From Mobula hypostoma (taxonomy: Eukaryota), in the NCBI RefSeq assembly GCF_963921235.1, contig NC_086108.1, positions 42,038,001-42,102,000 of the forward strand: a stretch of 64,000 nucleotides of DNA. The letters are read 5' to 3'. Below the pieces are notes generated by a model. It made no database searches. It was not told where the DNA came from and saw only the letters and a list, made by a program, of their open reading frames with translations. Within the stretch, counting starts at the first letter, position 1; every line of letters starts with the position of its first letter. Shown piece after piece: positions 1-64,000 of the stretch. Position numbers and translations under genes: made by a program.

Positions 1-95
1 TCACAACCGAATGAAACGCTTATTCAAAGAGATTGCGATGGACAGTATGACCAGCGGCCATCCTAGAGAAAGGAAAACAGGGTTAACATGTAAAA

Positions 96-372
96 CACAT
101 CAAAGTTGCTGGTGAACGCAGCAGGCCAGGCAGCATCTATAGGAAGAGGCGCAGTCGACGTTTCAGGCCGAGACCCTTCGTCAGGACTAACTGAAGGAAG
201 AGTGAGTAAGGGATTTGAACACACGTCACTCTTCCTTCAGTTAGTCCTGACGAAGGGTCTCGGCCTGAAACGTCGACTGCGCCTCTTCCTATAGATGCTG
301 CCTGGCCTGCTGCGTTCACCAGCAACTTTGATGTATGTTGCTTGAATTTCCAGCATCTGCAGAATTCCTGTT
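96..372. mobile_element. Fold-back Penelope-like element insertion #1 (inverted 3' ends; tailed arm on +)
   Basis: Arm ~96-205 pairs with 226-~335 across a 20-nt loop. Extra tail ...gaatttccagcatctgcagaattcctgttgtt on the right arm only. TSD gttaacatgtaaaa at 82-95 and 373-386. Confidence 0.9.
243..278 (+). ncRNA. Minimal type I hammerhead ribozyme motif (mirror copy at 153-188 on -)
   Basis: agtc-CTGACGA-agggtctcggcct-GAAA-cgtc/gact: core boxes CUGANGA and GAAA, stem I agtc:gact, palindromic acgt stem III, predicted GUC cleavage after 274. Confidence 0.75.
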
Positions 373-1825
373 GTTAACATGTAAAATTGTGGTTTTTGCT
401 GTTATTTTAAATCACAGCTAGGCGATAGAGTTTAAGTTGCGAGGTTTTTAAGGGACAACAAGAGAAAAGGTGAAGATTCGAACCACAATGGAAATCGGGA
501 AAGTTTAAATGACCAAAAGGACTGGGACGAGTGAAGAAATAGGAGCGTTTTGAGGAGGTACAAATGGGTGAAGCAGAACAGTCTCGCCGACAGCTGCAGT
601 AGTGGCTAAACATGTACAATCTACAACGAAGACAACGCGGTAGAAATCGGAGAAGGAAAAATAAACATGAAGAAATAAGTGGTGATGATGTGAAGTTTGA
701 ACGAGATAAAAAGAAACGAACAGAGGGGTCGCGTGGAAGAGTGGCTTGAAGGGAGTGGGTAATGGATGATTAAAAGTGAATTGGGGCGTTATGGAGGATA
801 CTCCGTAGGTCAACTTTAAATGGCACCTCCATTTATCTTCCTACAGAGGCTGCCGGATTCACCAAATATTTCCAGCATTTTCGGCCCTTGTTTTAGATTT
901 TTTTTATTGTCGTGCAAGATTACTTTATAGGTTTGATAGAGAGGTGAGCATAATTGCATGTGAAATCACACTAAGAATGCTGGGGATGACTGAGGATGAT
1001 TTCACTGCGATATTGGGAAGCAAGAAAATCATTCCTGATTTATGGGAAGAGATGAGAGTGACAGGTAGCGGACCCTGTAGGATAAAATTCTCAACTGCGG
1101 TCCGAAGGACTAATACGTAACAGAATGCACCATGTGACTAAATGAGATGAAGACAAGTGAAAGGATTAGCGTTCTGAAGAGAAGCAAATTACAAGTGGCA
1201 GTCTTTGGGCTTTCACTTGGTAGTCTTCACTCGATAATTGTTGACAACAAACTTCCGGTAGAGTTACAGAGAAGTCAAAGAAAATAATGCAAGATTCTGT
1301 GAAATTGTGTTCACAGTGAGGACAAGAAATAAATGATGGTCAACTATTCTTAAAAGTGAGAGATGGGATCCCTGTTGAACCCGAGCAAAGAATTTATCCC
1401 ACGTGTAGGCAGGCGTAGATACACTCGCAAGTTGCCATAGCAACAGCTTTTATGTGGAGATCTTAACGAGAATCAAAGGAGACGTTGTTCAAAGCAAGAA
1501 CTAATTCATTAAGGTAGAGGAGGACAACGGTGATCGTTTTGAATTTATTGAGTTTCTGTTCAAGAAAGAATTAGACTGCCTGGCTTTCCTGATTGTAGAG
1601 TAATACTGGAGGCCAAGAGAAAAAGGAGACAATTAGAAACTGTACCAAAGAGCATTGGGTATATTAGCTGGTATAAGCTGAATCAAAGGAAGAGAGGGTT
1701 TAAAACAGAAGGAAGAAATAAATTCTAAGAACAAGAATAGGCTTTGGTTGCGACGACAAGATCAGTCACACTTGTCACCTCAGGAAGAGGGATGGTAGTA
1801 GCCAAGTGAGTTTGAGAAGATCGAG

Positions 1826-2063
1826 CAACACACATCAAAGTTGCTGGTGAATGCAGCAGGCCAAGCAGCATCTATAGGAAGAGGCGCAGTCGACGTTTCA
1901 GGCCGAGACCCTTCGTCAGGACTAACTGAAGTTAGTCCTGACGAAGGGTCTCGGCCTGAAACGTCGACTGCGCCTCTTCCTATAGATGCTGCTTGGCCTG
2001 CTGCGTTCACCAGCAACTTTGATGTGTGTTGCTTGAATTTCCAGCATCTGCAGAATTCCTGTT
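1826..2063. mobile_element. Fold-back Penelope-like element insertion #2
   Basis: Near-perfect palindrome 1826-1927 / 1930-2031 (2-nt loop, one mismatch seen) plus a ~35-nt tail on the right. TSD gtttgagaagatcgag at 1810-1825 and 2064-2079. Confidence 0.92.
1934..1969 (+). ncRNA. Minimal hammerhead ribozyme motif (mirror copy at 1888-1923 on -)
   Basis: Identical to the motif at 243-278. Confidence 0.75.
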
Positions 2064-2208
2064 GTTTGAGAAGATCGAGAACAGGTCTGTCTATATTGGA
2101 TAGATTGAGTCTATATGAACTCAAAATAAGAAAGATACAATCACTCTGATGCGATTATACCACACAACCCCCTCCATCCAATAGTTATCAGGACATTGAG
2201 GAACACAT

Positions 2209-3429
2209 TGTCATGGTCCAGTCCATGAAGTCTGCATTCCAGTTCACAGTCCAGTCCATTGATCCTTTTTCTGGGTTTTCCAGTTTTCTCCCTTGTTCTG
2301 TTGGGTGCCTTAATTGAGGCACGTGATTCTCATTTTGGTCTGGCACATAAATACCTCTGCAAACCAGGTACTGTTTGCTGGACTGTTCCCTTCTGCCTGA
2401 AACCTTGTCAGTATTCCTGTCAAGTTCAACTGCTGGAGTGAGACTGGAGCCTTGTCTTGCCATGCCAAGATAAGGAACTATCTATTGTTGAGTTTGGAAC
2501 TGTATCTTTGTGCCCTTGTGTTTAGTGTCTGTGTCTAAGATGAGAGTCCTGGCCCTATGTCCTGTTCCCAAGGAGGGTTCCTGGCTCTGTGTTCCATCTT
2601 CCTGTGTTTCAAGTCCAAGGCTCTGTATTCCTGTGCTCAAACCTAAGGCTCTGTGCTCCTGTGCTCCAAGAACAAGTCCATGTGCTGTGTTCCATCCCTG
2701 GCGAAGTCTGAGCTTTGTGTCCTCATCCAGTTCTGGTGCCTTGCCCAGCCTGGTGCTGGAGATTCCTTGTCCTGTGCCGGATTGCCCCATCTGAATCCTT
2801 GGCAGTCATCCTGTCCCTGTGCTCTGAGGAGGGGGTCCTGTACCTGCATCCAAGAGCCTAACCAAGCTGAGTCCAAGAGCCATGTCCTGTGCTGGAGATT
2901 CCTTGCCCAGCCCAGAAGTACCTCACCCAGCCTGGTGCTGGGGTTCCCACGTCCTGTCCAAGCCATGTCCAAGAACCTTGTCCTGTCCAAGCCAAGGCTT
3001 TGTGTTCTTGTCCTGTCCATGTGCCTCGTCCTGTGCAGGAATTCCATGTCCAGTCCTGTAGCCACATACTGTACTTGCCAGGATCCTAGTCCCGAGTCCT
3101 AGCCTCAACCTGGGTTCTGGTTCCAAGTCAAGACCCAGGTTCCAAGTCCCAACCAAGACCCAGGTTCCAGGTCCTTGTCCAAACTCTGGTTCTGGAGTTC
3201 CAAGTTCCTAGTCCAGGCTCCTTGTTCCTCGTTCCATGTCTGGGTTCTGTGCTTCTGGCCCAAGTCCTAGCCCAGGCCCTGAATCCTAGTCTCGTCCAGG
3301 GCCTGTGTCAATGTCCAGTGTTGTTTCTTCCTGACTCCCCCTGCTTTCTTGCCAAACCTAGTCCTGTTCCTAGAACTGTAGTGTCTCTGTCTTGCATTTG
3401 GGTCTGCCATCAATGCCCCCTGTGTAACA
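2209..3429 (+). mobile_element. Solo LTR (~1.2 kb, probably Gypsy-type) with internal degenerate tandem repeats
   Basis: TG...CA termini (tgtcatgg...tgtaaca) and 5-bp TSD cacat at 2204-2208 and 3430-3434. TATA-like ataaata near 2347. Repeated units such as cccagcctggtgctgg and ccaagacccaggttcc. Interrupts a CR1 endonuclease region. Strand is tentative. Confidence 0.8.
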
Positions 3430-4465
3430 CACATGTAGGAAGATTAGAAAAAGGTATAAAAACAACAGGGATGTTGTAATGGGCAACTTCAGATTCCCTA
3501 ATATATATTGAGACCTCCTTAGAAGACTTGGACAGGGCAAAATTTATTAGGTGAAGCCAGGAGAGCTTCTTAAATCAAGAGGTAGATAGACAAAGGAGAG
3601 AAGGACCATACTGGGCCTGGTATTGGGTAATGGGCCTGGCCAGGTGACTGATCTTTCAGTGGGGAAACAGTTGAGGAATAGTGATCACAACTCCTTAAAA
3701 TATAAAAAAAACTTTTAAGATAGCCATAAATAACAATAAGTATTGATTTTGTAGGAGAATATTAAACAGCAGCAGGGCAAATTGCAAGAATATTAAGCAG
3801 GATCTAGGGAGAGCTCAGTGGAAGCAGATGTTTTTGGGCAAGTCCACATCTGACATGTGGAGGGTGTTTAAAGACCCACTGCACAGAGCACAGGAAAGGT
3901 GTGATCAAGTAAGAGAGAAGGACATGAATGTCAATGTAAGGAAACTTAGATGTTGAAAGAGGCGGTGAATTTAGTTAAGGATGAAAAAGAAATATATAAG
4001 GTTTAGGAAACTAAAATCAAACAGAGACCTTGAGGATTATAAAGAAGCCAGAAATGGGCTCACAAAGGGAAGTAGGAGAACAGGAAGAGCCATGAAAAGT
4101 CCTTGGAAAGTAGGATTAAAGAGAATGCCAAGATATTCTATACAGATTTTAAGAACAAGAGAATAACTGGGGAGCAAGTAGGACTACTCAAAGATAAAGG
4201 ATGGAATGTGTTTGGAGGTGGAGGATATGGGAGAGTCCTAAATGAGTACTTGGCATCAGTAATTACCAAGTAGAAGGACATGGAGGATTGGGAGATCAGT
4301 ACAGAGTGTGCTAATTTGCTAGGACATTTCAAGATAAAGGAGGAGGTAGGGTCTCTTAAATAATATTAAGATGGAGAACATTAAGATAAATAAGTCTCCA
4401 GTGCCTGATGGGTATACCCCAAGTTACTAAGAGAGATAAGAGATGAGATTGCTGGGACCTAGACT

Positions 4466-5070
4466 GTGGGTGGCATGGTAGCATAGCCATGAATGTAAAG
4501 CTGTAACAGCGTCAGTGACCCATGTTTAATTCCCGTCACTGCCTGTAAGGAGTTAGTACATTCTCCCCATTGCTCCTGTTCCCTCCCACATTCAAACTTG
4601 AATTGACTTTATCTTTTATATCCTTCACATACATGAGTAAAAATCTTTATGTTACCTCTCTAACTAAATGTGCAATTTATTGTAATTTGTAGTAAATAGT
4701 ATGTACAACAGGACAGTCAATACAGCATAGGAATACAATTGTATCATCGTGAATTAATCAGTCTGATGGCCTGTTGGTCCTGGCTTTTATGCTGTGGTAC
4801 CGTTTCCCGGATGGTAGCAGCTGGAACAGTTTGTGGTTGGGGTGACTCAGGTCCCCAATGATCCTTCAAGCCCTTTTTACACACCTGTCTCTGTAAATGT
4901 CCTGAATAGTGGGAAGCTCACATCTGCACCACTCTCTGCGGAGTCCTGCGATTGAGGGAGAGGCGCACAGGTTTGCAGGTTAATTGGTCACGTGGATGTA
5001 AATGGGTGGCATGTGCTCATTGGGTCAGCAGGGCCTATTTCCGTGCTGTATCTCTAAATAAATAAATACA
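4466..5070 (+). mobile_element. tRNA-derived V-SINE-like element with an internal insertion (~4594-4960)
   Basis: 5' ggtggcatggtagcatag (A-box-like), gtttaattcc (B-box-like), body tgtaaggagttagtacattctcccc, CR1-like 3' end and (taaa)n tail. Confidence 0.6.
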
Positions 5071-7449
5071 TAAAATATCTTTGTGTCCTCTTTAGTCACT
5101 GATGAGGTCCTGGAGTCCTGATGAATAGCAAATGTTGTTCCATTATTCAAGTAGGGAATTGGGAAGAACCCTGGAAAACATAGACCAGCAAGTTTCACAT
5201 ACATTGGAGGGAAGGTGCTGGAGAGGATTCTTACGGATAGGATTTATGAGCATTTGGAAAATAATGGACTAATTAGGTAGGTCAGCATGGTTTTGTGTGG
5301 GGCAATTCATGTCTTACTAAATTGATAGTTTTTTTGAGGAAGTGTGAGAAGAGCTGTGGAATCAGAATTAGTTTTATTGTCATTAACATATGTCATTAAA
5401 TTTCTTTCACGGCAACAGCACAGGACAAGACAGAAACATTGTTTTAAGCTACAAAAATAGGTAAACAGCAGCAGAGACAAATAACAAGATACAGTAGTGC
5501 TTAAAGACCACTCAGAAATCTGATGACTGAGGGCAAGAAGCTGTTCTTAAAACATTGAGTGTGGGCATTTAGGCTCCTGTACCTCCTCCCTGATGGTAAT
5601 AATGCACAGAGAGCATGTCCTGGATGGTGAGGGACTTTAATGATGGATGTCACCTTCTAGAAACATTGTTCCTTGAAGATGTCCCTGATGGCTAGGAGGG
5701 TAGTGTCCATGGTGGAACTGTCTACATGGATTTTAGTAAGGTATTTGACAAGGTTCCTCACGGGAGCCTCATTCAAAAGATTAAGATGCATGATTAGAAT
5801 CCAAGATAAATTGCCCATTTGGATTCTGAAGTGTTTTGCCCAGAGAAAACAGAAGGTAGCGGTCAATGAGACTTACTATGGCTGAAGATCTGTGACTAGT
5901 GATGTTCCACAGAGGTTGTAGTAGAACTTCTGTTTATGATATATATATATGACTTGCATGAAAATGTAGTTAGGTGGATTGTAAATTTGCAGATAATATG
6001 AAAATTGGTGGTATTCTGGATAGTGTAGAAGACTGGCAGAGGACACAGTAGGACAAAGATAGGTTGCAAATATGGGTGGAGAAATGGCAGATGGAGTTTA
6101 ACCCAACCAGATATGAAGTTTTGCACTCTAAGAAATCAAATATAAAGGAACAGTACACTGTTAATGGCAATGTTGATGTGCAGAAATTTTCAAGTCCAAG
6201 ATTTTGCTCCCTGAAAGTGATTCAACAGGTTGATAGGATTAAGAAGGCATATGGCATGCTTGTCTTTATTTGTCAATGAATTGAGTTCAAGAGTTCAGAA
6301 GTTGTGTTGCAAATTTAATAAAACCCTTGAGTAGGCCACATTTGAAAAATTATATTTAATTCTGGTCACCCCATTGTAGGAAGGATGTTGAGGCTTTGGA
6401 GAAGGTGCAGAAGAGGTTTACCAGGATGCTGCATGGATTAGAGGGAAAGTGCTATAAGAGATTGGACAAATTTGGCTTGTTTTCTCCGGAGTGGGGGAGG
6501 CTTGAGTGAGATCTGACAGAGGTTTGTAAGATTATGAGATAAGTAGATAATGTAGACAAAGCATCTTTTCCCAGGGTTGAAATGTCTAAAACTAGAGGGA
6601 ATGCATTTAAAGTGAGAGTGGTTAAGTTCAAAGGAAATGTGCAGGGCAAGCTTTTTCTTTACAGAGTGCTGTGAGTGCCTGGAATGCACTGTGGATTGGT
6701 AGTAGAGGCTGTTTACAACTCATGTTCTCAGTATCATCTTTATTTGTAGTTTGTCTTTCATTTGCAAAGTGGTATTTTGTAGTTTTTGTCTGTATGTATA
6801 ACTTTTCATAAAATTCTGTTGGATTTCTTTTTTTCCCTGTACGTCCCTACAAGAAAATAAATATCAAGGTAATATATGCTGACATATACATACTTTGATC
6901 ATAAATTTACCTTGAATTTTGAAATATGATGTTCAAAAGGCTCTGAAATAAGCACGTGAGTGTGCTGGAAAAGCAAAGGATATGGGGATATGTAGACAGG
7001 GCATTTTATTTCTTGGTCGTTGTAAATTGTCTCGTGATCAAGTTCATGGATCGAAGGGCCAGAAGATCCCACTGTGTGTCATATCACTAAGATAAATAAT
7101 TTATTTAGTTCAGCACAGCAATGTGCACTGCTCCTGTGCAGTGCTGTTCCATGTTTTAGGTAATTTTCTAGCCAAGCTCTTCAATAGAGAGGCCAGTGAT
7201 GTCCAGAAAACAACAATGTAATATTCAGTGATGGGTCACAATCTAGGGAAAGGGCATGGTTGATGTTTATCATGATCAAGGTCCACTTGGCATTCAACAG
7301 TGCATTTATTGGCAGCAGATGCATTAACAATATCAGATTGGCCCATTAATTGTCTTCTCATTATATTCATTATTCTAAATACATCCTGCTTGGGATGATT
7401 TAGAACACAAGTTGTGGGCGATCATAAGTGCTACACTGTAGATAAAGAT

Positions 7450-8025
7450 AACTTTGTTGAGCACCTTCACTCCATCTGCCAAAACAGCCATGTTTTCCCA
7501 GCTTACAACCATTTTAATTCCACTTTCATTCCCACAATGGCATGTCTGTCCACAAACTCCTCTCTTCCCAAGTTGAAGCTAACTCCAGATTAGAGGAACA
7601 GCACGTCATATTCTGTCTTGGAAGTCTCCACCCAATGACAGCATCTGTATTGATTTCACTGACTTCTGATGACCATTCTCCCTGTTCCCAACATCCCATT
7701 TGTTTTCCCTTATCCCAAAGCCCCCAATCCCCCTTCTCATTTGCTTCTCCTGCTCACTTGATCTGCCTCTCACCCAGATTCTTCCCTCTAGTTCCCTACC
7801 TCCTTTGCTTTATTCCACGGCTCACTGTCGTGTCCTATCAGATTCCACCTTCTTCAGCTCTTTTCCCCCTTTCTTCAATCACTCCCATCTTATTCCCACT
7901 CCCAACCCCCAGCTGTCTCTCCTCACCTGGGCTCACTAATCATTTGGCAGCTCGTGTTCCTCCACACCCCCCCCCACCCTTTTACTCCGAGCCCTGCCCA
8001 CTTTCTATACAGTCTTGATATAGGG
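7450..8025 (+). mobile_element. Old Penelope-like element 3' fragment (GIY-YIG C-terminus plus pyrimidine-rich UTR)
   Basis: ORF 7542 reads MSVHKLL...RLEEQHVIFCLGSLHP, similar to the other PLE copies in the window. Confidence 0.7.
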
Positions 8026-8160
8026 TGAGAGGGAGAGACTTTTTCTTGCTCTGGAGAAAGATCACCAACTTTCAAGGTCTCAAAGCTGCCTTAAAGTCAG
8101 TATTGTTGCAGTCAAAACTTCACAAACAACATGACAGCATCAGTGACTGGAAATTACTCG

Positions 8161-8525
8161 ATGGCTAATGATGAGAGGCATTGACCATGTTGATAGTCAG
8201 AGGCTTTTTCCTAGGGTTGAAATGGCCAACATGAGATGGCACAGTTTTAAGGTGTTTGAAAGTAGATACAGAGGAGATGTCAGGGGTAAGTTGTTTTTTT
8301 TAAAAAAAAAACGCAGAGTGGTGAGTACATGGATTGGGCTGCCAGCAATGGTGGTGGAGGTGGATACAATAGGGTCTTTTAAGAGACTCTTGGATAGGTA
8401 CATGGAGTTTAGAAAAGCAGGGCTATTGGTAACCCTCGATAATTTCTAAATTAAGTACATGTTCGGCACAGCATTGTGGGCCGAAGGGCCTGTATTGTGC
8501 TGTAGGTTTTCTATATTTCTATGAC
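8161..8525 (+). mobile_element. CR1 3' terminal fragment
   Basis: MRGIDHVDSQRLFPRV...RVVSTWIGLP; 3' end gggccgaagggcctgtattgtgctgtaggttttctat. Confidence 0.85.
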
Positions 8526-9604
8526 TCAATGGAAAAGAAAATTAGCTACACAGAAACCTGAAGGCCATTAAAATGGAAAGTCTATGACTTCAAGAACAGA
8601 AGGCTTGTGGCAGAAAATTAGGATATCCAGCAACTCACTGTTAATAACCTATAGACAAGATATTCAATTACCCATCCTGCTGAAACCAAAGAATGACAAA
8701 AAGGTATAACATATTGATGCCTGCTAGAAGGAACACTTGAAAGAAGAGCGGTGACATTATACCAGAAAAGTGTCTTCCATTCTACAGTAAAATATCCAAA
8801 GGTTTATTTTATTGTCAAAGTATGTATGCAGAATACAACTGAGATTTGACTTTTCCAGATAGCCACAAAATACAGAAAGCCATAGAAATAATTGACAGGA
8901 AGACATCAATTCCCCCCTGCACAAAAAGAAAAAGAAAACAAAAACAAAAACTTGCAAACCCCAAAACCCCCCCCACCCCTCCCTTACACAAAATCTAACA
9001 GATCACCCAAATTCCCAGCCTGCCAATCGGTAAAAAGAATGGTCAAGAACACACAAAAAAATCATGTAGAACTAAAAGTACTAAAAGATCCAGTCCAGCC
9101 TCAATCTCCTGACTGATGAAGTCAGGAAGTTCACATGCCAACAGTTAACAAGAAGTTCTTGTGAGCCAGTGATATTTCCTCTGAAGTTATAAAACTTGGC
9201 AGAGAGGAACTTCAGTCACAAATTCACCTCATCTTCCATGTCTGGGAAACAAAGGGCATGAGATTTATTGTTAGTTATCACAACCATCTAATTAGCCTTG
9301 TACTGGAAACATCTGTCCATGATAAATACAGCATGGATCCTCAAAATTCATCTGCCCCACTGGCCAAAGAACTAGCCCCTGGAATCATTGTGTGAATTCT
9401 ATAGGCAGAATGGACATGATCCTCACCTGACATCAGTGAAAATGTAGAGAGCAAAATCGACAGCTAGATCTTTTCTGACCCCTTAAAAACACTGACTCCA
9501 TCATCTGAGAGATTCCCTGCAGAAATTCTTTTTCATTTTTTGTCTTTGAAATTATGGCGAACTAGCATTGATCACAACCGAGATCTATTCTGATCTGTTT
9601 CTGA

Positions 9605-12250
9605 AATTCAGGGAGTAAAGAAGGAGGGGAATAACTACAGGGACTAATCTGTCAGATCAACGCAAAAATAATCACAGCAAATGGTGGGCCAAAGTATAGA
9701 CAGATCAGAATTTGAAAGGGAGAAGTTAAACTTAGTGGAGTAAGGGGAATTACAGAGACATGAGAGAGAAGCTGGGAAAAGTTGAAGGGGACACTAGGGA
9801 TGACGTCAGAAAAGCAATAGCTGGAGCTCAGGGAGAAATTTGGAAGGTGCGAGATAAATATATACCAAACATGTAGACATTTTCTAAAGGGAGGATGAGG
9901 CAACCGTGAGTGACAGGGGAAGTCAAAGATAGCATAAAATCAAGAGAGGGCATATAATAGAGTAAAAAGTAGTGAAAGCTTTTAAAAATCAACAGAAAGC
10001 AACTAAAAAAGCCCCAAGGAGAGAAAAGATGATACATGGAAATAAGCTAGCCAATACTATAAAAGGGGATACCAGAAGTTTTTTCAGACATATAAGGAGT
10101 GAAAGAGAGGCGAGAGTGGATATTAGACCACTGAAAGAGTAGTAATGGGGGCCAAAGAAATGGCGTACAAACTTTTGCATTTTGTATTTTGCATCAGTCT
10201 TCATTGTGGAAGACACTAGTGGTATGCCAGAAATGTGAGAGTGACAGAGGGCAGAAGTGAGTGCCATTGCTATTAGTAAGGAGAAGTTGCTTGGGAAGCT
10301 GAAAGGTCGGAAAGTAGATAAGTCACCTAGACATGGACTACACACCAAGGTTCTGAAAGAGACAGCTGAAGAGATTGTGCAGGCATTAGTAACAATCCTT
10401 CAAGAATCATGAGATTCTGGAATGGGTCTGGAGGACTGGAAAATTGCAAATGTCACTCCACTCTTTAAGAAGAGGTGGGGAGGCAGAAGAAAGGATACTA
10501 TAGGCCAGTTAGCTTAAACTTCAGTGGTTGGGAAATTGTTGGAGTCCATTATTAAGGATGAGGTTTCAGGGTACATGGAGACAATAGACAATAGGTGCAG
10601 GAGTCGGCCATTCAGCCCTTCGAGCCAGCACCACCATTCACTGTGCTCATGGCTGATCATCCACAATCAGTACCCTGTTCCTGCCTTCTCCCATATCCCT
10701 TGACTCCACTATCTTTAAGAGCTCTATCTAACTCTTTCTTGAAAGAATCCATAGAATTGGCCTCCACTGACTTCTGAGGCAGAGCATTCCACAGAATCAC
10801 AACCCTGTGTGGAAAAACTTTTTCCTCAACTTCGTTCTGAATGGTCTACCCCTTATTCTTAAACTGTGGCCTCTGGTTCTGGACTCCCTCAACATCGGGA
10901 ACATGTTTCCTGCCTCTAGCGTGTCCAATCCCTTAATAATTTTGTGTTTCAATCAGATCCCCTCTCATCCTTCTAAATTCCAGTGTATACAAGCCCAGTC
11001 GCTCCAGTCTTTCAACATATGACATTCCCAACAGACACATGATAAAATTGGCCAAAGTCAGCATGGTTTCCTTAAGAGAAAACCTTTGAAGAAATAACAA
11101 TCAGGACAGATGAAGGAAAGTCGATGTTGTATACTTGGGTTTTCAGAAGGCCTTTAACAAGGTGCCGCACATGTGGCTGCTTAAAAAGAGCCCATGGTTT
11201 TGCAGGAGAGATACTAGCATGGAAAGAAGATTGGCTGACTAGTAGGAGGCAAAGAGTGGGAATCAAGGGGGCCTTTACTGGTTGGATGTCAGTGACTAGT
11301 GGTGTTTCGCAAAGGTTGGTGTTGGGAATGCTTCTTTTCATGTTATGTCAATGATTTGGATGAGGAAATTGATGGCTTATTGACCAAGTTTTCAGACAAT
11401 ATGAAGGTAGGTGGATGGGCAGGTAGCATTGAGGAAGCAGGGAGTCAGATTGGGAGAATGGCCAAAAAGATGGAAGTGAAATATAGTGCAGGGAAGTGTA
11501 TTGTCAAGCACTTAGTAGAAGGAATAAAGGCGTAGACTATTTTCTAAATGGGGAGAAAATTTAAAAAGTCGGAGGTGCAAAGGGACTTGGGAGTTCTTGT
11601 GCAAGATTTCCTAAAGGTTAACTTGCAGTTTGAGTTGGTGGTAGGGAAGGCAAATGCAATGTTAACATTCATTTCAAGAGGGCTAGAATATAAAAGCAAG
11701 AATATAATGGTGAGGCTTTATAAGGCATTGATCAGACTGTACTTGGGGTATTGTGAGCAGTTTTTAAGCCTCTTATCTAAGAAAAGATGTGCTGGCATTG
11801 GAGATGGTCCAGAGGAAGAGAATGAAGAGTGTTTGATGGCTCTGAGCCTATACTCGCTGGAGTTTAGAAACATGAGGAGAGACCTCATTGAAACCTATCT
11901 AATATTGAAAGGCCTAGATAGAGTAGATGTGGAAAGGATGTTTCCTGTTGTGGGGGAGTCTGGAACCAGAGGGCACAGCCTCAGAATAGAGGAACTTCCA
12001 TTTAGTACAAAGATGAGGATGAATTTCAGAGGGTAGTGAATCTGTGGAATTCGTTACCACAAACAGATGTGGAGGCCAATTCATTGGGTATACTTAAAGT
12101 GGAGGTTGACAGGTCCTTAATTGGTCAAGGTATCAAAGATTACAGGGAGAAGGCAGGAGAATGGGGTTGAGAGGGATAATAAATCAGCCATGATGAAAAG
12201 GCTGAGCAGACTTGATGGGGTGAATACCCTAATTCAGCTCCTAACCTTAT
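9605..12250 (+). mobile_element. Degenerate 5'-truncated CR1 LINE with an antisense CR1 3' fragment inserted at ~10580-11030
   Basis: RT motifs (VTSGVSQ, YVNDLDEEIDG...KFSDNMKVGG, QRDLGVLVQ). The inserted piece begins with acaatagacaataggtgcaggag, a reversed CR1 tail. Confidence 0.85.
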
Positions 12251-14070
12251 GGAAAGTCCTGTTTATGTAACTTCAAGTGAAATAAATGAGTGACATTCTA
12301 TGAGACAGATAAAATATTAATCTACCACCTGCAGTACTACAGATAAAACATTAACCTACCATTGTCATAAAGTTTCCAACACAGCTTCGAAATTGATAAC
12401 ATTTACTTAATTAAAAGATTCTATGGAGTCTCTGCTTTAGAAGTAAGCATTACTTTATTTAAAAACCTGAAAGGTTTTCCCTGCACTTATGTGAGCATGA
12501 AGAAGCAAGGCACTTTTGACTGCAGATCAGCAAAGTCAACAAGTGTGAGTGGTGGTGCAAATAAATTACATTGTCTTTAATGCTGTAATAACTCTAATAC
12601 AAGTGCTATTTATCCCTTTGATTTTACAATTTCAAGTCCGTACAGTCAACCTTGATTTTTGAAATACAAGGAATGGCATATCAGTGTAACGATTCAGATT
12701 TTTTTTACATTCAGAGAAAATAATCCCTACCAAAACAAACAAAGCAATTTTCTGAGCCAAGCTGAAATTCATCGGCTTTAATTCTAACATACTCTACTCT
12801 TCTTGGACGACAAAAAAAAACACATTTTAAATATAACTGCTAGGCCATTCACAAATGAGTAAAGTATGCTGGAAAGATTTATCCAGAAACATTTTAACTA
12901 TTGTAAGGATCCCCAAGCTGTCAGCTGCGTAGTAAAGTACCCTTGAGTGATGTAGTTTGACACAGAACACAGTAGCACCCATCCACCAAACTATATTCAA
13001 ATATTACTAGTTGTTAAATTAACCATTCCAACAACTTATTTGAGAATTTGAAAACAATAGGCACTTTTGAGACTGTCAAAGCCTCTACACACATTACCTC
13101 TGCAACAATAGAGATACTTTTTCATCCCATTATATTCATCTGAAGTGAAAGATCAATGTGCAAACCCCTTGCACCTCAATTATTATAACTTGTGCTTAAA
13201 GAACAAAACAGGAACGTGTAATATGGTCTGAGGAAGATGACTATGTTCATCATTATTTTTAGATATTATTGCATACATACATTTTGTGCTTTTCTCTAAA
13301 ACAGCAAACTCACTTTCGTGGAAGAATCAGATAATAACCTAACCTACATTATTGAAGTAGCTGAGAAACATTGCAGTATAATTCAGCTCATATAATATGT
13401 TCTTTCCTTGTACCATTTATTCTTAGATGGATTCCGTTTATTTTCACTTGGGAGAACCTCTGTAGCCAGTTTTTAACTAGAATTGCAATTTAAATGGTTA
13501 TCAGCTGGGATCATTAATCTCCAGGCAGTAAAATACAAAACATCTGAAATAGAAGTATGACTTCTCAGGCCTGGATCACAGAAGATTTTCCCTTTCAAAA
13601 GCCTTGTGATCGTGTGGCAAATTTAGGGCTAAACCATCAAGGTACTGACCCAGGCAGGGTCTGATGGTGCAACTCTTTGTCTTCAGATCAGAACACAACA
13701 GGTTAACACTCTATCTATACTACCAAGGAAAGTACTGAGGGCAGGCTTGGTAGCTGAATACCCAGAAAGATATTAGCCCAGTTCACCTGCTGTTGTTTTT
13801 ATCAACTTTAAAAAAACATATACAAAAGGAAAATATTATTCAACCATTTTTTTTGTGAAATATGGTACCAACCCTTGAGGGAAGAGTGGAAGGAAAATGC
13901 ATTTTATACAAGGCAAAAGGGTGTATTTTCAGTACCAAAAGTTTACAAAAATTCAATCAGTTCAGTAATAAATAGCAACAATATATATATCTGCTGCATT
14001 TCTAATATTAAGAATGTACAGGAGATTCTGTAGATCGTAAACCATAAATGAAGTGCAATGAAACAATCAT

Positions 14071-14076
14071 TTTATT
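14071..14076 (-). promoter_or_regulatory. Candidate polyadenylation signal (AATAAA) for KIF14; alternatives at 13416-13421 and 12454-12459
   Basis: tttatt on the + strand ~45 nt past the stop, in a stretch (~12250-14120) with no recognised repeats, consistent with a 3' UTR. Which signal is used cannot be told from sequence. Confidence 0.35.
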
Positions 14077-14120
14077 GCTTATGATATTAAAGATTTGATG
14101 AACTTCAGGTTGGCGATCTT

Positions 14121-14515
14121 TCAAACCCATTGTGCACTTGATTTTTCTGAAGCTGAAGTTGTTCCTTGGAGTGTGTATACAACTTTCTTAACACCTCTAC
14201 CATACCACCTAGCAGAGTTAACATCTGTGGAAGTCTTGATCTTCCCTTCGTTCTTTTCATTGTTATCAGAGTAACTTGGGTGTCTCTCTTCATCTTGAAG
14301 ATATTCAATTAAATCAAGGAAAGAGCAGGCAGCCAGCTCTATTTCACTTAGCGCTAACTGAGAATCTTTGTCAGGTTTACTTTCTCTGACAGAGGATGCA
14401 CTCTTCTCATGGCGTGAGGAAGCCCAGAGCCTCCCAAATTTATCAGCCACTTGCTTTACTGATGAACAAACCACGTCTATGAATTTTTTTAGCTGATCAT
14501 TGGCCACACTGTCAC
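14121..14515 (-). CDS. KIF14: KIF14 last coding exon, ending ...RWYGRGVKKVVYTLQGTTSASEKSSAQWV*
   Basis: ctcttgcag acceptor; open to TGA at 14123-14121. The C-terminus matches the recalled KIF14 ending GVPKRVYELHG...QWV*. Confidence 0.93.
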
Positions 14516-15860
14516 CTGCAAGAGTTCACCAACAATGACATAAAAATTCAATGCTAACAGTGTTAAAATAGAAGAATTTGTATTTTATTTTATGTACTGT
14601 TTTCCCACCCCAAACTGAAAAGAAGAACAAGAGTCAAATATCTATGGTATCTAGGCCAGGTAAGTGGAAAAATACGAAGAAAACAGAATCAAACATACCC
14701 AGATAACTGATATGATAGATTTGAACAAAAATGGTTTAACAGAATAAGAGTAAGTGACTTTGTCTTAACACCAGATTATGAATTCTACTTGATTTAACAG
14801 ATCTAATTTTATAGGCAAATTAACTTAAGAACTTCAGTTCTTTTTAAGAATCCAAATTCCATGAATAAACTGAAAATTCACATCATCCACCAACACTAAA
14901 TCATGATAGTCAATGCCTCTTACTTTCTTTCAAGTTTGTCATTTAAAATCATGTACAAAACTTGTTTATTTTTATGCACGTTTTCTGTGATCCAAATATT
15001 GTACAACATGTAAAGAACAACAGGCTAGTTTTAGTCTACATGCATACCATTTGAAAGCATGGTATTATCTATCAACCAAAGGAATTGGAAAAATGAGGCA
15101 GAATTTTTAATATAGGTCTCTTGTTATCACTATAGCATGTCCAAGGGAGAATTTAATTCTGACCATTCACAAAACGAAGATCACAGTTCCTGAAACTGAA
15201 TTTGTTTTGGTCATGAACACAAAAGAAAATGATAAAACCTTAAGTATCAAAAAAATTAAGTAAATACTTCAGATTGAAAACTACATAATTTTCACCCGCC
15301 CCCACTCATACCCTATACCAGATACTTGTAAAAAAGCCTGTGTTTTTGCATTTGCTTTATTTGAATGTGGGTCACCCACAGACATGACTGTAATAAGGCT
15401 GGAATAATTGTCTCCATTTCAGTTGTCAGAATATTTTAGAATCAACTGAACACTTTGTCTGTCCCATGATAAAACCATCAAATTTAAATGTGATTCATTG
15501 CAATGGATAATGAAAAAACATCCCAGATCATAAAAAAATCTTTCAATTATTGCTGCATTCAAAATAGGTAAAAATATCTGGAATTCATACTCCCCAAGCT
15601 TTTGCTTCAGAATTGAACTTGAATTTGATAAACGTTCTACTCCAGCATTATGTTTACACGTAAGGCAGCCAAGAAGAGAAGAATGCATTTGCAAGTTCAA
15701 AAAGCTACATGTTAAGCATTGTAATTATAAGGAAAAAATGCAAATAAACTTTGAAAATGAGGATAAATATATGCTTGAAATTCCTGGCAGAACTATACCT
15801 TAATATTCTGGATAGATTTCTCTAGAATTAAAATACCCAAGTAAATGTTAAATACCTTAC

Positions 15861-15999
15861 CTCTCAGCACCAAAGTCATCAGCTGGTATAAACTGTGTGA
15901 ACTTTCATTAAGCTTCACCATTACAGCAGCAACGGTGAGCAGGGTCTTGAGCGAGTCCATACAACAGGTCATGTTTTCTTGGATTTGAGCACCCATCTT
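15861..15999 (-). CDS. KIF14: KIF14 penultimate coding exon: KMGAQIQENMTCCMDSLKTLLTVAAVMVKLNESSHSLYQLMTLVLR(G)
   Basis: ttttgtggcag acceptor (NAGNAG) and gtaagg donor; 139 nt, phase 0 to 1. Confidence 0.87.
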
Positions 16000-18289
16000 C
16001 TGCCACAAAATTATTTTGAAATCAAAAATGAAAAGGTATGAGCGTCTAAGACAAAGTCATTAAATTTCACAATGCCAGTCTAGTATGTACATACACTAAG
16101 TATTGCTAGAGATGGTGTGATATAAATGATAGGTGGACTTGATAAAGGATATCTATCAGGATGTCTATCAGCACAGCTTGGTTTCCAATCACAACACTGT
16201 TTTAAATCTCTAGGAACAGGACCTTTTGAAACATTAGCTATAAAGTAAATAGAAAACCGGGGTATTGCCATAAAATTAATACAAATTCTTCCTGCATAAC
16301 CCTATATTGAGTGACCCAAAGATACACTTAAGAATATACAATTTCATTATACTTACAGGCCAAGCATCAATACAAGCCAGCATGAAAAGAAGCAGCCAAA
16401 ATAAACAGAACAATGAATTTTTAAAGAAGCTCCTTTGAATTAGTCAACATAGTCTTTCATAACCACTGAAAAATCACATTCTCGTTTGTCTGCTAACCAA
16501 ATATTTCAGCATGACAGTCTCCTTTGTGGGAATAGGTAACAAAGAGTTGGCCATGCGAGAGAGATACTTCCCAGCTTTTCTCTGCTCATTTCAATAAATC
16601 ACAAGACATAACAAGTGACCTGTAGACTCCTTTTGTTCAATGAAGGAACCACTTTCTGTTGTATATTCAAACAGGGATGTCTAAAATAAAATATTTTCTG
16701 TTTGCAAAACCGCATACATTTTCTGGGGCTCATTCTCCAGTTGCGTCTGAGACTTTCAATCTCAAACGTCCTGGCTGAATAAACATTCAGCTTCCATTTA
16801 AACTGAATGTGATGCGTGTTACCAAAAGTCAAGTTTAACTGGAACATAACAACCAAGCATCAACATGCTCACCGCAGCAACAATAAAATTTGCATCCCCT
16901 CAGTAAACCGTCAGTAGATGACAAATTATCGAGTCAATTCACAGAAAGGAAGGAATGAAAGGGACTTTAACAAGCAATTTATTAAGCAGCTTCATCACTA
17001 ACCCTTCTACTAATTCAATGAAACTTGCAGATTTTCTGTTGTCCATACAGGCTTAATCTATGAATTGTTTGTGCTTAATCAGAAAAGAGAATGTGGTGTG
17101 AGAGATAACAGAACCTGCCTTTTACAGATAAGGTTACCATTGAGCACATAATTTGTAGCAACTAAGTGTGAACATACAGATAGGTTCAAGAAGTACATTA
17201 GAGTTTGGGAATGCTATTCATAAAATAATATCAATTAATTCTGATTATGTTGTAATGGAAGTGGGAGGTTTAATTTTCATTAATATAGCTCTTAATGTAA
17301 CTTTTTTAAAGTTGCAAATCATGATAGCTCTATATGATTTAGCATGGAAATGAAAATACCTCAGATCACGGTAGTCATGGTTTTGTCCCCCAGTTAGTGG
17401 ATTCTTTGTGAAAATCCCAGTTTGTAGTTAGATATTAAAGAATACATTTCCAGTTTAAACCTGGATAATGCTTTAAAATTATTTAAGTTGGAAAAAGCCA
17501 ACTGAACATTTGCACTTTAACACTATACAGCAATGGAAACACACGACACAAATGCCTCAATATTTAAAACAATAAACTGAGTGCCTTCACAGAACTGGGT
17601 CTTAAATACCGACTTTTCAAAAACTTGAAAGTTATTCTTTCCTTTCAGCATTCCCATTCTGTCAAACAAGTGTGGAAAGTTCCCCTGACAAAATGCATTA
17701 ATTACATGGGGTTGAGTGGAATTTGGGATCAGCCATGACGGAATACAGAGCAGACTCAATGGGCTGAATAGCCTAATTCTGCTCCTGTGTCTTATGGTCC
17801 TATGGTCTATGGACCCAAAACTATTTTCACATTATGTACAACAACACTAGTGATTTTTCTGTCATTTACAAGCACACTAATCATTCATCCAATATTCATA
17901 TCTAAATTATCAACTCATTATAGTCAGGGTCCCAGCCACGGATCTTGTGGTACACCACTGTTCACAATCTTCCAATCACCAAAGCAACTCACCACCATCA
18001 CCTTTATTATCAAGCCAATCTCGGATCTAATTTGCCAAGTTGCCCCGGATCCTAAGGACAACTCATATCCATGGGCAATCTTTTAGATCTGTCTTCTAAG
18101 TGGGACTTTGTCAAAAGCCTCACTGAAGTTCAAGTAGACCATACAATCTATACTGCCCTTATAGATAAGTCTTCAGAGTTCTCCACAACAACCTGACTGA
18201 ACACTTAAATCTTGTTATGACTGCATAATGAGAAATGAGTGGTTTTCATAGTTACATGAAAAAGGATCTAGTGTTTTCCAAGTGTATAT

Positions 18290-18645
18290 CACGAATAAAC
18301 TCTTCTCAGGGTTCAAGCCGGGGATACAGGTATTGATTATAACCGAAGTTTCAATGACAAACTCTGCCACCTTCTTCAGGGATAATGCTTGGGCATGTCT
18401 AGTCCGGTGGTATTTATACCCCTATATTCTGTGCCTCCTGGTTGGTTAGTCCTCATCTAATCAGGTTTCTGCTCTTCCACCTTTTTTTGAATAATCAAAT
18501 TCCAGTTCTTACTTAGAGCAAGATCTTCATCTTTGTTAAAATTCTTTTCCTCTAGTTTTATTTCAATAGAGTGCAAGTTTGTCATCGAAATGTTGGTTAC
18601 AATCAATACCTGTACCCGGTTTGAAGCCCGAGAGGAGTTTAATCA
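18290..18645 (-). mobile_element. Second-family Penelope-like element, 5'-truncated, with an inverted copy of its 3' end
   Basis: The minus strand encodes IEIKLEEKNFNKDEDLALSKNWNLII (PLE GIY-YIG C-terminus) followed by cctgaagaaggtggcagagtttgtcattgaaac (hammerhead-like). 18296-18363 is an inverted repeat of 18577-18641. Confidence 0.75.
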
Positions 18646-19413
18646 TCATGTTTTCATACTTTTTGTATCTTCCTTTCACTTCCCTCTGATTTTAAAATAG
18701 TGAGACCATTTCAAAATCTACTATATTGTATCGAATAACTATCTTAAATAATATAGATAATTTTAATTTTGTCCTTTCACAATAGCTCCAGAGATACCTT
18801 TTACACCTGCTCTTAAAAGAGGCCAGAAAGTGGCAAAGATTTGGGGAAAAAAACTATAAATGTCAAAATTTGATAGAATACAGAAGCAACAAAACTGAGA
18901 CATGAAACTACTGTACTGGTACATTAATGTTTCTTCTAATGTGCTGCTTACAAACTAACATATGATATTCAAATCATTGTTTTCCTGAAATTTGTTGTGA
19001 AGTTATCCTATGTAAAACCATAGTAAGAGGTGGAACATTCTGGAATGGTAATTTTAAGCCATTATGAAATGTTAGCATGTAAACTGGGGATTGAGATGTT
19101 TCAAAGCAGCAATAAGCATTCAATGCAGCTTCACTTTATCCAGTTGTTTTATAATGCAATGATATTTGATTAAAAGTTTTAGTCAACACACTCGCACAAG
19201 TGTAAATTAACAACTCCACAAATGGGTGTGTGTAAATAAATCAATTATAACTGAGCAATCAGAGAAACTTACAGCAAGAAACAGGCCCTTTCAGTCCACC
19301 TTGACCATACCAAAACATGATGATTATCAACACTAATCCCATTTTCCCTCATTAGGTCCCTTTTCCTCTATAGCTTTTCTAAGCAAGTGCTTGTCCAAAT
19401 GCTTTTTAAAATA

Positions 19414-20223
19414 CAAACAACAGGAATTCTGCAGATGCTGGAAATTCAAGCAACACACATCAAAGTTGCTGGTGAATGCAGCAGGCCAAGCAGCATCTAT
19501 AGGAAGAGGTGCAGTCGACGTTTCAGGCTGAGACCCTTCGTCAGGACTAACTGAAGGAAGAGTGAGTAAGGGATTTGAAAGCTGGAGGGGGAGGGGGAGA
19601 TGCAAAATGATAGGAGAAGACAGGAGGGGGAGGGATAGAGCCGAGAGCTGGACAGGTGATAGGCAAAAGGGAATACGAGAGGATCATGGGACAGGAGGTC
19701 CAGGAAGAAAGACGGGGGGGGGGGGTGACCCAGAGGATGGGCAAGATGTATATTCAGAGGGACAGAGGGAGAAAAAGGAGAGTGAGAGAAAGAATGTGTG
19801 CATAAAAATGAGTAACAGCTGGAGTACGAGGGGGAGGTGGGGCCTTAGCGGAATTTTTAGTCCTGAATTTTTATGCACACATTCTTTCTCTCACTCTCCT
19901 TTTTCTCCCTCTGTCCCTCTGAATATACCTCTTGCCCATCCTCTGGGTCAACCCCCCCCCGTGTCTTTCTTCCCGGACCTCCTGTCCCATGATCCTCTCG
20001 TATCCCCTTTTGCCTATCACCTGTCCAGCTCTCGGCTCTATCCCTCCCCCTCCTGTCTTCTCCTATCATTTTGCATCTCCCCCTCCCCCTCCAGCTTTCA
20101 AATCCCTTACTCACTCTTCCTTCAGTTAGTCCTGACGAAGGGTCTCGGCCTGAAACGTCGACTGCACCTCTTCCTATAGATGCTGCTTGGCCTGCTGCGT
20201 TCACCAGCAACTTTGATGTGTGT
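19414..20223. mobile_element. Fold-back Penelope-like element insertion #3 (tailed arm on -), in a KIF14 intron
   Basis: ~360-bp arms (~19449-19809 and 19867-~20227) with a ~57-nt loop; tail on the left arm only. TSD tgctttttaaaata at 19400-19413 and 20224-20237. Confidence 0.92.
19513..19548 (-). ncRNA. Minimal hammerhead ribozyme motif in KIF14 sense orientation (mirror copy at 20128-20163 on +)
   Basis: Reverse complement reads agtcCTGACGAagggtctcagcctGAAAcgtcgact. Confidence 0.7.
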
Positions 20224-20329
20224 TGCTTTTTAAAATATCTGTGTCCAGAACTTCATCTGGCAGCTGGCTACAAATATTCACTACTCTATGACAAACCTAC
20301 CCCTCATATCTTCTTTAACTGATTTGAGT

Positions 20330-21810
20330 TGTAGGGAGATAACTAGAAGGAGTCTGGAGGGACAAGATCTACCATCACTTGGGTAGTCAAGACCTGATCA
20401 AGAATAGTCAGCATGGTTTTGTGCATGGGAGCTTATGCCTGATGAATTTTTAGGAGGTTTTTTTGAAAAGAGAATAGATGAAGGTAGGGCATTAGGTGTT
20501 GTCTATTTGGACTATAGTAAGGCCTTTGAACAAAGTCCTGAATATGCTAATTTGGAAGGTTAGGTTTCATGGGATTCAGAGGGAGCTAGCAAGATAGATT
20601 CACAATTGACTTAATGATTGGAAGCAGAGGTCGATGATTGAAGGTCTATTTTCTGACTTGAGGCCTGTGATGGTGGGATGCCCCAGCGATCAGTGTTGGG
20701 ACCTCTGTTATTCATTATTTTTCTAAATGATTTGGCTATGGTATGATCAGGAAGTTTGCTGATAATACTAAATTAGGGAGTCTTGTTGATAGTGAAGCAG
20801 ATTACAATGAATTGCAAAGAGATCATGATCAGTTAGGGAGAAGGGCTGAGGAATGACAAATTATTCCAATTTAGGTATGTGTAAGGAGATGTGGTTTGGG
20901 CAGTCTAACCAGAGTAAGACCTATACAGTGAATGGCAGGGCATTGAGAAGGGTTGGGGAACAAAGAGATCTGGGAGTACAAGTGCACGGTCCACATTGTG
21001 GTGAAGGTGTTTAGCATGCTATCCTTCATCAATCAGCTGGCCGGTGATGTAGTGGCATTCATACTGGACTTCGAGGCGAGTGGTCCTTGGTTCAAATCCA
21101 GCTGGCTCCGTGCACGCTTTCCATCCATGCTGGGTTGAGCATTGAGCTAGCAACTCGGCCTCATAAAAAAACAGACAAATGCTAGAGAAATGGCAAAGCT
21201 ACTGCCTGGTGTGCCACAGGACACAAAGAGGAACAACAACAACATCATCATCAGTCAGGGTGTCGCATTTAGGAGTAGGGGCAGTTTGATGCAGTTATAT
21301 AAGTCATTGATTAGGCAACTCGTGTAGTATTGTGTACAGGTTTGGAAAGATAATGTCAAGCTGAGAATGCTGCCCGGACTAGAGGGCTTGAGTTATAGGG
21401 AGAGGCTGGCTACACTGGATTTCTATTCCACAGAGTGCAGAAGAATGAGAGATAACTTTGTATAAGTTTATAAAAGCATGACAAGTATCAATAAAGTGGA
21501 CAGTCACAATCTTTTCTTCACGATTGGGGAGTCCAAAACTAAACGGCGCAGATACAAGATATTTAAGAGAGAGATTTAAGAGACCTGAGAAGGAACTTCT
21601 TTACAGATGGTAGCGAGTACCTGGAAGGAGCTGCCAGAGGAAGTGGTCAAGGTGGGTACAGTTGCAATATTAAAGAGGAATTGGGTAAGTACATGGAGGG
21701 GAAGGACTTGGAGAGTTATGGGTCAAACATGACCAACTGGGATTAGCAGGGAGAATGCTATGGTCGGCATAGGCCAGTTGGGCCAAAGGGCCTATTTCTG
21801 TACTGACTTT
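20330..21810 (+). mobile_element. Degenerate CR1 RT/3' fragment with a tRNA-SINE inserted at ~21037-21245
   Basis: Decayed QHGFVHG and [11 protein letters not shown] motifs. The SINE has ggccggtgatgtagtgg / ggttcaaatcc boxes, an (aac)n tail and imperfect flanking repeats catcaatcag / catcagtcag. Confidence 0.75.
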
Positions 21811-22165
21811 AAAATGCTCACTTTTTGCCATAAACCTGTGCTCTCTAGTTTTTGACTCACCTGCTCTAGAAAAAAAAGATTCTGACTAGTTGTTCTATCA
21901 ATGCCCTTCATAATTAATATCAAATTTTTAATATTTACTATCGATTTGTAATCCAGGGAGCGCAAAGCACAGAATCAGATATTGCTGTGATGATTATACG
22001 CTCTCGTATCAATTGTTTGGCGACAATAAAGTAATTTTATAAACCTAAGATCACCCCCTCCACTGAAAATAAACGGGGGTATCCAATCACATCAGTTATT
22101 CTAGGATCAAACTACTAAAAAGAGAACAATTAATCTGAATGGCGCTGATAAACAAATCGCCCCAC

Positions 22166-22240
22166 CTTTTTAAGTTCCATGAGATAGTTCTGGATTGAAA
22201 CAGACAATGCCATACTCCTCTTCTTCAGTTGCTCAAGTGC
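22166..22240 (-). CDS. KIF14: KIF14 coding exon: ALEQLKKRSMALSVSIQNYLMELKK
   Basis: Not in the ORF track. ttgttttaacag acceptor and gtgggg donor; 75 nt open, phase 0-0. Position and amphipathic pattern fit KIF14 (MKTNAMGLIRSLEN). Confidence 0.8.
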
Positions 22241-24774
22241 CTGTTAAAACAAGGTGATTATGCTTTACAGCCGTAAATGTGCTGAATCAACCTAAATCCA
22301 TTCTACGTGAACCACTAAGTCTTGATTTACTTTTCAGAAACTGTTAAACTTGTGTTAAAGCTATTTTAAGTGAGACTTAGGCTATCCTCTAGTAATGATA
22401 CCTGAATCTCCCCCAAACTAATAAGCACAATTACATGCCAATTTTTATTTAATCATGATGAAGGGACGCCACAGGAAAGAAAAAGGGAAAAACAGATGCT
22501 ATGAAGCTGGAGAAACCAAGAGAATGAAATGGAAACTGCAGATGAAGCAAGGAGGAAATAATGCAGTCAAAGTAGCTGTGGGAATCTGTGCACCTGTAGA
22601 GAATTCAAAAAGCAAGGCGCGACTAGATTGCTTAAGGGAAGAAACAAGGTTGGCAACATTGGAAAGGTGACACTGGACAATCAAGGAGACACAAGACTTG
22701 AGGCACTCAAATCTGGATCAATATACAAGATAGTGGAGCACCCTTCATCAAGCCAAATGAAGGGTCTCGACCCAATACATTGACTGTCCATCTCCCTCTA
22801 CAGATGCTGCCTGATTCACCAAGTTCCTCCAGCTTCTTATTGCTGTACAATCATGGTCTATCTTATTATCCCAAAGATTTCAGGCAAACCCTAAAAGGAG
22901 CAGACAGACAGAGTATGGCATGATCACTGAGGATGCATTCTGATACTTCAATTTGGTGCCGGTCCAAGGATAAAGAGCTGTTCAAACTGAACTGCCATAT
23001 ACTGTAGATAGATGCAGACCTAAAAGTAGCACGTTCTCAGAGATGAGAGAAGAGCTTGTAGATAAGCAAGAAGGATACAATAGCAGAGAGGTCATGGGTT
23101 TGTTCTATGAGGTAGGTCTGAATAACAATATAAGATTTCAAAAAGAGAGGGATACAAATGTCAGATGATGATAAATAGTTAACAATGTAGCTGGCATGGG
23201 GCCTCGAAGGAAAGTGAAAGCAGGAGGGAAATCCTTTCAGCATATAAATTTGTGTGCACATAACTGAAGATAGGAGGTAACTCTGAAGAAGTTAGCTTGA
23301 GGATTGTCAGGAACCAATCAAGAAGCAACTGAAATATGAACTCAACCTAAATGGTATTGCACTCAGGCTCAAGGGTTAAAGAGACAGTCAGAGAAAATTC
23401 AGTTAATATTTAAGAATAGTCTTGCAACAAAGCACAGGAGGGTTCAGTAATACTTGGTGTGATACAAGCAGATTAATTTGTGAATAACTTAAACCAGTTG
23501 TTTGATTTATGCTTCTAAGTCTTCTGCTCTTGATTCAAGAGCAAAGATGAGAGAACACAAAGGTGAAAGAATACATGGAATCGGCCAACAATATAGGAAC
23601 TAATGTAACTGTTGGAAACAAGGAATCCGCCACAAAATAAGGATGTAAGGATGTGAATTTAAAAAAAACATATTAATGGAGATTCAGGAGAGTGTTAGGG
23701 AGACTGTGAATGGTCCCTAAACGTTGATAACATTTTACTAAAAGCTGTTGTTTGTCACCTTTAACGAGTGGCATTCTGCGATTAACTGGATATCTCCATT
23801 GATGAATCAAAACCCTCATTGCTGAGATTGATGTCATAAGGCAACATTGTAGCATTACAGCACTTAAATAAACATCCAAGTGCTAATCATCTTACATTTA
23901 TCCCCATCAACATACAATAACCCACATGGTATCTTATATTTACAAAAATAAAAAGATCAATGTTGCTATGCAACCAGAAAAGTGCAGGAGAAAGGACATG
24001 TACTGATTCTAGCTACCAGTGATGCTACTTATCATATGCACACTTCTTTAATTAACCTCAGAGCTATTCTGTTGGGTGACAACAATAGCTATTCAAAAAA
24101 TTTACCTCTGTGTTTCAGAGGTATAAACCAAAAGCCTTCTTTTACTATCATTTAGAGCAGAAGTTTATGGGAAAAATGTAAAATTACAAAGCAGATAAAC
24201 ATTAACCAACTAATTTCATTTTAGCATACATTCAAAATTTTATAGACAACATAAAAGCACTCGAGTGTCTAGATTAAAATGAAACATGCTTCTTGTTTCA
24301 TCTTAAGCTTGACATGATGTTTGCACATTAGGACACATTTCTGCTTAATAATGGTATGAAAGATTCTGCAGAATGATTTGTGAAAAAAATGTTTGTTAAA
24401 ATATTGTACTTGAATGCAAAATTTCTTTTTATAATATTGGTATGCTAGACAGGATAACTTGGCAACTTATAAAGTTGCCATGGGTGATTGGCTAATGATT
24501 TAAAATTTCATAAAGTTTTCTGATTCAGTATTTGGACTTCACACATTAATTTTCAGACCAAGTTCTTGGCATCTAATAAAAACCAATATTATGAGCAGAA
24601 ACAGAGATAACCATATTTTAATGGATTGATGATTAATCATTCATTGACATGAAAGCAAAGTTTCAATAATCAAATTTCAATATTCACATTAAATTATGCA
24701 TTTGTAATTCAAACACTATTTTTTGGGCTATGCCAAATGGTGGTGTTTATTAATAAAAAGAAAGGTCATACTAC

Positions 24775-24897
24775 CTCCACATCAGGCGACTCTTTTTGCA
24801 AAAGCTTCTGATGTTCTTTTATTCCTTTTAGGCCAACATTCAGAAGACTCTCCATTCCAGAGAATCCCCCCTCATAAAAACTGGCAAAAATATTTCT
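24775..24897 (-). CDS. KIF14: KIF14 coding exon: RNIFASFYEGGFSGMESLLNVGLKGIKEHQKLLQKESPDVE
   Basis: Not in the ORF track; translated by hand. ttgtcttcag acceptor and gtagta donor; 123 nt open, phase 0-0. Resembles KIF14 GMKILLDSGLEKAKELQ. Confidence 0.87.
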
Positions 24898-25189
24898 CTG
24901 AAGACAAGCAAAATACAGAATTAACTTGATCATGATCACTTAAACTAAGCCTAGACTTTCTAGGAAACATGTTAAAGAAACTTCTTTTGAACTTAGGAGG
25001 TATATTTGTACACGTTTCTCTTCTCACAACTGAAATTTCAGTGATCTCATTTGGCTATAGGATAGAAACAAAGCAAAATCTAACACAATTGAACTACTGT
25101 GATAGATATTCACTTTCCGGGATCCAAGACACTTATTGCTAAACTCAGCCTTCTAGCACAATAGCATGACTTTTCCAAAGGGTCAGAGT

Positions 25190-25410
25190 CATTGGCGATC
25201 CAGCCTCTGTCTGCAAGGAGCTTGTATATTCTCTCCATATCCGTGTGGATTTCCTCCAGGTGCTCCAGTTTGCTCCCACAGTCCAAAGGCATACAGGTTG
25301 ATAGGTTAATTGGTCTTTGTAAATTGTCCCAAAATTAGGTTCAGGTTAACTTTGGGTTTGCTGAGTGGTGCAGCTTGAAGGGAGGAATGGGCCTATTGCA
25401 CGGTGTATCA
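25190..25410 (+). mobile_element. V-SINE-like fragment
   Basis: Central domain gtggatttcctccaggtgctccagtttgctcccacagtccaaagg...aggttaattggtc. Confidence 0.65.
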
Positions 25411-27429
25411 AGTATTCTTTGCTCAATTTTTTGCTGTAAACAAGAACCAGTTTCCAGTTTTTAATGTAATTTGCAAACAGCAATCAGTTTGAAATTGCAT
25501 GCACAACATTGCAAACAGTGTTACAAAAGCACAGGGTTGCCAGCCCACAACAGGTGGCTGGCTGCTCAGAGGTCTGGTTTGCAAAGTGAAGTGACCAGAA
25601 GACTTCTTTTCTGCATTAGCCAAAGGCAAGACAATGGAATAATGTTACTTAGTACATCAAACTCGGTAACAAGTTGAGACATTTGTGTACTCAGAGGGTT
25701 GGCCCTCACAGCATTAATTGTAAATGTTTGGGATCTCTTTCACCAGAAGCTTTTAAAACCATTGAGAGTTACTTTCCCTCAGGAAAGGTATCTGTAAAAC
25801 ATCATATGCAGATGATGTCATTTATTAGAAAATAATATAAATATCAGAAGCATTGGGGATTGTTAGGAATGACAAGGAGAGTGACAGAGAGATGGGATTA
25901 TAGAAAGAACTAGAATTCATTCCTCAACATTCAGTTTCTATAATGGACGACTCATTTGTCTGCAGCTCGTTAGTATGTTCTTACAGTTCAGAAGAATTGT
26001 ATCTGTGTTTGATAATCCTTTGTAGTTTGTAGATCTTTTGTAATTCAGAAATCTTTTATAAATTAGAAATCCACTGAGTGTTACACATACGTTAAGACCT
26101 ATTTACAATTTAAATGTATATCATTAGAACTAAAATAACTGTGTTTAAACTACTTTGTTAACTAGAAGCACCTCTTCCTTTGCAGGGAGGCGTCCCACCA
26201 TTCAAGCAGTGGGTATCGGCAGCTAAACATTACCACAGAGGCTAAACAGGAAAGTAAGCTAGTCCTTGAAGAGTAGGTGGTTACAATATAACCTCCTTAT
26301 AGTGAGGGAACCCATAGATATCTATATCAGATAGGGCTTAAGATCTTCTTTTGAGTTTAGGGCTTTGTGGACAGGGAACCCAATACAGTCCCATCACACT
26401 TTGAGGTATACAAATGTAAAAAATCAGGCCCTATGTTCTATATCAAGGAAGTTAATGAATACTCTATTCTCCTGTGATAACAATTTTATTTTGTTGTTCT
26501 AAACATAAACTAATCTTCTTCCATCTGTCACTGCTTTTTGACTGCAGTTAATGAACCTAGCCCGAAGGACTTCCAGTCAATACGGCAACATCTGTGAAAA
26601 GAGAAATATTCCAACAGAACTAGGAAATGTTTGAAAACAAACATGTTGTAAGTCACAGGAAAGGGTGACAGTGGTAGTGTTGGCGGGATTGGAGAGATAC
26701 AGATATATAATCTTGAGAGAGGGCTGTCAAGGCTCATAACTATGGTTGATCTGTCCTGAGATACAAATAGGGAAAGATGAATGTAAACAGAAGAGCAAAT
26801 TATAAAATTGCCAAACTGACAGATAGAAAACGTTGCTAAAGTCCTGCATTTAGTTTCTCCATTGTAGAGGAGAGCACATTATTAATATATGAAAGTACAA
26901 AAAAACTGGAAGTACAAGGACTGCTTGGATAATTTCTTTGCAGAACACCTTCCGATTGTTGATTGATCCCAAGTTTCTGCTTATCTGTCAATTTCATTCA
27001 CTATACCCCTCATACTCAGACCTGTGTGTTGTTCCAATGAAGGCCTGCATAAAGAACGGGATTTTCTTTCTACACAGGCTACAGCTTTCAGAACTTAACA
27101 CTATATTCAATGATTTCAGATAACCAATCTTTTCAGTTTATAACAGAAGGTGATGAAGCTACAACCCATTTTTTCCTCTCTACACAGATCCCAACTGATT
27201 TATTAGGAAAAGAAAATCATTTCCAGCAGTAAATGAAAATCAACAAAAAAAGTATTTTTTGCATGTTTCACTCTGCCTTCTCAATCTTAACTCTTACTGC
27301 ACTCTTGCACTATACATCAGCCCTGGCATTTCTGATGACCCAGACAATATCTCTGATGAAATAAGGCCAGAATTGTCATGGACATTAACAATAAATCAAT
27401 TCTTTTTGTTGTAAATTATTGAAGGCGGA

Positions 27430-28010
27430 GATATAGAATGGAAACAAAGGAACAGCAAATTCAAAATGATGAGCTGCAGGCAGTGTTAGCAGAGAAGAAA
27501 AAACTGAGTTAATATCATCGATAGATACCCTACAGCAGAACAGGCCAATTTGGAGAGAGTGTGAGAGAGAGAGTGTGTTACTTTAGGTTATAGAATTCAA
27601 TATCTAGTGTGGAAGGCTACAAATATGCCCAGATGGAAGATGAAGTGTTATTTCTTAAAGTTATGTTGCACCTTGTTAAAATGGTGCAGGTAGCCAGAGT
27701 CTGAGTGGGAATTTAGTTTCTCTGATGTAGAGGAGGCACATTGTGAACACAGAATGAAACAGGTAAGATTGGACAAAGTCTGAGTGAATCGCTACTTCCC
27801 TTAGGAGTCGACAGAGTCTTAAGAGAAGGGGTAAAAGGATTGTTACTGCATTTTCTCTGGTTTTACGGGAAAGTGTTTTTTGTAATATCTGCCAGCTTCA
27901 ATGAGAAGACATGTCTCCCCTCCCTCAACCGACCCTACTTTCTTTTGAGCAATCAGAAGAGTTTGTTCCCCTCATGACTTTCTACTCCATTCTCTCTCTA
28001 CCAACCACTG
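27430..28010 (-). mobile_element. Highly decayed Penelope-like remnant
   Basis: The reverse complement resembles the PLE segment 'aacacttcatcttccatctggg...gatattgaattc' seen in better-preserved copies. Confidence 0.45.
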
Positions 28011-28895
28011 AACTTCTCAGGGCACTTCCACAGTGTTTGTTTTGAATGAGGGCCCAGGAGAAGAAGATATATACAAGGATGATGGACAATGTGAGGAAGC
28101 AGTTGAAGAGGCAGGTTATTTGAGGTAGGTAAAACAACAATGATGGCTGAAATGGTTTGAAATATAACTGGATCATCAGAAATGTGAGCTGCATATGTAT
28201 AGTGCAGGAGTGAAGATAGAGTTAGGATCAAGTGGGCAGAGTGAAAGATGTGAAAGATGCAAAGGAAAAACTATATTGTAGATGATGGGAAACATGGATC
28301 TACTTGTGGAGAAGCATATGGAAGTTAATCCACTTCCTTTATAAGAAAGGGGAGAGAATCATGAAGAGAAAGACTGTGCCACTTATACCATTGCAATGGG
28401 CCACACTTAATTGTAATACTGTGACTGTTACTGGAAGCAAAGGTGAAAGTAAGCGTAGTTATCAAATAAATGATTCAATTTGTTTCACTATAAACAGATG
28501 TTAAATTGGTATCTAAGACTTGCAGTTTCTGCAAAGGAACATCTACACACAATTAAGCACCAAGCTAATTTTTAAACTGTTCTTTTCCAGCTTTATTCAT
28601 TGCCAATAAACTGGCACTTTCTGCTGATGATCAAGGGAAATACAGAGTTGACTATCCCCCAGGCTGAAGTGGAGCTGGCAAACTTTCTGATGAACGTTCC
28701 AGATTATTTTAATCATTTTACTTTATATTTGGAAACTCTGAGATTTAAATATATATTTTTGGGTGATACAGTGCCACATAAATAAAAATGTTCCCAAAAC
28801 ATACAATTTGTTAAAATTGCGGAAATGAATTCATTTGATTAGTTGAACTTTCAATTTTGGAGAGATTCTTTTTAAAAATCAGTGAAGAACAGTAC

Positions 28896-29054
28896 CCTGT
28901 AACTATGTGAATCATCCATGTTCTCTTCGTCAAAATGCAGCTCCATGCCCATGCAGGCTGCCAAGTGACCTATGTGCTTTACAAGTCTTCTAATTGTTTG
29001 GCTTATTTTGTTCCGAGCTTCCACCACCATAGAGGAAATATCTGAATCACAGCC
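28896..29054 (-). CDS. KIF14: KIF14 coding exon: GCDSDISSMVVEARNKISQTIRRLVKHIGHLAACMGMELHFDEENMDDSHSYR
   Basis: tttccag acceptor and gtactg donor; 159 nt, phase 0-0. Resembles KIF14 GCCLDISSMIKEAQ...VKYVGQLA. Confidence 0.93.
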
Positions 29055-29639
29055 CTGGAAACACACAAACAGACATCAACTTGCAACAAGATATTGCTTT
29101 AATTATATGCAAGTAATTTTAGTAGGACCTAACAACTCCTCCTCCAGCTTTCAGAACTCTGTGTTGGATAAATTGTTGGAGCAAAAATTTGCTGGTGCTT
29201 CCAAACAAAAAGCAAATTAAAATTTTGACTTCATAATAAAAGGTAAGCTGTAATTCAAACTAAAAATTGAAGCTGTCAAATATACAACTACCTATTAATC
29301 AGTTTCTGCAAAGAAAAGCACAAGCATTTAGTTACTGCCCTGACACAGACTTCCATCAGGTTCATTTCATGTCTGGTACAGGATAAGGTTGTTGAAAATA
29401 TGTTGAACATATATGATAAGTCAATGAAGCTTTTCCAAATTATTTTACAGTACTCGTTTTACTTTATACAGTATTTGGAAATTCAGAGATTTATAGTATA
29501 CTTACGGTAAAAAATAAAAATGTTCCAAAACATACTGTTTAATTTGTTCAAATTGGGGAAATGAATTCTTTTGATTAGCTGAAGTTTCAATCTTGGAAGT
29601 TTTTCTTGGAATTAAACCTACAAACCCTGTTTAATGAAG

Positions 29640-30215
29640 TTAATTGGGGGACTGCTTTGTCAAGCACCTCTGCTCCATCTGCAAAAAGCAGAATTTCCCA
29701 GTGACCAAGCATTTCCATTTGTATTTCACATTCCTCTTCCCACATGTGGGTCCATGGCCTCCTTTTCTGCCACAATGTGGCCACTTCTGGGGTAGAGGAG
29801 CAACATCTGATAATTGGTCTCGGTAGCCTCTGACCTGATGGCACGAACATCAATTTCCCCTTTTCCTCTCCTCTTTCTCTATTTTTCTATTCCCCACTCT
29901 GGACTCTTACCCCTTCTCCACATCTACCCATCACCTCCCTCTGGTGCCCGTCCTTTTTCCCTTTCTCCCATGGTTCACTCTCCTCTCCTATCAGATTCTT
30001 ACTTCTTCAGTCCTTTACCTTTCCCACCTACCTGGCTTCACCTATCACCTTCTAGCTTGTCCTCCTTCCCCTCCTTGCACTTTATTATTCTGATATCTCC
30101 TCCCTTCCTTTTCAGTCCTGATGAAGGTTCGCAGCCTGAACTGTCGACTGTCTATTCATTTTCACAGATGCTGCCTGACCTGCTGAATTCCTCCAACGTT
30201 TTGTGTGTGTTGCTA
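29640..30215 (+). mobile_element. Penelope-like element 3' fragment with hammerhead motif
   Basis: GDCFVKHLCSICKKQNFPVTKHF (GIY-YIG region); cagtcCTGATGAaggttcgcagcctGAAct near 30113-30150; end ...ttgtgtgtgttgct. Confidence 0.8.
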
Positions 30216-30594
30216 AGGAAGTTAATACAATTATGCTTTGATTAGCCAGAAACATCAGATCTTCCCCTACCCTATTTGTGACCCTCCTCTTTGCAACTAA
30301 TATATACCTCCTCTTGTCCGTTTTGTATTTATTTTCATTTTCTCTCTACATTGGCAGCATTCCATTGCTTTCTACGCACATTGTCAACCAGATGTCCTTA
30401 TGCAATTTATTTGAATCTAAAACCAAATCATAATAACATTTAAAATCTGTACATACTAGATCATATTTACTAATTCTGAAGATAAGGATATTAATGATAA
30501 TGCAAACCATTTTTTAAAAATAAATTCTCCATCTTTATTTTACCTACTGTATATACTTTTATTTTCTTTTGTACTCAAATGTTCATTTGCATAC

Positions 30595-30779
30595 CTGTAA
30601 TAACAGTTGTAAATTTTGCCCCAATGTTTTAACTTCCCCAAGCAGTTCATCTTCAATCATTCCAAAGCAAGAGTCTTGTGGGGTAGTGTCTGTCCAAAGC
30701 TTCACTAGAATTGTCACCCTTTCAAAATTTGATGTAGTTCTGATGCAGCAAGACTGCATAGTTTGATTACTGTTGAACA
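30595..30779 (-). CDS. KIF14: KIF14 coding exon: MFNSNQTMQSCCIRTTSNFERVTILVKLW...EDELLGEVKTLGQNLQLLLQ
   Basis: tttctacacag acceptor and gtatgc donor; 185 nt, phase 1 to 0, after a 160-nt intron. Resembles KIF14 EDELRQEVKKLGGYLQLFLQ. Confidence 0.93.
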
Positions 30780-30939
30780 CTGTGTAGAAATGTAAAAAAA
30801 GTTATTTAAAGCAAGATAGTAACTGAGTTATGCACGTCAATTAAACACAAGTAACAAAAAATTACTTCAAGTGTCCTTCAATTTATTATTGAAAATGTAT
30901 TTTTCTAAAGAAAAATGAACAGTAAAATTGTAGACTTAC

Positions 30940-31164
30940 TGTTTTCTTGACTTCCTTCATCTAGCTTTTCATAGGTATGTGAAATTTCCATTGTTTCCTT
31001 ATGAACAGCGATGAGGTCAGTAACGAGTCTGTCAGGGATGTTTTCTTGTGATACCTGACTTCTTCCCAGAAAGTCAACAGCTGCACTCAAAATTTCCTTA
31101 CAAACAACAGGTAATGTTGACTCAGAGCCCATGGGGCAAATACTTCGAGACAAATTCAGTAACT
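30940..31164 (-). CDS. KIF14: KIF14 coding exon: ELLNLSRSICPMGSESTLPVVCKEILSAAVDFLG...EKLDEGSQEN
   Basis: aaaacag acceptor (fits incoming phase 1) and gtaagt donor; 225 nt. Resembles KIF14 ESFLPGICKELIGSSLDFFG...DEESQDN. Confidence 0.9.
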
Positions 31165-32394
31165 CTGTTTTCAGATGGAAAGAATCTGTGAAAATACTTG
31201 AATAACTGAATTCCAGCTTAGCCGGTAATAGTAAATAAAATGAAAACTGGTACACAAAGTGAAAACAATGCACTTAAAATGAGTCATCAAAATCTAGGTA
31301 TTACTTGCTCTGTTCAGATCGATCATTACACATCATGTCCGCTACAAGAAAAGAAACAAACCATTTTGGGAAAACCTACAAGAAAGCAATTGTGGCATGG
31401 ACAGTGTGGAGAAGGGTAGTTGAGGAAGCTTCCCTTTCAGGTTTATCTATCTTGTAACACCAGCACTTCCAGATTCTATAAACATACAAGAGCAGGTAAA
31501 ATGACTACCTGCTGTATAAATTCTAACTCAGCCTAGACCCTTTGTCTCCCTCATCTTACCACAGAAGAGCTATTATTGTCTCAAGCTCAACAACACAAGT
31601 AACAGAACAATAAATGTGGCATCTGTGATGTTGCCACGGTGAGAACAAACTGAAGAATTTTCTTTCAAGCACAAACTCAAAGCAAAACACCATTTTTAGA
31701 TGACTAGAGAAAAATTTCCCATAATTTTGCTTTATTAGTTTCAGATGAAAATTTGCAATTGTTCAGAAATAAATATTTCAAATCAAATCCTAACTACGCT
31801 GTACTAAAACAAGTTGACAAATCAGACAAATTCACTATATACACAAGAAAACAGATTATGTATCAGAAGTTCTGTATTTTATAGGTGTAAGGCTGTATAT
31901 ATAGTACAGTTAAACATTTCCTTTCTGTGAACTAATTTTTTTTTAAAGCAAATATATCCTGGCTAAATAGTAGATAATCAGATTTTCAGTTTCTATAAAA
32001 AGGGACACAATAGTCGCTTCATCATGTCCATAACAAAACAACTGTTTTAAAGTGGAAATCACTACTCAATGAAGCAGTGGAGACTACCTCAGTAAATATA
32101 ATTAAGACAAGGTTGAATAGATTTTTGCATAGTAGGGAAATTGCTGGTTATGGGGGAAAAGCAGGTAGGTGGAGATGAGTCCATGGCCAGATAAGCCATG
32201 ATCTCATTGAATGGCAGAGCAGACTCGACAGGCCAGATGACCTACTCCTGCTCCTATTTCTTATGTAAAGCAGTTAGTGCTGATACATAACATTAAAGCA
32301 CATACAGAACTGTCATAATACACAAATCACAAACATGCGATGATGATCAGGTAACTTATTTTATTTGATGTCTTCCTTCTTCAAAGTTTCAGAA

Positions 32395-33495
32395 CATCAG
32401 AGATGTCTTCTTCCAAAGAACGGGGTTCTTCCTCCACCATTCATGCTGCCCTCACCCGCATCTCCTCCTTTTCCTGGACATCCACACTCATCCCATCTTC
32501 CTTAACAGGGAAAGAGTTCCCCTTGTCCTCACCTACCACCCATGAGCTTCCACATCCAGCACAGCATTCTCCACAACTTCTGCCATCTTCACCAAATGTA
32601 TCTTTACCTCTCCCCCACTCTCGTCTTTCCACAGGGATCACTTTCAAGGTGACTCTCTTGACCATTTGTCCTTCCGGGCACTTATTCCCTGCTTAAGCCG
32701 AAGAAGTACTATACTTGCCCATTCACCTCTTCCCGCACCTCCATTCAGGGCCCCAAACAGTCCCTCCAGGTTAGGCCATATTTCACTTGCAAATCTGTTG
32801 GGATCGTCTACTGCATCCAGTGCTTCTAAAGTGGTCTCCTCAACATTGGTGAGATCTGATGTAGATTGAGGGACTACTCTGCCAAGCACCTTCACTCCAT
32901 TTGCAAAAAGCAGGATTTGCTGGTGGCCAACCATTTTAATTATAATTCCTATTCCCATTCTGACATGCTACTCTATTGCCACAATGAGGCCACACTCAGG
33001 TTGGAGGAGTAACACCTCATATTCCATCTGGGTAGCCTCCAACTTGATGACATGAACATCAATTGCTTTAACTTCCAGTAATTACCCCGTTCCTCCCCCT
33101 TCCCTCTTCCTCCATTCTCCACTCTGGTTCCCCTCTTCTTCTCACCTGCCTGTCTCCTCCCTCTGGTGTCCCTTTTCCTTCCCTTTCTTTCATGGTCCAC
33201 TCTCCTCTCCTATCAAATTCCTTCTTCTCCAGCCCTTTACCTTTTCCACCTATCACCACCCAGCTTACTTCATCCCTACCTCCCCCACCAGGCTTCATCC
33301 ATCAACTTCTAACTTGTACTCCTTCTCCACCCCCACCTTCTTATTCTAGCTCCTTCCCCCATCCTTTCCAGTCTGATGAAGGGTCTCAGAATGTTGATGT
33401 TCCTTTCCATAGTTAATACCTGCATGGCTGAGTTTCTCAATCATTTTCTATGTGTTACTCTGGAATTCCAGCATCTACAGAATTGCTTGTGTTAC
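32395..33495 (+). mobile_element. Penelope-like element 3' portion (decayed ORF plus 3' terminal repeat and tail)
   Basis: Same segments as 44130-45235; cagtCTGATGAagggtctc near 33370; tail ttccagcatctacagaattgcttgtgtt. Confidence 0.8.
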
Positions 33496-33523
33496 TTATT
33501 TTATTTGTTGTTTTAAGGATATA

Positions 33524-34041
33524 CATTCAGTGCCAATTTTATTAGAAGCACCAGGTTATTAATACAAATATCTAATCAGCCGATTATGTGGCAGCAACTC
33601 AATTAATGAAAGCATGCACATATGGTCAAAAGGTCCAATTGTTGTTCAGACCAAACATCAGAATGGGGAAGAAATGTGATCTTAGTGACTTTGACTGTGG
33701 ATAATTGTTGGTGCCAAACAGGGTGGTTTGAGTATCTCAGAAACTGCTGATCTCCTGGATTTTAATGCACAACAGTCTCAAAAGTTTAGAGTGTGAAGAA
33801 CAAACAAAAAAATTCCAATGAGAGGCAATTCTGTAAGTAAAAACACCTTGTTTATGAGAGAGGTCAGAGGACAATGACAAGACTGATTCAAGCTGATGGG
33901 AAGGTGACATTAACATAAGCAACCATGCATTGCAACAGTGGTATGCAGAAGAGCATCTCTGAATGGAAAACATGTCAAACCTTGAACTGGATGGGCCACA
34001 ATAGGTTCCACTCCTGTACCTAATAAAGTAGCCACTGATCG
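33524..34041 (+). mobile_element. Non-autonomous Tc1-derived element
   Basis: TA-flanked imperfect TIRs (cattcagtgccaattttattag / ctaataaagtagccactga). Decayed transposase N-terminus MGKKCDLSDFD...GLSISETADLL at ~33663. Confidence 0.75.
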
Positions 34042-34765
34042 TAGATTGGCTAGGACAGTAAAGATAACTATCCTGCTGTTATTTAAAGACAAACACTCCA
34101 CTTCCAGGTAGTTCTGGGCTTTTATTAGTGGAAGTCATCAATCTGGTTAAGAATTAGTGGAAATAGAAATAAGCTAATTCCATTCTTCTTTGATAAAAAA
34201 TGAACTTATCAGCGATGAAAGAAACTGTAGACACTGTTAATGTTTTGAAACCCAGACCTTGCAGAAAGAGATCTCCAGTGAATAAAACTGGTTTAACAAA
34301 CCTGAGATGATTAAACAAAAGTGATCTAAGAATTTTCAAATAAAAGATGCTCTGTGTCCAATTAACTTTCTTTTTTCCAATTTTAAATCAACAAGATTTT
34401 TCACCCCCATTAACTATAAAAATGGATGGCCGAATGGACTAGTGTACCCTGTGAAACCATGTCAAATGCCTTAGTATAGTCCTTGTAGACAACTCCCTAC
34501 CCTCATCAATCTTCTGAGTTACCTCCTCAAAAAAAAACAAATTAGTGAGACTGGATTTCCCACATATAAAGCTGTGCTGTCTATTTCTGATAGCCCTGCC
34601 TTTCCAAATGTGCACAAGTCCTTTCTATTCTAATTTTCTCCAGGTATTTCACTGACATAAAGTGCTTCATTCAGTAGTTACCTGGCTTATCCCAGCTGCT
34701 CTTCCTAAATAAATGAATAGCATTAGTTTTCATTTTCCTCAACTGTGGATAACAAAGATGCAAAC

Positions 34766-37700
34766 ATAGAAACGCAGAAACATAGAAAATAGGTGCAGGA
34801 GTAGGCCATTCGGCCCTTCGAGCCTGCACCGCCATTTATTATGATCATGGCTGATCATCCAACTCAGAACCCCACCCCAGCCTTCCCTCCATACCCCCTG
34901 ACCCCCGTAGTCACAAGGGCCATATCTAACTCCCTCTTAAATATAGCCAATGAACTGGCCTCAACTGTTTCCTGTGGCAGAGAATTCCACAGATTCACCA
35001 CTCTCTGTGTGAAGAAGTTTTTCCTAATCTCGGTCCTAAAAGGCTTCCCCTCTATCCTCAAACTGTGGCCCCTCGTTTTGGACTTCCCCAACATCGGGAA
35101 CAATCTTCCTGCATCTAGCCTGTCCAATCCCTTTAGGATCTTATACGTTTCAATCAGATCCCCCCTCAATCTTCTAAATTCCAACAAGTACAAGCCCAGT
35201 TCATCCAGTCTTTCTTCATATGAAAGTCCTGCCATCCCAGGAATCAATCTGGTGAACCTTCTCTGTACTCCCTCTATGGCAAGGATGTCTTTCCTCAGAT
35301 TAGGGGACCAAAACTGCACACAATACTCCAGGTGTGGTCTCACCAAGGTCTTGTACAACTGCAGTAGTACCTCCCTGCTCCTGTACTCAAATCCTCTCGC
35401 TATAAATGCCAGCATACCATTCGCCTTTTTCACCGCCTGCTGTACCTGCATGCCCACTTTCAATGACTGGTGTATAATGACACCCAGGTCTCGTTGCACC
35501 TCCCCTTTTCCTAATCGGCCACCATTCAGATAATAATCTGTTTTCCTATTTTTGCCACCAAAGTGGATAACTTCACATTTATCCACATTAAATTGCATCT
35601 GCCATGAATTTGCCCACTCACCCAACCTATCCAAGTCACCCTGCATCCTCTTAGCATCCTCCTCACAGCTAACACTGCCACCCAGCTTCGTGTCATCCGC
35701 AAACTTGGAGATGCTGCATTTAATTCCCTCATCCAAGTCATTAATATATATTATAAACAACTGGGGTCCCAGCACTGAGCCTTGCGGTACCCCACTAGTC
35801 ACTGCCTGCCATTCTGAAAAGGTCCCGTTTATTCCCACTCTTTGCTTCCTGTCTGCTAACCAATTCTCCACCCACACCAATACCTTACGCCCAATACCAT
35901 GTGCTTTAAGTTTGCACACTAATCTCCTGTGTGGGACCTTGTCAAAAGCCTTTTGAAAATCCAAATATACCACATCCACTGGTTCTCCCCTATCCACTCT
36001 ACTAGTTACATCCTCAAAAAATTCTATGAGATTCGTCAGACATGATTTTCCTTTCACAAATCCATGCTGACTTTGTCTGATCATTTCACCGCTTTCCAAA
36101 TGTGCTGTTATCACATCTTTGATAACTGACTCCAGCAGTTTCCCCACCACCGACGTTAGGCTAACCGGTCTATAATTCCCCGGTTTCTCTCTCCCTCCTT
36201 TTTTAAAAAGTTACATTAGCCACCCTCCAATCCTCAGGAACTAGTCCAGAATCTAACGAGTTTTGAAAAATTACCACTAATGCATCCACTATTTCTTGGG
36301 CTACTTCCTTAAGCACTCGAGGATGCAGACCATCTGGCCCTGGGGATTTATCTGCCTTCAATCCCTTCAATTTACCTAACACCACTTCCCTACTAACATG
36401 TATTTTACTCAGTTCCTCCATCTCACTGGACCCTCTGTCCCCTACTATTTCTGGAAGATTATTTATGTTCTCCTTAGTGAAGACAGAACCAAAGTAATTA
36501 TTCAATTGGTCTGCCATGTCCTTGTTCCCCATAATCAATTCACCTGTTTCTGTCTGCAGGGGACCTACACATGTCTTTACCAGTCTTTTCCTTTTTACAT
36601 ATCTATAAAAGCTTTTACAGTCCGTTTTTACGTTCCCTGCCAGTTTTCGCTCATAATCTTTTTTCCCCTTCCTAATTAAGCCCTTTGTCCTCCTCTGCTG
36701 AACTCTGAATTTCTCCCAGTCCTCAGGTGAGCCACTTTCTCTGGCTAATTTGTATGCTTCTTCTTTGGAATTGATACTATCCCTAATTTCCCTTGTCAGC
36801 CACGGGTGCACTACCTTCCTTGATTTATTCTTTTGCCAAACTGGGATGAACAATTGTTGTAGTTCATCCATGCAACCTTTAAATGCTTGCCATTGCATAT
36901 CCACTGTCAATCCTTTAAGTGTCATTTGCCAGTCTATCTTAGCTAATTCACGTCTCATACCTTCAGAGTTACCCCTCTAAGTTCAGAACCTTTGTTTCTG
37001 AATTAACTATGTCACTCTCCATCTTAATAAAGAATTCTACCATATTATGGTCACTCTTACCCAAGGGGCCTCTCACGACAAGATTGCTAATTAACCCTTC
37101 CTCATTGCTCAAAACCCAGTCCAGAATAGCCTGCTCTCTAGTTGGTTCCTCGACATGTTGGTTCAAAAAACCATCCCGCATACATTCCAAGAAATCCTCT
37201 TCCTCAGCACCTTTACCAATTTGGTTCACCCAATCTACATGTAGATTGAAGTCACCCATTATAACTGCTGTTCCTTTATTGCACACATTTCTAATTTCAT
37301 AGAAACATAGAAACATAGAAAATAGGTGCAGGAGTAGGCCATTCGGCCCTTCGAGCCTGCACCGCCATTTATTATGATCATGGCTGATCATCCAACTCAG
37401 AACCCAGCCTTCCCTCCATACCCCCTGACCCCTGTAGCCACAAGGGCCATATCTAACTTCCTTTTAAACATAGCTAATGAACTGGCCTCAACAGTTTGCT
37501 GTGGCAGAGAATTCCACAGATTCACCACTCTCTGTGTGAAGAAGTTTTTCCTAACCTCGGTCCTAAAAGGCTTCCCCTCTATCCTCAAACTGTGACCCCT
37601 CGTTCTAGACCTCCCCAACATCGGGAACAATCTTCCTGCATCTAGCCTGTCCAATCCCTTTAGGATCTTATACGTTTCAATCAGATCCCCCCTCAATCTT

Positions 37701-37920
37701 CTAAATTCCAACGAGTACAAGCCCAGTTCATCCAGTCTTTCTTCATATGAAAGACCTGCCATCCCAGGAATCAAATTTCCTGTTTAATACCATCTCCAAC
37801 CTCACTACTACTGTTAGGTGGCCTGTACACAACTCCCACCAGCGTCTTCTGCCCCTTAGTGTTACGCAGCTCTACCCATATCGATTCCACATCTTCCCGG
37901 CTTATGTCCTTCCTTTCTAT
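34766..37920 (-). mobile_element. Young 5'-truncated CR1 LINE (ORF2 EN-RT with few lesions)
   Basis: 428-aa open RT ([43 protein letters not shown]) plus upstream segments 36203-36958 and 36969-37298 separated by frameshifts. (ttctatgt)n-type tail at ~34766. Confidence 0.95.
37299..37773 (-). mobile_element. CR1 3' fragment nested in the same-family CR1
   Basis: Near-identical to 34770-35247; TSD aatttc at 37293-37298 and 37774-37779. Confidence 0.9.
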
Positions 37921-38383
37921 CAGGGTCCCAGCTATCTTCTCCCTTGCAATCCATAGCATCCTGTGAAAAACCTCATCAGGTCTTGGGGATTCTATCACCC
38001 CCCCCCGCCCCCCCAATATCAATGTGTTCCAGTGTATCCCTCCCTGAATCCACTATCTTACACATTGTTCTTTTCTTTAGGGGATACAGCTGAAAGAGTT
38101 TACTTGGGATCTCACATACATCTGCTGAGTTCACATACAAGTGTCTCTTATGTGAACCCCTCAGGTTCTTACTGAGTCTAATCAATGCACATTGAACTGA
38201 ACACATCAGCACTCCAGCAGTCAAATACTAAATCAAGACAAGAGGGCTGGATGGGAAAGCTTGGTAAACAAATCATTTTCCAAAGTAAATAGACAAAATA
38301 AGCCTTAACAACGACAAAAGTGAAAAGTCACGCTTAAGATAATTAAACAGCATTCAGTGAACATACAAAATACCGAAAAATAC

Positions 38384-38475
38384 CTGTATGTGCAGACTGC
38401 ATATTTTGAGTTGCAAGTGCTTGGATTCCTGCTAAACATCCAGTCATTTGTTTGCTTTTGAAAAAACTTCTACTT
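38384..38475 (-). CDS. KIF14: KIF14 coding exon: SRSFFKSKQMTGCLAGIQALATQNMQSAHT
   Basis: tttttctgcttag acceptor and gtattt donor; 92 nt, phase 2 to 1, in frame with both neighbours. Resembles KIF14 SRSLMKNRRISGCLHDIQ. Confidence 0.88.
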
Positions 38476-38689
38476 CTAAGCAGAAAAATAGAAAGTACAG
38501 TGAGATAAAATACTTCATATTGCCACATTAGCAACAGAATAAAAATTCTATGAACCTCTTTTCAGTACAAGTGCACACAAACACAGAACTGAATGTTAGA
38601 AACTATTACTTAAGGAGCACAAATTATAGCTAGTACCAAGACTTTAGGACTTTATTCCCTAAAGCATAGGAGAATGAGGGGAGATTTGA

Positions 38690-39775
38690 TCAGCAAATGC
38701 CATCTCATTGGCTCTTCGCACAACTCTGGAACATCTGGACAGCAAAGATGCATATATCAGAATCCTTTATTGATTACAACTTAGCATTTAATACCACCAT
38801 CCCCTCAAAACAAATCAGTAAACTCCAAGACCCAGGCCTCAATACCCCCTTGTGCAATTTGATACTGGATTTCCTCACTTGCCGACCCGAGTCAGTTTGG
38901 ATTGGCAAAAACATCTCCTCCACAATCTCTATCAACACATATCTGCTTAGCCCCCTATTCTACTCACTTTACACCTATGACTGTGTGGCTAAGTTTAGTT
39001 CCAACATCATATTCAAGTTTGCCAATGACACACTGTTGTGGTGATGAATCAGCATACAGGAGGGAGATTGATAATTTGGCTGAGTAGTGTCATAACAATA
39101 ACCTCTCAATGTTAGCAAGACCAAGGACCTAATTGCAGACTTCAGGAGAGGGAAACCAGAGGTCCATAAGCCAGTACTCATCAGAGGACCAGAGGTATAG
39201 GGGGTCAGTAGTTTTAAATTCTTGGGTGTCACTATCTCAGAGGACCTGTCCTGGACCCATCATATAAAGGTAATTGCAAAGACAGCACCTCTACTTCCTT
39301 AGAAGTCTTCAGAGGTTCAGCATGTCATCAAAAACCTCGACAAACTTCTGTAGATGTGTAGTGGAAAGCGTATTGACTGGCTGCATTAAGGCCTAGTATG
39401 GGTACACCAACGCCTTTGAGCAGAAAATCCTAGAATAGGTGGTGGATGTTGTACATCATGGGTAAAGCCCTCCCAACCATTGAGAACATGTACATTAAAC
39501 ACTGTTGTAGAAAAGCAGCATCTGACATAAAAGACCCTCACCACCCAGGCCATGCTCTTTCTCGCTGCTACCATCAGGAAGAAGGTACCAGTGCCTTAGG
39601 ACTCACACCATCAGGTTCAAAGCCTCAACCAACAGGCTTTTGAAAAAAAAGAGGATAATTACACTCAACTTTTGAGATATTCACACAAACCAATGATCTC
39701 ACTTTAAGGACTCAATCTTGTTATTTCATGCTCTCATTATTTATTGCTATTTCTTTATATTTGCACAGTTGTGTT
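38690..39775 (+). mobile_element. Rex1/Babar-type LINE RT fragment inserted into a CR1 3' fragment
   Basis: [21 protein letters not shown]...[15 protein letters not shown]...ILDFLTCRP...[13 protein letters not shown]...KFAND motifs. CR1 sequence resumes at ~39776-40035. Confidence 0.8.
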
Positions 39776-40928
39776 AAGTTTGAAAGGTGAAATGTTTAAG
39801 GGGAACATCTTCATTCAGAGGGTGGTGAGAGCGTGGAGTGAGCTGCCAGCGGATGTGATGGTTGTGAGTTTGATTTCAACATTTAAGAGAAATTCGTATA
39901 GGTACAGTACATAGATGGGAGGGTAATGGATGGCTATGGTCCAGGTGCAGGTCAATGGGACTCAGCAAAATTATAGTTTGGCATGAACATGGTGGGCTGA
40001 AGGGCTGTTTCTGTGCTATAGTTTTCTATGACTCTATAACCAATGTAAATATTTCAGTTTTATGACATTTTCATTATTTAGAAAAAATAACATTCAATGA
40101 CATCAAGCATTGCAAAGCATTCCCTAAAGTTTGTTTGACTCTATTACTTTTAGTAAATATAGCAATCAACTTCAAGAAAACAAATGGAATGAGATAAACA
40201 AAGTATGCCATTTTTTGTAGTACTAAATGTAGGAATACTCAGAAAATTATCAAAAATTTTTCAACATCTCAAAAAGAATTTTGTTTCCTTGATCAAACAA
40301 AGCAGCAAACATTCAGAAAATGTTAGAATGACATGGAAGCTCCAAACAAAGGGTCAAAAACTGAACATCTTGCGGCAAGTAACTTGTCTCCCAATAGTCA
40401 AAGTTTTTCTATCATTTACAAGGCACAAGTCAGGAGCATGATGAAATCCTTTTAACTTAGCTGGGTACAACTCCTAAACTACTGAAAATCCTCGGTACCA
40501 TCCAGGACAAAGCATGTCTGGCACCTTGTCCACCATCCAAAGCATTCATCTCCTGACCAAAGGCTTCTGTGTTTGGCAAAAAAAAATACATTGTGATTGC
40601 TAGTCTTTCAGCAGCTCCCAAAATCAAGATCTGTGCCAATGAGAAGGAAAGGGACAATCGATTTGGAAACATATTGCTGCGCTGAGACTGCCAGTTGTCC
40701 ATATTGTGGAACTCCTTTCCTAGCATTGGTTCAAGGTGGTGGCCTACCACCACCTTCCCAGAGAACTCATAGATAGACAAATTCTGCTGTTAAAGAAATG
40801 GAGGCATCGCAGAAAAATGGGTAATAGAGCAAAAAAATCATCTAGGAAATATGGTATTTTCTAATGATTTCTCACTGTCACAAACAATGCAGTTATCTAA
40901 ATTGCTGGCAGTAAATGGTTATAAATAT

Positions 40929-41388
40929 TAAGTGCCAACTGTAAGAGAAGTTGAACTCCTTCAAAAAGGCAGCTTCAATCATTCCATAGTTGCTTCATGG
41001 GAATACAGCCGAATGGCTAGAAAAGAGAAAAGTTCATTTCCAACAAACACTAGAAGTTAACAAAGGAAATTCTTCACATTTCACAACTTGCTCTTCTTTC
41101 AGTTACTTTTTTGTTCTCCATACCAAACCTTACAATGTGGTTGTTTTATATGGCACATTACTACGTTCCTCAAGATTAGATATCCAGAGATTCACTAACC
41201 TGGAAACAACATTCCAACCAGGCTACAAAACTTACATAAAAATTAACAACCAGTTTTCAAGACACAATTTTAATAAAAGTTATGACAGTGCCTTAACAAT
41301 GTAACAAAATAGATACATAATAATGTAGGTACAGAATACTTAAAGTTATCTTTTGAAGGAATTCAACTTCTTTTACAGTTGGCACTTA
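40929..41388. repeat. ~50-bp inverted repeat pair (40929-40978 / 41340-41388) with a ~360-nt spacer
   Basis: taagtgccaactgtaagagaagttgaactccttcaaaa versus reverse complement taagtgccaactgtaaaagaagttgaattccttcaaaa. Confidence 0.85.
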
Positions 41389-41963
41389 TTCTGTGGACTG
41401 ACCTTTATGCCCAGTTTGAAACTTGTAGCAATAACAAATGTAACAAGTAACATTTATTTATCATCAAATAACTAAAAATCAATATTTTGCTATTAACACC
41501 AAGATAATGAGACAAGTAATCAGGAGCTGGTGTTGCAAAAAGAAACAAAAGCAAACTGAAATTTATTCTGAGAAAAGTAAAACTTATGCAGCAACATGCA
41601 TTACTAGAGGCACCAACAACTGCTTTGTAACTTGTAGCATGAGGACACATATCTGCAATGTTAACCATATCTTTAAAATGTTCAACTAAAAGCTAATACA
41701 CTGTTAAGAACACCACAGACCAGTGTCACAGAGGGAATCATTCAATTATCATGACTTGAGAAGAAATAGTATTCAAATATAGATTAGAGATTCACAGGAT
41801 AAACATTGAATGTAATTTGATAGCATTAGTGTAATATCTACATTGTATGATTCTTTTTTTTCACTTACAAGATTAAACCACAATATTTTTTAATTGGTAT
41901 CCTACTGAAAGGTTTATACAAGAAGCAATGCTAAAGAATTTAACAATCTGCAAATTTGTTATA

Positions 41964-42786
41964 CAGGTGCACATTCCTTTATCCGAAATTCTGAAATCCA
42001 AAAAGCTCCGTAAACCAAAGTTTTTTTTTCCTAACAGCTGACGTCACTCAGTTGTGATGTGACAGCACTAGCAGAGGCCGCCAGACATCAGTTGTGGCTC
42101 AGTGCTCGTACTGGTTACACGTGCATTTGCTGTTCGCTGATATTTTGCATTCACTGTTGACTTTGTGTTTAATTTCACTGTGAAAATGTCAAAAACTGCA
42201 GATACCCCTATGGGTAACAATGAGAAAAAGAGAAGGAAGCATCTATCATTATCCATAACGCAGAAAGTGGAGTTATTGCAGAAGCTTGAACGTGGTGTGT
42301 CTGTGCGGCGCCTTGCTGAAGAAAATAGTGTCAGAACTACCACTGTACATGATTTAAATAAATAGAAAGACAAGTTACTGAAGTTTTACAGTGACAGTGA
42401 CATTCTACATTTATTCCAATAAGTCATTTACCATGTGTTTGATTTGGTTCGTTTGAAGCTGTATATTTTTATGTTTTATTGAATGTTTTTGTTGGAAATA
42501 AAATTTTTTCTTGTCATTATTCCCTAAACAATACAGTATAACAACTATTTACATAGCATTTACATTGTATTAGGTATTATAAGTAACCTAGAGATGATTT
42601 AAAGTATACGGGAGGATGTGTGCAGATTTGGTGTGCTGCTGGGTCCTAAAGTCCACCACACATTAAATAAGGGACTTGGGCATATGTGTTTTTTGGTAGC
42701 GGGGGGGGGGGGTCTGAAATCTGAAAAATTCTGAATTCTGAAATGCAACTGGCCCCAAGGATTTCGGATAAGAGATTGTGGACCTG
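41964..42786 (+). mobile_element. Tigger/pogo-family internally deleted DNA transposon
   Basis: TA TSDs; TIRs caggtgcacattcctttatccgaaat / atttcggataagagattgtggacctg. CENP-B-type HTH N-terminus MSKTADTPMGNNEKKRRKHLSLSITQKVELLQKLERGVSVRRLAEE, then a stop. Confidence 0.9.
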
Positions 42787-43134
42787 TACAACAAACTTTG
42801 TAGCAACTTCATGAGATTACACATTTTAAAATTAATTTAAAAGAAACTACCATGGATGTGTTAGAATAATATTTAATTTGTTTACAGACAACAGTCAAAC
42901 ATAATGGAACATGTCATTACAGCACCAATGACTGGAAGAGAAATTCAAATGGAGCAGGGTTGATTGAAAAAGAAAGTGGCTTGTATTAAAGGCTACGATT
43001 CATTAATGTAAACAATAAACTGAATCTTGCCTTTCATTGATCTATTCCTGCATATGTAAATATCAATTCAAAACAACTAAACTTTTCAAATTAATTCTGA
43101 ATTGTATGAAAAGCACATTTCAAAAACTACACAC

Positions 43135-43229
43135 CGTCTTTTAGAGAAAGAGGAAGAGAGCGTCAAATCCGTTTCCCAGTCATCATTGGGATCATAAAAT
43201 ATGTCTTCCTCTCCAGAATGCCTAGAACC
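43135..43229 (-). CDS. KIF14: KIF14 coding exon: GSRHSGEEDIFYDPNDDWETDLTLSSSFSKR(R)
   Basis: ttcccaacag acceptor and gtgtgt donor; 95 nt, phase 0 to 2. Resembles KIF14 GEDAFCDPEDEWEPDIT...SRRR. Confidence 0.9.
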
Positions 43230-43409
43230 CTGTTGGGAAGAATAACCAGAATGGCTCTCAATTTCAAGCAGTGGATAATAACACAAAACATAATGTCACC
43301 TCGCTTTTTAATTCAGGATGTTGATCAGTAGGTCACAGAAAGGTATAGAAGAGAGTTATATTCAAATATTGAGCTTTAAAATCAAGTATATTTCAAGTAT
43401 AAAAACCGT

Positions 43410-45360
43410 TACTATGACAAATGGGATAGCACCACCAGACAAATCTTCGCCTCTCTCTGCTTTCCCCAAGAACTACACTCTCTGTGACTTCCTGATGTTC
43501 TCCCATACACCCCTCCCCATCCCTGGCACTTTCCCCTGCAAACATAGGAGATGAAACACATGTTAAAGAGACCTTCCATTAGAGGTACAGATTCACTTGT
43601 ACAATACCTTCCCCAACCTAATCCATTACAAATGGTGTTCATGATGTGGCCTCCTCTGCATTGGCGAAACCTGGAGTAGATGAGGCAACCATTTTGCAGA
43701 GTACCTGAGCTCTGTCACTATGAAAATCTGGGGTTCCAGATGCATGTCATGTGAACACCCCTTCCCATCCCCTAACCAACTCCTCTATCCTCAGTCTTCT
43801 CCACTGCCATGGTGAGGCCAAATGTGAACTAGAAGAAATGCACCTTATATTTCAATTTTCCAGTTTTGGGCAAGCCATTCTGCCATGTGCCCTTCCCATA
43901 CCCACCAGTTCACTATCACTCTCTCTCCTTGTTCATCTTTTCCACTCCTTCTGTCCCAACTTGCCTTAACAAAACTCATCATCCTTAAGTTGTTCTACCT
44001 GCCCATTACTAACACACCTGGGTTTTTCTCCCTTAGTTCACCTCTCCAGACTGCTTCTATTCATCCCTCAACCCTCCTATTTCTGGTTTTATCTACCAAC
44101 CTCTATTCATTCCAGAAGAACTGAGAAGTCCTCCTTCTTCAAAGAAAGGGGCTTCCCTTCCTCCACCATCATCAATGCTGCCCTCACCTGTATCTCTTCC
44201 ATCTCACGCACATCTGCCCTCAGCCCATTTTCCCACCACCACAGCAGGGATAGGGTTCCTCTTGTCCTCACCTACCACCCCAATAGCCTCCACATCCAGC
44301 ACATAATTCTCCACAACTTCTGCCATCTCCAATGAGATTCCACCACTAAGCACACCTTTCCCTCCCCCCATTTTCTACTTTCTGCAGGGATCACTTCCTT
44401 CCCATTGATCTCACTCCTTGTAAATGGAACAATTGCCAACACCTGCCCCTATACCTCCTCTCCCTCACTTCCATTCAGGGCACCAAACAGTCCTTCCAAG
44501 TGAGGCAACACTTCACCTGCAAGTCTGTTAAGAGTCATTTACTGTGCAGCCTCCTGTATAATTGGTGGAACCAGACGTAGATTGGGAGACCGCTTTGTTG
44601 AGCACCTTTGCTCCATCCACCACAAAAAGCAGTATTTCCCAGTGGCTACCCATTTCAATTCTACTTCCCATTCCTATTCTGACACATCAGTCCATGGCCT
44701 CCTCTACTGTCACAATGAGGCCACACTCAGGCTGGAGGAGCAAAACCTTGGATTCTGTCTGATTAGCCTCCAACCTGATAGCATGAATATCGTTTTCCTG
44801 AGTTTCCGGTAATTGTCCCTCCCCCGTTCACCATTCCCCATTTCTATTTCCCTCTCTCATCTTACTTCCTTACCTGCCCATCATCTCCCTCTGGTGCTTC
44901 TCCATTTTCCCTTTCTTCCATGATCTTCTGTCTTCTCCTAACAGATTCCTGCATCTCCAGCCCTGTATATCTTTCACCAATCAACTTCCCAACTCTTTAC
45001 TTACCACCTTCTCCTCCTCAGTTTCACCTACTAGCTGCCCCCTTGTACTACTCCCTCCTCTCCCTGCACCTTCTCGTCTGACTCCTTTCCCCTGCTTTTC
45101 CAGTCTTGATAAGGCGCTCAGCCCAAAACGTTGACTGTTTAGTTCTTGTCATAGAGACTGCCTGGCCTGCTGAGTTCCTCCAGCATTTTGTATGTTGCTT
45201 TGGCTTTCCTCATGAATCTGCAGATTTTCTCATGTATGTGACCCTCTATCTCCATCCTTCTCCAACTGACTCCATCTGCCAATTTTTTTTATGTTTCTAC
45301 CCATCACCTACCAGCCTCTGACTCTGTACTTCCCTTCTCCCACTTGTCTCCGTCTGCCTG
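43410..45360 (+). mobile_element. Two nested Penelope-like element remnants (older ~43410-44120 plus 45240-45360; younger ~44130-45235)
   Basis: ORF 44582 reads GDRFVEHLCSIHHKKQYFPVATHFNS...HGLLYCHNEATLRLEEQ...LQPDSMNI (GIY-YIG). Degenerate hammerhead cagtcttgataaggcgctcagcccaaaacgttgactg at ~45101-45137. Confidence 0.78.
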
Positions 45361-45361
45361 T

Positions 45362-48300
45362 TATAAGACCATAAGACATATGCAGAAATATGCCACTCAG
45401 TTCATCAAGCCTGTTCTGCCATTCCACCATTGCTGCTTTAATATCCCTCTCAACCTCATTCTCATGCCTTCTCCCCGTAACACTTGACGCCCTAACTAAG
45501 GAACTATCAACCTCTTCTATAAATATACTCAAAGACTTGGTCTCCACAGCCATCTTTGGCAATGAATTCTGCAGATTCTCCACCCTCTTGCTAAAGAAAT
45601 TCCTTCTCACCTCTGTTCTAAATGGGTGTCCCTCTATTCTGAGGCTGTGTCCTTTAGTCCTAAACTCACCTACTACAGGAAAGATCCTCTCTACATCTGC
45701 GCTGCCTAGGCCTTTCAATATTAAATAGGTTTCAACTCCAGCAAGTCCACCCTAGAGCCATCAAACTCTCCTCATACATTAACCATTCTCTCCCATGCTA
45801 GTACATCTTCTCATAGATAAGGAGCCCAAAACTGCTCACAGTACTCCAAGTGCGGTCTGACCAATACCTTATAAAGCCTCAGTATTACATCCTTGCTCTT
45901 ATATTCTAGTCTTCTCAAAATGAATGCTAACATTGCATTTGCCTTCACTTGCACTGACTCAACTTGCAAGCTAACTTTAGGAAATCCTGCACAAGGACTC
46001 CCAAGTCTCTTTGCACCCCATTTAGAAAACAGTCTACACCTTTATTCCTTCTACAAAAATGCATGACCATACACTTTCCTACACTATGTTCCATCCGCCA
46101 CTTCTTTGACTGTACTCCCAATCTGTCTAAGTCCTTCTGCAGACCCCCTGCTTCCTCATCGCTACCTGCCCCACCACCTATCTTGATATTATCCCCTCAA
46201 TTCTGTCATGCAAATCACTAACACATAATGTGAAAAGAAGCGTTTCCAATACCGACCTTTGTAGAACTTGTCATAGAGGCCAACCAGAGTAGGTCCCCTT
46301 TATTCTGACTCTTGGCCTCCTGCCAATTGACCAATCTTCTATATATGCTAGTATCTATCCTGTTATACCACGGGCTCTCATCTTGTTAACCAGCCTCATC
46401 TGCAGCATTTTGTCAAAAGCATTCTGAAAAATCCAAGGAAACATCATCTATGGACTCTCCTTTGTCTATCTTGCCTGGTATTTCCTCAAAGAACAGATTT
46501 GTCAGGCAAGATTTCCCCTTAAAGAAACCATGTTGATTTTGGCCTATTTTATCACGTGCCTCCAGGTACCCTGAAACCTCATCTTTAATAATGGACTCCA
46601 ACATTTTACCAACCACAGAAGTCAGGCTAATTGGCTTCTAATTTCCCTTCTGTCCCACCTCCATCCATAAGGCGTGGAGTGACATTTGCAATTCTCCAGT
46701 CTTTTAGAACCATTCTAGAATCCAGTGGTTCTTGAAAAATCATTACATATATCTCCACAATCTCTTCAGCTACCTCTTTCAGAACCCTGGAGTGTAGTTC
46801 ATTTGGTCCAGGTGACTTATCTACCTTCAGACCTTTCAGATTCCCAAGCACCTTCTCCTTAGTAACAGCAACTACACTTACTTCTGCACCTTGCCATTTG
46901 TGAATTTCTGGCATACTCTTAGTGTCTTCCACAGTGAAGACTGACACAACATACTTGTTAAACTGACCGCCATTTCTTATTACTACCTCTCCAGCATCAA
47001 TTTCCAGCAGTCCAATGTCCAGTCTTGCCTCTCTTTTACTCTTTATATATCTGAAAAAACTTTCGGTGTCCTCTTTGATATTTTTTGGCTAACTCACCTT
47101 CATATTTGATCTTCACTCTCCTTGAGGCTTCTAGGTGCCTTCTATTGCTTTGTAAAAGCTTTTTAATCCTTTAACTTCACTCTATTTTCTCCCTCTCAAA
47201 GTGCAGGGCAAATTCTATCATATTATGATAACTGTCTTCCAATGATTCCTTTCACTTAAGCTCCCTAATCGCATCTAGTTCATTAAACAACACCCAATCT
47301 AGAAATGCCTTTCCTGTAGTGGACTCAACCACTTGTTCTTTAAAAGGCACCTCATAGGCATTCTACAATTTCCCTCTCTTGGGATCCAGCGCCAACCTGA
47401 TTTTCCCAATCTACCTGTATATTGAAATCTCCTATGAATATCATAACATTGTCTGTTTTACATGCCACATTCTGGCTACTGTTCGGAGGCTTGTACATAA
47501 CTCCCATCAGGGTCTTTTTACCCTTGCAGTTTCTTAACTGTACCCATAAGGATTCTACATCTTCCCATCCTTTGTCATTTCTAAGGATTTGATTTCATTT
47601 TTTAAATCAACAGAGCCAACCCACCCTCTCTGCCTACCTACCTGCCTTTTCCATACAAGGTGTATCCTTGCATGTTAAGCTCCCAACAATAATCTTCTTT
47701 CAACTACGTCTCAGTGATGCCCAGAACATCATACCTGACAATCTCTACTGTGCCACAAGATCTTTATTCATTACAATGTGTGCAGTCAAATTTAACACCT
47801 ACTTTCCTGTATTGATAACCCTTTTTACTGTATTCATAACTCATGTTACCCGTCATCTCATCCAATGACTGCAATTTTGCCCTATTATCTACCTGTCCAT
47901 CCTCAGAGTCCCACTGCACACTGCATTGACTTATAAACCAATTGCTCCATCCTCAATCCTATCACTCCAGTTCCAATCCCCCTGCCAACTTTGTTTAAAC
48001 CCTCCCCAACAGTTCTAGCAAACCTGCTTGCAAGGATATTGGTCCCCCTTGGGTTCAGGTGTAACCCATTCTTATTGCACAGGTCATACATTCCCACAAA
48101 GTGCTTCCAATGATCCAAAATTCTGAAACTCTGCCCCCCTGCACCAGTTCATCAGCCACTCATTCACCTATACCATCATCCTTTTCCTTCCCTGACTAGC
48201 ATGTGGCAACTAGGAGTAATCCAGAGATTTCTAACTTAGAGGACTCGCTCTTCAGCCTCTTCCCCAGTTCCTATATTCACTGCACACAATGTCTTGCTCT

Positions 48301-49660
48301 CTTTCTACCCATGGCATGGGTCCCAGTCTGCACCGCAATCTCTGGCTGCTCACCCTTCCTCTTGAGAACCTTCTGCAGCCGGTTTGAAGCATCCTGTACG
48401 CTAATACTTGGGAGGCAAAACAACATCCTGGCTTCTTTTTCATGACCACAGAATATCCCTAACTCTGCACTACAGAGTTGAGTAGTTTCAAGTTCCTCGG
48501 TATCACCTCAGACAGCTGAAGTTTGGCATGAGTTCCCAAATCCTCAGGACTTTCTACAGGGCACCATCAAGAACATCCTCACTGGCTGTGCCACCACCTG
48601 GCATGGAAACTGTACTACTTCAATCGCAGGGCAGTGCAGAAAGTGGTGTGGGCAGCACACAACATCTGTGGATGTGAACTGTAGTCTGTTTAGGACATTT
48701 ACAGAAGCAGGTGCTTAAAAAGCACCCAGAGGATCATCAGGGACTCCAGCCACCCCAACCACAAACTGTTTCAGCTGCTTCCATCTGGCAAGTGGTACCA
48801 CAGCATTAAGGCCTGGACCAACAGGCTTCAGGACAGCTTCTTTCACCAGGCCATCAGATTGATCAATACACATTGATCTGATTGCATATCTGACTGCACA
48901 TACACATATACGAAACATTTATATATACACAATCTTAGTGTTTGTGCAATATCCTTCCACATTTCCCTTCCTTATTGCTTGCAACATAAAGATTTTTACT
49001 CCCTCATATTGTGGGATGGACATAAGAGACAACAATTCTAATTCTATTGAGTCTCCTGTTACTACTGCTCTGCCTGACTTTACCCTCTCCTGCTGAGCCT
49101 CAGAACCGGCCATAGTGCCACTGGCCTGCCTGCTGCTGTCTCTAACAGGTCATTCCTCCCACCCCCAGCAGCATCCAAAGGGGTATGCTTGCTGCTGAGG
49201 GGAATGCCACATGGGAACCCTACACAGACTGTGTACTTCCCTTATTTCTCCTGGTGGTCACCCACCTACTATCTGAAGCTTGCACTCTGGGTGTGAACTT
49301 CGGTAAAAGACTCAACCTTCTGGATGCTCATGAGCACATCCAGCTCCAGCTCCTTGACTTTTGTCAGTCAGGCGCTGAAGTTGGGTGCATTTCCTACAAA
49401 TGTAGTCATCAGTGACACCGAGGTATGCTGAAATCCCACATCTCACAAGAGCAGCATTCCACTACCTACATCTTGCTTACACTTGTCATGCCTCTAACTT
49501 CTCATGCTTAAGTTATAGCTTACAGCTGTTCTCGCCAAGCCTGTTGAGCCAAAGCCTGACCACTTTAACAGAATCCACTCACAGAATAGGCACTCCGCTC
49601 AAACCACACTTCTTTTTATTGGCCCTTGCTAATTAACCTTAGTTACAATTAATTCCAGCA
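45362..49660 (-). mobile_element. Near full-length decayed CR1 LINE with a Rex/Babar-like 3' fragment inserted at ~48470-49045
   Basis: 3' tail (cttatggt)n at 45362; RT fragments (ORFs 45308, 46413, 46627); ORF1 esterase remnants (GLHLNPRGTNILASRF, RAVVTGDSI). Confidence 0.85.
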
Positions 49661-50759
49661 ATCCCCCACTCCACAGACAAGTCTCAACAGACCCTGCCTG
49701 ATTTTTTAAAAATCATCCTGCCCCACTCCCCCACAACTTGCTTCACCCGTCACCTATCAACCTCCAACTGACCCTTCCCTCTCACTTCTGTGTGCTGTCG
49801 ATCTTCCATCCACACTCCAGTCACAATTTAGGGTCTCGAACTCTTGATCATCTCTTTGTTCCCACAGATGCTGCTTGACCCACTGAGTTCTTCTAGCAGT
49901 TCATGTTTTGCTGAGGCCATGAAAGGCCAGAAAAATTACCCAGGGTAGGCAAATACAAGTGGGCAGGCAGTGAGACTGGCAGTTCTAGGAAGCATGTCAG
50001 ATCCAGCGCAATAACACAAATGAGGTCACTCGTCACAAGCTGCTTGTGTGAACATCAAAAACCCAGATCTTCAAAAAAACTCCATGTTTGTAATGGTCCA
50101 ACATTACAAACTCTCAAGTTTCTCAGTTCAAATATAATACACTAAGTGATGTTAATCAGTTATTAAAAAATGCTCATAATAAATCAACCAGTCTTAAAAC
50201 AATGTAATGCTAATTGCCATCCTTTTCACACTTAATTTTTTTCAAACTGGGTAAAGAAGAAGTCTGTCTCTGCAGTTGGTGCAAATCTGTAAGGAAATAT
50301 CATTACGTACACATTAAATTCAGCAGCCCAGTAAGTATGCACATTTATTTTACCCTCCTCTTTTTAAAAAGGAGTCTCAAGAAAGGAATAAAACATGAAG
50401 AAAATTAGAGAATTTACCGCTATATTATAAATTGTCAAGAAATAGAGCTTCAAAAGCAGAAACTATTTTTACTTATTATTTTTAAAGTCACAAAATACTG
50501 CCAAGTTCTTCTGCAAAGCTTAAGACATACTTTGCACACTGCAAGATGTTTGAGCATGTCCAAAATCTTAAAAGAGGTATTTAAAAATCCTCAGTATTCA
50601 ATCAAACATTAAACTTCAGTCAGAAGAGATAGAGTTGGATACAAGATTGAGGCCCAAACTAATAGTTAATAACATTTAGATTTGTTTTATCAAAACTTCC
50701 CCAGATTCCTTTTTTATTGGTCATGAATTGTCTATGCTGGGCACAGGGATACCATTTAA

Positions 50760-53700
50760 ACTTTGAATAACTTTTTTAAAAAAACTTCTTTGAGTGCAAG
50801 AAGGACGAGACTGCGCAGGCATGTGACGTAACAGGACAGCGCCGCAAGTTTAAACAGGGAGGTTACTTCCAATGGCTTTCTTGTGGATCGGGACAACAGA
50901 TTGGCGTGGGAGCTAAATTCTGAAGGAAGGCAGTTTTTTTTAAAAAACTTCTTCCAGTGCAAGAAGGACGAGACTGCGCAGGCACGTGATGTAACAGGAC
51001 AGCGCGGAGAGTTTAAAAAGGAGACCACCCTATACAGCGGGCAGCTGTCGGAGCAGGCAGCGGAGTGAGTGGTAGCAGAGTGTAGGGCTTTGGCTTCAAC
51101 GGGCTTCAGCAGTAAACAGGAAGAGGTGAGAGCGAAGCACCAACTCTTTTTTTCTCTCCCCCCGCCCCTTCGCGAATCGGCCCGGACAGACAGGAACAGC
51201 AGGGCTCTCACAGCTAACGGTACGAGCTAACGGTTTAAAAAGTTCGTCTGTTTGGCAAGGTTGAGTAGACTTAATTTTCCTGTTTCATTCCTGTAGAATT
51301 AGATAGCATGCTTGCAGGGTTAGTGTTTTGTTCAGGGTGTCAGATGTGGGAATCCTGGGAGACCTCCAGCCTCCCTGATGGCCACATCTGCACCAGGTGC
51401 ACCAAGATGCAGCTCCTCAGAAACTGTGTTAGGGATCTGGAGCTGTAGCTTGATGACCTACTGCTTATCAGGGAAAGTGAAGAGGTGATAGACAGGAGCT
51501 ACAGGGAGGTAGTCATCCCTGGGCTACAGGGGTCAGAAAACTGGGTGACTGTCGGGAGAGGGAAGGAAAATGCCCGGATAGTGGAGAGCACAGCTGTGGC
51601 TGTCCACCCCACCAACAAATATCTTGTTCTAGATGCTGTTGAGGGGGATGACCTGACAGGGGACGCCCACGGTGACCGGGTCTCTGGCACTGAGCCTGGC
51701 GCTATTGTGCAGGAGGGAAGGAGGGAGAAGAGGAATGCGGTAGTCATAGGGGATTCCATAGTCAGGGGAATGAACAGGAGATTCTGTGTGCCTGATAGAG
51801 ATACCCACATGGCGTGTTGCCTCCCAGGTGCCAGGGTACGGGATGTCTCGGATCTGGTCCAGAATATTCTGAAGGGAGAGGGCGAGCAGCCAGTTGTCTT
51901 GGTACATGTTGGTACCAATGACATAGATAGGACAAGGGAGGAGGTCCTGAACAGAGATTTCCAGGAGTTATGAAGGAAAGTAGATAGGACAAGGGAGGAG
52001 GTCCTGAACACAGATTTCTGGGAGTTAAGAAGGAAGCTGAGAAGCAGGACCTCCAGTGTAGTAATCTCAGGATTGCTACCTGTGCCACATGCTAGCGAGG
52101 GCAAGAATAGTAGGATCAGGCAGATGAATGCGTGGCTGAGAGACTGGTGCAGGGGGCAGGGCTTCAGATTCTTGGATAATTGGGATCTCTTCTGGGGGAA
52201 GTATGACCTGTTCTGGACAGGTTACACCTGAACCCAAAGGGGACCAATATCCTGGCGGGATGGTTTAATAGAGCTGTTAGGAAGGGTTTAAACTGATTTG
52301 GCAGGGGGATGGGAACCGGAATGATACAGCGGAGGAAGGGGAAAACAGAAATAAATCTAAGATAGTGAGCAGTAAAGATATCAGGAAAGACAGGTAGGTG
52401 ATGGGACAAATTTTTAGCCATTAGGATGAGTTGCAGTGCAATAAAGTTGCAGTGAAATCAAAGCGAAAAGTATCAAATACTGATCTTAAGGTATTGTACT
52501 TAAATGCACGCAGCATACGGAATAAGGTGGATGATCTTGTCGTACAGCTACAGGCTGGCAGGTATGATATTGTGGCCATCACTGAGACATGGCTAAAGGA
52601 TGCATGTCTCTGGGAGCGGAACGTCCAAGGATACACTGTGTATCTGAAGGAGAGGAAGGTAGGCAGAGAGGGAGGCGTGGCTTTATTGGTAAGTAATGAT
52701 ACTAAATCATTAGAAAGAGGTGATATAGGATCAGAAGGCGCAGAATCTTTATGGGTTGAGCTAAGAAATCGCAGGGGTAAAAGGACCCTGATGGCAGTTA
52801 TTTATAGGCCTCCAAACAGCTGCAGTGATGTGGACTACAAATTACAACTGGAAATAGAAAAGGCTTGTCAGAAGGGCAGTGTTATGATAATTGTGGGGGA
52901 TTTTAATATGCGAGTGGATTGGGAAAATCAGGTCAGCACTGGATCTCAAGAGAGAGAATTTGTAGAATGTCTGCGAGATGGTTTTTTAGAACAGCTTGTT
53001 GTTGAGCCCACTAGGGTGTCGGCTGTACTGGATTCGGTATTGTGTAATGAACCACAGGTGATTAGAGAGATTAAGGTGAAGGAACCCTTAGGAGGCAGTG
53101 ATCATAACATGATTGAATTCACTGTGAAATTTGAAAAAGAGAAGCCGAAATCTGATGTGTCAGTATTCCAGTGGAGTAAAGGAAATTATAGTGGCATGAG
53201 AGAGGAACTGGCCAAAGTCGACTGGAAAGGGACACTGGCGGGAAGGACAGCACAGCAGCAGTGGCTGGAGTTTATGCGAGAAGTGAGGAAGGTGCAAGAC
53301 AGGTATATTCCAAAAAAGAAGAAATTTTCAAATGGAAAAAGGATGCAACCGTGGCTGACAAGAGAAGTCAAAGCCAAAGTTAAAGCAAAGGAGAGGGCAT
53401 ACAAGGAAGCAAAACTTAATGGGAAGACAGAGGATTGGGAAGTTTTGTAAAGCTTACAAAAGGAAACTAGCAAGGTCATTAAGAGGGAGAACATTAACTA
53501 TGAAAGGAAGCTAGCAAATAATATCAAAGAGGATACTAAAAGCTTTTACAAGTATATAAAGAGTAAAAGACAGGTGAGAGTAGATATAGGACCGATAGAA
53601 AATGATGCTGGAGAAATTGTATTGGGAGATAAGGAGATGGCAGAGGAACTGAACAAGTATTTTGCATCAGTCTTCACTGAGGAAGACATCAGCAGTATAC

Positions 53701-55357
53701 CGGACACTCAAGGGTGGCAGGGAAGAGAAGTGTGCGCAGTCACAATTACGACAGAGAAAGTACTCAGGAAGCTGAATAGTCTAAAGTTAGATAAATCTCC
53801 CGAACCAGATGGAATACACCCTCGTGTTCTGAAGGACGTAGCTGTGGAGATTACAGAGGCATTAGCAATGATCTTTCAAAAGTCGATAGATTCTGGCATG
53901 GTTCCGGAGGACTGGAAGATTGCAAATGTCACTCTGCTATTTAAGGGGGCAGGAAAGCAAAAAGGAAAGTATAGACCTGTTAGCTTGACATCAGTGGTTG
54001 GGAAGTTGTTGGAGTCGATTGTCAAGGATGAGGTTACAGAGTACCTGGAGGCATATGACAAGATAGGCAAAACTCGGTATGGATTCTTTAAAGGAAAATC
54101 CTGCCTGACAACCCTATTACAATTTTTGAGGAAATTACAAGTAGGCTAGACAAGGGAGATGCAGTGGAAGTTGTATATTTGGATTTTCAGAAGGCCTTTG
54201 AAAAGGTGGCACACATGAGGCTACTTAACAAGATAAGAGCCCATGGAATTACAGGAAAGTTACGTGGATAGAGCATTGGCTGATTGGCAGGAAACAGAGA
54301 GTGGGAATAAAGGGATCCTATTCTGGTTGGCTGCCGGTTACCAGTGGTGTTCCACAGGAGTCCGTGTTTTGGGCCGCTTCTTTTTACATTGTACATCAAC
54401 GATTTGGATTATGGAATAGATGGCTTTGTGGCTAAGTTTGCTGACGATACGAAGATAGGTGGAGGGGCCGGTAGTGCTGAGGAAACGGAGAGTCTGCAGA
54501 GAGACTTGGATAGATTGGAAGAATGGGCAAAGAAGTGGCAAATGAAATACAATGTTGGAAAGTTTATGGTTATGCACTTTGGCAGAAGAAATAAATGGGG
54601 AGAGAATTCAAAGTTCTGAGATGCAACGGGACTTGGGAGTCCTCGACAGGATACCCTTAAGGTTAACCTCCAGGTTGAGTTGGTGGTGAAGAAGGCGAAT
54701 GCAATGTTGGCATTCATTTCTAGAGGAATAGAGTATAGGAGCAGGGATGTGATGTTGAGGCTCTATACGGCGCTGGTGAGACCTCACTTGGAGTACTGTG
54801 GGCAGTTTTGGGCTCCTTATTTAAGAAAGGATGTGCTGACGTTGGAGAGGGTGCAGAGATGATTCACTAGAATGATTCCGGGAATGAGAGGGTTAACATA
54901 TCAGGAACGTTTGTCCACTCTTGGACTGTATTCCTTGGAGTTTAAAAGAATGAGGGGAGACCTCATAGAAACACTTTGAATGTTGAAAAGCATGGACGGA
55001 GTGGATGTGGCAAAGTTGTTTCCCATGATGGGGGAGTCTAGTGCGAGAGGGCATGACTTAAGGATTGAAAGGCGCCCATTCAGAACAGAAACAAGAAGAA
55101 ATTTTTTTAGCCAGAGGGTGGTGAACCTATGGAATTCGTTGCCACGGGCGGCAGTGGAGGCCAAGTCATTGAGGGTATTTAAGGCAGAGATTGATAGGTA
55201 TCTGAGTAGCCAGGGCATCAAAGGTTATGGTGAGAAGGCGGGGGTAGTGGGACTAAATAGGAGAATGGATCAGCTCATGATAAAATGGCGGAGCAGACTC
55301 GATGGGCCGAATGGCCGACTTCTGCTCCTTTGTCTTATGGTCTTGCCTTATGGTCTA
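50760..55357 (+). mobile_element. Full-length CR1 LINE (inactivated): duplicated 5' monomer, ORF1 zinc-finger/leucine-zipper/SGNH esterase, ORF2 APE-RT
   Basis: ORF1 from ATG 51308 (CSGCQMW...CTRC, VIGDSIVRG, VHVGTNDI); ORF2 (YLNARSIRNK, IVAITETWL, YRPPN, GDFN, SDHN, FADDTKIGG). Scattered stops and frameshifts; 57-bp tandem duplication at 51924/51981; tail cttatggtct. Confidence 0.95.
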
Positions 55358-55940
55358 ACTGACTACTTTCACAACAAATTGTACCAAGTCACAACTGCAA
55401 GGACACAAATCAGATAAACAGCTGTCTATCAAGCAAAATTAGAAGAATCTTAAATCAGTAATGCATTATACAGAAATGTTTGATAAAGAATAGAAATCTG
55501 CATAATAGGTTAATAGTGAATACTTGTCAATTAATATATAGTACAGTAGCATATGAATTGTTCAAATATAGCAAAGGAAATCTTAAATAGTTCAATGCTA
55601 TGATACTAATCTGGCACCACTACTCCAAAATGAAATGGCGAAGATAAACAAAATCAATATTTATTAGTCTTTCTTTACAAAAATGTAAACCATGTACTAA
55701 AAAGATTTAAACATGCACACAACACTTGCATTTGATCCTAATGTACTAATATCATAACTGTTACCCAGCAAATTGTTTGACCAAAAAGGCAGAATTGAAA
55801 ATAAAAATTCTGAAGGGCCAATAAAATATGTAATTAAAATAGAAATGAAGCAGTATAAAAGGGCAAGAATGCGAATGAAAATATGTAAGCCTTAAAAAAA
55901 ACAGAAAAGAATAACTCATCTTTGTATAGTCCTATGACTT

Positions 55941-56003
55941 AATTATTTCACTACAGTAGGATATAATATGACAATTATTTCACTACAGTAGGACACAATA
56001 TGA
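55941..56003. repeat. Two-copy 32-bp tandem duplication
   Basis: aattatttcactacagtaggatataatatgac followed by aattatttcactacagtaggacacaatatga. Confidence 0.85.
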
Positions 56004-56163
56004 TGATGCGCCAGCACGTTGACGCCAGCTCATAAAAAATGGTTGTAGCATCTCAGGCAAATTATGAAATGTGACAGTATGGCAAGCCTCAAGATAATGT
56101 ATGTTCGAATTTGAGGCTCAACTTACCTTTATTATTTTAACATCTGGATCAATCTGCCTAATA

Positions 56164-56928
56164 CAGCAGTCCCCAACCACCGGGCCGCGGACCAGTACCA
56201 GGCCGCAAAGCATGTGCTACCGGGCCTTGAGGAAACGATATGAGTCAGCTGCACCTTTCCTCATTCCCTGTCACGCACTGTTGAACTTGAACATAGGGTT
56301 GCCATCTGTCCCGTATTTGCCAGGACATCCCGTATATTGGGCTAAATTGGTTTGTCCCATACGGGACCGCCTTGTCCCGTATTTCCCCCGCTAAGGTAGA
56401 GCGTTCCTATGAAACCTTTCATACCAAAATAGCATGAAGCAAAGAAGCAATTACCATTAATTCATACCCGAAAAATTTTTGAGCGTTCCTAGACCCAAAA
56501 AATAACCTATCATACCAAATAACACGCAAAACCAAAAATAAATAACACTAACATATAGTAAAAGCAGGAATGATATGATAAATACACAGCCTATATAAAG
56601 TAGAAACAATGTATGTACAGTATAGTCAGGAAGATGAAGGCAAAACTGATTTGTGGGGAAAAATTGGCACGTACGCGCATGCGCACCTGTGCCCGCGCAA
56701 GGCTTCATGGTCATGGTAGTCTTTCCTGGGGTAAAGTGTCCCGGGATTTGACTGCTACTTTTGTCCCTTACTTGGGAGTGAGAAAGTTGGCAACCCTAAC
56801 TGTAAAAGACATGTTGAGGTGAGTTTAACCCTAATTGAACACTCCCCACCCCACCCCAGCAGGCCGGTCCGCAAGAGTATTGTCAATATTAAACCGATCC
56901 GCGGTGCAAAAAAGGTTGGGGACCCCTA
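56164..56928. mobile_element. hAT (Charlie-like) MITE containing a second TIR-bounded unit (56294-56798)
   Basis: TIRs cagcagtccccaacc / ggttggggacccct; 8-bp TSD gcctaata / gtctaata (7/8). Inner TIRs tagggttgcca / tggcaacccta. Confidence 0.8.
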
Positions 56929-57124
56929 GTCTAATAGATCCCAGTGATGTGAGATTCAAAACAGTCAGCAGGTCTGAACTGTGAAGTGCCACAAGGTGGC
57001 TACTTGTTTGTTTTTACTTTCTGCCGAGAGGTCCACATGATTGCTATTAGTCTTAGACAATAAACACAGTGATGGATTTTTGAGAGATATTCTAATCATT
57101 CACAGGTCAACAGTAAAGCTTTAC

Positions 57125-57263
57125 CTGATAGAGTTCTCTCATAGTTGCCAACTTGCCTTCAAATTTGTCCAAGCTCCAGAAAGTGCTTATGCCTAACTTA
57201 ATATTTTTAACTTGAACCTGAATTGGACTTTTTAGGCTTTCATTTTTGTTGTCAGGCTCATGT
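57125..57263 (-). CDS. KIF14: KIF14 coding exon (first in window): (R)HEPDNKNESLKSPIQVQVKNIKLGISTFWSLDKFEGKLATMRELYQ
   Basis: Long poly-T tract then cag acceptor; gtaa donor. The peptide matches the vertebrate KIF14 motif KLGISTFWSLEKFESKLAAMKELYE as I recall it. Phase 2 in, phase 0 out. Upstream exons (motor, FHA) were not found in the window. Confidence 0.93.
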
Positions 57264-57501
57264 CTGTAAAAAAAAAAAAGAAAAAAAAAAAAAGAAAAAT
57301 CAATTTCTGCACTGTATCGCCATTCAGCAAAGAAATAGCTATAACCACACTCCAGGCCACAAATTCTAAAATTTAATCCCGAAGGATTCCAACCAGTTGT
57401 GTAAAATAACCTTGTTGCCATGAAGAGTTACTGTTGGATATTGTAAAACAGCTGTTTTTTCTAAGCAGGGGATCAGGTTGGCATTCAAGAACATTTTGGA
57501 C

Positions 57502-58345
57502 CACCCATTCTCAACGGGGGCCCTGGCACATTTGAAGGGGGCCACCGACTGAAAACTGTGAGAAGGGGAGCCCCAAGGGTTTATGGGGGCCTTGGTAACT
57601 GAACCAATGAAATACCCAAGCAGCAACCTTCATTGGAGTCAATATTTTCCCTATTATTTATAATATCTTTCCAACACACCGTTTGAATTTGGCACACTGG
57701 TAAATTCATTGCTTAAGCTCCTCCCACACAACTTTAGTTGCGAATCAGATTGCACCGGGTCAACGTATTCAATCAAGAGTTCTCGCATTCATTATCACCA
57801 TACTTCATTCTCCGAAGATCAGCGTGTCTTGCTAGGCCTTTGTTAGCCTAGCAACTTTAAAGTTTATGTGTTTGAATATATTATACGTTAAGGTAGGTTG
57901 TGAAAAGTGTTTATTACTGCATATGAAGTCACCGAAAAAAATCCCTGGCTCCAGGTGACAGTATTTTTTCTCAGTAATGTATCTGTATTTCGCGTGCTTA
58001 TTCCCAAGTCAAAAACATTTAGGCAGCCTTTCTAAACCATTTCAGTCAATGTTGTCAATTTAGCTAGAAAAAAAGTAGCAAAACCATTAAAAATTTTTTT
58101 TTTCCAATTTTGGTAGTTTTTAGTGAATGCATATGACAAGGAAAATTGAAATATTGCATTATTATGCATTTATACTATGTCATTTGCTAAATCTCAGTTG
58201 AAATTGTAAATTTTCACGGTAACTTCGTTAATTTGGCGACTAAACATACATAGTGAGTTTTGCCAAGTCACTTGAAAGGGGAGCCTTGGAACCTGAGAAG
58301 AGCTCCTAAAGGGGTCGTGGCCAAAAAACGGTTGAGAATCATTTA
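57502..58345. mobile_element. Probable hAT non-autonomous element
   Basis: Imperfect TIRs ...attctcaac / gttgagaat with GC-rich subterminal sequence; TSD unclear. Confidence 0.45.
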
Positions 58346-58899
58346 GACTAAAGTGGCAAGAAAAGAGACTTTTATTCATGTTTCTTCAAACAGGAAAGTT
58401 CCAATCCTATTTATTTTACTACAATAGACTGAAGAGAACATACCAACCCAGTAGATAGCAAGATAAAAGTTGCAACATCTGTGCTCTCCAAAATAACATG
58501 ATATAAAGCCCAGAGCTGAACACTTCAATCATGATTCAATACCTGTATCCTGTATCTCAATTTTCAAACAGCCCAAATTCAGATTTTACTAGTGTAATCT
58601 GGTTGCTGTGCATGTCCCACAAACTTGCCATTTACAACAAATTACATGAATATAGCTTAATGTGCTGCTGATGGCCCCTTAAACCATTTGGACAGGCTAA
58701 CAGGCCTTTGTTTTATAAATCCCTCCCCTGTCTTCTCTCTTGTTAAAAACAGACTTGTATTTCTCACTTTCTTAGTTCTGCAGAAGAATCCTGGATTCCA
58801 AACTTTAACTATCTCTCCTTCTGCAGATGTGCCTGACTTGCAAAGCACTTCCAGCATTTCCATTTTTTATTTGACTTTTAGCTTCGACAGATTTTACGT

Positions 58900-61800
58900 T
58901 ATGTCAAATTATAGTTATAACATATATGGGTCATTGATGAGAGCTACAGGGAGGTAGTCACACCTAGGCTGCCGGGAGCAGGTCATTGGGTGACAGTCAG
59001 AGGGGGGAAAGTGAAGGTGAGTATACAGGTAGTGCAGAGCACCCTGTAGCCATTCCCCAAATAATAAGTATACTGTCCTGGATACTGTTGGCGGGGACGA
59101 CTGACCAGGGGTGAGCCACACTGGCGGGGCCTCCGGCACTGAGTCTGACCCTGTGGTGCAGAAGGGTGGAACGGAGAAGAGGAACAGACAGGAGATTTTG
59201 TAGACATGAGGAGGACACCCGCATGGTTTGTTGCCTACCAGGTGCCAGGGTCCAGGATGTCTCTGACTGGGTGCACAACATCCTGGTACAAGAGGGAAAG
59301 CAACCAGAAGTCGTGATACATGTTGGTACCAAAGACATAGGCAGGAAGAGGAATGAGGTCCTGAAGTGGGAGTTTCAGGAACTAGGCAGAAGGCTGAAGA
59401 ACAGGACCTCAAGGGTGGCGTTCTCAGGATTGCTGCCAGTGCTACGTGATAGTGATGGTAAGAATTGCAGGAGATGGCGGTTGAATGCGTGGCTGATGAG
59501 TTGGTGCAGGGAGCAGGGTTTTAGATTTTTGGATCATTGGGATCTCTTCTGGGGAAGGTGGGACCTGTACAGAATGGATGGGTTGCACCTGAACTCGATG
59601 GGGAGCAATATCCTTGCAGGTAGGTTTGCTAGCATGATTCGGGAGAGTTTAAACTAATTTGCGAAGGGGATGGGACCCGGAGCGATACAGCAGTGGAAGA
59701 AGTGCATGGAGTAAAGCCAGATCTAACATATAAAGACGCTTTGAGGAAAGAGAAGGAAATAAAGGGTGTAAGGGTAGAAGGGCTAAAGTGTGTGTACTTC
59801 AATGCCAGAAGCATCAGGAACAAAGGTGATGAACTGAGAGCTTGGATACATGCATGGAATTATGATGTAGTGGCCATTACAGAGACCTGGCTGGCACCAG
59901 GGCAGGAATGGATTCTCAATATTCCTGGATTTCAGTGCTTTAAAAGGGATAGAGAGGGAGGAAAAAGGGGAGGAGGGATGGCGTTACTGGTCAGGGATAC
60001 TATTACAGCTACAGAAAGCGTGGGTAATGTAGCAGGATCCTCTTTTGAGGCAGTATGGGTGGCAGTCAGGAACAGGAAGGGAGCAGTTACTCTATTGGGA
60101 CTATTCTATAGACCCCCTGGTAGCAGCAGAGATACAGAGGAGCAGACTGGGAGGCAGATTCTAGAAAGGTGCAAAAATAACAGGGTTGTTATCATGCGTG
60201 ACTTTACCTTCTCTAATATTGATTGGCACCTGATTAGTTCCAACAGCTTAGACGGGGCGAGTTTGTTAAATGTGTCCAGGACGGATTCCTGTCACAGTCA
60301 CAGTATGTTGACAGACCGACTAGGGGGAGTGCCATACTAGATCTAGTATTAGGTAACAAAATGGGTCAAGTCACAGATCTCTCAGTGGGTGAGCATCTGG
60401 GGGACAGTGACCACCGCTCCCTGGCCTATAGCATTATCATGGAAAAGGATAGAATCAGAGAGGACAGGAAAATTTTTAATTGGGGAAGAGCAAATTATGA
60501 GGCTATAAGGCTAGAACTTGTGGGTGTGAATTGGGATGATGTTTTTGCAGGGAAATGTACTATGGACATGTGATCGATGTTTAGGGATCTCTTGCAGGAT
60601 GCTAGGGATAAATTTGTCCCAGTGAGGAAGATAAAGAATGGTAGGGTGAAGGAACCATGGGTGACAAGTGAGGTGGAAAATCTAGTCAAGTGGAAGAAGG
60701 CAGCAGACATGAGGTTTAGGAAGCAAGAATCAGAAGGGTCTATTGAGGAATATAGGGTAGCAAGAAAGGAGCTTAAGAAGGGGCTGAGGAGAGCAAGAAG
60801 GGGGCATGGGAAGGCCTTGGCGAGTAGGGTAAAGGAAAACTCCAAGGCATTCTTCAATTATGTGAAGAACAAAAGGATGACAGGAGGAAAGGTAGGACCA
60901 ATTAGAGATAAAGGTGGGAAGATGTGCCTGGAGGCTGTGGAAGTGAGCGAGGTCCTCAATGAATACTTTTCTTTGGTATTCACCGATGAGAGGGAACTTG
61001 ATGATGGTAAGGACAATATGAGTGAGGTTGATGTTCTGGAGCATGTTGATATTAAGGGAGAGGATGTATTGGAGTTGTTAAAATACATTAGGACGGATAT
61101 CTCCCTGGAGCCTGATGGAATATTCCCCAGGCTGCTCCACGAGGTGAGGGAAGAGATTGCTGAACCTCTGGCTAGGATCTTTATGTCCTCATTGTTCATG
61201 GGAATGGTACCAGAGGATTGGAGGGAGGCGAATGTTGTCCCCTTGTTCAAAAAAGGTAGTAGGGATAGTCCGGATAATTATAGACCAGTGAACCTTACGT
61301 CTGTGTTGGGAAAGCTGTTGGAAAAGATTCTTAGAGATAGGATCTATGGGCATTTGGAGAATCATGGTCCGATCAGCGAGAGTCAGCATGGCTTTCTGAA
61401 GGGCAGATCGTGTCTAACAAGCCCAATAGAGTTCTTTGAGGTGGTGACCAGGCATATACAAACCCCATTTCCAAATAAGTTGGCATATTTTCCAAAATGC
61501 AATAAAAACAAAAATCTGTGATATGTTAATTCACGTGAACCTTTATTTAACTGACAAAAGTACAAAGAAAAGATTTTCAATAGTTTTACTGACCAACTTA
61601 ATTGTATTTTGTAAATATACTCAAATTTAGAATTTGATGGCTGCAACACACTCAACAAAAGTTGGGACAGAGTTAAAATAAGATTGAAAAGTGCACAGAA
61701 TATTCAAGTAACACCGATTTGGAAGACTCCACATTAAGCAGGTGAGGTATCATGACTGGGTATAAAAGCAGTGTCCATCAAAGGCTCAGTCTTTGCAAGC

Positions 61801-64000
61801 AAGGACGGGTCGTGGCTCACCCCTTTGTGCCAAAATTCATGAGAGAATTGTTAGTCAGTTCAAAAGGAACATTTCTCAACGCAAGATTGCAGAGAATTTA
61901 GGTCTTTCAACATCTACAGTACATAATATTGTGAAAAGATTCAGAGAATTCAAAGACATCTCAGTGCGTAAAGGGCAAGGTCAGAAACCACAGTTGAATG
62001 CGTGTGATCTTTGAGCCCTCAGGCGGCACTGCCTAAGAAACCATCATGCTACTGTGACAATTATCGCCACCTGGGCTGGGGAGTACTTCAGAAAACCGTT
62101 GTCACTCACACAGTCTGTCGCTGCATCCAGAAATGCAACTTGAAACTGTATTACGCAAGGAGGAAGCCATACATCAACTCTATGCAGAAACGCCAGCGAG
62201 TTCTCTGGGCCCGAGCTCATCTCAGATGGACCGAAAGACTGTGGAACTGTGTGCTGTGGTCAGATGAGTCCACATTTCAGCTAGTATTCGGAAAAAACGG
62301 GGTCGAGTTCTCCGTGTCAAAGATGAAAACGACCATCCAGATTGTTATCAGCGAAAGGTGCAAAAGCCAGCATCTGTGATGGTATGAGGGTGCATCAGTG
62401 CCCACGGCATGGGTGAGTTGCATGTATGTGAAGGTACCATTGACCCTGAGGCGTATATTAGGATTTTAGAGAGACATATGTTGCCATCAAGGCAACGTGT
62501 CTTCCCAGGACGTCCATGCTTATTTCAGCAGGACAATGCCAGACCACATTCTGCACAGGCTACAACAGTGTGGCTTTGTAGCCACAGAGTGCATGTGCTT
62601 GACTGGCCTGCTGCCAGTCCAGATCTATCTCCTATTGAAAATGTATGGCGCATTATGAAGAGGAGAATCAGACAACGGAGACCACGGACTGTTGAGCAGC
62701 TGAAGTCTTGTATCAAGCAAGAATGGACAAAATTTCCAATTGCAAATCTACTACAATTAGTATCCTCAGTTCCAAAACGATTAAAAAGTGTTATTAAAAG
62801 GAAAGGTGATGTAACACAATGGTAAACATGTCACTGTTCCAACTTTTGTTGAGTGTGTTGCAGCCATCAAATACTAAATTTGTGTATGTTTACAAAATAC
62901 AATTAAGTTGGTCAGTAAAACTAATGAAAATATTTTCTTTGTACTTTTGTCAGTTAAATAAAGCTTCACGTGAATTAATGTATCACAGGTTATTGTTTTT
63001 ATTGCATTTTGGAAAATATCCCAACTTTTCTGGAAATGGGGTTTGTAGATGAGGGTGGTGCAGTGGATGTGATCTACATGGATTTTAGCAAGGCTTTTGA
63101 CAAGGTTCCACATGGTCGGCTTATTCAGAAAATTAAAAGACATGGGATCCAGGGAAGTTTGGCCAAGTGGATTCAGAATTGGCTTGCCTGCAGAAGGCAG
63201 AGGGTCATGGTGGAGGGAGTACATTCGGATTGGAGGTTTGTGACTAGTGGTGTCCCACAAGGATCGGTTCTGGGACCTCTTCTTTTCATGACTTTTATTA
63301 ACGACCTGGATGTGGGGGTAGAAGGGTGGGCTGGCAAGATTGTAGATGACACAAAGGTTGGTGGTGTTGTAGATTGTTGAAGATTGCAGAGAGACATTGA
63401 TAGGATGCAGAAGTGGGCTGAGAAGTGGCAGTTGGAGTTCAAACCAGAGAAGTGTGAGGTGGTACACTTTGGAAGGACAAACTCCAAGGCAGAGTACAAA
63501 ATAAATGGCAGGATACTTGGTAGGGTGGAGGAGCAGAGGGATCTGGGGGTACATGTCCACAGATCCCTGAAAGTTGCCTCACAGGTGGATAGGGTAGTTA
63601 AGAAAGCTTATGGGGTGTTAGCTTTCATATGTTGAGGGATAGAGTTTAAGAGTCGTGAGGTAATGATGCAGCTCTATAAAACTCTGGTTAGGCCACATTT
63701 GGAGTACTGTGTCCAGTTCTGGTCGCCTCACTATAGGAAGGATGTGGAAGCATTGGAAAGGGTACAGAGGAGATTTACCAGGATGCTGCCTGGTTTAGAG
63801 AGTATGCACTATGATCAGAGATTAAGGGAGCTAGGGCTTTACTCTTTGGAGAGAAGGAGGATGAGAGGAGACATGACAGAGGTACACAAGATATTAAGAG
63901 GAATAGACAGAGTGGATAGCTAGTGCCTCTTCCCCAGGGCACCACTGCTCAATACAAGAGGACATGGCTTTAAGGTAAGGGGTGGGAAGTTCAAGGGGGA
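58900..64000 (+). mobile_element. CR1 LINE (partial ORF1 esterase plus ORF2), split by Tc1, running off the window
   Basis: VIHVGTKDI and DGLHLN (ORF1); [51 protein letters not shown] (ORF2). Removing the Tc1 restores [12 protein letters not shown]. Confidence 0.95.
61459..63045 (+). mobile_element. Tc1-family (DD34E) transposon, full length, frameshifted transposase
   Basis: TA TSDs at 61457-58 and 63046-47; ~210-bp TIRs (caaaccccatttcc...aagttgggacag) with internal direct repeats. Transposase in three frames: GRGSPLC-HTH, WSDESTF, FQQDNARPH...SPDLSPIENVW (34 residues between D and E). Confidence 0.96.

What the first reader, a model, noticed from the sequence alone, without database searches (positions are those of the whole stretch)
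82..20237. Three independent fold-back Penelope mini-insertions share one asymmetric design
Seen in sequence: 96-372, 1826-2063 and 19414-20223 each consist of the same PLE 3' end joined head-to-head to an inverted copy of itself. Arm lengths differ (~110, ~102 and ~360 bp), as do loops (20, 2 and ~57 nt), and each insert has its own 14-16 bp TSD. In all three, one arm carries the full tail (...cttgaatttccagcatctgcagaattcctgttgtt) and the other starts ~32-40 nt inside, near caacacacatc. Established: inverted pseudo-LTRs and a short 3' extension tail are described for Drosophila Penelope. Inference: because the centres differ, the hairpin is made anew at each insertion rather than copied from a palindromic master, so this family acts as a generator of long genomic hairpins. 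Three young copies in 20 kb suggest very many genome-wide.
Basis: partly seen in the sequence, partly recalled or inferred. Interest (0 to 1): 0.75.

Follow-up and report, generated by a model that had tools for sequence, protein, structure and literature searches.

The report
Head-to-head Penelope-like retroelement stubs
Three short, recent hairpin-shaped insertions in a ray genome are cut-short copies of a Penelope-like jumping gene; their lopsided back-to-back layout is the already published signature of these elements, though their seams give a tidy hint of how that layout is made.

Summary
In detail: three palindromic inserts (arms 110, 102, 357 nt; centres 20, 2, 57 nt; TSDs 14, 16, 14 bp), each with one tailed arm and one starting 32-39 nt inside. 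They are truncated pseudo-LTR ends of a GIY-YIG Penelope-like element (PLE), probably Neptune/Nematis-type: each arm has a minimal hammerhead, and the longest reaches the ORF stop codon. Contigs of a close relative run through all three sites without the element, so they are recent, separate insertions, probably not artefacts; the centres were not confirmed in reads. The design is published: an inverted 5'-truncated copy plus a one-sided 30-40 bp tail (Craig 2021, Arkhipova 2013), opposite-strand hammerhead pairs 100-700 bp apart (Cervera 2014), both-strand nicking with two RT start sites (Frangieh 2024). 'Made anew at each insertion' is supported; 'fold-back' is doubtful, because in two of three the tail-less arm reaches further at the centre. 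Best model: two target-primed cDNAs, primed through 1-5 nt microhomology, joined by end-joining. The palindromic share genome-wide was not measured. Unchecked notes show the scan met this pattern repeatedly in this genome and others. New member of a known kind.

The parts
82..95 (.). E1 left target-site duplication (14 bp)
96..219 (-). E1 tail-less arm (element antisense on + strand); reaches 14 nt further 5' in the element than its partner; hammerhead core 161-184
220..225 (.). E1 6-nt filler; weak match to the tail-less start region (p about 0.03)
226..372 (+). E1 tailed arm; hammerhead core 247-270; 3-nt microhomology with right TSD
373..386 (.). E1 right TSD; relative's contig starts aligning here and goes on 2544 nt upstream without the element
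   Evidence: record 25
1810..1825 (.). E2 left TSD (16 bp); contigs of two other species stop aligning at 1809 and go on without the element
   Evidence: records 25, 9
1826..1931 (-). E2 tail-less arm; reaches 2-4 nt further 5' than partner; 2-nt microhomology at centre (1930-1931); hammerhead core 1896-1919
1930..2063 (+). E2 tailed arm; hammerhead core 1938-1961; 5-nt microhomology with right TSD
2064..2079 (.). E2 right TSD
19400..19413 (.). E3 left TSD (14 bp); relative's contig aligns to 19413 and goes on 185 nt without the element
   Evidence: record 32
19414..19853 (-). E3 tailed long arm: last two ORF codons and stop, pyrimidine-rich 3' UTR, hammerhead core 19521-19544, tail
   Evidence: loose end behind 19853; tblastn to P0001
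19854..19866 (.). E3 13-nt filler with a 10-nt match to the element's own hammerhead region (p about 0.002)
19867..20223 (+). E3 tail-less arm; hammerhead core 20132-20155; 5-nt microhomology with right TSD
20224..20237 (.). E3 right TSD
16030..22165 (-). Approximate KIF14 intron that holds E3 (context); E1 and E2 lie beyond the last coding exon at 14124-14522
44100..45240 (+). Older, decayed PLE relative with GIY-YIG remnant and the same pLTR/tail layout, no inverted arm (context)
32385..33495 (+). Older, decayed PLE relative ending at the tail end, no inverted arm (context)
29635..30216 (+). Older, decayed PLE relative ending at the tail-less site, no inverted arm (context)

Best explanation
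Each insert is one abortive integration of an endonuclease-bearing Penelope-like element. The RT/GIY-YIG protein nicks both strands 14-16 bp apart. Each 3' overhang anneals through 1-5 bases to the element RNA, one at the tail end and the other 32-39 nt inside, and each primes its own cDNA. Both cDNAs stop early (100-440 nt); their free 3' ends are joined head to head by microhomology or templated end-joining, and gap filling gives a palindrome inside one TSD with a new centre each time. Shown here: structure, TSDs, PLE identity, microhomologies, templated filler, different centres, recent age. Shown in print for another PLE: both-strand nicking and extension and two start sites that define the tail. 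Inferred: that each arm is a separate cDNA, that both come from one RNA or one source locus, and that host end-joining closes the centre.
For: Both outer ends fall on the two family-specific sites in 3 of 3 inserts, and older single-armed relatives end at the same two sites (2 at the tail, 1 at the tail-less site; alignment). Microhomology with the target at 5 of 5 testable outer junctions (1, 2, 3, 5, 5 nt; the sixth has no reference beyond it); a sum of 16 has p below 1e-4 in a geometric null. In E1 and E2 the arm that reaches further at the centre is the tail-less one, which a single self-copying cDNA cannot give. The E3 filler carries a 10-nt copy of the element's own sequence. PMC11167929 reports that an anole PLE nicks and extends both strands, starts at two sites whose spacing is the tail, and is predicted to be a dimer. 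E3's arms match the read-through C-terminus of ray RT/GIY-YIG protein P0001 at 80-86%.
Against: Only three inserts. The two arms agree at both insert-distinguishing sites in 3 of 3 inserts, which is what fold-back or a palindromic template predicts; two cDNAs fit only if they share a source or were later homogenised (one site is about 48% variant in the family, so chance alone gives about 0.125). PMC11167929 found no start-site difference between strands and no homology between target and start site, so one-long-one-short in 3 of 3 (chance 0.125 at equal use) and the microhomology are not predicted by it. Centres can flip after insertion (recalled, not tested), which would blur the arm-length argument. 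The E2 5-nt microhomology uses E3 as its only reference.
Confidence: 0.62

Rival explanations
1. Snap-back: one cDNA (or an antisense RNA, as proposed for rotifer PLEs) folds back on itself, copies itself, and the copy is joined to the second nick before reaching the tail.
For: Arms share insert-specific variants in 3 of 3 inserts. PMC3846280 proposes self-priming from palindromes at inverted junctions. E3's tailed arm is the longer one.
Against: In E1 and E2 the tail-less arm is the longer at the centre, so the copy would hold a tail its template lacks. It does not explain why the tail-less end falls within 8 nt in 3 of 3 inserts and at the end of a single-armed old copy. E1 and E3 centres hold filler, not a built-in complement.
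Confidence: 0.2
2. The inserts are copies of several different palindromic source loci, each transcribed and retroposed as a ready-made hairpin (non-autonomous mini-elements).
For: Arms agree within inserts; the family is very abundant, so many sources could exist.
Against: Three of three centres differ; both outer ends sit on RT start sites with target microhomology, while a retroposed hairpin would have one such end and one 5' end.
Confidence: 0.1
3. Assembly or library fold-back artefact.
For: The three centre junctions were not among the joints listed (15 shown, 7186 not shown); the same-species contigs enter the element by only 19-22 nt, under the tool's 31-letter rule for a bridge, and may be the source sample.
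Against: Each palindrome is short, lies between two unique flanks inside a perfect TSD, and its arms differ, partly by CpG-type changes; the relative's contigs leave the alignment exactly at TSD edges.
Confidence: 0.03
4. An ordinary MITE or other DNA transposon with long terminal inverted repeats.
For: Short, inverted arms, TSD.
Against: Ends are not symmetrical (one-sided tail), TSD is long and variable, centres differ, and the arm continues into a GIY-YIG/RT ORF end.
Confidence: 0.02

Closest known systems
Inverted-pLTR insertions of EN+ Penelope-like elements with a one-sided 30-40 bp tail (PMC8557442 Fig. 2 legend and text; Pen2a_Av and Pen2 on scaffold 304 in PMC3846280)
   Same: Head-to-head inverted 5'-truncated copy, tail on one end only, single TSD round the whole unit, hammerhead in the pLTR.
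   Different: Here both arms are stubs with no ORF between; TSD 14-16 bp against 8-10 bp in the rotifer cases; host is a ray.
Dual minimal hammerheads 100-700 bp apart on opposite strands in Schistosoma mansoni PLE remnants (PMC4209133)
   Same: Two hammerheads on opposite strands; cores here lie about 60, 20 and 590 nt apart.
   Different: That paper mentions the pairs in one sentence and, in the parts read, gives no TSDs, tails or junctions.
Poseidon_Ac of the green anole in vitro (PMC11167929)
   Same: Both-strand nicking and extension; two RT start sites a tail apart, downstream of a hammerhead.
   Different: The paper does not discuss inverted insertions (its one use of 'inverted' is a reagent), reports no target homology and an AC-rich stem-loop; here there is 1-5 nt microhomology, the inner start is GU-rich on the ORF strand, and the related proteins carry the CX2-5CxxC linker absent from Poseidon.
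L1 twin priming (recalled, not from a call)
   Same: Both target strands prime reverse transcription and give an inversion inside one TSD, joined by microhomology.
   Different: L1 twin priming gives non-overlapping pieces; here both arms copy the same stretch, so the product is a palindrome.

Membership tests
EN+ Penelope-like element | Single ORF with RT and C-terminal GIY-YIG endonuclease | tested here: met
   Indirect, as the inserts hold only the ORF's last codons. E3 arms match P0001 residues 368-422 at 80-92%; P0001 has a GIY-YIG hit (E 4.6e-4, 20.9 bits, under the 22.6 cut-off) and 85 longer relatives, most with RT domains. The loose end behind 19853 in 3 of 4 runs reads by eye as the same C-terminus as P0002.
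EN+ Penelope-like element | Pseudo-LTR with minimal hammerhead | tested here: met
   Core motif in 6 of 6 arms (0 expected by chance). Rfam gave no hammerhead hit on 1-2400. Cleavage not tested.
EN+ Penelope-like element | Optional 30-40 bp tail on one end | tested here: met
   32-39 nt offset in 3 of 3 inserts.
EN+ Penelope-like element | Inverted 5'-truncated copy inside one TSD | tested here: met
   3 of 3 young inserts; 0 of 3 clear old copies.
EN+ Penelope-like element | CCHH motif with two cysteines between GIY and YIG | tested here: met
   In the related protein P0001, cysteines within the GIY..YIG stretch at 273-288; not in the inserts themselves; the histidines were not checked by script.
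Neptune/Nematis clades | CX2-5CxxC linker between RT and EN | tested here: met
   Present in P0001 (236) and P0002 (239); definition from PMC8557442.
Neptune/Nematis clades | Placement in RT phylogeny | not tested
   No reference set of named PLE clades was at hand; no tree was built.
MITE / DNA transposon | Symmetrical terminal inverted repeats, fixed short TSD, shared internal sequence | tested here: not met
   One-sided tail, TSD 14/16/14, three different centres.
Non-LTR retrozyme | Head-to-tail tandem monomers with hammerhead | tested here: not met
   Arrangement is head-to-head; no tandem array at these sites. Definition from bioRxiv 10.64898/2026.07.22.740005 passages.

The most novel reading that the evidence does not exclude
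In this ray family the one-long, one-short palindrome is the obligatory footprint of a dimeric PLE enzyme that primes two cDNAs on one RNA, one at each start site, with 1-5 nt of target microhomology. Tens of thousands of young inserts with empty sites in a sister species would then let the open question of how PLE inverted repeats form be settled from genome data alone, and would seed many long intronic dsRNA hairpins such as the 357-bp one in KIF14.
Probability: 0.3. Interest if true: 0.55.

Novelty: new member of a known kind. Interest (0 to 1): 0.27.

Why it matters
The layout is known, so the finding in itself is ordinary for a PLE-rich genome. Its value is as material: PMC8557442 names the formation of tandem/inverted structures as an unsolved part of PLE transposition, and this young, abundant family with empty sites in a close relative offers clean junctions to choose between two-cDNA priming and snap-back. 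If palindromes are common, they would also be a large source of intronic dsRNA and of fragile DNA hairpins in rays; neither effect was tested.

Tried and rejected
No whole genome is held, so the genome-wide table could not be made. Pattern scans found nothing in viral contigs or metagenome contigs. Rfam on 1-2400 gave 6 below-threshold microRNA hairpin matches and no hammerhead; these reflect the palindromes and were rejected. Pfam gave no PLE domain in 92 of 92 window ORFs of 95 aa or more nor in 4 of 4 decayed pieces. The single-arm 3' end folds no better than shuffles (z -0.08), so no special initiation stem-loop is shown. No RNA holder was listed on record; the one guessed-RNA run says nothing on expression of the hairpins. 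The joint table was swamped by repeats: neither the centres, nor the empty-site skip joints, nor fold-back points of other copies were among the rows shown, and no place with many ends was listed. E1 filler as a template jump is weak (p about 0.03). A weak 29-nt inverted match near the old copy at 7450-7900 (E 0.015) was not counted as an arm. Look-up by sequence in earlier findings gave nothing. PMC12602865 held none of the structural terms.

Full report
Observation. E1 (96-372), E2 (1826-2063) and E3 (19414-20223) each hold two inverted arms inside a perfect direct repeat of 14, 16 and 14 bp; 4 of 3000 random position pairs of like spacing held a 14-mer repeat. Strict arms are 110, 102 and 357 nt with 1, 1 and 8 differences; both E2's difference and 3 of E3's 8 are CpG-type, and 3 of E3's lie in a C-run. 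Tailed arms end 98, 98 and 103 nt after the predicted hammerhead cut, tail-less arms 61, 66 and 64 nt. The whole inserts fold as near-perfect hairpins (-244, -220, -769 kcal/mol as RNA), which follows trivially from the arms.

Identity. All 6 arms carry a minimal hammerhead core. E3's arms match the C-terminal read-through part of P0001, a ray protein, at 80-92%. P0001 has a GIY-YIG hit just under the Pfam cut-off, cysteines within the GIY..YIG stretch and a CX2-5CxxC linker, and 85 longer relatives that mostly carry RT domains. Family contigs in 3 of 4 runs leave E3 behind 19853 with one loose-end consensus (98% agreement in two runs, 76% in the third) that I read by eye as the same ORF end as P0002. 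So the arms are the 3' UTR/pseudo-LTR of an endonuclease-bearing PLE; the linker points to Neptune or Nematis by the definition in PMC8557442, but no tree was built. Older decayed relatives lie at 7447-7870, 29635-30216, 32385-33495, 43360-43867 and 44100-45240. The host is a ray-like fish: the nearest KIF14 is 91% identical over the last exon, ten KIF14 exons map on the minus strand, E3 lies in the intron between exons at 22166-22243 and 15859-16029, and E1 and E2 lie beyond the last coding exon.

Reality and age. Four of the 24 listed runs were laid on 1-20000. Same-species contigs span 353-1847 and 18540-19432 with no difference, entering E1, E2 and E3 by 20, 22 and 19 nt; that is under the tool's 31-letter rule and the run may be the source sample. 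In organism B (flanks 1.2-2.3% different: 64 in 5555, 32 in 1437, 21 in 901) one 4072-nt contig aligns from 373 to 1809 and goes on 2544 nt before and 96 nt after without the element; another aligns to 19413 and goes on 185 nt. A contig of organism D also stops at 1809 and goes on 149 nt. All these breaks sit on TSD edges, as empty sites would give; the skip joints themselves were not among the 15 rows shown of about 7200. The centres were not confirmed in reads. Summed depth on E3's arm is about 2.5 million against 11-15 on unique contigs; the tool warns that this is no copy number, and overlap of short contigs can inflate it up to some thirty-fold (my estimate), so I read it only as roughly ten to a hundred thousand arms. 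The palindromic share is unknown. None of three clear older copies in the window has an inverted partner within 1.5 kb.

Mechanism. Three features bear on it. First, outer ends: all six fall on two sites, and older single-armed copies end at the same two. At 5 of 5 testable junctions the target overlaps the element by 1, 2, 3, 5 and 5 nt (p below 1e-4 for the sum under a geometric null with match chance 0.25-0.35), as if each overhang annealed to the RNA; E2's 5 nt rest on E3 as the only reference. Second, centres: E1's tail-less arm runs 14 nt further than its partner, then 6 nt of filler; E2's tail-less arm runs 2-4 nt further and joins by 2-nt microhomology; E3's tailed arm runs 44 nt further, then 13 nt of filler with a 10-nt copy of the element's hammerhead region (p about 0.002). 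A cDNA that folds back must itself be the longer arm, and its copy cannot hold more than it does, so simple snap-back fails for E1 and E2 unless the centre flipped afterwards (a recalled property of palindromes, untested). Third, against this: the arms agree within each insert at both sites that distinguish the inserts. One of these sites is about 48% variant in the family, so three agreements have a chance near 0.125; this leans to one RNA or one source locus, or later conversion. I put 0.62 on two target-primed cDNAs joined by end-joining, 0.2 on snap-back, 0.1 on several palindromic sources, 0.05 on artefact or MITE. The likeness to L1 twin priming and to polymerase-theta templated inserts is recalled, not from a call.

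Known work. [quoted passage not shown] PMC3846280 (passages and Discussion) shows inserts with inverted pLTR, one-sided 31-bp tail and 9-10 bp TSD and proposes self-priming on an antisense template. PMC4209133 (parts 1-2 of 4) notes hammerhead pairs 100-700 bp apart on opposite strands. PMC11167929 (parts 1-2 of 4 and passages; supplementary figures not seen, and they may bear on start sites and microhomology) shows both-strand nicking and extension and two start sites that define the tail, but does not link them to inverted inserts. A bioRxiv paper on retrozymes (passages; supplements not seen) covers tandem forms only. Searches for a two-cDNA account of PLE palindromes or for a description in sharks and rays listed nothing that fits; the library lacks most subscription papers, including the older Penelope papers, so this does not show absence from print.

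Earlier scan notes (unchecked AI notes, not counted as support) show the same pattern noted several times in this genome and in others, with the same verdict; two report arms from different templates, which would fit two cDNAs, but I did not check them.

Verdict. Real, recent, PLE-derived, and of a published design. New member of a known kind; interest 0.27. The part worth keeping is the junction evidence for two-cDNA priming with microhomology, which a genome-wide table could test.

Noticed in passing
window 43360-43867 and 44100-45240 (+): Two decayed PLE ORF pieces in direct orientation next to each other, possibly an old partial tandem.
   Followed up: no
window 29635-30216, 32385-33495, 44100-45240: Older PLE relatives end at the same two sites as the young family (one tail-less, two tailed) but have no inverted arm within 1.5 kb; either they never had one or old palindromes lose an arm.
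   Followed up: partly
window 19414-20223 in KIF14 intron: E3 would form a 357-bp double-stranded stem in KIF14 pre-mRNA if transcribed through.
   Followed up: partly
window 59115-59654 (+), before 59633-61518: GDSL/SGNH esterase-like frame overlapping the start of an endonuclease/RT LINE frame.
   Followed up: no
window 61453-63051: Tc1/mariner-like transposase pieces (62008-62822) between 218-nt inverted repeats at 61453-61670 and 62834-63051, with an RT-like frame following.
   Followed up: no
window 45600-48100 and 52200-54850: Two LINE-like copies in opposite orientation, 70-80% alike, 5-9 kb apart; they look like separate insertions.
   Followed up: no
window 27746-27913 (-): Weak PLE-like piece on the minus strand (tblastn E 0.009).
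   Followed up: no
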